A DNA stretch of 64,000 bases from Octopus vulgaris (taxonomy: Eukaryota). The stretch is from assembly GCA_951406725.2 (NCBI GenBank), contig OX597819.1:12152001-12216000 (forward strand), given 5' to 3'. Numbering within the stretch: the first letter of the stretch is position 1; each line of letters starts with the position of its first letter. The notes under the pieces are model-generated. The model was not told the origin of the DNA, did no database searches, and saw only the letters and a list, made by a program, of their open reading frames with translations. This document shows, in pieces, positions 1-64,000 of the stretch. Both the position numbers and the translations under genes were made by a program.

Positions 1-182
1 CAAAAACTGGAATCGATTTCTCTTTCCTGCTGCAATCAGATAAACGAATGGGCAAACGAGCGTTCACGACCCGGTTACTTCTTTCCACATTCTCCGGATA
101 TAGGGAAGTCTCTAACATTTACCAGCAAATATGAATCTGGACACAGAACCATCACACCTATCCACGACAGCCAAGTGTTTAA

Positions 183-387
183 CCCTTTCATTACCGTATT
201 TATTTTGAGATGCTCTGTGTTTCTTTCAATTATTTTAAATATAACAAAGAATTTAGTAAAATATCTTAGTTATCATTAAGCTAGTGTTAGGAACATAAAT
301 TGTGACTGAGGTTTGGTGGAAGATTTTAATTCAGAACTTTTGAAAACAAGGCATTTGTACTACAGAGCCAGAGGCGGTTTCGGCCGG
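183..387. mobile_element. piggyBac-like MITE fragment
   Basis: Begins TTAA-CCCTTTC and interrupts the conserved intron block. The other end was not seen. Confidence 0.4.
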
Positions 388-825
388 AGGCGACATTACA
401 CAAACATGAATAACAGTAATTTACAGAGGAGAGGTTAGTTAATAGCGTTGACCCTTAATTAACGGAAAGCCTTTTGGCTAAATTACGGTATGAGTACCAT
501 AGTTTAAGATCGCCGGCCTTTTATATCGATACAGGATACAACACAAATATGTATGTTAAACACATACAAACAATAGCTGGTAATCTTTCAGTATCTGGTG
601 ATAGAAGAAGTAAATGGAAATTGAAGGGAAAACAAATAAGTCAACTTACTGTTAAACAACGTAGACATAGCAAAAAGTGAACAAAAGTATTTTTCTTTGG
701 TACTGAATTCCTCCACATAAATTTTTGGATTTAAGGGCACCGACTTTAAAATCTAACCAGTTTACTTCGCCTGTCATATCTCCTGGGACGATACACAAAG
801 TACGAATTTGTGTAAATACTAATTC

Positions 826-960
826 TAGTTTATTGGCCACAAGGGCTAACAAAAATCAAAGAAACATGCAAGGACAAATACAGGACGATATAAAGGTCCG
901 TGTAAACATTGAAAATAACAACGAATATATATATAACAAGTAAAACTCCCAATAGGGGAA
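826..960 (-). mobile_element. LINE-like 3' UTR sharing its tail with SINE family B
   Basis: Minus strand ends ...tgtatttgtccttg...ttagcccttgtggccaataaa, similar to the SINE tail at 31920-31970. Confidence 0.45.
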
Positions 961-1720
961 GGCGCTTCGAAAAGGTTACTCGTGGATAAATATGAAACGA
1001 ATAAATTGTCTGAAGTTCCAAATTGACGTTGTAATTTTGTTTTTACCCGCATCCAAATATTCTCCACATTTTGCGCGTGGACGTCCTTATTCGTCTACAA
1101 ACCCGTGGGCACGTTTACAAAGTCAGAAAACAGCACAGCTCCCATGACTTCAGGAAGCATTTTTTCACGCTGAGAGTTGCTGAAGCATGGAACAAACTGT
1201 CGGCATCAGTTGTTAGTTGTCGGAGCACTGCATCCTTCAAAACTTCCATGCTTTCTGAGATTCGCCAACACTACACCTGATTTTCTCCCCTCCTTACACA
1301 CACAAGCATGTATCTGACTCATACAATGTTCGCTTTCCAGACATTTTTACATTACTGCATGTACTTTATATGCACTTTCTGACAAGTTGTGGTGCATCTG
1401 AGCACTGTATACAATAATTTCAATATTATTATTATTATTTTAAACTCCTCTCGATGCACAATCATTTCGTGAGAGCACATACCGTCATTTAAGCATCCAA
1501 TATTGATGTAGGATCGCCGGCCATCACTCGCAATGTGACTCTCCCTGGAAGAATAGAGCAAGTCTGTACAATACGATCAGGCACTTCAACTAGGAAGCAT
1601 TTTTTGGAAATCCTTTCAATGCCACCGAAAACCCAACGGCCAGCTAGCGGTTGCCCATTACTATCAACTCCGACAATTTTGGAGAATGATTTCGGTGGAA
1701 GAACGAGAACTTAATTATCT
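960..1720 (-). mobile_element. Merlin (IS1595/ISXO2-like DDE) transposase relic, interrupted by a CR1 fragment
   Basis: Minus-strand translation across frameshifts: GRWVFGGIERISKKCFLVEVPDR...ILPG...HIASDGRRSY...HEMIVHREEFV...VHAQNVENIWMRVK. This matches the motif order of Merlin/IS1595 transposases. Confidence 0.8.
1102..1441 (+). mobile_element. CR1-clade LINE 3' end
   Basis: RGHVYKVRKQHSSHDFRKHFFTLRVAEAWNKL...SFK, then a 3' UTR and an (ATT)n tail. The empty site is visible at ~12815. Confidence 0.85.
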
Positions 1721-1791
1721 CCCGTTTAATTTGTATTTACTTCTTTCATCACCAGATACTGAAAGCTTGCCCAATGGATAATTAAACGTTA

Positions 1792-1950
1792 TCTTACCTT
1801 AACACATTTCTTCTCCTGAATAACTACCCATTCTTAGTATCAATCACAAACATCAACTGCTAAATAATTCTAACGCCGTCCACGAGGAATCGGTAAAAGC
1901 ATGGCCAGAGACTAAGATGGCGGTGTTATATATGAAATCAAGTCACGTGG
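1792..1950 (-). promoter_or_regulatory. Promoter/exon-1 module P0 (serves a ZF gene left of the window)
   Basis: GTCACGTG at 1942-1949, AAGATGGCGG (YY1-like) at 1914-1923, donor AAG/GTAAGA at ~1797. The CCAAT box is deleted. Near-identical to P2. Confidence 0.65.
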
Positions 1951-2249
1951 TCTACAGGCTAAGTTTTCTTTCGTTCTTCATTCGACAGAAAGTTTCGCCT
2001 GAAATTCTTAGTTTCGGATAACGTGAAATATTTTCTGTGTTGTTATTGTGCTGATACAGGTACACCATTGCTCGTCCGAAACCTTTAGTAGCAGGCACGT
2101 TTTGGATTTTGGAAATAGTAGTACAATATATTCATAGGCCATATCCTTGAATATAAGTCTCGCATGCTGAAACTGCTTCAGTCGATATACGCACGACTTT
2201 GAAATAAAAATCCCTTTCGTAGGTTGAACAGATAGGCATAGAATTAAAG

Positions 2250-3900
2250 TGAATCCAGAGGCCTAGTAAAGTACATGCACGGTGTAACCAGCTTACTATA
2301 TATAAGAGGAAAATATGACTTGCTAGCTTAGGATAATGGGGAGATCTACATTAAGCAAGACATCTCCATACCAAATGACTGGTAAATCTATGAATGTTCA
2401 CACTGAACGGAATAAAGATTTTAAATATTATTACAGCCTGTAAATCAGGCTACATTTGATGAATGGTGTAACTCCAAGCGACAATCTTTGGAGTGAAAAA
2501 CCTTCAGCTTTCTTACAAGAGATTCTGTACTTGTATTGTAACGGCTTTTCATGACTAAAATTAAATTTGGAGAGCTCCATCTTCATGTGAAGGTCTTTTA
2601 TCAAAATATGGAATATTGATGAAAACAACAGACAATTTCTTTCCATTAAGATCAAATTGAAATCTTTGGGAAATATGGAAAATGTATAAGTGAAGTGGAT
2701 CCGGTCTTTACAACAAGTTAATTGATATTATTGAAGTTTTGTTTTTGCTTTGAAATTTTAAACACCTACAGGAGTGGCTAGTTCATTGCTAGAAGATTGG
2801 GCACATGACTTGCTGAAGATATTTTCCTGATTAGTTAAGACTGCAGGAAGCCTTTTGAAAACAAAAGTGTAGTTAGGGTTAGTACAGATTGATATAGGGT
2901 TAAGAAAGTCGTTAGAAGATAAAATTAGATGAAGAGAAGGCTCACAATAAAGAAGTATCATTTCAATTAGTTGTAACCAAAGTTTGCTAGCTCTCAGCAC
3001 GTCTGAGCATTTGAGAAGTGGTAATAAGTTGGAGTTTTCCTTTCAGAAGGAGTTGCTTATCATCAGGATCAAAAAGTTAAACATTAATCAGGATACACGC
3101 AGAAAGACAGAGAGAGAAAAAAAATTGAAGGGTAGAGTTTGGTGAGAATGAAGAATATTTCTGTGAGGTAGTAACTGAAGGGACTTTGTTAGGGTTATTG
3201 GCCTTGGTAAGTTTGCAGCAAACTATGGTACTTAAGGACTTCGTCTGTGTGTACATGGTGGAATGGGAAGAAACGGTTTGTATAATGGAATTGGTTGCAG
3301 AGCCTTTTCCACAGAACTACTCTCAGAATAACATTGATTGAGAGAGGGAGGGTACTAGGATTCTTCATAGTCAGTAGTGATTCTTTTGGTATACAAAGAT
3401 CAGTTAGAGTTTAGGAACTGGCTAAGGATTATCTAGTTTGCAGGGATGGGTGATTTGGTTCAAGCACTGTAGTTGTTTTGTGTCTGAGCAGCTGGAGTGA
3501 TACTATGAAGTAAAGCATTCAGGGCCATGTGGGATATGGGTGGATATACCTAAGAGAATCAGTGCAGTCACTAGCCTTGACCATTCTGATGGATCAAGAG
3601 TGAAACATGACACTAGGGTAAGCTCGTTAGAGGTTCAGGTTATTGTGATGATAAAAAAGTGATCAGTTGACTTAAGAAGTGCAAAGATAACTATGGGCTG
3701 GGTCTGCATGATGAGAAAGATACAAAGATTATTCGGAATGAATGTGAATGAGTCATCATAAGATGGTTTTCAGGAATAATGGCAGTACAGAACTACAGGG
3801 AAGTTCAGTTCCTGTGTCTGCATGTTCAGCAAGTAACACATGACCAGATCCATGACAACCATAATAACTCAATAGTGTCATTTCTGAATATTCACTGTAT
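2250..3900 (-). mobile_element. Ancient decayed LINE ORF2 (CR1/L2/Jockey-like) that is part of the duplicated unit
   Basis: Residual motifs in the expected order on minus: KANNPNKVPSV (cf. KAxGPDxIP), TKLY...CVYPD* (cf. xLF...GxYPxxW), VVFINIPYFDK (cf. VFLDISKAFDK). Paralogs at ~13950-17050, 26935-28000, 33080-34950, 40090-41750 and 47990-48600. Confidence 0.5.
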
Positions 3901-4550
3901 CCTCATGACAACCATGGGGCTTTACATCAAAATGTTATAATATTGTTATACTTGATGATGGTCTATTTTGCCAATTAAACACCCTCTATATATTTGGTCT
4001 TCTCTTCAGATTTATCATTATTCTAGTTTCTTTGTTCTTTCATCCCTTATCCTGGGACCTCTTCAGTAACTCTCTATCCCATGTCTCTTCTTGTTCTTAT
4101 TCCATTTTGTCTTTCTCTGCTAAGCATCCATATATGTGCAACAATTTGAATCTGTATCTGGGTGCATGTGTATGCTTACTACATTGTTTGTACCTGTGTT
4201 TTTTATTTATTTATCTAATAAGCTACATTCCAAATTTCTCCATCATTAACAATACATTTCAGTAGATATATAACCAGTACGAGGAAATGATTTCCCACAA
4301 ATAACACAGCTGTATGGTTTTCCACCAGTATGAGTATGATTATGCCTTATTAAACACCTCATGTTAGAAAATATTTTGCCAGATTTCAGTGATGTGATTT
4401 CTCTCCAGTGTGTGTATGTATATGTCCTTTTAAGCTGCCTCTATTGGAAAATTCCTTGCTACAAACATCACAGTGATATGGTTTTTCTCCAGTATGCGTA
4501 AGTTTATGAACTAATAAGACAAATTTTTCAGATTTCCCACAAATTGCATA

Positions 4551-5582
4551 TTACAGTGGCTTTTCTCCACTATGAATATGGGTATGAGTTTTTAAGCTGG
4601 TCTTAAGTGAAAATTCTTTTCCACATATTAAACAGTGATATGGTTTCTCTCCTGTATGAATACGTCTGTGTCTTATTAAACTACCATTCTGAGAAAATGC
4701 TTTGCCACAGACGTCACAGTGATGTGGTTTATCTCCAGTATGAATACGTTTGTGATTTACTAAATTGCACTTACCAGCAAAGCCTTTTCCACAAATTTCA
4801 CACCGATATGGTTTCTCCCCTGTGTGAATTCGTTTGTGTAATGTTAAAACATATTTTTCAGGAAATGCTCTCCCACAGATTTCACAGTGGTGTTGTTTTT
4901 CCCCTGTGTGAGAATGTTTATGCCTTATTAAGGTACCGCTACTTGTAAATCCTTTCCCACATACTTCACAGTGATATGGCTTCTCTCCAGTGTGAATCCG
5001 TTTGTGGACTGTTAAAGATTCTTTGACGGAAAATACTTTACCACAAATTTCACAGTGGAAAGGCTTCGAATGAACACCTCTGTGTCTTTCAAAGTTACTC
5101 ACATTAGAAAATGCTTTCCCACAATCATCACACCTGTATGGTTCCTCTCCAGTATGAGTATGTTTATGCCTTGTTAAATTACCAACTTGAGAAAATGTTT
5201 TGCCACAAATTTCACAATCGTATCGTTTTTCTCCAGTGTGAACAAGTTGATGACTTTTTGCACTACTACATCCTGAAAATGTTTTGCCACAGATTTCACA
5301 GTGATATGGTTTCTCTCCTGTGTGAGTACGTTTGTGTGTATTCATGTAACCTTTATAAGAAAATGATTTTCCACATATTTCACAGTGAAATGGCTTTTCC
5401 CCAGTATGTGTACGTTTGTGTTCTATTAAATTTCCTTTTTGCGAGAATGCTTTCTTACATACTTCACAGTTGTATGGCTTTTCCCCAGTATGAGTGCGCC
5501 TATGAATAGCTAAATGGCATTTTGTAGGAAGTACTTTACCACAAATACCACATTTGCAATGTTTGCTCACTTTCTGAAACAT
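4551..5582 (-). CDS. ZF1: C2H2 zinc-finger protein, 12 fingers, 343 aa, intact ORF
   Basis: 12 tandem C-x2-C-x12-H-x3-H units with TGEKP-type linkers. ATG lies a few codons before finger 1 and the ORF ends KPL-TAA. Splice acceptor (ctaat...ttttctttcag/G on minus) gives an exon boundary at ~5711. Confidence 0.92.
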   Translation of the reverse strand: MFQKVSKHCKCGICGKVLPTKCHLAIHRRTHTGEKPYNCEVCKKAFSQKGNLIEHKRTHTGEKPFHCEICGKSFSYKGYMNTHKRTHTGEKPYHCEICGKTFSGCSSAKSHQLVHTGEKRYDCEICGKTFSQVGNLTRHKHTHTGEEPYRCDDCGKAFSNVSNFERHRGVHSKPFHCEICGKVFSVKESLTVHKRIHTGEKPYHCEVCGKGFTSSGTLIRHKHSHTGEKQHHCEICGRAFPEKYVLTLHKRIHTGEKPYRCEICGKGFAGKCNLVNHKRIHTGDKPHHCDVCGKAFSQNGSLIRHRRIHTGEKPYHCLICGKEFSLKTSLKTHTHIHSGEKPL

Positions 5583-7009
5583 TCTCTCAGTTAAATTTTA
5601 CAGTTTTATTCTTTCATTCTGAAGACATAAATTGGTTGATAAATCTCTACCCTAACACAGCAGACTTGCAGTATCCTCTGCAGAAAATCTTCTTTCCATT
5701 GGAAATATGTCCTGAAAGAAAAATAAAATAAATATTAGATACTAAGAAGTGGTGAAATGAGTAGCTATTCGTGTGGTATATGATTGGCTATTCTCAACAA
5801 TATCTCAATCATAGATCAGTGAGTCACAACAAATATTTATGTTGTCCCTCTTCAGGAGTAGAAGTGAGGGAGTAGGTATGTCCTGTTGGAAGTGGGGCTT
5901 GTGGTTCCCACCATAAAGGCAGTTTGTGATGGACAGCACATCAGAAAAGACATGTGAGACTGTACAGCAACAGATAGCAACATGGACATGGAGTTAACCT
6001 TGCAGATTGAGATAGAGAAAGTGGCTGTTTTTTCTGGACTGACAGGTTAGACTACCGTGATTCTCTCTTCCATCTTTTTCTTCCTTTACATCACACCTTT
6101 CATTCTTTTCAGTCAATGAAATAAGTACCAGGTGAATACTTGCATCCATGTAAATCCACTCCCTCCCCTCAAATTGCTGGCCTTGTGCCAAAATGCAAAA
6201 TCATTACTATTTGCTATTTTGAGAACAGATAAAACACAAATCTTCTTTAGCATAAAATCTATTTTTTTCCTCAGTCTCTAAATGAGAGATGAGAGAAAAT
6301 CATGACATATGTAAAAAGAAATCAAATCATTGTTATAGATATACTTGATGCTGAAGAATTACCAAAAAAAAAACATTTCTGCTATTTGGGACAGTGTTTA
6401 AGTAATACTCTGTTGGAGGTACTGTTGTGGGCCCATGGTTACTGGATTATTTCTGCTCAGTATTAATGTTTCGCATAATTATTGTCAGCAAAGTTTCAAA
6501 CATTACACTAAATCCCTCCAACAAGACAAATATTTTTGTCCTTAACTATTCATATGTGTCTAAGAATCTCAGAAAATGATCATCATCATCGTTTAACGTC
6601 CGGTTTCCATACTGGCATCATGGAAATATAGTAACAGTTATTGTTTGTTTTAGTTGAAATAGAACCGATTCCATTAATGTTTTTCTTGTTTCAGCCAATG
6701 GAATGTGCACATGCTGGAGTAATGCCTTGAAAGATTTAGTCCAACTCAATACCAGTAGTTTTTTTTTTTTAAATCTAATATTTATCTTCTTGGTTTCTTT
6801 AGTGGGAGTGTAAGTTATGGTGACATAAACAAACCAACACTGGTTGTCAAGTGATAGTGAAGAGATAATATAAAAGACACACACACACACATCATGGTCA
6901 TGGTTGATGCCGGTGTCACACACCTGGGTACTATTCTCATCAATATCTCATAATCATGGATCAGCAAGTCTCAACTTTATGTTGTCCCTGTTCAGAATGA
7001 AATTGCTGG

Positions 7010-7440
7010 CATTTAATTTACCAGAAATCAGTCAACGGGAAAAAAAAAATTCCAATGATTCCAGGATATGGGATGGGGGCCCAGTTTCCCACTCATCCCA
7101 TTTTTTTCTAAACAAAAATAAGGGGTTTGGAGTATATTATGAGATCAGGGTACTTGACTCCATGCAAAAAATCCGATTTTTTTTTTCTTAGTGAAAATCT
7201 TGCAGGTGAAAAGATCAGTGGGGATTGGTTGGGGGTTAAATTTCCGAGGCTTCCACCTCACTCCACCCCATTTTCCAGAACCAAGAATGGGTTTTGTATC
7301 AAATTAGGTTACCAGTATTCATTCAACGTAAAAAAAACTTTTCCAATGATTCTGGGATTGGGGTGGGGTGGTGGCTTTTTCCCAAACAAAAATCCGATTT
7401 TTTTTCTTAGTGAAAATTGTGCAGGTGAAAGGATCAAATG
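7010..7440. repeat. Unclassified interspersed repeat with internal direct repeats (also ~8245-8340 and ~47000-47640)
   Basis: Repeated aaaaatccgatttttttt-cttagtgaaaa and gggg-gaaatttcc-ccacccc motifs are shared between these sites. Confidence 0.55.
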
Positions 7441-7489
7441 ATACCAGAAAAAGATTTTTGTTCACTTTTTGTTGGCTATTGCCAATGCC

Positions 7490-8036
7490 TTAACTTTTAT
7501 CATCAGATACTGAAAGATTACCATCTATTGTTTCTATGTGCTTAATATACATATCAGTTTTGCATCCTGTGTCGATATAAAAGGCTTTCTGTTAAGGGTG
7601 AACCTTAATAACTAACGTCTCCTCTGTAAATTACTTTTATTCATGTTTGTCGGAGCAAATTTTTTCATTCACAAAATATACTTTCGAAAATTGGCTATAA
7701 TAATGTAGCATTCTACTCGCATTGCTGTGAAGGTATGATGTTATGGAGGGAAAAAAAGGTAGGAGAAAACAGTTACAGGTTTATAAATGTAAGAAAATGG
7801 GTAATTTTAGCTTAATAGCAAGACAGAATTTTTCTGTGTTTAGTGGAGCGGTGTCAACTTAAGGATGTACCCTGTGAAATGTGGTGTCTGTACTGTTCCT
7901 TGTAGGTTTGAATGCTTGGGTTTGTTAACTATAAGAATAACACTGGTCAGCAAAGAACTTGTCCCAAGGGAAAAAATACCTGTATCTTATAAGTTGTGAT
8001 TTGCTGATCTATGATTATGAGATATTGATGATAATA
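7490..8036. repeat. Inverted copy of ZF2 intron segment 12225-12770
   Basis: 7861-7962 reverse-complements to ~12302-12403 with about 3 mismatches, and similarity extends over ~550 bp. Confidence 0.9.
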
Positions 8037-9093
8037 TTTTACTTTTACTCCATTTCATTCATACAGGCAAAAACTCTCACCTGTTTTTTTAAGATGAATT
8101 TATCATTTGTCACTCTACACTTCATTACCATTAATGTCTCTAACCTCTGCATCTTCACTTATTCATTTCAAACTTTTTTGAATTTTCAATGTAATGCAAT
8201 CCACAATCTCTTGAAAATGTATTTAGCAAAATATATTTGAAAATGAGGGTGGGGGTGAAATTTTCGTGGGTTCCACCCACCACACATCTCTTTGGGACAT
8301 ATTAGGTCACTGGAATTCAGTCAACGAAAAAAAAATACATAATAATCTGATATTTTTAGTTATCATGTCATGAGTTAGTTGGCCTTATCTATCTTCATCC
8401 TTTCCATGCTATTCCAGGATTTACTTGTGTAAAGGGGGCAGATCCCAATTTGCATCATTCTCTATGATGGCCTTATATTTAGTCCTGGCTCCTTTCTACA
8501 CTTAGACTCTGTCCCTTTGACACCAGCCAGAGACCTGCATGCAGTGGATGAAGTCTTGTACGTTTCCCTAATTCTGTTGGGTTGCTAGTAGAAACAACAG
8601 TTTTCTCACTCAAACCATATATGATACATGTGACCTAACAAGTAACATTAAAAAGAAAGATTTACTAAAATTTCCAAGAATATTCTGAACATATTATAAA
8701 CATTAATAGTACTTTAATAACATTCATATACATAAATTCTTTGATACAAATATCACAAGATGCTTTTATATTATGTTTTCCTACAAGTCAGTGGTACGGT
8801 TTATCTCCATCATTAAAAGTACATTTATGAGTAGATAGATAATCACTGCGAGTAAATGATTTCCCACACATAACACAGCTGTATGGCTTTTCCCACTATG
8901 AGTACGATTGAGTTAGAAAATATTTTGCCACAGATTTCAAAGTGGTTTAGATTTTCTCCAGTGTGTAAGCTGCCACTACTGGAAAATTCCTTGCCACAAA
9001 CTTCACACTGATATGGTTTTTCTCCAGTATGAGTGCATTTATGAACTAATAGGACAAATTTTTCAGAAGATGCTCTCTCTCACACATTTTATG

Positions 9094-10127
<1,034 letters not shown>

Positions 10128-11712
10128 TCTCTCAGTTAAATTTTGCAATTTTATTTTCTCATTCTGAAAACATTGGTTGATAAATCTCTCTACCCTAACA
10201 CAGCAGATTGGCAGTATCCTCTGCAGAAAATCTTCTTTCAAATGGAAATATGTCCTGAAAGAAAAATAAAATAAATATTAGATACTAATGACTAAAAAGT
10301 TGTGAAATGAGTTGCTATTTGTGTGGTAAGTGATTGACTTATATTCTCAACAATATCTCAATCATAGATCAGCAAGTCACAACCTTTCTTCATGTTGTCT
10401 CTGTTCAGGATCAATAGAATATTCCCTAAGTCCTTATCATTATTATCTAATATCTGTTTTTGGTCCTGGCAAGAGTCGGACAGTTTGACAGGAAGCAGCA
10501 AGGCCCCACCAGGCTCCATTGTCTGTTTTGGCATGGTTTCTACAGCTGGATGCCCTTCCTAATGCCAACCACCTTACAGAGTGTATAATGCATTCTCCCC
10601 GAAGTAAACATTTCTACAAAAAATGCTTTCCCCCATTTGTGGTGGGTGAGAGTGTTATTGTCTTATTTGGCAGCAATAATTAATAATGTTTTCCTACATA
10701 TTGCAGAGTATGCTTCTATCACTTGTTTGAATACATCTGTGATTAAACAAACTGACCAATCGTTCACAGATTGAAACTAGGTAGAATTAGATAAATAGAG
10801 GATATCATTTAACATGGTCAGAAGGAGCTTCATAACAAATATGTAGAATTCTTTCCATTATCACCTTTCAATGTTTTTGGCTATTTCAGACACCGAGCTA
10901 GCTGATTCCTGAGCATACCTGGCTAAACACTTAGTGACATATCTATATTCACATTCTGACAAGGTTAACTTTGCCTTTCATTCTTTTCGGTCAATGAATT
11001 AAGTACCAGTTGACTACTTGCATTCAGGTAAATCCACTGGCCCCTGCCCTCAAACTGCTGGCCTTGTGCCAAAATCTGAAATCAATAATTCTTGTTATTT
11101 TGAGAACAGATAAAACGCAAACTTCTCTCACAGGGATATCTGTCTTATTCCTCAGTCTTTAGATGGAAGAGAGATGAGAAGAAAACATAACATATGTAAA
11201 ATCATTGTTATAGATATACTTGATGCTGAAGAATTACCAGAAAAAAAACCATTTCTGCTATTTGGGACAGTGTGTCAGTAATACTTTGTTGGAGGTACTG
11301 TCATGGGCCCATGGTCACTGGATTATTTCCATTCAGTATTACTGTTTCGCATAATTATTATCAGCAAAGTTTCAAACATTACCCTAAATCCTTCCAACGA
11401 GACAAATATTTCTGTCCTTAACTATTCATATGTGTCTAAGAATCTCAGAAAAATGTCATGCTAATATAGTAACAGTTATTGTTTGTTTTAGTTGAAATAG
11501 AACCGAATCCATTAATGTTTTTCTTCTTTCAGTCGGTGGAATGTGGCCATGCTGGGGTAATGCCTTGACAGGTTTGGTTCAACTCAACACCAGTACTGTT
11601 TTTTTAAATCTAGTATTTATCTTCTTGGATCTCTTTAGTGGGAGTGTAAGTTATGGTGACATAAACAAACCAATACTGGCTGTCATGTGATAATGAGGAA
11701 CTAATACAAAAG

Positions 11713-11749
<37 letters not shown>

Positions 11750-12150
11750 GGCGCAGGAGTGGCTGTGTGGTAAGTAGCTTGCTAACCAACCACATGGTTC
11801 CGGGTTCAGTCCCACTGCGTGGCATCTTGGGCAAGTGTCTTCTGCTATAGCCACGGGCTGACCAATGCCTTGTGAGTGGATTTGGTAGACGGAAACTGAA
11901 AGAAGCCTGTCGTATATATGTGTATATATATGTATGTATGTGTGTGTGTGTGTGTTTGTGTTTGTCCCCCTAGCATTGCTTGACAACCGATGCTGGTGTG
12001 TTTACGTCCCCGTTACTTAGCGGTTCGGCAAAAGAGAACGATAGAATAAGTACTGGGCTTACAAAGAATAAGTCCCGGGGTCGATTTGCTCGACTGAAGG
12101 CGGTGCTCCAGCATGGCCGCAGTCAAATGACTGAAACAAGTAAAAACAAA
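11750..12150 (+). mobile_element. tRNA-derived SINE family A, full length
   Basis: A-box-like tggctgtgtggtaag, B-box-like gggttcagtccc, internal (TA/TG)n, and tail ...gactgaaacaagtaaaa. Absent from the paralogous site at ~6890. Confidence 0.85.
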
Positions 12151-12777
12151 AACAATAAACATAGTCTTGGCTGATGCCTCTGTCACAGAATAGGTACCCT
12201 TCTCAGTGTCAGAAACCTGGCGCTATTATCATCAATAAATATCTCATAATCATAGATCAGCGAACCACAACTTATAAGATACAGGTATTCATTCCCTTGG
12301 AACAAGTTCTTTGCTGACCAGTGTTATTCTTATAGTTAACAAACCCAAGCATACAAACCTGCAAGGAACAGTACAGACGCCACATTTCACAGGGTACATC
12401 CTTAAAGTTGACACCACTAAACGCAGAAAAATACCGTCTTATTATTAGATAAAAATACCTAGTTTCTTACATTTATAAACATGTAACTGTTTTCTCCGAC
12501 TTTTTTTTCCCTCCATACCAACATACCCTCACAGCAATGTGAATAGAATGCAACACTATTATAGCCAATTTTCAGGTTTTTTACTGTCTTCTACAGAAAG
12601 TATATTTTGCGAATGAAAAACATTTGCTCCGACAAACATGAATAACAGTAATTTACAGAGGAGAGGTTAGTTAATAGCGTTGACCCTTAACGGAAAGTCT
12701 TTTGTCTAATTTACGGTATGAGTACCATAGTTTAAGATCGCCAGCCTTTTATATCGACACAGCATACAACACAAATA

Positions 12778-13075
12778 CATTTTGCGCGTGGACGTACTTA
12801 TTCGTCGGATCTACAAACTCCTCTCGATGCACAATCATTTCGTGAGAGCACATACCGTCATTTAAGCATCCAATATTGCTGTAGGATCGCCGGACATCAC
12901 TCGCAATGTGACTCTCCCTGGAAGAATAGAGCAAGTCTGTACAATACGATCAGGCATTTTTTGGAAATCCTTTCAATGCCACCAAAAACCCAACGGCCAG
13001 CTAGCGGTTGCCCATTACTATCAACACCGACAACTTTGGAGAATGATTTCGGTGGAAGAACGAGAACTTAATTAT
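12778..13075 (-). mobile_element. Second copy of the Merlin relic (segmental duplicate, empty for the CR1 insertion)
   Basis: ORF 12749..12934 contains HIASDVRRSY...HREEFVDPTNKYVHAQNV; near-identical to 1441-1720. Confidence 0.78.
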
Positions 13076-13148
13076 CTCCCGTTTAATTTGTATTTATTTC
13101 TTTAATCACCAGATACTGAAAGCTTGCCCAATGGATAAATAAATGTCA

Positions 13149-13307
13149 TCTTACCTTAACACATTTCTTCTCCTGAATAACTACCCATTCTTAGTATCAA
13201 TCAGAAACATCAACTGCTAAATAATTCTAACGCCGTCCACGAGGAATCGGTAAAAGCATGGCCAGAGACTAAGATGGCGGTGTTATATATGAAATCAAGT
13301 CACGTGG
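13149..13307 (-). promoter_or_regulatory. Promoter/exon-1 module P2 (upstream of ZF2)
   Basis: E-box at 13299-13306, YY1-like site at 13271-13280, donor at ~13154. Confidence 0.65.
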
Positions 13308-13389
13308 TCTACAGGCTAAGTTTTCTTTCGTTCTTCATTCGATAGAAAGTTTCGCCTGAAGTTCTGAGTTTCGGATAACGTGAAATATA

Positions 13390-13776
13390 TTTCTTTATTG
13401 CACACAAGGAGCTAAACATAGGGATTAAGTTGATCACATCGACCCCAATATGCAACTGGTACTTTATTTATCGACCCTGAAAGGATGAAAGGCAAAGTCA
13501 ACCTTGGCAGAATTTGAACTCAGAACATAAGACAGACGAAATACCTATTTCTTTACTACCCACAAGGGGCTAAACACAGAGAGGACAAACAAGGACAGAC
13601 AAACGGATTAAGTCAATTACATCGACCCCAGTGCATAACTGGTACTTATTTAATCGACCCTGAAAGGGTGAAAGGAAAAGTCGACCTCGGCGGAATTTGA
13701 ACTCAGAACATAACGGCAGACGAAATATGGCTACGCATTTCGCCCGGCGTGCTGACGTTTCTGCCAGCTCGCCGCC
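13390..13776 (-). mobile_element. tRNA-derived SINE family B, one full plus one partial tandem copy
   Basis: Head ggcggcgagctggcagaaacg, B-box gagttcaaattcc, and two tails. Imperfect TSD (aacgtgaaatat / agcgtgacatat). Absent at the paralogous site ~2030. Confidence 0.85.
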
Positions 13777-15299
13777 TGAATAGCGTGACATATTTTCTGT
13801 GTTGTTATTGTGCCGATGCAGATATACCATCTCTTGCCGGAAACCCTTAGGAGTTGGCCCTTTTTGGATTTTTGAAATAGTAGTACAATATATTTGTAGG
13901 CCTTCAAATACAAGTCGCCGATCATCTGTGCGACTTTGAATTCAAAATCCTTTTCGGAGGTTGAACAGATAGGCATACCATTAAAGTGAATCCAGAGGCT
14001 TAGCCTAGTAATGTACATGCACGTTTTAACTAACCATAATTATGAGGGAAATATCATCGGCTAGCTCAGGATAATGGGGAAATCCGCATTAAACAAGACG
14101 TCTACATACCAAACAACTAGTAAATCTATGAATGTTCAGACTGAAGGGAATAAAGATTTTTAAATATTATCATAGTTTATTCATCTGGCTACATTTGATG
14201 CAAAGAGTGCACAAGTGTGACTCCAAAAGATCATATTTGGTGCTACATGCAATCTTTGGTGTGTAAATCTTTCAGTTTCCATACATAAGATTCTGTACTT
14301 GCATTGTGACCCTGCTATTGAGGACTAAAATTAAATTTGGTGAGATTCATCTTTTATCAAAATATAGAATATTGATGAAAACAACAGACAATTTCTTTCC
14401 ATTAAGATCAAATTGAAATCTTTGGGAAATATGGAAAATGTATAAGTGAAGTGGATCCGGTCTTTACAACAAGTTAATTGATATTATTGGAGTTTTGTTT
14501 TTGCTTTGAAATTTTAAACACCTATAGAGGTGGCCAGTTCATTGCTAGAAGATTGGGCACATGACTTGCTGAAGATATTTTCCTGATTAGTTAAGACTGC
14601 AGGAAGCCTTTTGAAAACAAAAGTGTAGTTAGGGTTAGTACAGATTGATATAGGGTTAAGAAAGTCGTTAGAAGATAAAATTAGATGAAGAGAAGGCTCA
14701 CAATAAAGAAGCATCATTTCAATTAGTTGTAACCAAAGTTTGCTAGCTCTCAGCACGTCTGAGCATTTGAGAAGTGGTAATAAGTTGGAGTTTTCCTTTC
14801 AGAAGGAGTTGCTTATCATCAGGATCAAAAAGTTAAACATTAATCAGGATACACGCAGAAAGACAGAGAGAAAAAATTGGGCAGAGTTTGGTGAAAACAG
14901 GGAATATTTTTGTGAGGTTGTGATAGAAGGTAACTGAAGGGACTTTGTTAAGAGTTATTGGCCTTGGTATGTTTGCAGGCAACTGAGGTACTTAAGACTG
15001 TGTGTGTGCATGGTGGATTGGAAAGAAACAGTTAATGCAATGGAGCTGGATGCAAAGCCTTTTCCACAGAACTACTCTGAGAACAACATTGAGAGATGGA
15101 GGGAACAAGGAATCTCCGTAGTCAGTAGTGATCCTTTTGGTATACAAAGATCAGTTGGAGTTTAGGAACTGGGTAAGGATTATCTAGTTTGCAGGGATGG
15201 GTGGTTTGGTTCAAGCATTGTAGTTGCTGTTTTGTGTCTGAACGGCTGGAATGATGCTATGAGTAAAGCATTCAGGGCCATGTGGGATATGGACGGATA

Positions 15300-15448
15300 T
15301 CATCATCATGTTTAACGTCTGCTTTCCATGCTAGAATGGGATGAATGATTTGACTGAGGACTGGTGAACCAGATGGCTGCACTAGGCCCCAATCTGATCT
15401 GGCAGAATTTCTACAGCTGGATGCCCTTCCTAACGCCAACCACTCCGA
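15300..15448 (-). mobile_element. RTE-type 3' tail fragment
   Basis: catcatcatgtttaacgtc...ctacagctggatgcccttcctaacgccaaccactccga matches 35390-35540 in reverse. Confidence 0.65.
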
Positions 15449-15507
15449 TATACCTAAAAGAATCCGTGCAGTCACCAGCCTTGATCTTTCTAATGGATCA
15501 ACAGTGT

Positions 15508-16718
15508 ATTCAATTCAATTCAATTTTTATTGGCTCAAAAAGCAAAAGCAAGGCCATGTAGGGGGACAGGGAGGGTGGTCATACAAAGAGTTCAGGCCAT
15601 TTCTGGTCAAGAGAGACTTTAAACCGAGCGGTTGTCAGCATCTTCACTATCTCATCCGGCAGCTTATTCCACGGATCCGCAACCCGGACGGAGAAAGCCC
15701 CTCTCCTTCGATTGAGATGAAATCGTCGTAGATAGAGCTTTTCGAAGTGACCCCGCAGCTCACGCTCTGGAGCAGGAGTGAAGAAAAGCTCTTTTGAGGT
15801 GTTACACTTTCTGCTTATGATGTTGTGAGCGAGAATGAGATCACCACAGCGGCGGCGTTTTTTGAGAGAATAAAGGTCGAGCGTCTTCAGCCTTTCTTCA
15901 TAAGACAAATGCTTGAGACCAAGAACCATGCTGGTAGCCAGCTTCTGGACTCTTTCGAGATGATGTATGTCTTTGAGGAGATAAGGAGAAGAGGCTTGAA
16001 TCCCGTACTCCAATATGGGTCTCACCAGTGTGATATAGAGCGGTAGGAATATGGCTGCTGTGAGCATTCCGAATGACCGTTGAATCAAAAACAGAACTCC
16101 GCATGCTTTGTTGGCAGCATGGACACATTGGGCCGAAGGCAAAAAGGAAGAATCCACTAAGATACCCAGGTCCTTTACTTGGTCGGTCTTCTCCAGCAGC
16201 AGATGACCCGGCTCAAAATCAAGTTGAGTTGCAGGAGAGGAGCCAACAGGCAGATGACAACACTGTGACACGTTCAGACACAGGTCCCATTCGTTTGACC
16301 ATCTCCAAATTTGGTGGAGGCATTGACGAAGATCATCTATATCACTGCGAGGAGCGACCAGTTTGACATTGTCGGCAAATAGAAAGGTGTGTTGCGTGAG
16401 GTCGTCGGGCAAGTCATTGATGAAGACTAAAAAGAATAACAGCCCAAGCACTGAACCTTGAGGCATGCCACTGCTCACACTCAAGACGTCAGACAGTGAA
16501 CCATTAACTTGGACTTGGAAGGAGCAATCTGAGAGGAAGGCACCAACTCATCGTACAATATCCGGATGGAAACGATATGCTTGAAGCTTGACACGTAATA
16601 GGCGGTGGTTAACCGAGTCAAAAGCTTTGGCAAAGTCCAATAAAACTATGTCAACAGCATCACCATCATCCAGGATACGCGTCACCAATTCTTCCATTAC
16701 CAGTAAGTTGGTCAAGCA
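15508..16718 (-). mobile_element. CR1-clade LINE, 5'-truncated, reverse transcriptase fragment (301-aa ORF)
   Basis: LDFAKAFDSVNH, GMPQGSVLGLLFFLVFINDLP, FADN (catalytic YADD degenerate), KDLGILVD, LERVQKLAT, WNKLP, and an (ATTGA)n tail. Confidence 0.92.
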
Positions 16719-18723
16719 TGATACCAGGATAATTTTTAAAAACTAATGGAGCTGTGGCTATTCAGCTTACTTAGAGGTTCAGGTTATTGTGATGAAAAAA
16801 AATGATCAGTTGACTTCAGAAGTATAAAGATAACTATGGGTTGGGTCTGCAGGGTGAGAAAGATATAAAGACTATTTGGAATGACTGTAAATGAGTTATC
16901 AAAGGATGGTTTTGAGGAATAATGGCAGTACAGAACTATAGGGAAGTTCAGTTCCTGTGTCTGCATGTTCAGCCAATGGTGATAATTTATCTAGATTTAT
17001 AAGACAATCGAAACTACCACACGACCAGATCCATAACAACCATGATAATATAATCAATAGCATATCCTCATGACAACCATGGGGCTTTACATCCAAATGT
17101 TATAATATTGTTATACATAATGATGGTCATATTTTGCTAATTAAACACACACACACTATATATTTGGTCTTCTCTTCAGCTTTATCATTATTCTAGTTTC
17201 TTTCTTAAAGCTCTTTCATTACACATTCTGTGACCTCTTCAGTAACTCTCTATCCCATGTCTCTTCTTGTTCTGCTTATTCCATTTTCTATTTCTGTGGT
17301 ATGTATCTATATATGCACAACAATTTGCATCTGTATCTGAGTGTCTTTTTTGTGTGCATATGTGTATGCTTGCTACATTGTTTGTACCTGTTTTTTTAAT
17401 TTTTTTTTTTTTAGCATGTCTTGTGTGTGTGTGTGTGTGGGTTTATGTATTATACTGTACGTCTTTAGTCATCAGGCTGTGCAATGTGATGGAGTGGGGG
17501 TGATGTTGTTAAATCATTCATGTTTCCTGCCGAGGCTCAGTCCACCTACTACTATATCTGTGGCCTTCATAACCTGTCTGAGTGTCATGTCTGGTCTATG
17601 TGATAATATTTTCTAACATCTTAAAATCTATGTTATTCACCAAGCCTGTATGTCATAATTGAGCATGTTGGTAGAGCACTGATGAGCTTTTCTCCTCCTT
17701 CAGCTTCCAGCAGTGTATGTTGTTGTCCTGTTTCTCTTCCATACCTCACTACACCTTATATTATAAGCTACATTCCAAATTTTACTGTTTATCTGTAGGT
17801 TCACCCTACACACTATACAGTTGCTCTCCTTAAAGGTGTTTTTTTCAAATTGCTATGTTCTGCAAATCTGGGATTTTACTGAGTTCCATCACCTCTCTGC
17901 AACTTTAATTCATTGATTCATTTTACCTAAGGTTTTCCCAAAAACATATCCTAGTTCACCTACAGGGGTATCATCAACGATAATAATACTCTGGTATTTT
18001 TAGTTATCATACCACAAGTTAGTTGGCCTTATCCACCTTCTTCATTTTTTTCATGCTATTCAGGATTTACTTGTGTATAGTGGGCACATCTCAATTTGCA
18101 TCATTCTCTATGATGGACTAGTACTTCGCCCTGGTTCCTTTCTAAACTTAGACCCTATCTCTTTGACAGGAGCCAGGTAACTGCGTGCAGTAGATGGAGT
18201 GTTTTATGTCTCCCTAATTCTGTTGCATTGCTAACAGTAGTAGTAGTAGTAGTAACAACAATTTTCTCACACTAACCACATCATATGATACATGTGACCT
18301 AACAAGTAACATTAAAAAGAAAAATTTACAACAATTTCGAAGAAAACTTTTTACATATCATAAACATTTATAGTAATTTAATTTCATATAAAGATTTATC
18401 TCTATCATTAAAAGTACGTTTATGAGTAGATATATAATCACTGTAAGTAACTGATTCCCCACAAATATCACAGCTGTATGGTTTTTTCCTCAGTATGAGT
18501 ACGATTGTCTTATTAAAGACCTCAAGTTAGAAAATGGTTTGCCACAGATTTCACAGTGGTGAGGTTTTACTCCAGCGTGTGTACATATATGTCTGTTTAG
18601 GCTGCCACTACTGTGAAATTCCTTGCCACAAACTTCACAGTGATATGGTTTTTCTTTGGTATGAGTGCATTTATAAATTAATAGGACAATTTTTCCAGAA
18701 AATGCTTTCCCACAAATATCATG

Positions 18724-19755
18724 TTAGTGTGGTTTTTCTCCAGTATGAAAATGGATATGAGTTGTTAAGCTGCTCTTATGCGAAAATTCTTTTCCACATA
18801 TTAAACAGTGAAATGGTTTCTCTCCCGTATGAATACGTCTGTGACTTTTTAAGCTACCAGTTTCAGAAAATGCTTGGCCACAGATTTCACACTGATGTGG
18901 CTTCTCCCCAGTATGAACACGATTGTGTTTCTTTAAGCTGCACCTCTCAGAAAAGTCTTTCCCACAAACTTCACAGTGATATGGTTTCTCTCCTGTATGA
19001 ATACGATTGTGTGATGTTAAGAGATATTTTTCATGAAATGCCTTCCCACAGATTTCACAGTGATGTCCGTTTTTCCCCGTGTGAACACGTTTATGCCTTC
19101 TTAAGGTAATATTCCCTGGAAATCCTTTCCCACATACTTCACAAGCATATGGCTTCTCTCCAGTGTGAACTCGTTTGTGTACTGTTAAAGACTCTTTCAG
19201 AGAAAATGTTTTACCACAAATTTCACAGTGGTAAGGTTTTGAGTGCACACCTCTGTGTCTTTCAAAGTTACTCACATTAGAAAATGCTTTCCCACAGTCA
19301 TCACACTTGTATGGCTTCTCCCCAGTATGAGTACGTTTATGTCTTGATAAATCACCAAGTTGAGAAAATCTTTTGCCACAAATTTCACAATGGTATCGTT
19401 TTTCTCCAGTGTGAATAAGCTGATGAATTCTTATATTATTAAACTGTGAAAATGCTTTGCCACAGATTTCACAGTTGTATGGTTTCTCTCCAGTGTGAGT
19501 ACGTTTGTGTGTTTTTATATAACCTTTAGTGGAAAATGATTTTCCACATATTTCACAGTGAAACGGTTTCTCTCCTGTGTGTACACGTTTGTGTCCTGTT
19601 AAAGAAGATTTAACAGAGAATGCCTTCTCACATACTTCACAGTTGTATGGCTTTTCTCCAGTATGAGTGCGCCTGTGAATAGCTAAATTACATTTTGTAG
19701 TAAGTACTTTACCACAAATGCCACATTTGTAATGTTTGCTCACTTTCTGAAACAT
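18724..19755 (-). CDS. ZF3: C2H2 zinc-finger protein, 12 fingers, 343 aa
   Basis: Intact ORF with 12 C2H2 repeats ending KPH-TAA; acceptor at ~19886. Confidence 0.93.
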   Translation of the reverse strand: MFQKVSKHYKCGICGKVLTTKCNLAIHRRTHTGEKPYNCEVCEKAFSVKSSLTGHKRVHTGEKPFHCEICGKSFSTKGYIKTHKRTHTGEKPYNCEICGKAFSQFNNIRIHQLIHTGEKRYHCEICGKRFSQLGDLSRHKRTHTGEKPYKCDDCGKAFSNVSNFERHRGVHSKPYHCEICGKTFSLKESLTVHKRVHTGEKPYACEVCGKGFPGNITLRRHKRVHTGKNGHHCEICGKAFHEKYLLTSHNRIHTGEKPYHCEVCGKDFSERCSLKKHNRVHTGEKPHQCEICGQAFSETGSLKSHRRIHTGEKPFHCLICGKEFSHKSSLTTHIHFHTGEKPH

Positions 19756-19935
19756 TCTCTCAGTTAAATTTTACAGTTTTATTCTGTCACTCTATGAAGA
19801 CATTAACTGGTTGATAAATCTCTATTCTAACATAGCAGACTTGCAGTATCCTCTGCAGATAATCTTCTTTCAAATGGAAATATGTCCTGAAAGAAAAATA
19901 AAATAAATATTAGTTACTAATGACAATTAAACAAA

Positions 19936-20315
19936 TCTCTCTCTATATAAACGGCAGTTTGTCTGTGCGTGTTTCTGTGTGTCTGTTTGCTTGTACCCTC
20001 ACCCTGACCACGGCTTTCAACCGATTCTGATGAAACTTGACACACACATAGCCCAATGTCATAATTCAAAACTAACGCAGCGAAAATTTTGAAAAGTTCC
20101 CCCGGTTCTGAAAAAAATCGATAAATTCGACATGGGGTCGAGAATCAGGAATACGAACCACAAACAGTCTAGGGGACGCAACTCTACCTTTAAATCTCAA
20201 AAAAAAATTTACCATCATTTTTTTCCATTTTTTTGCTATTTTGGCTATAACTCTCTAAAAATGCTTTATAGTTATTTCCCTTACAAACCTGAGCAACGCC
20301 GGGCGATACTGCTAG
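19936..20315 (+). mobile_element. Non-autonomous Helitron
   Basis: 5' TC, 3' CTAG, subterminal hairpin (cctgagcaacgccggg), inserted between A and T. Confidence 0.8.
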
Positions 20316-20454
20316 TATTACATAAATCCCTTCATTAATTCAAATATTTTTCTCCTTCACTATTAATATGTATCTAAGAATCTCAGAAAAATGTCATGGA
20401 AATATAGTAACAGTTAGTATTTGGTTTAGTTGAAAAAGAACAGCCTACTTTAGA

Positions 20455-21030
20455 CATGAAATGCACAAGATAATTAATGTTATGGAAGACACTAAATGTC
20501 CAAGAAGTTGCAAAGCAGATCACCATCTTGGATACCATGTACACGTTAAGTGTAGCTTAGAAGGTCTCTAACCAGACAATCATTGTTAGACTAAAGCTAG
20601 TTCTGTTTTGCCCAAAGAATCAAATGAGGCCATAGATGTTTATGAAGATTTGATCCTACCTTCACCGCCAACTGGACTGAGTAAAAAGCAAGTCAAGAAC
20701 TGGTTGTCCACAGATGATGGTGCTCTTGTTGCTCCAGAGACCATCACTGAAGGAGAGAAACTAAACAAGATCATTCACGACATTCGGCATTCTGAGAAGG
20801 AAACCGAAGGAGATGAAGATGGCGATTCTGACGCTGTTGATGAAAGAGTTCCGGAGCTTCCAATACCAGGTGAAATGAGACACTATCTCACTCAATTAGA
20901 AAGTGGCCTTAAAACTTAATTTCAGTGACATGAAACTTTTTAGAACTCGTGAGGAAAAAAAAAAATCAATGCAGAGTTGCAAATGAAGAATCCAACAAAG
21001 CAAACAACACTCAACAAAATTTTCATTCAA
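20455..21030 (+). mobile_element. Tigger/pogo-like transposase C-terminal relic
   Basis: KQITILDTMYTLSVA*KVSNQTI, an acidic region in ORF 20608..20919, and a terminal KQTTLNKIF motif. Confidence 0.65.
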
Positions 21031-21099
21031 TGGCATTGTTTATCATGTTTTTCTTTGTGTATATGCATATGTACGCATTTTAATAACTACAAAAATTGC

Positions 21100-22280
21100 T
21101 AAATGATGAGAATGAGTAGAAGAAATATGGTCTGCCAAATGTCGACCCAACAGAGGGTCCAGTTATCTGTATTGACAGTACCTTGGTAGATAAAGCAATT
21201 AAGGGTATGAAGACAAGGAAAGACCCCAGCCCATCAGGAATCACTGCAGAGATGCTTAAAATACCTGGTGGTGTAGGCTATAGTCTAGACACCTGTATAG
21301 TCAATCAGGTGATACATGAAGGAGTCATACCCAATGACTGGTATAGCAGCACCATAGTCAACTGCTACAAAGGTAAAGGTGATGCATTAGATACGAAAAA
21401 TTACAGAGATATCAAATTGTTGGATCAGATGACGAAAGTCACGGAGAGGGTCATAGCCCAACTAATTAAGGAGAGAGTTAGTTTAGACGAGATGCAGTTT
21501 GAGTTTGTGTCAGGGAGAAGCACCACTGGTGCTATATTTCTGGTAAAACAGCTGTCAGTAAGGTAAGGGTTGGCAATATAGTAAAGAATTCCAGGTAGGG
21601 GTCCACCAAGGATCAGTCCTCAGCTCACTCTTATTCATCATAGTCCTCCAGACAACAACAGAAGAATTCAAGACAGGATGCCCCAGGGAGCTCCTCTATG
21701 CTGATGTACCTGGGTAAGCTATGGACACATATGAGGTGCAGCAATATCAAAGGAAGGCTAACTGTGAAAATAGTTTTTTTGTGTGGCAGATAAACATGTG
21801 CAGAAAACAGTTTCCGTCACATGTCAGGTGGAAAAACTAGAAGCAGTTGATGGCTTCCATTACCTAGGTGACCAAGTCAGTAGCAGGAGTGGATGCTCTG
21901 AGAGCATAGCTGTAAGAATAGCTTGGGCGAAGTTCAGAGAGTTCCTACCTCTGCAGGTATCAAAAGGCCTCATGCCCAGAGTGAAAGGTACACTGTATAA
22001 CACATGTGGGTGAACAGCCATGCTACACGGCAGTGAAACATGGGCTGTGATAACTAAGGATATGCGTAAGCTTGCAAAAAATTAAGCTGGTATGCTCCAC
22101 TGGATGTGTAATGTCAGTGTGCATGCACGACAGTGTAAGCGCCCTGAGAGAAAAGCATCAGATGTGATGTACAAGAGTCAACTGCACTGGTAAGGTCGTG
22201 CTGCGTATGGATGAGGACAGCTATGTGAAGAAGTGTCACACCCTAGCAGTGGAGGGAACCTGTGAAAGAAGTAGACTCAC
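21100..22280 (+). mobile_element. RTE-clade LINE RT relic
   Basis: PSGITAEMLK...YKGKGDALDTKNYRDIKLL...MQFEFVSGRSTT, VGVHQGSVLS, ELLYAD, FHYLGD; many stops and indels. Confidence 0.85.
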
Positions 22281-22479
22281 CTATGATCTCTTTAAAGTAA
22301 ACAAAATCAAAAATTTGAATGACGGGGGTAGGGGTGTTGTAATTTTTTTTTTTTTTTGCATATTCGTAATCTCTGACATCTAAAATGTAGGAATCCGAAA
22401 AATTTCAAAAGAATGCATTTCTCAAGGAGAGGTGAGAAACTGCATTAGCTCTAAGAATTCTAAAAACAATAAGTAAGCT

Positions 22480-23430
22480 GTATGAGAACAGAGCAAAAGG
22501 GATCGCTCCCGATGGAAAGACGGAATACTTTGAAGTCAAAGCCGGAGTATTACACGCTAGCACCTTATCTCTTCACCATCGTTCTGGACTATGTAATGTA
22601 TATGTAGAACGTACGAGGGCAAGGAAGAAGAACTGGGATTCAAACTGCATAGGCAAAGAAGTAGACGGCATCAAGCGGGATCAGTAACTGACCTAGATTA
22701 TGCTGATGACCTGGTATTACTAACAGAGAGGACAGATCAGGTACAGGAGGTGCTGAGCAGATTAAAGCAGGAATCAGGGAAGGTGGGATTGTACTGTAAT
22801 GCAAACAAAACAGAGCTGCAAGTACTCAATCAGTGAAAGTGAGAGACGGTAAGTCGCTGAAGGTGGTTGAAAATTTCAAATACCTTGGTGCGTGGACACA
22901 AAGTACTGAAAAAAAAAAAACATCGTAGCAAGGAAAGCTACTGCCTGGAGTGCATACCATAAATAGAGAAAGACGTGGGAGTTCAAAGGAAATTGAAAGG
23001 GAGCTTGTTTCAGACAACAGTGGAATCTGTTTAAACTGGGCTGAAATATGGACGCTGACTAAAAGCATTGAACGGTTCTTATACGAGGATGCTTAGAATG
23101 GCATTCAATGTCTCCTGGAAGAGCCATACAACAAACGCCGACTTACACCAGGGACTACCAAAAGTAACATTGAAGGTACAGCATAGAAAGATGAGGCTAG
23201 ATGGGCACTATCAGACACACCGATGAAGTTGCTAACAAGCTAGTGCTCTGGCAATCAACAGAAGGAAAAAAACAAGAGAGGAAGACGACCTATATCGACA
23301 ACTTGCTGGAGGATACTGGTATGGGAGGGGTACAGGAGCTGAGGACCATTATGGAAGATCGAGATGATTGGGGGAAAACGTGTGGAAACAGTCTTGGGGC
23401 GTCCTATGAAACGACCCAGATGAGATAAGA
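22480..23430 (+). mobile_element. Second RTE-like LINE RT relic (different family)
   Basis: DGKTEYFEVKAGVL...LFTIVLDYVM...DLDYADDLVLL...FKYLGAW, with a (GATGA)-like tail. Confidence 0.8.
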
Positions 23431-23783
23431 GGTATCTATTATTTGTATAGTCTGTATACAAGGCAGTGAATTGGAAAAGTCAAAAACGGTGTATGTATTC
23501 TGGATTTAAGGGCACCGACTTTAAAAATCTAACCAGTTTACTTTGTCATGTCGTTTGGGACGATAAGCAAAGTACAAATCACGAACTGGAATCGATTTCT
23601 CTTTCATGCAATTGGATAAACGAAAGGAAAGACGACCGTTCACGGCCCGGTTAATTCTTCCAACGCTCTGGATACACGAAAGTCTCTAATATTTACCAGC
23701 AAATGTGAACCTGGAAACAGAACCACGACAGCCCAGTGTTAAAGAGATCAGCCGACATCAAACAAATATAAATAACAGTAATT

Positions 23784-24197
23784 GGTAATATTTAAGAAGA
23801 GTGGTCCCGGTGCGCGCACTCGCGCATCCGCACTAGCTAGTCGATCCTTACTTTGTGTTTTTGTTTTATCTACTGTTTAAAAAATTATTTACTTTGTGTT
23901 TTAGGCGATGCTTCGGTATATGTACACACGTGACTTTGTTTACATTTCTGAAGATAACAGAAACTCTTTTCTCCCACCCCTAACCCTAACACAAACCCTA
24001 ACTTTAACCCCCCATATATAAAAAAAAACACTTTTTTTAAATGTATCCGGTACATATACCAAAGATTCGCCTGTTTTATTTACTTTGTTTTAAAAAAATT
24101 TATTTATTTTGTGTTTTATTTTGCTAGGTAGTCGTTGTAGGATCGACTAGTCACGACTAGCTTGCGCGCACCAGGACCACTCTTCTTAAATAGTACT
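23784..24197. mobile_element. MITE with ~35-bp or longer TIRs and 8-bp TSD, containing a nested MITE (23904-24071)
   Basis: Outer TIR ggtaatatttaagaagagtggtcccggtgcgcgca with TSD cagtaatt/cagtaact. The inner element runs ggcga...tcgcc and is flanked by tgtttta repeats. Confidence 0.8.
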
Positions 24198-24787
24198 CAG
24201 TAACTTACATTGGAGAGGTTAGTTAATTGGGTTGACTATTAAAAGAAAGCCTTTTATATCGACCCAGGATGGGAAACAATTATCGGCGGAGATAAAGACA
24301 ATGGACCGCACCGCCTTTTGGGATTTTATTTATTTATTATTTTTTTCCAGGAACCCACTATATCGAGTGCGGAGATTCCGAATCTGCAAGAAAATCTGCA
24401 TTTAAAAATTTTAATCCCACACCCCAATTTGTTTTTAATTTTCACTTTAAAAAAACAAGTATGTTTCTCTGGCGCCTGTTTCATTAGAATATTTCGAGAC
24501 ACTATCTTGTCAGAAGAATACCGAAAATTTAATAACTTGATCGATTTGTACATTATCTACATTAAATATAGAACTGTATTAATCAAAATGTGACTAAACC
24601 TTCATTTATTATCAATTATATAGATAATTACAGTTATGGTCTGTAAAGAAAACTTATTTATCTGTACATTTTCATAAATGTTTCTCTTTTGCGATCCTTT
24701 GTAACGCTTGTCGTAAAAGAGAAACATGAAAATGTACAAATAGATAAGTTTTCTTTACAGACCATAATTGTTATTATCTATATAATA

Positions 24788-25167
24788 TCTCTCTATATAA
24801 AGCTGAAGTTGTCTGTGTATGGCAGGTTTGGTAGCCTTCAACTAACACTATCTCCTCCAAGACCCTGCGGCTCAAGTATGATAGAAGAAGGCTTGCTCTT
24901 CCTTCCGTAGAAGAAAAAATTCAAATCGGACCATGTTAACGCCAAAAATTATTTACATAAAAAAGGTGCTTTTTTTCTATGAAAATCCATATTTTTTACG
25001 ATTTTTTTACTGCTGTGTCGCCATTTTTCGGTGTATTTCAACCAGAAAAATGTTCACTTAAAGAGAATAACAAGCTACATAATGCAACATTTTTACTTTT
25101 CAAAAAATCCAATTCTAAAGGGTCGAAAAGAAAACAAGCCCGAGCAACGCTGGGCTATAACTGCTAG
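24788..25167 (+). mobile_element. Non-autonomous Helitron nested in the foldback element
   Basis: A/TC...cccgagcaacgctggg...CTAG/T. Confidence 0.8.
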
Positions 25168-25455
25168 TTGATAATAAAGTTGGTATAAAATGAAATTAAA
25201 TGAAGGTTTGGTCATAAATCGATTAAGTTAGTAAATCTTTGATATTTTTGTGACAAGATAGTGTCTCGAAACATTCTAATGAAACAGGCGCCAGAGAAAC
25301 ATATGTAAATATAACCATTTTTTTTTTTTTTTGAAAATTGAAATTTTACCATTTTTTGTTTTTTCGGAATCATAATCTCCGTATTTTGCCACGCACCCGC
25401 CAGTTTTTTAAAAGTGAAAATTGAAGAAATTGAAGGGTGAGGGATTATAATTTTG

Positions 25456-25718
25456 GGCGATCTTTCGTCTCTAGTAGACCTTTCTGTCGATTACACAACA
25501 TACTGTCTGTCTCCCACACCCCATCAAACACACACACACATGTACATCAATGCTCCCATACACGGTAACTTCAAAAGAACTTCCCTCGTCATACAATCGC
25601 TTTCTCTTAGTCTCTTTCGCTCTCATTACTTCAAAAGTTCCCGCAAGCCCATTTGTAAAAAAAAAAAATTTTTTTTACGGAAATCGACGGAAAGGTCTAC
25701 AAGAGACGAAAGATCGCC
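25456..25718. mobile_element. MITE with ~37-bp TIRs (ggcgatctttcgtctc...)
   Basis: TIR pair and flanking repeat (a/t)taattttg. Confidence 0.85.
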
Positions 25719-25889
25719 TTAATTTTGAAATGCAGATTTTTGGGCAGATTCGGAATCTCCGTATTGGAATAGTGGGTTCCTAGAAAAAAAAAAAAAGCAA
25801 TTCCAAATGGAGATGTGGTCCATTGTCTTTACTTCAGCCACAATTACCTATTTTAATCACGTACAAAGATTGCCGATAAATAAACATTA

Positions 25890-26051
25890 TCTTACCTTAA
25901 TATATTGCTTCTCCTGAATAACTACCCATTGTTAACATCAATCATAAATAATTATAACTCCCGCTATGATTGCTTAGCTTCGCTAAATGCTTTGCGAGAA
26001 ACTCGGATGGCGATGTTATATGACTTCTATTGGTCACTTCCAGTCACGTGG
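25890..26051 (-). promoter_or_regulatory. Promoter/exon-1 module P3 (upstream of ZF3)
   Basis: E-box at 26043-26050, ATTGG (CCAAT on minus) at 26029-26033, degenerate YY1 at ~26005, donor at ~25895. Confidence 0.65.
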
Positions 26052-26089
26052 TCTACAGACTTTTTTTTTCGCAGCAGAAGACTTTCACG

Positions 26090-26285
26090 CGAAATGCGGG
26101 GCCGTATTTCGTCTGCCTTTACGTTCTGAGTTCAAATTCCGCCGAGGTCGACTTTGCCTTTCATCCTTTCGGGGTCGATAAATTAAGTACCAGTTACGTA
26201 CTGGAGTCGATGTAATCGACTTAATCCGTTTGTCTGTCCTTGTTTGTCCCCTCTATGTTTAGCTCCTTGTGTGTAAGAAACAGAT
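26090..26285 (+). mobile_element. SINE family B, 5'-truncated, just upstream of P3
   Basis: Similar to 31780-31970. Confidence 0.8.
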
Positions 26286-28089
26286 ACATCATTTCTCGTC
26301 CGAAACCCTTTGGAGCAGGCACGTTTTCGATTTTAGAAATAGCAGTATGGTTAATGTTTACAAGTACACCGGCACGAAAAAAATCGCCTTTTATTTTTTA
26401 ATCTTTCAGCGGATTCCTGTTTTCGATTACGGAGATTCTCAATATGCCAAAAATTACTTCCACCCCATCCCCAATTTTTACATTCTAACTTATTTTCGAT
26501 TTTTTTTTTCAATCTACGTGGGAAAATATGGATATTAAGAATATGGAAAAAAATTAATTTCAGGGCTAATGCAGTTTCGCACCTCTCCTTGAAAAAATTG
26601 GATCTCTACCTTTTGACCAACAGATTTATAAAAAAACTTTTCGTAACTAAACACTTTCAAACTTCGGACACTGGTAGAATGCGTCATATAAAACATCTTT
26701 TACTCTTGGCGTTTTTGAGAAAAGCTTATATGTGGGAAGTTATTTCACGTTCGAGTTGTTGTATTTTGGTAATTTCAACCAATCAATGACGTGTATTCAG
26801 CTGAATAAAATTACTGCCGTTGTTTGTCGACAACAACTATCGGCGGTGTATATTTCGTTTTTCACTGTTATTTATGACATCGTTCGTGTGTTTGTACTGG
26901 TTTTAGCTTTAAGGTTTTAGGGTTAGAGTTGTCAGAAGGAGTTGCTTATCATCAGGATCAGAAAGTTAAACATCAATCAGGATACATGCAGAGAGACAGA
27001 GAGCAAAAGACTGAAGGGTAGAGTTTGGTGAAAACGGAATATTTCTGTGAGGTTGTGAAGGTAACTGGCCTTGGTAAAGTTTGTGAAGGTATTGGCCTTG
27101 GTAAAGTTTGCAGCAAACTGAGGGACTTTAGGACAGCCTGTGCGTTTGTGTGCATTGTAGAATGGGTAGAAACCGTTTGTACAATGGAATTGATTGCAGA
27201 GATTTTTCAACAGAACTACTTTGAGAATAACATTGTTTGGGAGATGGAGGAAACTAGGATTCTTCATAGTCAGTAGTAATCCTGTTGGTATACAAAGATC
27301 AGTTGGTGTTTAGGAACTGGGTAAGGAGTATCTAGTTTGCAGTGATGGGTGGTTTGGTTCATTGTAGTTGTTTTGTGTCTGAACGGCTGGAGTGATGCTA
27401 TGAGTAAAGCTTCAGGGCCATGTGGGATATGGACGGGCACATGTAAGAGAATGATAGCAGTCACCTACCTTGATCCATCTTCTGATGGATCAACAGTGAA
27501 ACACAATAATAGGGACACTTAACACAACTGCAGGAGCTCTGTTCAGCTTACTCAAACTACTTAAAGGTCCAGGTTATTGTGATTAAAAAGTAATCAGTTT
27601 TGCAAAGATTGTTATGAGTTGGGTCTAGGGAAGCAAAACAAAGATTATTTGAAATGACTGTGAATCAGTTAGTGATGAGTGACAAGGGGAGATGAGTTGT
27701 TGTAGTGAGATGAGGACTGAGAGAGATTCAGGTTGAATTTAGTGAAGATGGCAGAAATAGTTCTTCATCTGAACAGTTGACAGGTGTCGTGATATGGTTA
27801 TGTCTTGCAGATTCTTACACCTGTGACATTAGGTAGTGTTGGTGAGTGGTTTTCAGGAGCAATGGCAGTGTGGAATTACTGTAAATTTTAGTTCTTGTGT
27901 CTGCATCTTCAGCCACTTGTGATTCTTTACCTAGATTTACTAGAAAATCAAAAGTACTATGCCACCAGATCCATAACAAGTATGATTATATAATCAAGTG
28001 TCATTTCTGAATACTCATTGTATCCTCATGACAACCATGGGGCCTCACATCAAAATAATATTATTAAGTTATAATATTGTTATACTTCA

Positions 28090-28290
28090 AGGCAGCAAGC
28101 TGGCAGAAATGTTAGTATGCCAGGTAAAATGCTTAGCAGTATTGCGTCTATCTTTACATTCTGAGTTCAACTATGCCTTTCATCCTTTCAGGGTTGAAAA
28201 ATCAAGTACCAGTTGCATACGAGGGATCTATCTAATTGACTGGTCACCTTCCCTAAAAGTTTCAGACCTTGGGTCTTGAGTAGAAAAGAA
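28090..28290 (+). mobile_element. SINE family B-related, diverged
   Basis: ggcagcaagctggcagaaatg head and gcctttcatcctttc core. Confidence 0.7.
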
Positions 28291-29548
28291 TATTGTTATA
28301 CATAATGATGGTCATATTTTGCCAATTAAACACCCTCTATATATTTGGTCTTCTCTTCAGATTTATCATTATTCTAGTTTCTTTCTTAAAGCTCTCTCAT
28401 TACACATCCTGTGACCTCTTCAGTAACTCTCTATCCCATGTCTCTTGTTCTGCTTATTCCATTTTGTATTTCTGTGGTATGTATCCATATCTGTGCAACA
28501 ATTTGCATCTGTATCTGGGTGTGTTTTGTGTACATATGTGCTTGCTTACTACATTGTTTGTACCTGGATCTTTTTTCTTCTTTGTCATTGTCTTTTGTAT
28601 ATGGGTTTATGTATTATACTGTATTTGTCATCAGGATACACAGTGTGCTGGAGTGGGGGTAATGTTATTCCATTCAAGTTTCCTGTTGAGTCTTAGTCTC
28701 TCTACTACTGTATGTGTGGCCTCCATATGTCTGATCTATGTGATAATGTCTTAACATCAATGTTATTAACCAAGCCTTCATGTTGGTAGAGCACTGATGA
28801 GCTTCTCTCCTCCTTCACCTTCTACCAATATGTGTAGTCATTCTGTTTCTCTTGCATATCTCACAACACCTAATACTATAAGCTACATTCCTCACTTTCC
28901 AGTTTATTTGTGGGTTCATCCTACACACTATTCAGTTACTCTCCTTACAGGTGGTTCATTCAAATGGCAATGTTCTACAGATTTGCTATTTTATGGAGGT
29001 CCCTGGCTTTTCTACTACTTTAATACATAGATTCACCTTATCTAAGGTTTCCCCAAAAATATATGCTCGTTCACCTACAGGGGTATCATCTACAACCATA
29101 ATACTCTGGTATTTTCAGTTTATCATACCATGAGCTAGTTGCCATATCTATCTTCTTTGTCCTTTCCATGCTATTCCAGGATTACTTGTGTATAGTGGGC
29201 ACATCCCAATTTGCATCATTCTCCATGATGGCCTTGTATTTAGTCCTGGCTCCTTTGTACACTTTGAACCTATCCTCTTGACAGTATCCAGAGAACTACA
29301 TGCAGTGGATGAAGTGTTGTATGTCTCCCTATTTCTGTTGCATTGCTAGTAATAACAACGGTTTTCTCACTCTAACCATATCATACGATATATATGACCT
29401 AACAAGTAACATTAAAAATGAAAAATTTACTACAATTTCCAAGAATACACCACTCATATTATAAACATTTATAGCACTTTAATAACATTCATATACATAA
29501 ATTCTTTAGTACAAATCTAACGACAATATGGTTTTATACTATACTTTC

Positions 29549-29903
29549 CTACAAAAGCCAGTGGTAAGGTTTATTTCCATCATTAAAAGTACATTTATGA
29601 GTAGATATATAATCACTACGATGAAATGATTTCCCACAAATAACACAGCTGTATGGTTTTCCCCCAGTATGAGTATGATTATGTCTCATTAAAGACCTCA
29701 AATTAGAAAATGTTTTGCCACAGATTTCACAGTGGTGAGGTTTCTCTCCAGTGTGTGTACGTATATGTCCTTTTAAGCTGCCACTATTGGAAAATTCTTT
29801 GCTAGAAACTTCACACTGATATGGTTTTTCTCCAGTATGAGAGCATTTAAGAATTACCACGACAGATTTTTCAGAAAATTCTTCCCCCCATATTTCACAT
29901 TAG
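29549..29903 (-). pseudogene. Fossil fingers 13-16 downstream of the ZF4 stop (still largely open, 103-aa ORF)
   Basis: ORF 29549..29860 encodes [11 protein letters not shown]...CEICGKTFSNLRSLMRH...[21 protein letters not shown]. Homologous decayed tails follow every ZF copy. Confidence 0.8.
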
Positions 29904-30932
29904 TTATGGCTTTTCCCCAGTATGAATACGTCTATGTCTTGTTAAACTGGTTTTAAGTGAAAATTCTTTTCCACATATTAAACAGTGATATGGTGTCTCT
30001 CCTGTGTGAATGCGTCTGTGTCTTCTTAAACTACCATTTACAGAAAATGCTTTGCCACAGATTTCACAGTGATGTGGTTTTTCTCCAGTATGAATACGTT
30101 TGTGATTTCTTAGACTGCACCTACCAGAAAAATCTTTTCCACAAACTTCACAGTGATATGGTTTCTCTCCTGTGTGAATTCGTTTGTGTAATGTTAAGAC
30201 ATATTTTTCAGGAAAAGCTTTCCCACAGATTTCACAGTGGTGTTGTTTTTCCCCTGTGTGAACACGTTTATGCCTTATTAAGGTACGACTAATTGTAAAC
30301 CCTTTCCCACATATGTCACAATGATATGGCTTCTCTCCAGTGTGAACTCGTTTGTGGACTGTTAAAGACTCTTTTACAGAAAATGTTTTACCACAGATTT
30401 CACAGTGGTAAGGTTTTGAATGCACACCTCTGTGTCTTTCAAAGTTACTCACATTAGAAAAAGCTTTCCCACAATCATCACACCTGTATGGCTCCTCCCC
30501 AGTGTGAGTACGTTTGTGTCTTGTTAAATTATTAACTTGAGAAAATGTTTTGCCACAAATTTCACAATGGTATTGTTTTTCTCCAGTGTGAATAAGCCGA
30601 TGACTTCTTACGCTATTGAACTGTGAAAATGCTTTGCCACAGATTTCACAGTGAAATGGTTTTTCCCCTGTGTGTGTACGTTTGTGTTTCTTTATATAAC
30701 CTTGATTAGAAAATGATTTTCCACATATTTCACAGTGAAATGGTTTCTCTCCTGTGTGTGTACGGTTGTGTTCTATTAAATTTGCTTTCTGAGTGAATGT
30801 TTTCTCACATACTTCACAGTGGTATGGCTTTTCCCCAGTATGAGTGCGCCTATGAATAGCTAAATTACATTTTGTAGTAAGTAATTTGCCACAAATATCA
30901 CATTTGTAACGTTTGCTCACTTTCTGAAACAT
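29904..30932 (-). CDS. ZF4: C2H2 zinc-finger protein, 12 fingers, 342 aa
   Basis: Intact ORF with 12 C2H2 repeats ending KP-TAA; acceptor at ~31063. Confidence 0.93.
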   Translation of the reverse strand: MFQKVSKRYKCDICGKLLTTKCNLAIHRRTHTGEKPYHCEVCEKTFTQKANLIEHNRTHTGEKPFHCEICGKSFSNQGYIKKHKRTHTGEKPFHCEICGKAFSQFNSVRSHRLIHTGEKQYHCEICGKTFSQVNNLTRHKRTHTGEEPYRCDDCGKAFSNVSNFERHRGVHSKPYHCEICGKTFSVKESLTVHKRVHTGEKPYHCDICGKGFTISRTLIRHKRVHTGEKQHHCEICGKAFPEKYVLTLHKRIHTGEKPYHCEVCGKDFSGRCSLRNHKRIHTGEKPHHCEICGKAFSVNGSLRRHRRIHTGETPYHCLICGKEFSLKTSLTRHRRIHTGEKP

Positions 30933-31745
30933 TCTCTCGGTTAATTTTTACAGTTTTTTTCTTTCATTCTGAAGACATAAATTGGTTGATAAATCTTTCT
31001 ACCCTAATACAGCAGACTTGCAGTATCCTCTGCAGAATATCTTCTTTCCATTGGAAATATGTCCTGAAATAAAATAAAATAAATATTAGATACTAATGAC
31101 CAAAAAGTTGTGAAATGAGTAGCTATTTATGTTGTATATAATTGACCATTCTCATTAATATCGCATAATCATAGATCAGTAAGTCACAACTTTTATCTAC
31201 ATTACCTCTGTTCAGGATTAATAGAATATTCCCTAAGTCCTCATCATTTATTATTTAATGTCCATTTTCGATGCTGGCAAGGGTTGGACAATTTGACAGG
31301 AACCAGAAAAGTCTCCACCAGGCTCCATCGACTGTTTCTGTATGGTTTCTACAGTTTGATACCCTTCCTAATGCCAACCACTTTACAGAGTGTATAATGA
31401 CTTCTCTATGTAAACATTTCTAAAAAAAAATACTTTCACCCCATTTGTAGTGGGTGAGAGTGTTATTGTCTTATTTGGTAGCAATAATTGACAATGCTTT
31501 CGAGTTGTCACGGAAACAACCGAGGTCTTGTTATAGTTTTGTAGAGTTAAAACGAAGGAACGCCAAGCATTGGTTAATTACTACTGCATCATTTTTATAA
31601 ACAGTAAGTGAATCGGACCGTCAAGTATTTATTTTGACCAGTGTACGAGAAACTAGATATACTGCCTAATACATATATTTTTCATATAGTCTGTATAGAG
31701 GCCAGGGACTTGGAAAAATTGTAAGCGGTATATGTATTCTGGAAA

Positions 31746-31973
31746 GGCGGCGAGCTGGCAGAAACGTTAGCACGCCGGATGAAATGCTTAGCGGTATTTC
31801 GTCTGTCGTTACGTTGTGAGTTCAAATTCCGCCGAGGTTGACTTTGCCTTTCATCCTTTCGGGGTCAATAAATTAAGTACCAGTTCCGCACTGGGTCGAT
31901 TTAATCGACTTAATACCTGTCTGTCCTTGTTTGTCCCCTCTATGTTTAGCCCCTTGTGGGTAATAAAGAAATA
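31746..31973 (+). mobile_element. SINE family B, full length with 17-bp TSD
   Basis: TSD ggtatatgtattctgga at 31727-31743 and 31974-31990; A/B boxes; tail ccccttgtgggtaataaagaaata. Confidence 0.9.
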
Positions 31974-32117
31974 GGTATATGTATTCTGGATTTAAGGACA
32001 CCGACTTAAAAATCTAGCTTGTTTACTGTGCTTATCATGTCTCCTGGGATCATACACTAAGTACGAACCAAGAACTGGTATCGATTTCTATTTCCTGCAA
32101 TTAAATAAACGAAAGGG

Positions 32118-32328
32118 GGCAATCCTTCGATATAACTCGACAAAACCAAAACAAACATTCGACTGTTTCCGTGATAATTCGACAGTTGCAGCGTGAAGGA
32201 GAAGAAAGCTAACGGGTTGTGTGCGTGGTGCGTGCTTAACTGTCACGGAGATATCCGAAGTGAATTGTCGAGTTTGTCACGGAAACAGTCGAGTGTTTGT
32301 TTTGGTTTTGTCGATTTACATCGAAGGA
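32118..32328. mobile_element. MITE, same family as 54646-54913 (half copy at ~31500-31564)
   Basis: TIRs ccttcgat...caaaaccaaaacaaaca...tgtttccgtga; absent at the paralogous site ~39445. Confidence 0.8.
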
Positions 32329-32618
32329 ACGAGCGTTCACGGACAAGAAAATTTTTTTGAAACACTCTCCGGACACAGGAAACTTTCTAATATTTACCAG
32401 CAAATGTTAACCTGGTCACAAAACCATCACACCTATCCACGTCAGCCAGGTATTTAAGAGACGAGACAACATCAAACAAACGAAATAACAGCTATTTACA
32501 GAGGAGAGGCTAGTTAATTGGGCTGACCCTTAATTAAAGGAAGGCCTTTTATATCGACCCACGATGCAAAGCAATGATCTATATTAAACACATACAAACA
32601 ATAGATAAATAAGCGTTC

Positions 32619-32793
32619 TCTTACCTTAATATATTGCTTCTCCTGAATAACAACCAATTGTTAACATCAATCATAGACAACGGCTGCTAAACAATTATAA
32701 CACTTGCCATGACGACTCAGCTTCGGTAAATCTTCTGTGGGAGACTGCGATGCGGTGTTATATGAATTCTATTGGTCACTTCAAGTCACGTGA
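32619..32793 (-). promoter_or_regulatory. Promoter/exon-1 module P4 (upstream of ZF4)
   Basis: E-box at 32785-32793, ATTGG at 32771-32775, donor at ~32624. Confidence 0.65.
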
Positions 32794-33629
32794 TCTGCAG
32801 ACTAAGTTTTCTTTCGTTCTTTATTTGTCAGAAGAGTTTCACCCGAAGCGGTCGGTCACGGTTAGCGTGGAATATCTTCTGTGTAGCTGTTGTATTGATA
32901 CACACACACACACCTTTTTCTCGTCGGAAACCCTTAGTAGCTGGAGTGTTTTGAATTTTGGAAATAGTAGTGCAATATACTCGTGGGACATATCCTCGAA
33001 TATATGTCGTAGCTTCCTGAAATAGCCTCGGTCGAACTTACGTGCGAATTTGGAAACAAAATACTAATCGTAGCTTGAACAGATAGGCATACCATTAAAG
33101 TGAATTCTGAGACCTAGTCTACGAGAGCATATCGACGGTTTCACTAACTTACCATAATTATGAGAAAAATGCGTGGTGTGGGTCCATGCGATCATATCTG
33201 GTGCTAAGCGTAATCTCTGGTGTGAAAAACCCTAACACCACTTGTATTGCATCCCATCTTTCCAGGGCTAAAATTGAATTTAGAGAGATTCCGCTTCACG
33301 CGAAGTTCTTCTATCAAAATATGGAATATCAATGAAAACAACAGACACTTTTTTTTTTCCATTAAGATCAAATTGAAATCTTTGAAAAATACGGAAAATG
33401 TGCAAGGGAAATGGACGTGGACTTTAAAATTAATTAAAAGATATTATCGAAAATTTCTGGTTGCTTTTAAACCTTAAACGCCTCTAGAGTTGGCCTTTTT
33501 GTTGGTAGAAAATTTTGCACGTGATTGAAGATATTTTCCTAACTAGTGAACACAGATGGAAGCCTTTAGGAAACAAAAGCGTAGATAGATTGAGTACAAC
33601 TTGATATAGGGTTAACAATACGTTTAGAA

Positions 33630-33808
33630 CAGTGGTTTTCAACCAGGGTTCCGCAAGAAGTTACAAAACTGCTAAAATCGGCAGTAGTTTTTAATTCCCC
33701 TGTGCAGATATGTGTGCATAAGACTATTAAATTATTGCACAGGGGTTCCTCGAGCCAGTGGAATGTTTCCTTGGGGTTCCGCTCCAGCAAAAAGTTTCAA
33801 AAGCACTG
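33630..33808. mobile_element. hAT (Charlie-like) MITE
   Basis: TIR cagtggttttcaac / tttcaaaagcactg; 8-bp TSD gtttagaa/ttttagaa; empty site at ~40633. Confidence 0.85.
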
Positions 33809-35209
33809 TTTTAGAAGATGAAATTAAATCAAGAGGAGGCTCACTTGTGCGGAATAAAGAAGCATCATTTCGATTAATTGTAACCAAAGTTTGGTAGCTC
33901 TCTGCACATGTCTGAGCATTTGAGAACTGGAAATAGTTCGGAGTTGACCTTTCAGGAGTTGCTTATCATTGAAAATGTAAACATTACTTTAAGATACATT
34001 CAGAAAGACAGAGAGAGAGAAAAACAGATTGAAGGGTAGAGTTTGGTGAAAACAGAATATTTCTGTGAGGTTGTGACTGGAAGTAACTGAAATGGTCTTT
34101 GTTAGAGTTATTGCCCTTGGTAAGTTTGCAGCAAACTATGGTACTTAAGGACTTCGTCTGTGTACAATGGAATTGGTTGCAGAGCCATTTCCACAGAACT
34201 ACTCAGAGAACAACGTTGTTTCAGAGATGGAGCGAACTAGGATTCTTTGTAGTCAGTAGTGGTCTTTTTGGTATACAAAGCTCAGTCGGAGTTTAGGAAC
34301 TGAGTAAAGATTATCTAGTTTGCAGGGATGGGTGGTTTGGTTCAAGCAATCTAGTTGTGTCTGGACGGCTGGAAGTAAAGCATTCAGGGCCATGTGAGAT
34401 ATGGATGGACATAGGCAAAGAATCAGTGTAGTCACTAGCCTTGATCTTTCTGACGGATCAACATGATACTAAGATAATTAATACAACTGGTGCAGCTCTG
34501 CCTATTCACCTTACTCATTGTGATAGGGAAGGGATCAGTTCACTTAATAAGTGCAAAGATGATTATGGGTTGGGTGTTTGGGATAAGAAAGATATAAAGA
34601 CTATTTGGAATGACTGTGAATCAGTCAGCTTGTGTGATGAAAGGAGACGAGTTGATGTAGAGAAGTGAGGGCTGAGAAAGATTTGAGATGAACCTGGTGA
34701 GGGTTAAGAGAGGGATAGTTATGTTCTTCATCTGACACATCTGAATAGTTGTCTGATGTCATGATCAGGTTACTTCTCGCAGACCCTTATAATTCTAAAT
34801 TTATGTAGTGTCTAAAGATGGTTTGCAGGAACGATAGCAGTATAGAATTACTGGAAACTTCTATTCCTGTATCTCTATCTTCAGACAGTTGTGATGCTTT
34901 ACCTAGATTTACTAGAAAATAAAAACTATGCCACCAGATCCATGACAACCATGGGGCTTTACATCAAAATGTTATAATCAAGGATGTTCATATTTTGCCA
35001 ATTAAACACACACTATATATTTGGTCATCAGCTTTATCATTATTCTAGTTTCTTTCTTAAAGCTCTTTCATCATGCACCCAGTGATCTCTTCAGTAACTC
35101 CCTATCCTACATGTTTCTTCTTCTTCTGCTTATTGCATTTTGTCTTTCTCTCACATGTATCCTTATCTGTGCAAGAATTTGTATCTGGGTGTGTATTTTG
35201 TGTGCGTCA

Positions 35210-35541
35210 TCGTTGTAGCGGCGCCTCACTGGCACTTGAACAAAACATTTGAGTGAGATCGTTGCCAGTGCTGCTGGACTGGCTCCTGTGCAGGTGGCAC
35301 GTAAAAAAACACCATTTTCGAGCATGGCCGTTGCCAGTACCGCCAGACTGGCCCTCATACCGGAGGCACTTTAAAAGCACCCACTACACTCTCGGAGTGG
35401 TTGGCGTTAGGAAGGGCATCCAGCTGTAGAAACTCTGCCAGATCAGATTGGAGCCCAGCGCAGCCTACTGGTTCGCCAATCCGCAGTCAAGTCATCCAAC
35501 CCATGCTAGCATAGAAAGCGGATGTTAAACGGTGATGATGA
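35210..35541 (+). mobile_element. RTE-type LINE/SINE 3' end
   Basis: ...ttggcgttaggaagggcatccagctgtagaaac...gttaaacggtgatgatga with a (GAT)n tail. An older antisense copy sits in most ZF introns (e.g. 10435-10580). Confidence 0.65.
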
Positions 35542-36904
35542 GTTTGCTTACTATGTTGTTTATACCTGGGTCTTTTATTTCTTGTCCTCTTTCTCATTGT
35601 CTTTCATACATCTTGTGTGTGTGTGTGTATGGATTCATATATTAAACTGTATCTGCCTTCCATCATCAGTAGGTGTGATGTTATTCCATTCATGTTTTCT
35701 GCTGATGATCAATCAACCTATTACTGTATGCCTGGCTTCCATAATCTGTCTGAGTGTCATGCCTGCTCTATGTGTTGATATGTTAACATCTGTTATTAAC
35801 CATGCCTTCATGTCCTAATTGAGCATGTTGGTAGAGCGCTGATGAGCTTCTCTCCTTCACCTCCCACCAGTGTATGTCATATCCTCTTTCTCTTCCATAC
35901 CTCACTACACTTTATATTTTAAGCTACATTCCTCACTTTACAGTTTATCCGTGGGTTCACCCTACACACTATACAGTTGCTCTCCTTACAGGTGGTTCAT
36001 TCAAATGGATACGTTTTACAGATCTGGTATTTTGTGGAGGTCTCTGGCATTTCTACTACTTTAATCCATAGATTCATCTTATCTAAGGTTTTCCCAAAAA
36101 CATATGCTAGTTCATCAACAAACATAATACTCTGGTAGTTTTAGTTATCATACCATGAGTTAGTTGGCCTTACCTATCTATCTTCATCCTTTCCATGCTA
36201 TTCCAGGATTTACTTGTGTATGGTGGGCACATCCCAATTTGCATCATTCTCCATGATGGCTTTGTATTTAATCCTGGCTCCTTTGTACACTTTGATCCTA
36301 TCCTTTGACAGTATCCAGAGACCTACATGTAGTGGATGAAGTGTTGTACGTCTCACTAATTTTGCCAGATTGCTAGTGGTAATATTAGTTGTAACATGTT
36401 TTCTCACTCTAACCATATCATGATACATGTGACCTAACAAGTAACATTAAAAATGAAAAATTTACAACATCCAAAGAATACACTAAACATGTTATAAACA
36501 TTTATATTAATTTAATAACATTCATATACATAAATTCTTTAATACAAATATCACAACAATATGGTTTTATACTATACTATCCTACAAAAGTCAGTGGTAA
36601 GATTTATCTTCATCATTAAAAGTACATTTTATGTGTAGATATATAATCACTGTGATTTCCCACAAATAACACAGCTGTATGGTTTTTCCCCAGTATGAGT
36701 ATGATTGTATCTTATTAAACACCTCAAGTTAGAAAATGCTTTGCCACAGATTTCTAGTGTGTGTTGTGTATGCTTTTTTAAGCTGCCACTCTTGGAAAAT
36801 TCCTTCCTACAAACTTCACACTGATATGGTTTTTACCCAGTATGAGTGCATTTATAAACTAATAGGACAGATATTTCAGAAAATATTTTCCCATTTATTT
36901 CTCA

Positions 36905-37936
36905 TTAGTGTGGCTTTTCTCCAGTATGAATACGGTTATGTATCATTAAGCTGGTCTGAAATGAAAATTTTTTTCCACATATTAAACAGTGATATGGTGT
37001 CTCTCCTGTGTGAATACGTCTGTGGGTTTTTAAACTACCATTTTGAGAAAATGCTTTGCCACAGATTTCACAGGAGTATGGTTTTTCTCCAGTATGTACA
37101 CGTTTGTGATTTCCTAAGCTGCTGATGTCAGGAAAATCTTTTCCACAATCTTCACAGTGATATGGTTTCTCTCCTGTGTGACCACGTTTATGCCTCATTA
37201 AGGTTTCTCTGTTTGTAAATCCTTTCCCACATACTTCACAATGATATGGCTTCTCTCCAGTGTGAATACGTTTGTGAACTGTTAAAGACTTCTTAACAGA
37301 AAATGCTTTATCACAGATTTCACAGTGGAAAGGCTTCGAATGAACACCTCTGTGTATTTCACAGGCACCTGCATTAGAAAAAGCTTTCCCACAATCATCA
37401 CACTTGTATGGCTTCTCCCCAGTATGAGTACGTTCATGTCTTGTTAAATTACCAACTTGAGAAAATGTTTTGCCACAAATTTCACAATGGTATCGTTTTT
37501 CTCCTGTGTGAATAAGCTGATGAAGTCTTGCACTACTACAGTCTGAAAATGCTTTGCCACAGATTTCACAGTTGTATGGTTTCTCTCCTGTGTGTGTACG
37601 TTTATGTGTTTTTATATAACCTTTAGTGGAAAATGATTTTCCACAGATTTCACAATGAAATGGCTTCTCTCCTGTGTGTGTACGTTTGTGAATCTTTATA
37701 TTATCTTTATAAGAAAATGATTTTCCACATATTTCACAGTGAAATGGCTTCTCTCCTGTATGTGTCCGTTTGTGTTCTCTTAAATTTCCTTTTTGAGAGA
37801 ATGTTTTCTCACATACGTCACAGTTGTATGACTTCCCCCCAGTATGAGTGCGCCTATGAATAGCTAAATTAGATTTTGTAGTAAGATCTTTGCCACAAAT
37901 ATCACATTTGTAACGTTTGCTCACTTTCTGAAACAT
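36905..37936 (-). CDS. ZF5: C2H2 zinc-finger protein, 12 fingers (finger 3 duplicated, finger 9 absent), 343 aa
   Basis: Intact ORF. Two finger-3-type repeats (SYKDNIKIH, STKGYIKTH) and no PEKY-LTLH finger. Ends KPH-TAA-TGA; acceptor at ~38065. Confidence 0.93.
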   Translation of the reverse strand: MFQKVSKRYKCDICGKDLTTKSNLAIHRRTHTGGKSYNCDVCEKTFSQKGNLREHKRTHTGEKPFHCEICGKSFSYKDNIKIHKRTHTGEKPFHCEICGKSFSTKGYIKTHKRTHTGEKPYNCEICGKAFSDCSSARLHQLIHTGEKRYHCEICGKTFSQVGNLTRHERTHTGEKPYKCDDCGKAFSNAGACEIHRGVHSKPFHCEICDKAFSVKKSLTVHKRIHTGEKPYHCEVCGKGFTNRETLMRHKRGHTGEKPYHCEDCGKDFPDISSLGNHKRVHTGEKPYSCEICGKAFSQNGSLKTHRRIHTGETPYHCLICGKKFSFQTSLMIHNRIHTGEKPH

Positions 37937-38464
37937 TCTCTCAGTTAATTTTTAGTCTTATTCTTTCATTCTGAAGACATAAATTGGTTGATAAATCTCT
38001 CTACCCTAACACAGCAGATTTGCAGTATCCTCTGCAGAAAATCTTCTTTCCATTGGAAATATGTCCTGAAAGAAAAAGAAAATAAATATTAGATACTAAC
38101 AACCAAAAAGTTGTGAAATGAGTAGCTATTTGTGTTTGTGATTGACTCTTCTCAATAATATCTTAAAATCACAAATTAGCAACTCTCCACTTTTACTTAT
38201 CTTGTCTCTGTTCAGTTTTAATAGAATATTCCCTAAGTCCTAATCATTATTATTTAATGTCCATTTTCGATGCTGATAGGAACCAGCAAGGCCCCACCAG
38301 GCTCCATTGTCTGTTTTGACATGGTTTCTACAGCAGGATGCCCTTCCTAATGCCAACCACCTTATAGAGTGTATAATGCATTCTCCCCTAAGTAAACATT
38401 TCTAAAAGAAATGCTTTCCCCCTTTTGTGGTGGGTGAGAGTGTTGTTGTCTTATTTGGAAGCAA

Positions 38465-38703
38465 TCTTTATATATAAAAGTAAGGTTGTGTGTCTGTCTC
38501 CTACGATTTAGATTCCTAACTACTCCCACATTTTGCGGTGCAGTGTAACCAAAACCGGGTATCTTACGATGAGTCAACGATTTAAAAAAAAATTTACCAT
38601 CATTTTTTTTCCATCTTTTTGCTAATTTTTGGCTATAACTCTCTAAAAATGCTTTATAGTTATTTCCCTTACAAACCCGAGCAACGCCGGGCGATACTGC
38701 TAG
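38465..38703 (+). mobile_element. Non-autonomous Helitron
   Basis: A/TC...cccgagcaacgccggg...CTAG/T. The empty site gcaa/taattaataatg at ~10673 shows no TSD. Confidence 0.85.
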
Positions 38704-39738
38704 TAATTAATAATGCTTTCCTATATATTGCAGAGTATGCTTCTATCACCTGTTTGAATACATCTGTGATAAAACAAACTATTGAAACTGGGCAGACTTA
38801 GATAAGTAGATGTTTTCATTTAACGTGGTCAGAAGAAGCTTCATAAGAAATATGTAGAATTCTTTCCATTATCACCTTTCAGTGTTTTTGGCTATTTCAG
38901 GCACCGAGCTAGCTGATTCCTGAGCATACCTGGGAAAACGCTTAGTGCCATTTCATCCAACTTCACATTCTGACCACGTTGTTCATTCTTTTCAGACAAT
39001 GAAATAAGGAAGAGTTCAATACTTGCATTGATAGAAAAAAATTCACTGCCCCACTCTCCTCAAATTGTACCAAAATCTTAATACTTTTTGTTATATTGAG
39101 AAAAGGAAAAAAAAAAAAAAACAGAAATCTTCCTTAGCATGAAATCCGTTTCCTTCCGAAGTGGGTGGTATTAACCCACTGCGGGGCGATTCATGTAAAA
39201 ACAATAAAATAATGAATTCTTAGATTAAGTTTTATTTGTGAAATTTCATACTGTGCCTAATACATATATTTTCATATAATCTGTATACACGGTAGTGAAC
39301 TGGAAAAGTCGTAAGCGGTGTAAGGGCACCGACTTTAAAATCTAACCAGGTTATTTTGCGTGTCATGTCTCCTGGGATGATATACTAAGTACCAATCAAA
39401 AACTGGAATCGATTTCTATTTTCCCGCAATCAGATAAACGAAAGGGGAAACGACCGTTCACGGACAAGTACATTTTTTAAAACACTCTCCGGCCACAGGA
39501 AACTTTCTAATATTTACCAGCAAATGTGAACCTGGGCACAGAACCATCGCACCTATCCACGACAGCCGAGTGTTTAAAAGACCAGCGGACAACACAAAAA
39601 CACAAATAACAGTAATTTACATAGGAAGGTTACATAATTAGGCTGACCCTTAATTAACAGCAAGTCTTTTATATCGGCCCAGAATGGGAAACAAATATCT
39701 ATTTTAAACACATAAAATTAATAGATAAATAAACGTTA

Positions 39739-39913
39739 TCTTACCTTAATATACTGCTTTACCTGAATAACGACCCATCGTTAGCATCAATCATAAACAA
39801 CAGCTGCTAAATAACTATAATTCCCGACGTGAAGACACAGCTTCGGTAACGTTTATCTTGGAGACTCAGTGGTGGTGTTATATGAATTCTATTGGTCACT
39901 TCATGTCACGTGG
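39739..39913 (-). promoter_or_regulatory. Promoter/exon-1 module P5 (upstream of ZF5)
   Basis: E-box at 39905-39912, ATTGG at 39891-39895, donor at ~39744. Confidence 0.65.
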
Positions 39914-41878
39914 CCTACAAAATGAATTTTCTTTCGTTCTTTATTTGTCAGCAGCTGGAGTGTTTGGGATTTTGGATATAGTAGTACAATATATTCATGG
40001 GGCATATCCTGGAATTTATGTCGTAGCTTCCTGAAATAGCGTCGGTCGAACTTCCGCGCGAATTTGCAAGCAAAATTCTAATCGTAACTTGGACAGATGG
40101 GCATACCATTAAAGTGAATTCTGAGACTTAGCCTACTAGAGCATATGGACGTTTTAACCAACTTATCATAATTATGAGAAAAATGCGTGGTGTGGGTCCA
40201 TGCGATCATATTTGGTGCTAAACGAAATCTTTGGGGGTGAAAAGCTTCAGTTTTCACACAAGATATGCATTGTATACTTGTATTGCATCCCATTTTTTCA
40301 GTGCTAAAATTAAATTTGGAGAGATTCCTCGTCACGCGAAGTTCTTTTATCAAAATATGGAATATCAATGAAAAGAACAGACAATTTCTTTCAATTAAGA
40401 TCAAATTGAAATCTTTGGTAAATACGAAAAATGTACAAGGGAAATGGACGTGAACTTTAAAATTAGTTAAAGATTTCTGGCTGCTTTTAAACCTTAAACA
40501 CCTCTAGAGTTAGCAGAGACTTGTGCACGTGATTGCTGAAGATATTTTCATGACTAGTTAAGACTGTCGGAAGCCTTTTGGAAACAAAAGCGTAGTTAGA
40601 TTGAGTACAAATTGATGTAGGGTTAACAAAATGTTTAGAAGGTAAAATTAAATCAAGAGGAGGCTCATTTGTACGAAATAAAGAAGCATCCTTTCGATTG
40701 TAACCAAAGTTTGGTAGCTCTCAGCACATGTCCTGAGCATTTGAGAACTGGAAATAGTTCGGAGTTGCTTGTCATTGGAAATGTAAACATTAATTTAAGA
40801 TACATTCAGAAAGACAGGGGAAAAGAAAAGGAATGTTTCTGTGAGGTGACTGGAAGTAACTGAAAGGGACTTTGTTAGAGTTATTGCCCTTGGTAAGTTT
40901 GCAGCAAAGTGAGGTACTTTAGGACTTTGTGTGTAGAGATGGCGGAATGGGAAGAAACGGTTTGTACGATGGAATTGGTTGCAGAGATTTTTCCACAGAA
41001 CTACTCTGAGAACAACATTGTTTGAGAGGTGAAGGGAACAACGATTCTTCTTAGTCATAAGTGATCTTTTGGTATACAAAGATCAGTTGGAGTTTAGGAA
41101 CTGGGTAAAGGTTATCTAATTTGCAGGGATGGGTGGTTTGGTTCAAGCAGTCTAGTTGTGTCTGGACGGCTGGAAGTAAAGCATTCAGGGCCATGTGAGA
41201 TATGGATGGACATAGGCCTACAAGAATCAGTGCAGTCACCAGCCTTGATCTTTCTAATGGATCAACAGTAAAACATGATACCAAGATAATTAACACAACT
41301 GGTGCAGCTCTGCCTATTCACCTTACTCATTGTGATAGGGAAGGGATCAGTTCACTTAACAAGTGCAAAGATGATTATGGGTTGGGTGTTTGGGATATGA
41401 GATGAAAGGAGACGAGTTGATGTAGAGAAGTGAGGGCTGAGAAAGATTCGAGATGAACCTAGTGAGGGTGGGGAGAGGGATAGTTCATCTATTACATCCA
41501 AACTGTTGTTGGTGTCATGATATGGCGAAATCATGCACATCCTTATAACTGTGAATTTAGGTAGTGTCAAAAGATGTGGCTGTATGGAATTACTGGAAAG
41601 TTCAGTTCCTGTGTCTTTATCTTCATTCAATAGTGATTATTTACCTAGATTTACTAGAAAGTCGAAGTACTATGCCACCAGATACATCACAACTATGATA
41701 ATATAATCAATAGTGACATTTCTGAATACTCACCATATCCTCATGACAACCATGGGGCTTTACATCAAAATGATATAATACTGTTATACTTGACGATGGT
41801 CAACAAACACACACACTATATCAGATCCAATCAAATCAAATCAAATTTTTTGGCAGGAGAAGAGTACAATGTGTTTAA

Positions 41879-42089
41879 CCCTTTAGTGTTCAGATTACTC
41901 TGTCAAATATAATGCTTTTTCATTCACATTGTTTTGAATTAATCCTGCATTATCTGGTAGTTCTGAGATATGATGGTTTATTTTGAGGATGTCATTGTAG
42001 GATATGAGTGAGAGACCAGATCTAGATAGTTTGAACATAAAAAAAGTAGAAAATTTGGGCCGGATATGGCCAGTTTAAATGCTAAAGGG
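41879..42089. mobile_element. piggyBac-like MITE nested in a LINE 3' end (~41828-42225, minus)
   Basis: TTAA-CCCTTTAG...CTAAAGGG-TTAA. The host element has an (ATTTG)n tail. Confidence 0.8.
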
Positions 42090-43469
42090 TTAAGCCATAT
42101 AAAAGAAAAAAAAACAGTTATTGTTATATACACTCTTATACATATTTGCCACAGCCTCTTTGAACAGGGGAGTGGTGGGCAGTTGAAAGACATCTTGTGG
42201 TAGCTCGTTTGGCATGATCCAACCATATTTCATCTTCTCTTCAGCTTTATCATTAATCTAGTTTCTTTCCTAAAGCGCTTTCATCCAACATCTCGTGACC
42301 TCCTCAGTGATTCTCAATCCCATGTCTCTTCTTATTCTGCTTATTCCATTTCGCATTTCTGTGGTATGTATCCTTATCTACGCAACAACTTGCAGCTGTA
42401 TCTGGGTGTGTGTTTTGTCTGCATATGCGTATCCTTAATACATTTTTGGTACCTGGATCTTTTACTTTTCTTCTTTCTCATTGTCTTTAGTATGTCTTGT
42501 GTTTGTGTATACAGGTTTATGTATTATACTGCATCTATCTGTATTTCCTCTTAATCTTTCATCATCAGGTTGCCCAGTGTGGTAGAGTGGAGTCAATCCA
42601 TTCATGTCTTCTATTGAGGCTCAGTCCATCCACTACTGTATATATGGCCACCATAATCTAGTCTGTGCTGATAATATCTTAACATCTATGTTATTAACGA
42701 AGCCTCCATGTTCTAATTGAGCATGTTGGTCGAGCACTGTTGACCTTCTCTCCTCCCTCACCTTCCACCACTGTATGTCATCGTCTTGTTTCTCTACCAT
42801 ATCTCACACTGTAAGCTACATTCATAGCTTAAGTTTTTCTGTGGGTTCATCCTACACACTATACAGCTGCTCTCCCTATAGGTGGGTCTTTCAAATGGAT
42901 ATGTGCTTCTGATCTAGGATTTCATGGAGATCCCTGTCCTTTCTACTACTAAATTCATCTCATCTAAGGTTTTCCAAAAATTATATGCTTGTTCACCTAC
43001 AGGGGTAGCATCAATGAACATAATACTCTTGTATTTTTAGTTATCTTACTATGAGTTAGTTGGCCTTATCCATCTTCTTTATCCTTTCCATGCAACTCCA
43101 GGATTTACCTGTATAGAGTGGGCAGATCCAAATTTGCATCATTCTCTATGATGGTCTTGTATTGAGTCCTAGCTCCGTTGTACTCTTTGATCCTATCTCT
43201 TTAACAATACCCAGAGAATGCAGTAGATGAAGTGTTGTACATCTCCCTAATTTTGCCAGGTTGCTAGTAGTAGAGTTTTCTCATTTTAACCATATCATAT
43301 AATGCATGTGACCTAACAAGTAACATTGAAAAGATAAATTTACTACAACTTCCAAAGAATACACTAAACATATTATAAACATTTATAGTAATTTAATAAC
43401 ATTCATATACATAAATTCTTTAATACAAATATCACAACAATATGGTTTTATAATATGCTTTCCTACAAA

Positions 43470-43770
43470 AGTCAGTGGTAAGGTTTATCTCCATCATTAA
43501 AAGGACATTTATGAGTAGATATATAATCACTGTGATTAAACACAAATAACACAGCTGTATGGTTTTTTCCCAATATGAGTATGATTATGCCTTATTAAAC
43601 ACCTCAAGTTAGGAAATGTTTTACAACAGATTTCCAATGTGTGTATGTATGTTTTTTTAACCTGCCACTATTGGAAAATTTCTTCCCACAAACTTCACAG
43701 TGATATGGTTTTTCTCCAATATGAGTGCGTTTATGAAATAATAGGACAGATATTTCAGAAAATATTTTCC
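43470..43770 (-). pseudogene. Orphan fossil-finger tail (second tail downstream of ZF6; probable relic of a deleted ninth gene)
   Basis: Diverged paralog of 44481-44802, cut at ...gaaaatattttcc by an RTE fragment. Confidence 0.65.
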
Positions 43771-44445
43771 TTCGTAGAAGTAGGGGTTCACGAAGGTTCA
43801 GAGTTCAGTCCCCTTTTATTCATTATAGGCAATAACAGAGGAATTCAAGATGGGTTGCCTCCAGGAGCTCCTCTATGCTGATGACCTGGCCCTCATAGTG
43901 GAATCACTACCAGAACTAGAAAAGAAATTTCCGGTGTGGAAGCTAGGTTTAGAATCAAAAGGCCATAGAGTCAATGTAGCAAAGACCAAAGTTCTAGCAA
44001 GTAGGAAGGCAAACTGATCACATACACACTCGATCTGTAGAAAAGGTGTAGGTAGAAACTCCATAAAATGTACCCAGTGTAAGCTATGGACACATAAGAG
44101 GTGCAGCAACATCATCGAGAAGATAGCTTTCGTGTGCCACAGATACTCAGAAAACAGATTCCATCACACACCAGGCGAAGAAACTAGAAGTAGTTGATAG
44201 CTTCTGCAACTTAGGTGACCAAGTTAGTAGTGGGGGTGGAGGCTCAGAGTGTTACCACTAGAATAAGAATAGCCTGGGCAAAGTTTAGAAAGGAATCTGG
44301 GGTAGAGGTAGACCCATGAAGACATGGGATGAGGTGGTCAAGCATGACCTTCGAACGTTGGGTCTCACAGAGGAAATGACAAAAGACCAAGACCTCTGGA
44401 GATATGCTGTGATTGAGAAGACCCAGCAAATAAAGTGAGTTCATG
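43771..44445 (+). mobile_element. RTE-clade LINE fragment, same family as 21100-22280
   Basis: VEVGVHEGSEFSPLLFII, ELLYADDLAL, VNVAKTKVL, CKLWTHKRCSNI. Confidence 0.85.
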
Positions 44446-44802
44446 GCTCGCAAGATGGCCAACTGTGCTGTGCTTACAAAAGTCAGTAGTAAGGTTTATC
44501 TCCATCATTACCAATACATTTATGAATACATATATAATCACTGCGAGTAAATGATTTCCCATAATTAACACAGTTTTACCCCAGTATGAGTACGCTTGTG
44601 TCTTATTAAACACCTCAAGTTAGGAAATGTTTTGCCACAGATTTTGCAGATTGCCAGTGTGTGTATGTTTTTTTAACCTGCCACTACATGAAAATTTCTT
44701 CCCACAAACTTCACAGTGATATGGTTTTTAACCAGGATGAGTGCATTTATGAAGAAATAGGACAGATTTTTCAGAAATGCTTTCCCACATATCTCACATT
44801 AT

Positions 44803-45831
44803 TTATGGCTTTTCTCCTGTATGAATACGGTTATGTATTGTTAAGCTGGTCTTAAGTGAAAACTTTTGTCCACATATTAAACAGTGATATGGTCTCTCTC
44901 CTGTGTGAGTACGTCTGTGTCTTTTTAAACTACCATTTATAGAAAATGCCTTCCCACAGATTTCACAGGAGTACGGTTTTTCTCCAGTATGAATACGTTT
45001 GTGACTTTTTAAGCTGCTACTATCAGAAAAGTCTTTTCCACAAATTTCACACCGATATGGTTTCTCTCCTGTGTGAATACGTTTGTGTAATGTTAGTCCA
45101 TATTTTTGAGGAAATGCTTTCCCACAGATTTCACAGTGGTGTCGTTTTTCTCCTGTGTGACTATGTTTATGCTTCATTAAGGTACCTCTGTTTGTAAATC
45201 CTTTCCCACATATGTCACAAGGATATGGCTTCTCTCCAGTATGAAGACGTTTGTGTATTGTTAAAGAGTATTTTATAGAAAATGCTTTATCACAGATTTC
45301 ACAGTGGTAAGGTTTTGAGTGCACACCTCTGTGTATTTCACAGGCACTTGCAGTAGAAAAAGCTTTCCCACAGTCATCACACTTGTATGTTTCCTCCCCA
45401 GTGTGAGTACGCTTATGTCTTGATAAATTACCAACTTGAGAAAATGTTTTGCCACAGATTTCACAATGGAATTGTTTTTCTCCAGTGTGAATAAGCTGAT
45501 GAATTCTTACACTACAAAACAGCGAAAATGCTTTGCCACAGATTTCACAATGAAATGGTTTCTCTCCTGTGTGAGTACGTTTGTGTATCTTTATGTAACC
45601 TTTACTAGAAAATGATTTTCCACATATTTCACAGTGAAATGGCTTTTCCCCTGTATGTGTACGTTTGTGTTCTGTTAAATAAGTTTTAACAGAGAATGCT
45701 TTCTTGCATACTTCACAGCTGTATGGCTTTTCTCCAGTATGGGTGCGCCTGTGAATAGCTAAATTACGTGTTGTACTAAGTAGTTTGCCACAAATACTGC
45801 ATTCATAATGTTTGCTCACTTCCTCAGACAT
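44803..45831 (-). CDS. ZF6: C2H2 zinc-finger protein, 12 fingers, 342 aa
   Basis: Intact ORF (MSEEVSK...) with 12 C2H2 repeats ending KP-TAA; acceptor at ~45956. Confidence 0.92.
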   Translation of the reverse strand: MSEEVSKHYECSICGKLLSTTRNLAIHRRTHTGEKPYSCEVCKKAFSVKTYLTEHKRTHTGEKPFHCEICGKSFSSKGYIKIHKRTHTGEKPFHCEICGKAFSLFCSVRIHQLIHTGEKQFHCEICGKTFSQVGNLSRHKRTHTGEETYKCDDCGKAFSTASACEIHRGVHSKPYHCEICDKAFSIKYSLTIHKRLHTGEKPYPCDICGKGFTNRGTLMKHKHSHTGEKRHHCEICGKAFPQKYGLTLHKRIHTGEKPYRCEICGKDFSDSSSLKSHKRIHTGEKPYSCEICGKAFSINGSLKRHRRTHTGERPYHCLICGQKFSLKTSLTIHNRIHTGEKP

Positions 45832-46597
45832 TCTCTGAGTTAAATTTTCAGTTTTATTCTTTTATTCTGAAGACAATTGGTTGATAAATCTCTATCCGAA
45901 CACAGCAGATTTGCAGTATCCTCTGCAGATAATCTTCTTTCCAATGGAAATATGTCCTGAAAGAAAATAAAATATATCTTAGATACTAACAACCAAAAAG
46001 TTGTGAAATGAGTAGCTGTTTGTGTGGTATATGATTAACTATTCTCAACAATATCTCACAATCACAACTTTGATCTATGTTGTCTCTGCTCAGGATTAAT
46101 AGAATATTCCCTAAGTCCTCATCATTATTATTTAATATCTGTTTTTGACCCTGGCAAAGGATGGATAGTTTGACAGGCTCCATTGTGTGTTTCGGTATGG
46201 TTTCTACAGCTGGATGCCCTTCCTAACACCAACTACTCAGCAGAGTGATCTTTGTGCTTTTTACATGGCAGAAGCAATGGTGAGGTCAGTTTTGGCAAGG
46301 CTTTTACAGCCCTGTTTCTTGTTTAATTTGTTTCCAGATAATATTGTAAACATTAACACTTTCTTATCTTCATATACATCCACACACTCATATACATATA
46401 TACACACACACACATATAGGCAATGATTGCCTACAGGCACATAGGGACTCTTTTGTTTTGACTCGGAGGCGAAACATAGCCATATGTATGCATGCATGCA
46501 TACATATGGCTATGTTTCGTATGTATGTTTACATATGCTTACACTACAACTATAGAAAAAACATTTTCAGCATAAAATACACACAATATAAATTCAC

Positions 46598-46925
46598 TCG
46601 GTTCCGCGTTCAGTCCCACTGCATGGCACTTTGGGTAAGTGTCTTCTACTATAGCCTCGGGCCAACCAAAGCCTTGTGAGTAGATTTGGTAGACGGAAAC
46701 TGAAAGAAGCCTGTCATATATGTGTGTGTGTGTGTGTTTGTCCTCCCACCATCACTTGACAACTGATGTTGGTGCGTTTACATTCCCGTAACTTAGCAGT
46801 TCGGCAAAAGAAACCGATAAAATAAGTGCTAGGCTTACAGAGAGTAAGTTCTGAAGTCAATTTGTTCGACTAAAGATGGTGTTCCAGCATGGCCGCAGTC
46901 AAATGACAATAAAAACAAAAAAATA
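46598..46925 (+). mobile_element. SINE family A, 5'-truncated
   Basis: Similar to 11795-12150. Confidence 0.8.
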
Positions 46926-47155
46926 AAGGAATATGAATTCACATTCTCTATATATTTAATAACGAACCACTAATCCACATGCTGGAAAATGTATTTATGT
47001 AAAGCGTTGGGAGTGGGGTAGGGAATGAAATTTCCTAAGTTTCAACCCCACCCCACTGTTTCCAGACCAAAAAAACAGGTTTTTTTATCATCGAATGAAT
47101 TACGGTGACCTAATATGCCACTGTAATTCATTCAATGGAAAAAAAAAAATTTCCA

Positions 47156-47455
47156 CAAGTGTCTTCTACTATAGCCTCAGGCCGACCAAAGCCGTGCGAA
47201 TGGATTTGGTAGACAAAAACTGAAAAAAGCCCATCGTATATATATATATGTATGTGTGTGTGTCTGTGTTTGTGCCCCCAACATTGCTTGACAACTGATG
47301 CTGGTGTGTTTACGTCCCCATAACTTAGCAGTTCGGCAAAAGAGACCGACAGAATAAGTACTAGGCTTACAAAGAATAAGGCCTGGAGGCAATTTGCTCG
47401 ACTAAAGGTAGTGCTCCAGCATGGCCACAGTCAAATGACAAACAAGTAAAAGAGT
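47156..47455 (+). mobile_element. SINE family A, 5'-truncated
   Basis: Similar to 11832-12150. Confidence 0.8.
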
Positions 47456-49394
47456 AATGATTCCCACCACTTTTTTTTTCCAAACAAAAATATGGGATTT
47501 GCTGCCAAAAATCTCGTTTTTTCTCCCCCTTAGTGAAAATCATGCAAGTGTACTTCCCAATGAGGATGGGACCGAGGTGAAACTTCCGAGGGCTCCACCC
47601 CACTGTGTTTTCTGGACCAAAGGAAGGGGTCCTTACTTAAGTACAGAGGTCTCAATGCATCTATGTAACCCAAACCCTAAAATGGTCAATATGAAGATTG
47701 ACTTACGTTAATAATAAAAATAAAGCAGCCTGCTTGATGTTAAATACTGCAGAAAACAAATGCAAACCAAAAAATTGCGCAAACGAACGTGGGTGGGGTG
47801 AGGACTGTTGGAAAATTTACATGATCCATTTTACCCACCTCGTAACTTTCAACAAACAATCATGGAGTCGACCCAACACGAGAACAACTTTTGTAAAAGT
47901 AATAACCAACGAAAAACGGTAAGGTGGTGGTATCAACATACCATCACTAAACTGATGACCTCAGAGCCTTATATTCATATAGCAATCTCCATTGCTATAC
48001 ACCTCTAGAGGTGGCCAGTTCATTTGTAGAAGATTGTGTACAACACTTGCTGAAGACATTTTTCTGATTAGTTACGACTAAGAATTCTTTCGGAAACAAA
48101 AGTTTATTTAGAGTGAGGACAAATTGATACAGGGTTACTGGAGTGGATAGAAGGAAAAAAATTACATCAAGAGAAGTCTCACTTGTGTAGAATATAGAAG
48201 CATCATTTTAATCAGTTGTAACCAAAGTTTGCTAGTTCGCAGTACATGTCTGAGCATTTGCGAAGTGGTAATAGTTTGCGGCTTTTCTTTTAGAATTAGT
48301 TATATATCATCAGGATCAGAAGGTTAAACATTAATCAGGATACACGCAGAAAGACAGAGCAAAAGACTGACGGGTAGAGTTTGGTGAGAATGGGAGATAT
48401 TTGTGTGGGGCACTGACAGAAGGTAACTTAAGCGACTTTGTTAGAATTATTGGCCTTGGTAAGTTTGCAGCAGACTGAGGTATTTTAGGTCTTAGCCTGT
48501 GTGTGTGTGCATGGTGGAATGGGAAGAAACGTTTAGCACAATAGAGTTGGTTGCAGTGATATTTCCACAGAACTACTCTGAGAATTACAATGTTTGAGAG
48601 ATGAAGCTCCTTCAGTCTTTCTTCTCCTCATTCTCTTTTTCATCATCAGGTTGTGCAGTGTGGTGGAGTGGAGCTGATGTTATTCCATTCACGTTTTCTC
48701 AGTCAGTCTACTACTGCATGTGTGGCCTCCATATTGTCTGATCTATGTGTTGATATGTTAACATCTGTTATTAACCATGCCTTCATGTCCTAATTGAGCA
48801 TGTTGGTAGAGCACTGATGAGCTTCTCTCCTTCACCGTCCACCAGTGTATGTCATATCCTCTTTCTCTTCCATACCTCACTACACTTTATATTTTAAGCT
48901 ACATTCCTCACTTTACAGTTTATCCGTGGGTTCACCCTACACAGTTGCTCTCCTTACAGGTGGTTCACTCAAATGGATACGTTTTACAGATCTGGTATTT
49001 TATGGAGGTCCCTGGCCTTTCTACTACTTTAATAAATAAATTCATCTTATCTAAGGTTTTCCCAAAAACATATGCTAGTTCATCAACAAACATAATACTC
49101 TGGTAGTTTTAGTTATCATACCATGAGTTAGTTGACCTTACCTATCTATCTTCAACCTTTCCATGCTATTCCAGGATTTACTTGTGTATGGTGGGCACAT
49201 CCCAATTTGCATCATTCGCCATGATGGCCTTGTATTTAGTCCTGACTCCTTTCTACACTTTGATACTATCTCTTCAACAGCAGCCAGGTAACTGTGTGCA
49301 GTGGATGGAGTGTTGTATGTCTCCCTAATTCTGTTGCATTGCCACTAGTAGTAGTAATAGTAACAATGGTTTTCTCACTCTAACCATATCATAT

Positions 49395-49520
49395 GATACA
49401 TGTGACCTAACAAGTAACATTAAAAATGAAAAAATTTACAACTTCCAAAAAATACACTAAACATATTATAAACAATTATAATAATTTAATAATATTCATA
49501 TACATAAATTCTTTAATACA
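49395..49520 (-). promoter_or_regulatory. Putative polyadenylation region (shown for ZF7; conserved after ZF2-ZF8, deleted after ZF1)
   Basis: Two ATTAAA hexamers on minus followed by a GT/T-rich tract and the invariant ...gttacttgttag/gtcaca block. That block could alternatively be a splice acceptor. Confidence 0.4.
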
Positions 49521-49564
49521 AATATCACAACAAAATGGTTTTATAATATGCTTTCCTACAAAAG

Positions 49565-49906
49565 TCAGTGGTAAGGTTTATCTCCATCATTAAAAGTACA
49601 TTTATGAGTAGATATATAATCACTGTGATGAAATGATTTCCCACAAATAACACAGCTGTATGGTTTTTCCCCAGTATGAGTACGATTATGCCTTATTAAA
49701 CACCTCAAGTTAGGAAATGTTTTGCCACAGATTTCACAGTGGTGAGGTTTCTCTCCAGTGTGTATATGTATATGTCCGTTTAAGCTGCCACTATTGGAAA
49801 ATTCCTTGCCACAAACTTCACAGTGATATGGTTTTTCTTCAGTATGAGAGCATTTATGAATTAACATGATAGATTTTTCAGAAAATTCTTTCCTGCATAT
49901 TTCTCA
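49565..49906 (-). pseudogene. Fossil fingers downstream of the ZF7 ancestral stop (ATG-initiated 100-aa ORF)
   Basis: ORF 49565..49867 has two canonical fingers and one atypical finger. Confidence 0.8.
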
Positions 49907-49983
49907 TTAGTGTGGCTTTTCTCCGGTATGAATACGGTTATGTATCATTAAGCTGGTCTGAAATGAAAAATTTTTTCCACATA

Positions 49984-51024
49984 TTAAACAGTGATATATG
50001 GTGTCTCTCCTGTGTGAATACGTCTGTGTCTTTGTAAAGTACAACTTTCAGAAAATGCTTTGCCACAGATTTCACAGTGATGCGGTTTTTCCCCAGTATG
50101 AATACGTTTGTGTTTATTTAAGCCACAACTACCAGAAAAGTCTTTTCCACAAACTTCACAGTGATATGGTTTCTCTCCTGTGTGAATACGTTTGTGTAAT
50201 GTCAGAGCATATTTTACAGTGAATGCTTTCCCACAGATTTCACAGTGGTGTTGTTTTTCCTCCATGTGAGTACGTTTATGACTTATTAAGTGACCCCTAC
50301 TTGGAAATCCTTTCCCACATACTTCACAATCATATGGCCTCTCTCCAGTGTGAACACGTTCGTGTATTGTTAAAATCTCTTTTGCAGAAAATGTTTTATC
50401 ACAGATTTCACAGTGGTAAGGTTTTGAATGCACACCTCTGTGTCTTTCAAAGTTACTCGCATACTTAAAAGCTTTCCCACAGTCATCACACTTGTATGGC
50501 TCCTCCCCAGTGTGAACACGTCTATGTGTTGATAAATGAGTACGTCGAGAAAATAGTTTGCCACAGATTTCACAATCATATTGTTTTTCTCCAGTGTGAG
50601 AAAGTTGATGATATTTTACACTACTAAATACAGAAAATGCTTTGCCACAGATTTCACAGTGATATGGTTTCTCTCCAGTGTGAACACGTTTGTGTATCTT
50701 TACGTAACCTTTATGAGAAAATGATTTTCCACATATTTCACAGTGGTATGGTTTCTCTCCAGTGTGTGTACGTTTGTGAATCTTTATGTAACCTTTATCA
50801 GAAAATGATATTCCACATATTTCACAGTGAAATGGTCTCTCTCCTGTGTGGGTACATTTGTGTTCTATTACATTTCCTTTTTGAGAGAGTGCTTTCTCAC
50901 ATACTTCACAGTTGTATGGCTTTTCCCTAGTATGTGTGCGCCTATGAATAGCTAAATTAGATTTTGTAGTAAGTACTTGATCACAAATGCCACATTCGTA
51001 AAGTTTGCTCACTTCCTGAAACAT
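49984..51024 (-). CDS. ZF7: C2H2 zinc-finger protein, 12 intact fingers; 13th removed by a 2-nt frameshift
   Basis: Paralogous ATG at 51024, with an in-frame upstream ATG at 51057. An extra AT at ~49994-49999 (gtgatatatgg vs gtgatatgg) ends the protein at TGETPYITV. The ancestral stop is at 49907; acceptor at ~51145. Confidence 0.85.
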   Translation of the reverse strand: MFQEVSKLYECGICDQVLTTKSNLAIHRRTHTREKPYNCEVCEKALSQKGNVIEHKCTHTGERPFHCEICGISFSDKGYIKIHKRTHTGEKPYHCEICGKSFSHKGYVKIHKRVHTGEKPYHCEICGKAFSVFSSVKYHQLSHTGEKQYDCEICGKLFSRRTHLSTHRRVHTGEEPYKCDDCGKAFKYASNFERHRGVHSKPYHCEICDKTFSAKEILTIHERVHTGERPYDCEVCGKGFPSRGHLISHKRTHMEEKQHHCEICGKAFTVKYALTLHKRIHTGEKPYHCEVCGKDFSGSCGLNKHKRIHTGEKPHHCEICGKAFSESCTLQRHRRIHTGETPYITV

Positions 51025-52691
51025 TCTCAGTTGAATTTTACAGTTTCCTCTTTTCATTCTGAAGATATTGGTCGTTAAAACTCTAGCGTAACATAACAGA
51101 GTTGCAGTATCCTCTGCACACAATCTTCTTTCAAATGGAAATGTCCTGAAAGAAAAATAAAATAAGTATTAGATGCTACTGACTAAAAAGTTGTGAAATG
51201 AGTAGCTATTTGTGTATGTGATTGACTATATTCTCAACAATATCTCAATCACAGATCAGCAAGTCACAACTTTTATTTATGTTGTCTGTTCCTCATCATT
51301 ATTATTTAATGTCCATTTTCAATCCTGACAAATGTCGGACAGTTTGACGGGAACCAGTAAGGCTCCATTGTCTGTTATGGCATGGTTTCTACAGCTGGAT
51401 GCCCTTTCTAATGCCAAGCACTTTACAGAGTGTATAATGCATTCTCCCCTAAGTAAACATTTCTAGAAAATGCTTTCCTCCATTTGTGGTGGGTGAGAGT
51501 GTTATTGTCTTATTTGGCAACAATAATTGACAATGCTTTCCTACATATTGCAGAGTGTGCTTCTATCACCGGTTTCAATTTTCATAAGATTCCAACTCGG
51601 CAGACTTAGATAAATAGATGTTTTCATTTAAAGTGGCCAGAAGTAGCTTCATAACAATTATACAGAATTCTTTCCATTACCACCTTTCAATGAATCCTGA
51701 GTGTATTTGGCTAAACGCTTAGTGGCATTCCATCCATCCTCACGTTCTGACAAGGGCAACTTTGCCTTTCATTCTTTTTGATCAATGAAATAAGTACCAG
51801 TTGAATACTTGCACTGATGTTAATCCACTGGTCTCTCCCCTCAAACTGCTGGCCTTGTGCCAAAATCTGAAATCATTGCTTTTTGTTATTTTGAGAAGGG
51901 AAAATATGCAGTGGCATTTGTGTGTCGCACAGATCTGGAGGCCAAGTCCCCCAAGAAATACCCATGCACAGGCTGTTATCAAACTAAGAGTGAATCAAAT
52001 GCGAAGTCACTGCACGATAGAATAGCAATTATTTCATCTTAGCTTTCACTGCTTCCACAAAACACAACATTTTTGCTTTATAATGTGGAAATATCCATTA
52101 TTCTGAAAGTTATGATCATCCAAAGTTGGGGGGAGGGATAGGAATCTGTAGTTATGCCTGAAATATATTTATATACATTAAAACATCACAGCAGTTCATT
52201 TTTTTAGTTTGGAGCTTGGGTATCTTGATTTTCTTAATATGTTTTTCGCTTTTACCTTGCTGTTGGTTGCTCAATATATCAAGTGAGGTTGGTAGCATTT
52301 ACTTGCTTTTCTAGCACTTTATTGTTATCTAAAAATCGACAGTTATCTTTGGCACAAACTTCTGCAATAGTTTAAGGACCTGTGCGGCATTTCGTAAAAT
52401 TTCCTCTCTTTCTGTCCTCTGGAATTAGGTTTTTGCGGAGAACTTATTTCCAATATTGAACTGCTGTTGTTAGTGTTTTCTATCGTATTGTTCTTTTTGA
52501 ATGACTGAGCTATTCTAATATACTAAAAGTGGCAATTCTGCATGTTTCTTTCAAATGTCTTTAGCATAAGTAACTGAGTGAAAACTCTTTCTCTTTAAAA
52601 TACATATGGGCGATACACATACACACACACACAAACATTAGCATTAACGCACACGTTTAATGGGCTCACCTACTGTGTCCCTTCATACAAA

Positions 52692-55143
52692 CACTGATCA
52701 ACAGGCAATTTTCATCAGGGATATTATATAGTGTTTCATATGTAGTTTTGTCCGCAGATTTCAAAAGTGTAACTGGTTTCCTTCTATCAGGCAGTTTTTC
52801 TGATGAGATAAGAGAGGTATAGAACTCCCATCAGCTGTATCACTACACATAAACGTCTTATACAGGTAAATTCTGACTTCTGTTTTATAACTATTTGTAT
52901 TCATTTTGCAATTTTATGTTTTCATAATCTTTTCTTTTCATAAATTTTACTTTCTGTTTAAGGTGCCAAGTCATCATCATCATCAAATTCTACTCAGGAT
53001 GTCAAGGCATTGCAAGAACAGTCCTGGTATATTTTCATATCTGTGGTTCATTTACCACCAAAGCTCAGCAACATGCCATCACAAGTGAAATCAAGATCTA
53101 CCAGTTATACTTTGGCTGCTCTCTCGGGGATCAAGATAAGAGTTGGGCCCTGCACAGCATCTGCTCAGCTTGTTCGAGTGGACTACGGGATTGGCTAAAT
53201 AAGAGGAAGAGAGCAATGCTGTTTGCAATACCTATGATATGGAGAGAGCGAAAGGATCATTTCATGGACTGTTATTTCTGCAACATTAATGTATGTGGGT
53301 TTACTGTAAAGACCAAGCATAAGATTGTGTATCCCAACTTGGAATCAGCAAAAAGACCAGTACCACACAATGATGATGATCTTCCTATTCCAATACCACC
53401 AGAAAATGGCCTTCAGATGTCTGACGGAGATGTATTTCCTGAAGAAAATATTACTGCTGTGGAAGACACCGAAGTGGATGCAGATTTCACGACTGAAAAT
53501 GAAGACGTACCACAGAAATTTTCTCAAGGAGAGTTAAATGATTTAGTTAGAGACTTGTCATTGTCGAAGGATAAAGCTGAACTATTAGCATCTCGCCTAC
53601 AAGAAGTGTCTGCTTAAGAAACATGTTTGTATTACTCATTTCACAAAGAGAAATAGGGATCTGACTTCATGCTTCTCTGTTGATGGACCACTTTGTTTCA
53701 GTAATAACACTGACGAGTTGTTTCGCTGTTTGTTCCAACTGAATGGTGCTTATTCATTGATTCATCTAAGAGAAGCCTCAAGGCAGTACTACTACACAAT
53801 AGTAATAAGAAACCATCCATTCCCATAGGACATTCAGTGCACATGAAGGAGTGTTATGAAAACATGCAAGTACTCCTCAATGTCATAAAGTATTCAAACT
53901 ACAGCTGGAAAATATGTGGAGACTCGAAGATGATTGGAATGTTGATGAGAATGCAATCTGGTTTCACAAAATATTGTTGCTTTTTATGCCTATGGGACAG
54001 TCGTGCAACTAACAAGCACTATGTGCAATCAGAGTGACTTTTGCAAAAATCATAAGAGCCAGGAGTTTCTAGCATCCAGAGTAAGCCACTTTTAAACCCA
54101 GAAAATGTTCTTCTTCCCCCTCTTCACATAAAGCTTGGCCTCATGAAACAATAGTTTCATGAATATGTGAAGGTCAAATTTTCATAAAACACCGAGGCAA
54201 AACTGAAGGACGGGATATTCATAGGTCCACAGATAAAAGAACTCCTGAAGGACAACCACTTCCTCACATCACCGGATGAGATTGAGCTTAAAGCCTGGGA
54301 ATCCTTCAAATGGCTCTGTGAAAATTTCCTAGGCAACAAGAGATCTCTAGAGTTTAGAAATGGAGTGAAATGCCTTCTAGACTCCTACGCTGCAATGGGC
54401 TGTCGGATGTGACTAAACGTCCATTTCCTTGATTCACATCTGGACTTTTTGCAGAGAACCTTGGAGCAGTGCCTGATGAGCAAGGGGAACGCTTTCATCA
54501 AGATATTGCATAGGAATGTTAGCTGACTACTGTTGGATGTTATACAGAGATGAACCTGAGACAAAATACCATAGAAAGTCCAAATCCCAAAGATTTTAAG
54601 TTATGTATTTGAGTGTATTCTAACTTATTTGTACACAATAATTTTGGCATTCTTTCAATTTGACTCGACGAGACCAAAACAAAACCTCGGTTGTTTCCGT
54701 GACAACACGACAATTCACTTCGGATATCTTCGTGACCACCGTGACAGCTGCTAAAATGGGAGAAGAAAGCTAATGGGTTGTGTGTGCGTGCTTGTTCTTG
54801 TCTCTGTGCGTGTGTGCATTAGCTTTCTTCTCCTCCTCCTCCCATTTTAGCAATTGTCACGGAAACAACCGAGGTTTTGTTTTGGTCTCGTCGAGTCAAA
54901 TCGAAAGAATGCCTAATTTTGTACAATAAAAAGTCATGAAATTATCGTATCTTGTATTCAATATACTTTATGCAGACATGCTTTACGTATCCTATAACTT
55001 AAGACAGCAGGTATCATTAACATGAAAATGTGGCCTGATAGAGGAATTCGAACTTCAGATTCGTAATCAGCATCATAAATTAACCCAGAAAAGTCTATCA
55101 GCAACTCTGATGATTAAAAACAGTTTCAGTTTGTTGACCTGTT
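52692..55143 (+). mobile_element. Near full-length decayed DNA transposon, Chapaev3-like (CMC)
   Basis: Broken transposase: MSRHCKNSP...GDQDKSWAPH...PMIWRERKDHFMDCYFC...LNDLVRDLSLSKDKAELLASRL...FIDSSKRSLKAVLLH...FTKYCCFLCLWDSRA...PPLHIKLGLMKQ...ENLGAVPDEQGERFHQDI...LADYCWML. Ends are cactgatcaacag / ttgttgacctg. The family assignment is from memory of motifs. Confidence 0.75.
54646..54913. mobile_element. Young MITE with ~60-bp near-perfect TIRs, nested in the Chapaev-like element
   Basis: ggcattctttcaatttgactcgacgagacc... / ...ggtctcgtcgagtcaaatcgaaagaatgcc, with flanking repeat taatttt(g). Confidence 0.9.
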
Positions 55144-55860
55144 TTATTAAACTTTTAAACCTTTTCGGTTATGTTTACAATATTACTCGGGAACGAAATC
55201 AAAAACAAAAACAGTGCAACGGATGGGTGGGGAAGTCTTCGGAAAATTCACAAGATCCTAGATTTTCTCTCATAACTTTTGGGAAAATGGGATTTTTCCT
55301 GCATAAAATTTTATATAAATACCTTTCAAACAGAATACACCAGGATTATAAAGAAATTTGTGAGTTAAAATGTCTTCCGAGGGGGTGAGGAGAGGACTTC
55401 GGAAAATTCAAAAGATCCGATTTTTTCTCTCGTAACTTTAAGGAAAATTAACATATTTTCAGGAAATTGTATGTGTGTGTGTATATATATAAACCTTTAA
55501 AAAAGAATGCATTACGGATGCCTAATGTACGGCAAGTCTTTTTTTTTTCGGAAAAAAAGAGGCGGGGGTAGAAACCGAAAGTATTGGAAAATGTTTTTCT
55601 TTTCTTCCATGAATGAATTGCAATCTGGGATCAATATATCCAGTGATTTTTAAGATGTATGTAAAAGATATTGTTTTAATATTATACTTTTAGTTGTTTC
55701 ACACACACACACTAACGTGGTTTTTGTAAGAATTTTGTATCTTTCTTTCTCTCTCCAGTTCAGACTCCGTTACCACCAACTTCAGCATTTTCGCTTCTTA
55801 TTCTTTAATATCGACCCCGGATGGGAGATAATTATCTGTATTTAATACATACAAACAATA

Positions 55861-56036
55861 TCTTACCTTAATACTGCCTTCTCCTGAATAACTATCCTTT
55901 GTTAACATCAATAATAAAACAAAACATGCTAAATAATTATAACTCCCGCCATGATGACCCTATTTCGGTAAATGTCTCGTGAGAAACTAAGATGGCGGTG
56001 TTATATAAATTCTATTGGTCACTTCGGGTCACGTGG
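55861..56036 (-). promoter_or_regulatory. Promoter/exon-1 module P7 (upstream of ZF7; most complete copy)
   Basis: E-box at 56028-56035, ATTGG at 56014-56018, TATA-like ttatataa at ~56001, AAGATGGCGG at 55989-55998, donor at ~55866. Confidence 0.7.
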
Positions 56037-56101
56037 GCTACTGAGTTCATTTTCTTTCCTCCTTTATACACCAAAAGAATTCCAAGTAAAATCGCTGGTT
56101 T

Positions 56102-56322
56102 CTGTATTCTGCTATCTGGGGAGAGTCATTTTTTTTTGTGCCTTATTATTTTCGTTGAGTCTTGCAACCTTTTCAATAGTTTTTCAAAATTATTGAAAAG
56201 GTTGCAAGACACAACGAAAATTTTAGGACAATAAAAATAAGAAAAAAGTGGAAATTTTACCGGTGAGTGTGTTACATAATAAGGCACAAAAAGAAAATGA
56301 CTCTCCCCAGACAACAGAATAT
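56102..56322. mobile_element. Palindromic MITE with an internal hairpin, just upstream of P7
   Basis: tattctg-tctggggagagtcatttt-tttgtgccttatta and its inverse; inner hairpin tcttgcaaccttttcaata / tattgaaaaggttgcaaga. Confidence 0.75.
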
Positions 56323-57183
56323 GCTTCAACACACGAATTCATATAAAGAATCTTGCAAACCAAATCCAAAAACGAAATCTTTTCTGTATTGCTATTGTGC
56401 TTATACAGATACACCATTTCTTGTCCGAAACCCTTAGCAGCAGTCACATTTTCAATTTTGAAAACAGAAGTACAATATATGGTAAAATTAAATTTGTGGA
56501 GATTCATCTTCATGTGAATTTATTTTATCAAAATATAGAATAACAACACAATTTATTTCTATTAAAATCAAATTGAAATCTTTGGGAAATGGGGAAAATT
56601 TACAATGGAAGTAAATCTAGTCTTTATAACCAGTTAATTGATACCATTGGAGTTTTGTTGTTCCAATTAGATTTTGAACACCTGTAGCATGTCTGTACTA
56701 GCTTTGGTTTAAAATACACACTTTTGAACACTGGATAGGCTCATCCTAGAAACAGATGAAGATCCATTTCCTTTAGTTTTTTTTGCTTGTATCACATCAG
56801 CAAATGAGCCGATGAAGTAATCTCTGTCTTTGTTCAATTTGCTAGAAATAACAGCCACATCTCCCTCACATTCTGCTCTAGCATTATAAAAATGAAGGAC
56901 ACATTAAATAATATTGTCCTATATCTTAAATAAAAATAGAGAATGGCACACTCTGGCTTGGTCAACGAAAGGCATTCATTGCAATGAATGTAAATATAGT
57001 AAAACTTAACTTAAAATATATGAAAAATATTAAGACAATTGACGAAAAATATCTACAATGGAATTCTAATTGGTAAACAAACTTTTTTATTAAAACACAG
57101 CTCGTGATGTGAAGAATCAAGCATGAAAAATCAACATATAACAATGTGCAGTACAAACAAGAGAGTTGAACCACAACATAGCA

Positions 57184-57630
57184 TGTGGTTGTCATAGTAA
57201 CAAGCTGCTAATTCCATGCTATCTGTTGATTAGCAAATATTACCCAAATTTCCCAGCTTGATTGGTAAATTATATAGTGGAGCTGCAGCCATGTTCAATT
57301 GAGTTCCTTGTCTCGCTTCTCTAAAGGACTCGCGGCATGCAATTTTGCTTTATCACATTATCGCTGGCTACTCTCACACAAGAATGTCCTGCTGCCACGT
57401 GCCCCAGCAGTATGGGACAAACCCGATGCCGTTACCTCGTGCTTTCTAGAAACACTTCTATCAAGTCTCTCTCTACATACACAAAGCACATACATTAACC
57501 GCTGCAACTCTACAGACATCTTTATAAAACATCGTACTTAGCCCGCACTGCTGTGAATAAACTTTGCTCTTCAGACAGACTTTAACTTACCTCCTGTGGA
57601 GGGTTCTTCAATAGGCTTTTGGACCCAACA
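57184..57630 (+). mobile_element. Possible solo LTR
   Basis: TG...CA ends, internal TATA-like tatata at ~57271 and AATAAA at ~57556; unique insertion in the unit. No TSD was found. Confidence 0.35.
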
Positions 57631-58276
57631 CTTCACGCATTGAGTACATATTAAATTTTATTAAACTTGAACAATATTCTTCAAGCAATGAACAATTTTC
57701 ATCAAAACAATGATATAATTTGTCGACTTGGTACTCAGCAAGAAAGGCAGTATAGAATTACTGGAAAATTCAGTTCATGTGTCTGCATCTTCAGCCAGTG
57801 GTGATTATTTACTTAGATTTCTTTAGAAAATCGTAGTACTGTGCTACAAGATACATGAAAACCATGATAATATAATCAATAGTGTCATTTCTGAATAATC
57901 ACTGTATCCTCATGACAACCATGGGGCCTCACATCAAAATGTTATAATATTGTTTGTTATACATAATGATGGTCATATTTTGTCAATTAAACACATACAT
58001 ACTGTATATTTGGTCTTCTCTTCAGATTTATCATTATTCTAGTTTCTCTCTTAAAGCTCTTTCCTCCCAGATCCTGTGACCTCTTCAGTAACTCTCTATC
58101 CCATGTCTCTTCTTATGCTTATTCCATTTTGTATTTCTCTGCTATGCATCTATATATGTGCAGCAATTTGCATCTGTATCTGGGTGTGTTCTTTGTGTGC
58201 ATGTGTATGCTTACTACATAGTGTGTACTTTGATTTTTTTCTTTTCTTATTGTATTTAGTATGTCTTTTGTGTGTA

Positions 58277-58657
58277 GGCGCAGAGTGGCTGTGTGTTAAG
58301 AAGCTTGCTTACCAACCACATGGTTCCGGGTTTAATCCCACTGCATGGCACCTTCGGTAAGTGTCTTCTACTATAGCCTCAGGCCGACCAAAGCCTTGTG
58401 AGTGGATTTGGTAGACGGAAACTGAAAGATGCCTGTCGTATATATATATATATATGTGTGTTTGTGCCTCTCTGTTTGTCCCCACAACATCGCTTGACAA
58501 CCGATGCTGGTGTGTTTAAGCTCCCGTAACTTAGCAGCTCGGCAAAAGAGACCAATAGAATAAGTACTAGGCTTACAAAGAATAAGTCCTGGGGTGGGTT
58601 TGCTCGACTAAAGGCGGTGCTCCAGCATGGCCGCAGTCAAATGACTGAAACAAGAGT
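58277..58657 (+). mobile_element. SINE family A, full length
   Basis: Similar to 11750-12150. Confidence 0.85.
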
Positions 58658-59716
58658 ATGTATTATACTGTTGGTATTTGTTTCCCTTTCTTCTCATTGT
58701 CCTTTGTCATCAGGTTGTGCAGTATGGTGGAGCAAGCCTTTATGTCCTAATTGAGCATGTTGATAGAGCACTGATGAGCTTCTCTCCTCTTTCAGCTTCC
58801 ACCACTGTGTGTAGTCATCCTGTTTCTCTTCCATACCTCACTACACCTTAAACTATATGCTACACTCCTAACTTTACAGTTTATCTGTGGATTCAGCCTA
58901 CACACTATACAGTTGCTCTCCTTACAGGTGGTTCATTCAAATGGATACGTTTTACAGATCTGGTATTTTATGGAGGTCTCTGGCATTTCTACTTCTTTAA
59001 TCCATAGATTCATCTTATCTAAGGTTTTCCCAAAAACATATGCTAGTTCACCTACAGAGGTAGCATCTACAACCATAATACTCTGGTAGTTTTAGTTATC
59101 ACACCACGAGTTAGTTGGCCTTACCTTCCTATCTTTGTCCTTTCCATGCTATTCTAGCATTTACTTGTGTAAAGGGGGCACATCCCAATTTGCATCATTC
59201 TCCATGATGGCTTTGTATTTAGTCCTGGCTCCTTTGTACCCCTTGATACTATCTCTTCAACAGCAGCCAGGTAACTGCATGCAGTGGATGGTGTTGTATG
59301 TCTCCCTAATTCTGTTGCATTGCCACTAGTAGTAGTAATAGTAACAACGGTTTTCTCACTCTAACCATATCATGATACATGTGACCTAACAAGTAACATT
59401 AAAAATGAAAAATTTACTACAATTCCCAAGAATAGACTATGCATATTATAAACAATTATAGCAATTTAATAACATTCATATACATAAATTCTTTAATACA
59501 AATATCACAACAAAATGGTTTTATAATATGCTTTCCTACAAAAGTCAGTGGTAAGGTTTATCTCCATCATTAAAAGTGCATTTATGAGTAGACAGATAAT
59601 CACTCCGAGTAAATGATTTCCCACAAATAACACAGCTGTATGGTTATTCCCCAGTATGAATACGCTTGTGTCTTATTAAACGCCTCAAGTTAGAAAATGT
59701 TTTGCCACAGATTTCA

Positions 59717-59884
<168 letters not shown>

Positions 59885-59888
59885 TTAG

Positions 59889-60998
59889 TTATGGCTTTTC
59901 CCCAGTATGAAGACGGGTATGTGTTGTTAAGCTGGACTTGAGTGAATATTTTTTTCCACATATTAAACAGCGATATGGTTTCTCTCCTGTGTGAATAAAA
60001 TTGTGTCTTTTTAAATTAGCAGTTAAAGGAAATGCTTTGCCACAGATTTCACACTGATGTGGCTTCTCCCCAGTATGAACATGATTGTGTTTCTTTAAGC
60101 TGCACCTATCAGAAAAGTCTTTTCCACAAACCTCACAGTGATATGGTTTCTCTCCTGTGTGAATTCGTTTGTGTAATGTTAAAATATATTTTTCAGGAAA
60201 AGATTTCCCACAGATTTCACAGCGGTGTCGTTTTTCCCCTGTGTGAGTACGTTTATGCCTTCTTAAGGTACCACTACTTGTAAATCCTTTCCCACATACT
60301 TCACAATGATATGGTTTCTCTCCAGTGTGAACTCGTTTGTGTACTGTTAAAGACTCTTTGACAGAAAATGCTTTATCACAGATTTCACAGTGGTAAGGTT
60401 TTGAGTGTACACCTCTGTGTCTTTCACATTCACTCAAATTAGAAAAAGCTTTCCCACAATCATCACACCTGTATGGCTTCTCCCCAGTATGAGTACGTTT
60501 ATGCCTTTTTAAATTACCAAGGTGAGAAAATGGCTTGCCACAGATTTCACAATTGAATCGCTTTTCTCCAGTGTGAATAAGTTGATGATATTGTAAACTC
60601 TTAAATATTGAAAATGCTGTGCCACAGATTTCACAGTTGTATGGTTTCTCTCCAGTGTGAACACGTTTGTGTATCTTTAGATAACCTTTATAAGAAAAGG
60701 ACTTGCCACAGATTTCACACTGAAATGGTTTCTCTCCAGTGTGAACACGTTTATGAATCTTTAAGTAACCTTTATGAGAAAATGATTTTCCACATATTTC
60801 ACAGTGAAATGGCTTCTCTCCTGTGTGCGTGCGTTTGTGTATCACTAAACTTTTTACAGAGAATGCTTTCTTGCATACTTCACAGTTGTACGACTTCTCC
60901 CCAGTATGAGTGCGCCTGTGAATAACTAAATTAGACATTGTAGTAAGTAATTTACCACAAATACCACACTTGTAACGTTTGCTCACTTTCTGAAACAT
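59889..60998 (-). CDS. ZF8: C2H2 zinc-finger protein, 13 fingers (finger 2 has a 1-aa deletion), 369 aa
   Basis: Intact ORF with finger 3 duplicated and finger 2 spacing of C-x11-H. Ends KP-TAA; acceptor at ~61108. Confidence 0.92.
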   Translation of the reverse strand: MFQKVSKRYKCGICGKLLTTMSNLVIHRRTHTGEKSYNCEVCKKAFSVKSLVIHKRTHTGEKPFHCEICGKSFSHKGYLKIHKRVHTGEKPFQCEICGKSFSYKGYLKIHKRVHTGEKPYNCEICGTAFSIFKSLQYHQLIHTGEKRFNCEICGKPFSHLGNLKRHKRTHTGEKPYRCDDCGKAFSNLSECERHRGVHSKPYHCEICDKAFSVKESLTVHKRVHTGEKPYHCEVCGKGFTSSGTLRRHKRTHTGEKRHRCEICGKSFPEKYILTLHKRIHTGEKPYHCEVCGKDFSDRCSLKKHNHVHTGEKPHQCEICGKAFPLTANLKRHNFIHTGEKPYRCLICGKKYSLKSSLTTHTRLHTGEKP

Positions 60999-62224
60999 TT
61001 TCTTTGTTAAATTTTACAGTTTTATTCTGGTTGATAAATCTCTCTACCCTAACACAGCAGACTTGCAGTATCCTCTGCAGAAAATCTTCTTTCAAATGGA
61101 AATATCTCCTGAAAGAAAAGAAAACAAATATTAGATACTAACAACCAAAAAGTTGTGAAATGAGTAGCTATTTGTGTTGTATATGATTGGGTATTCTCAA
61201 CAATATCTCAATCATAGATCAGCGAGTCACAACTTTATGTTGTCTCTGTTCAGGATTAACAGAATATTCCCTAAGTCCTCATCATTATTATTTAATATCC
61301 GTTTTTGGTCCTGGCAAGTGATGGCTAGTTTGGTAGGAACCAGCAGGGCCCCCACCAGGCTTCATTGTCTGTTCTGGCACGGTTTCTACAGCTGGACGCC
61401 CTTCCAACCACTTTACAGAGTGTATAATGCATTCTCCCCTAAATAAACATTTCTAGAAAAGAGGCTGGCCCCTTTGAATATTACAGCTACAACTCATTTT
61501 TGCCAAATGAGTCGACTGGAGCAGTACCTCGCCCAAGAACACAACGCTCTGCCGGAAATCGTACTCATGACTTAATGATCATGGGTCACATTGCTCAGAC
61601 CACCGAGTCGCGCACCTTCACTCTTAAATGTAGAGAAAAGCAGTGAAGCCATAGAGACAGGGAATGGAAAGCCTCAAACATTTACAATGACAATTAGACT
61701 GAAATACAATCCATCTTTTCTAGATTCTTTACTTTTAACAATGAAGATGAGGGAAAGACATTTAGTAATGAATAGAGGGAAAGTCTTTCAAGTGTTAATG
61801 TTTTCAGTCTGGGAGTTCTAGAAGCATCGACCGTTAGTTCTCTCTTCTCTCCTCCACACCTTCTTTGATAGTTCTTTAGGTCTTTTAGTTGGGCAGAAAG
61901 ACCATCTTTTTTTCATTTTCAGCTACGTTTAACATTTTCTCTAGAAACTACAAACTAGCCCTTTCAATGGGGTATAGCTGTGAAGCATGTCTGTCATGCA
62001 AAGTGTGAAATTAATACTGAACTGCTGTTGCTAGTGTTTTGTATCGTATTGTTCTTTTTGAACGGACTGAGCTCTTCTAATATACTAAAATTAACCATTC
62101 TGGATGTTTCAAATTTCCGCAGCTTAAGTACCGAAGTGAAAACTGACTTTCTCTTACGCATCATCCCTTCTCTCCCTTGATGCAAACTTTTCTTATTAAT
62201 CTCACCTTTATCGATATTTTTCTA

Positions 62225-62565
62225 TTTCTTTCGGTCATTTGACTGCGGCCATGCTGGATCACGGTCTTTAGTCAAACAAATCGACCACAGGATTTATTCA
62301 TTGTAAGCCTCGTACTTATTCTATCGAGCTTATTTGCCGAACCGCTACTTTATGGGTACGTAAACACCGCAGCATCGTTTGTCAAGCGAAGGGGAGGGGG
62401 ACAAACACACACATATACGACGGGCTTCTTTAAGTTTCCGTCTACCAAATTCACTCGCAAGGCTTTATTCGGCCCGAGGCCATAGTAGAAGACACTTACC
62501 AGAGGTGCCACGCAGTGGGACTGAACCCGGACCCATATGGTTTACCACACAGCCACTCCTGCGCC
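62225..62565 (-). mobile_element. SINE family A
   Basis: Reverse-complement match to 11750-12150. Confidence 0.8.
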
Positions 62566-63212
62566 TATGTTTACAATATTACCCAGAAACGAAGTCGAAA
62601 ACAAAAAAAAACAGTGCAGTGGGTGTAAAAAAAAAATCTGTAGAAAACCAATATTGAACTAGAAATGCACAGAAAGCGACGGGTGAATGAGAAGAGAACT
62701 TCGGAAAATTCACAAGATCCTAGTTTTCCTCTCATACCTTATTACAATCTGCAATCTGGGATTAACATATCCAGTGAGTTTTAAGACGTATGTAACAGAA
62801 ATTTTGTTTTAATATTATACTTTCACTTATTTCACACACACAAGCACTAACGTGGTATTTGTATATTTCCTTCTGTCTCCTGCCCAAACTTCGTTACCAA
62901 TAATTTTTATTACTTCAGCATTTTCACTTATTATTCTTTACAAACTTATTTGAATTTTCAATCTAAAACCTGTTAATTCTTTCAATGCTCTCTGGACACA
63001 AGAAAGTCTCTAATGTTTACCAGCAAATGTGAACCTGGACACACAACCATCACACCTATCCACGACAGCCAACATCACACAAACAGCAATTTACAGAAGG
63101 GAGGTTAGTTAATTGGACTGAACCATAATTAACAGAAAGACTGTTATATCAACCCAGGATGGGAAACAATTATTTGTATCCAACACATACAAACGATAGA
63201 TAAATAAATGTT

Positions 63213-63334
63213 ATCGCACCTTTATACATAGCATTAACATCAATCATAAACAACAGCTGCTAAATAATTTTAAATCCCGCCACGACGACTCTACTTCCGT
63301 AAATGAATTCTATTGGCCATATCCAGTCACGTGA
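63213..63334 (-). promoter_or_regulatory. Promoter/exon-1 module P8 (upstream of ZF8)
   Basis: E-box at 63326-63334 and ATTGG at 63312-63316. The YY1 segment is deleted and the donor is a variant (AAG/GTGCGA at ~63219). Confidence 0.55.
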
Positions 63335-63374
63335 TCTAAAGAGCGCGTAAATTGTCTTTCTTTGTTCATGTTAC

Positions 63375-63765
63375 ATAATAATAATAATGAAATTATTGTA
63401 TACGGTGCTCAGGTGCACCACAACTTGTCAGAAAGTGCATATAAAGTACATGCAGTAATGTAAAAATGTTTGGAAAGCGAACAATGTATGAGTCAGATAC
63501 ATGCCGGTGTGTGTGTATGGAGGGGAGAAAATCAGGTGTAGTGTTGGCGAATCTCAGGAAGCATGGAAGTTTTGAAGGATGCAGTGCTCCGACAACTAAC
63601 AACTGATGCCGGCAGTTTGTTCCATGCTTCAGCAACTCTCAGCGTGAAAAAATGTTTCCTGAAGTCATGGGAGCTGTGCTGTTTTCTGACTTTGTAAATA
63701 TGTCCACGGGTGTTAGATGGGTGGAGTTTGAAAAGGTGCTCAGAGTTGTTTGTACGATGGTTTGA
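63375..63765 (-). mobile_element. CR1-clade LINE 3' end, same family as 1102-1441
   Basis: Reverse-complement match to 1102-1441, including the (AAT)n tail. Confidence 0.85.
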
Positions 63766-63842
63766 CGTGAAATCGTAGGATTAAACTAGCGTTAAATATT
63801 GTGTTGATACAGATACACCAATTCTCGTCCGAAATCCTCGTG

Positions 63843-63949
63843 GGCGAACCTTCGGTATATGTAAGTACCAGATACATTTCAAAAAAGGGTTTCTGTTATC
63901 TTCAGAAATGTAAACAAAGTCACGTGTGTACATTTTCCAAAGCATCGCC
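63843..63949. mobile_element. Small MITE, same family as 23904-24071
   Basis: ggcgaaccttcgg...ccaaagcatcgcc with an imperfect 8-bp TSD (tcctcgtg/tccttggg). Confidence 0.75.
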
Positions 63950-64000
63950 TCCTTGGGAGCTGGCACGTTTTAGATTTTGGAAATAGTAGTAGAATATATT

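Follow-up and report, generated by a model that had tools for sequence, protein, structure and literature searches.

On balance, we consider it probable that the inverted segment in the intron of the zinc-finger copy ZF1, which has lost its promoter and its normal 3' end, is rearrangement debris of tandem duplication. In an old rearrangement, the ZF1 intron would have received a reversed copy of a piece of a neighbour's intron, and this copy would have decayed since. The promoter P2 would mainly yield a seven-finger product from the adjacent copy, ZF2, and would reach ZF1 at most through leaky read-through. Both copies lie in the window, i.e., the whole stretch of 64,000 nucleotides of Octopus vulgaris DNA that was analysed; negative coordinates are to the left of its first letter.

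A tandem zinc-finger cluster with recurrent promoterless copies

The cluster spans ~117 kb and includes 14 zinc-finger (ZF) exons, 10 full exon-1 modules, and one weak remnant. It combines finger arrays with tandemly repeated whole-gene units, as expected of a tandem C2H2 zinc-finger cluster. The fingers have the form C-x2-C-x12-H-x3-H with TGEKP linkers, and there are 12 in ZF1, 7 in ZF2, and 12–19 in 11 other copies. The best protein matches are multi-finger C2H2 proteins with 36–52% identity; vertebrate zinc-finger proteins dominate, and no close octopus relative was found among the best 120 of the 137 matches. The paralogs are 83–91% identical, except for U91 and the U43 fragment, which are lower, and they show traces of gene conversion, of truncation, and of parts that were lost. 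Sisterhood of ZF1 and ZF2 is unsupported in the tree of the coding sequences, where none of the 10 inner branches is well supported.

In a genome search, the exon-1 module was found nowhere but in the cluster, where all seven matches fall. It is absent in three of the 14 exons: U-5 (−5154), ZF1, and U44 (44803), hereafter called orphans. The arrangement of one promoter followed by two acceptor-bearing terminal exons is found three times: P0 with U-2 and U-5, P2 with ZF2 and ZF1, and P49 with U49 and U44. P0 (400–1990, minus strand) is the sister module of P2, with an exon 1 that is 98% identical, and serves two ZF exons beyond the left edge of the window.

An intact orphan next to a frameshifted terminal exon

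The sequence-only reading had described ZF1 as an intact copy without a promoter, and both points hold. The coding sequence (4551–5582, minus strand) encodes 343 amino acids and 12 C2H2 fingers, with no frameshifts or internal stops. The splice acceptor (5711–5713, minus strand; AG at 5713–5712, TTTCAG|GAC, exon from 5711) has the same motif as in the paralogs. Within the 16 bases that follow the acceptor, ZF1 and ZF2 differ at two positions, and the letters at 5516, 5517, 5528, and 5557 occur in ZF1 only. The intron remnant (5712–8336, minus strand) is paralogous to the ZF2 intron, with 83% identity between 6096–6892 and 10974–11728, and stops without an exon 1. An nhmmer profile made from the 10 modules of the cluster gave no match at E ≤ 10 in 2846–13134, i.e., no exon-1 or promoter module between ZF1 and ZF2. 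P2 is the closest upstream promoter to ZF1. The remnant is fused to the 3' flank of ZF2 at 8336–8337, the site where the ZF1 promoter was lost, and this junction is bridged by a contig of run X18 (8306–8427, no other letters).

ZF1 is also truncated at its other end, which had been overlooked. A deletion junction at 4202–4237 (minus strand, breakpoint 4214/4237) marks the loss of ~1 kb of the family's 3' flank, including its conserved ATTAAA poly(A) signal. AATAAA hexamers are left at 4211 and 4207.

ZF2 had been presented as a broken exon with a promoter, which is only partly accurate. The frameshift is a 2-bp insertion (9464–9467) absent in all 12 of the other copies that can be aligned there, and the P2 module with its donor at 13154 is present, but a frame of 246 codons with 7 complete fingers is still open (9387–10127, minus strand). 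The P2 module (13134–13347, minus strand) contains CACGTG, a TATA-like element, CCGCCATCTT, and a non-coding exon 1. Its donor, AAG|GTAAGA, is the top-scoring one within 12800–13400, and the conservation of the module suggests that it is a promoter. The ZF2 acceptor (10254–10256, minus strand, exon from 10254) has a strong, paralog-like consensus. The ZF2 poly(A) signal, ATTAAA (8713–8718, minus strand), is in the same column in all 11 units that retain the flank, and is probably used efficiently. No good donor was found inside the ZF2 exon, where the best site scores 3.9 vs 6.5 for the exon-1 donor. A conserved ATTAAA and the lack of a strong donor inside it mark ZF2 as a terminal exon, not an internal cassette exon. 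The only strong donor-like site for ZF2 back-splicing, at 8080, sits in repeat DNA. We rejected a circular RNA of ZF2 because the exon lacks a good donor.

The arms derive from an intron of the P0/P2 lineage

The inverted pair said to flank the ZF2 exon and its poly(A) region was confirmed well above chance: the two arms enclose both, with a gap of 4188 nt. Arm A (7440–8036, plus strand; core 7579–8036) is an inverted copy of an intron segment of the P0/P2 lineage. Arm B lies in the ZF2 intron (12224–12772, plus strand), and comprises a core (12224–12703) and 12743–12772, which are separated by a 47-bp insertion common to the copy at 400–549. The pair had been called a high-identity copy of 12225–12770 in 7490–8036. 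It does exist, but the identity between these positions is 79.5% (459 out of 577 columns, longest perfect run 51 nt) and the boundaries are shifted. The alignable core, 7579–8036 vs 12224–12703, is 85.6% identical (416 out of 486 columns), to which one can add 7557–7586 vs 12743–12772. For the segment 7494–7552 of arm A, the ZF2 intron offers no partner; its match is 549–607, at P0.

Arm A clusters with P0 and P2 (support 100/99) and shares its origin with their intron. It lacks the 47-bp insertion common to P0 and P2 and retains 59 bp that P2 has lost, which means that arm B has undergone changes that weaken the stem. These differences also rule out that arm A is a recent copy of the present-day ZF2 intron. 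Neither is it ZF1's own intron inverted in place, because ZF1 retains an uninterrupted 70-nt motif (6932–7001) that is cut at 46 nt in both arms. Most of arm A (7686–7995) is an interspersed repeat with 693 candidates genome-wide. The arm is flanked on both sides by pieces of one other repeat family, at 7007–7446 (abundant, with 1,440 first-look candidates genome-wide) and at 8020–8335 (truncated at the ZF1/ZF2 junction). An internal duplication at 7018–7436 was discarded as a signature of rearrangement, since it belongs to the repeat family itself. We infer that the loss of the promoter at 8336 came later than the insertion of the arm.

Orphans are intact and may share first exons

The three orphans all have a perfect acceptor, a 12-finger frame, and a dN/dS below 1. 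The private changes of ZF1 are 7 synonymous and 14 non-synonymous, giving a dN/dS of 0.50 that is not significantly below 1 (p = 0.11). Pooled, the orphans have a dN/dS of 0.42, vs 0.63 in 8 promoter-bearing copies in a comparison that left out ZF2 and U79 (p = 0.2), and these orphan values may predate the loss of the promoters. If ZF1 had been silent for the whole arm-divergence time, one would expect 6.8 disabling hits, and the probability of finding it intact would be 0.001; with silence of a quarter or a tenth as long, it would be 0.18 or 0.51, respectively. Since a long-silent ZF1 would rarely stay intact, the debris reading needs recent promoter loss or gene conversion; 364 of the 1,494 ZF1 31-mers also occur in paralogs, which would fit the latter. 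More generally, all three orphans are intact, and their decay does not exceed that of the copies with a promoter, which points to either recent promoter loss or shared first exons.

With shared first exons, exon 1 of P2 would be spliced to one of two alternative last exons, ZF2 or ZF1, and likewise P0 to U-2 or U-5 and P49 to U49 or U44. The choice would depend on read-through and on how strong the poly(A) sites are, the arms being incidental or a minor modifier. Splicing from P2 exon 1 to ZF1 (13154>5711), the junction that would be decisive, is possible. The state of the orphans argues for this arrangement, because their neutral survival is improbable barring recent promoter loss, and so does U-2, the proximal exon of the P0 pair, which lacks the conserved poly(A) flank. 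Low-depth contigs at 5751–5978 (run X1) and 8489–8715 (run X2) are compatible with read-through, although they may be DNA. However, ZF2 retains the conserved poly(A) signal, ZF1's own conserved poly(A) flank is gone, and the dN/dS of ZF1 is open to the reservations made above. The read-through path would also cross the strong donor-like site at 8080 and, at 7641, an AATAAA that arm A places on the transcribed strand. In summary, we regard shared first exons as possible but rather doubtful. A broader scenario seems improbable to us: that deletions repeatedly (in three cases) fused tandem ZF gene pairs into one non-coding first exon with two alternative DNA-binding last exons, and that a chance inverted intron copy helps P2 skip the frameshifted ZF2 for the intact ZF1.

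Predicted pairing of the arms

The sequence-only reading had proposed the arms as a candidate for a regulated RNA switch: in a transcript that reads through from P2, they would pair, leave the ZF2 exon in the loop, and allow exon 1 to be joined to the ZF1 acceptor. The geometry fits, and the folding check that it proposed predicted a stable stem, with −634.6 kcal/mol vs about −130 (−124 to −137) in 10 shuffles. The arms would be expected to pair if present in one transcript. Arm B is within 400–450 nt of the exon-1 donor. It would be of use to pass over a frameshifted exon in favour of an intact one. Inverted repeat pairs favour exon skipping in primates, even when unselected, in the cases covered by the relevant parts of PMC13019027 and PMC13019944.

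The divergence of the arms is nevertheless at the neutral level: 36 of the 452 aligned bases of the core differ (8.0%), with 6 additional gaps, and paralogous introns differ by 6.1–9.7%. The mismatches that still pair as G-U are 9 out of 36 on the transcribed strand vs 11 out of 36 on the other strand. The comparison of the two arms with each other, in one genome, thus revealed neither a G-U bias nor conservation above background. The arms appear to be unselected, and both the 47-bp gain and the loss of the 59-bp partner go against a maintained stem. Furthermore, the poly(A) signal of ZF2, which is intact, lies in the 4.2-kb loop, outside the stem, and arm A is transcribed at least 680 nt after it and ends about 1.85 kb short of the ZF1 acceptor. 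The ZF2 acceptor is strong, whereas loop-out skipping prefers weak acceptors according to the part of PMC13019027 that deals with them, and back-splicing would face the lack of a good ZF2 donor described above.

There are 267 inverted pairs at most 15 kb apart in 264 kb, and 12 of the 14 cluster exons are bracketed by some such pair when transcript limits are ignored, including U59 and U79 with −586 and −555 kcal/mol. The ZF2 pair is the strongest exon-bracketing pair of the cluster and ranks second of the 267 by score. No comparable pair was found at the other two orphans, U-5 and U44. The best pair around U-2, the exon upstream of the former, has 66 nt and −115 kcal/mol, and the one around U49, upstream of the latter, has 284 nt at 76% and −372 kcal/mol. 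Hence, two other promoterless intact copies do without such arms. The proposed switch found no positive support in these analyses, and we regard it as quite improbable.

Sequencing runs at the locus

A search of sequencing runs with the ZF1 exon returned 24 runs, of which 20 had part of the exon, none had half of it or more, and none was listed as holding RNA. The shares of the exon per run (0.14–0.35) are uninformative because 364 of the 1,494 ZF1 31-mers recur in paralogs. Contigs from 4 of the 24 runs were placed on 5500–8800, and two of these runs, X1 and X2, are only guessed to be RNA. The X1 contig in the ZF1 intron has no other letters and a depth of 4.4, and its run may hold DNA. The X2 contig, with a depth of 3.6, lies beyond the predicted ZF2 cleavage site and is the one low-depth trace of read-through past the poly(A) signal, if it is not DNA. 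Contigs of these runs end at the ZF1 acceptor (5713), one of them with 20 unplaced letters past it. The 10 pieces listed over the ZF1 exon all have 2–6 other letters and are paralog-like, and no listed contig has the ZF1 letter at 5547, 5599, or 5605 (X1) or at 5595 or 5599 (X2). Among the listed pieces, neither X1 nor X2 covers arm A at 7498–7830. Such blanks in X1 and X2 do not equal silence, as contigs lose rare forms and the blanks are judged on 32 pieces, with 20,155 further ones outside the listing. The listed T>C places at 5599, 5605, and 7133, which would read A>G in the transcript, were rejected as RNA editing; they are also found in DNA-like runs and are thus genomic variants.

The X1 contig, identical to the ZF1 intron, could also come from an unrelated start of ZF1's own, e.g., in the repeat pieces of the intron. 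Upstream of the acceptor, 6923 and 8080 resemble donors, and these sites and the intact ORF would fit such a start, but the family-type module is absent and the contig has the low depth and the uncertain source given above, which makes this very improbable. An assembly error in the inversion, junction, or frameshift is scarcely credible: tandem clusters are difficult to assemble, none of the listed pieces bridges arm A at its right end, and the ZF2 frameshift is known from the assembly alone, but arm A has its own alleles and is matched by a 451-letter X19 contig (7409–7859, 1 other letter), the arm B alleles are in separate contigs, X18 spans 8336/8337, and the frameshift is a dinucleotide insertion rather than a homopolymer slip.

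Comparison with known systems

In Drosophila mod(mdg4) and lola, one or more common 5' exons are joined to alternative 3' DNA-binding exons, which matches the octopus layout if first exons are shared. The shared part of these genes encodes a BTB domain, whereas exon 1 of the octopus genes does not code, a separate module accompanies most of the exons, and sharing is only putative. Exon skipping by an inverted Alu pair reportedly occurs in TBXT. The loop-out cases described in parts of PMC13019027 and PMC13019944 likewise involve long opposed arms, ~85% alike and largely repeat-derived, around an exon, less than 5 kb apart and with a stable predicted stem. The exons in these cases are internal cassettes, whereas ZF2 is terminal and its poly(A) signal is intact.

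Drosophila PGRP-LC, CG42235, and Pip, as presented in part of PMC6191721, likewise have one upstream exon facing tandem 3' cassettes, and pairing was proposed to bring the donor to the distal cassette. The docking and selector elements described there are short, conserved for ~40 million years, and verified by compensatory mutation, with one selector per cassette and all selectors competing for a single docking site (PMC6191721). In contrast, the octopus arms are a single long decaying pair, and ZF2 has no selector upstream. For arm B there is just one long partner, and a 45-nt motif at its end is all that recurs near other acceptors, which does not make it a docking site with selectors.

The coleoid C2H2 zinc-finger clusters in passages of PMC9068888 and PMC9795677 are likewise clustered, tandem-duplicated, and multi-finger. 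These passages cover counts and chromosomal placement rather than how the units are built, copies without a promoter, or the sharing of first exons. Our literature searches turned up no paper that treats first-exon sharing or RNA pairing in the zinc-finger clusters of cephalopods; the isoform annotation that PMC9699675 gives in its supplement may be relevant. For the protocadherin clusters of cephalopods, PMC9068888 describes, in the part concerned, diversification by whole-gene duplication and not by splicing.

If the debris reading is true, the locus illustrates ordinary turnover in a tandem zinc-finger cluster, and an intact ORF in such clusters does not amount to an independent gene, because three of the 14 exons have no promoter module. 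If first exons are shared instead, the locus would show cassette-type genes arising from tandem duplicates in cephalopods.

Organisation of the zinc-finger cluster

The region analysed comprises the window and 100 kb on each side, in a genome of 2.8 Gb in 227 contigs. From window position -23.6 kb to +93.6 kb it carries 14 related C2H2 zinc-finger exons, of which 12 are on the minus and 2 on the plus strand; a tail-only fragment lies at 43 kb. Tandem duplication has already been described as a source of C2H2 expansions in cephalopods (PMC9068888, PMC9795677). Each unit of the cluster begins with a non-coding first exon, followed after an intron of a few kb by a single terminal exon that carries a short leader, the finger array, and the 3' flank. 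Conservation of the first-exon module across copies (CACGTG in 9 of 10, donor AAG|GTAAG in 8 of 10) suggests, through these motifs, that it is a promoter. P0, the module left of ZF1, and P2, that of ZF2, have a common 11-bp deletion (1935-1950, 13290-13310), which takes out the CCAAT box found in 6 of the 8 others. The donor is damaged in the U59 module (63198-63378, AAG|GTGCG) and deleted in that of U91 (OX597819.1 ~12234650-12234870), a copy with an ORF that likewise breaks off after 6 fingers; the U79 module is a weak remnant (E 3e-7).

Most arrays end near one finger boundary through different-looking lesions (4551, 18724, 29904, 36905, 44803, 59889, and paralogs), early-ending copies leaving a decayed tail of ~4 fingers downstream in their 3' regions. 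The ancestral end is reached in U79 (15 fingers) and U-16 (19) only. Other inverted duplications or palindromes of local extent lie in or near other units' introns (24285-25839, 54629-54926, 56105-56321, and 46470-46519, a perfect 50-bp palindrome). Three ORFs, at 15579-16547 (-), 21120-21566 (+), and 52928-54037 (+), resemble, judging by eye, pieces of retroelement reverse transcriptases and of a transposon-derived protein.

Origin of the inverted pair

The inverted pair around the ZF2 exon, arm A in the ZF1 intron (7440-8036) and arm B in the ZF2 intron (12224-12772), exists. Its identity, called high by the sequence-only reading, is 85.6% over the core (7579-8036 vs 12224-12703) and 79.5% over the limits first drawn. 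Contigs from two DNA-like runs back the layout at two points: one from X19, covering 7409-7859 with a single other letter, extends 28-38 letters past the left edge of arm A, and one from X18 bridges the 8336/8337 junction exactly.

The intron-start segment of arm A clusters with P0 (module 1777-1990) and P2 (13134-13347; support 100/99). Arm A also lacks a 47-bp insertion common to both, and it retains 59 bp that P0 still has and P2 has lost. It is therefore an old copy from their lineage; the same two differences led us to reject a copy of today's ZF2 intron. An interspersed repeat makes up ~310 bases of arm A, and two pieces of a second family flank it. The ZF1 promoter-loss junction lies 300 bp beyond, at the cut end of this second repeat, so that the arm could have been inserted on one occasion and the promoter lost on another. 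A 63-bp inverted repeat (579-641, 1709-1771) bounds an insertion ~20 nt inside the P0 intron; P2 retains only one of its ends (13066-13128) and arm A has the other. Within this insertion, 726-807 is a 98.8% copy of the 82 bases just left of the window.

Promoterless copies and possible sharing of first exons

We consider the anatomy real and, on balance, most likely debris of cluster turnover. A profile of 10 modules finds none for U-5, ZF1, and U44, which all have an acceptor; for ZF1 (acceptor 5711) it gives no match up to ZF2, as previously proposed. ZF1 has also lost ~1 kb of 3' flank, including the family poly(A) signal. Such copies recur, and only weaker pairs bracket the exons that lie upstream of U-5 and U44, so the layout of one promoter and two exons does not require the arms.

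That first exons are shared without any need for the arms is a live, if less probable, alternative. Several observations argue against simple decay. All three orphans keep 12 intact fingers (343 aa in ZF1). Private changes give a dN/dS of 0.42 in the orphans (22 synonymous, 37 non-synonymous) vs 0.63 in 8 promoter-bearing copies (56 and 141; p = 0.2); this comparison excludes ZF2 and U79 and does not extend to U91. With substitution and indel rates taken from the arms themselves, the probability that a silent ZF1 is still intact would be 0.001 over the arms' age, 0.18 over a quarter of it, and 0.51 over a tenth, although indel rates in introns are probably too high for coding sequence. Paralogs share 24% of ZF1 31-mers, and an active paralog could renew its frame by conversion. 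The orphans are either expressed or have lost their promoters recently. Two low-depth contigs, both from runs guessed to be RNA and both possibly DNA, are consistent with read-through: one matches ZF1 intron 5751-5978 exactly, and the other (8489-8715) has 6 letters other than those of ZF2, from which every paralog differs at 25 or more. P0, the sister of P2, also faces two exons (OX597819.1 ~12146800-12153990; window -5154 to 1990). The proximal one, U-2 (14 fingers), no longer has the conserved poly(A) flank and runs directly into the U-5 intron; the distal one is U-5 itself (12 fingers, flank intact). This is a better alternative-last-exon candidate than ZF2/ZF1. Between 43018 and 56077, one module (55851-56077) faces U49, U44 (intact, with neither a promoter module nor the conserved poly(A) signal), and the tail-only fragment 43018-43800, which has that signal.

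The arms as a proposed structural switch

The predicted folding energy of the pair is -634.6 kcal/mol, against -124 to -137 for shuffles. No other exon-bracketing pair in the cluster is as strong, and it ranks 2 of 267 inverted pairs <15 kb apart in 264 kb; two others bracketing exons reach -586 and -555 kcal/mol, and some pair brackets 12 of the 14 exons if transcript limits are ignored. A switch sending P2 to ZF1 through this structure is nevertheless unlikely: the arms are as diverged (8.0% of aligned bases) as paralogous introns (6.1-9.7%), their mismatches show no G-U bias (9/36 vs 11/36), the ZF2 ATTAAA (8718-8713, kept in 11 of 11 flanks) sits in the loop of the predicted stem, 680 nt ahead of the arm A start, and a read-through transcript would also encounter an AATAAA (7641) and a donor-like site (8080). 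The ZF2 frameshift is a 2-bp insertion (9464-9467), but the frame stays open for 246 codons and 7 fingers; since its stop codon falls within the last exon, junction-dependent decay would not be expected.

Inverted-repeat loop-out skipping has been described for internal exons, weak acceptors being favoured (PMC13019027, PMC13019944). Pairing-directed choice of 3' cassettes in Drosophila uses short, conserved, competing elements (PMC6191721); of two defining features examined here, the pair shows neither. Editing in O. vulgaris reportedly affects mainly introns and 3' UTRs and seldom changes a splice site, and circular RNA levels are low (PMC9699675). Any duplex that did form might therefore well undergo editing and still not function as a switch.
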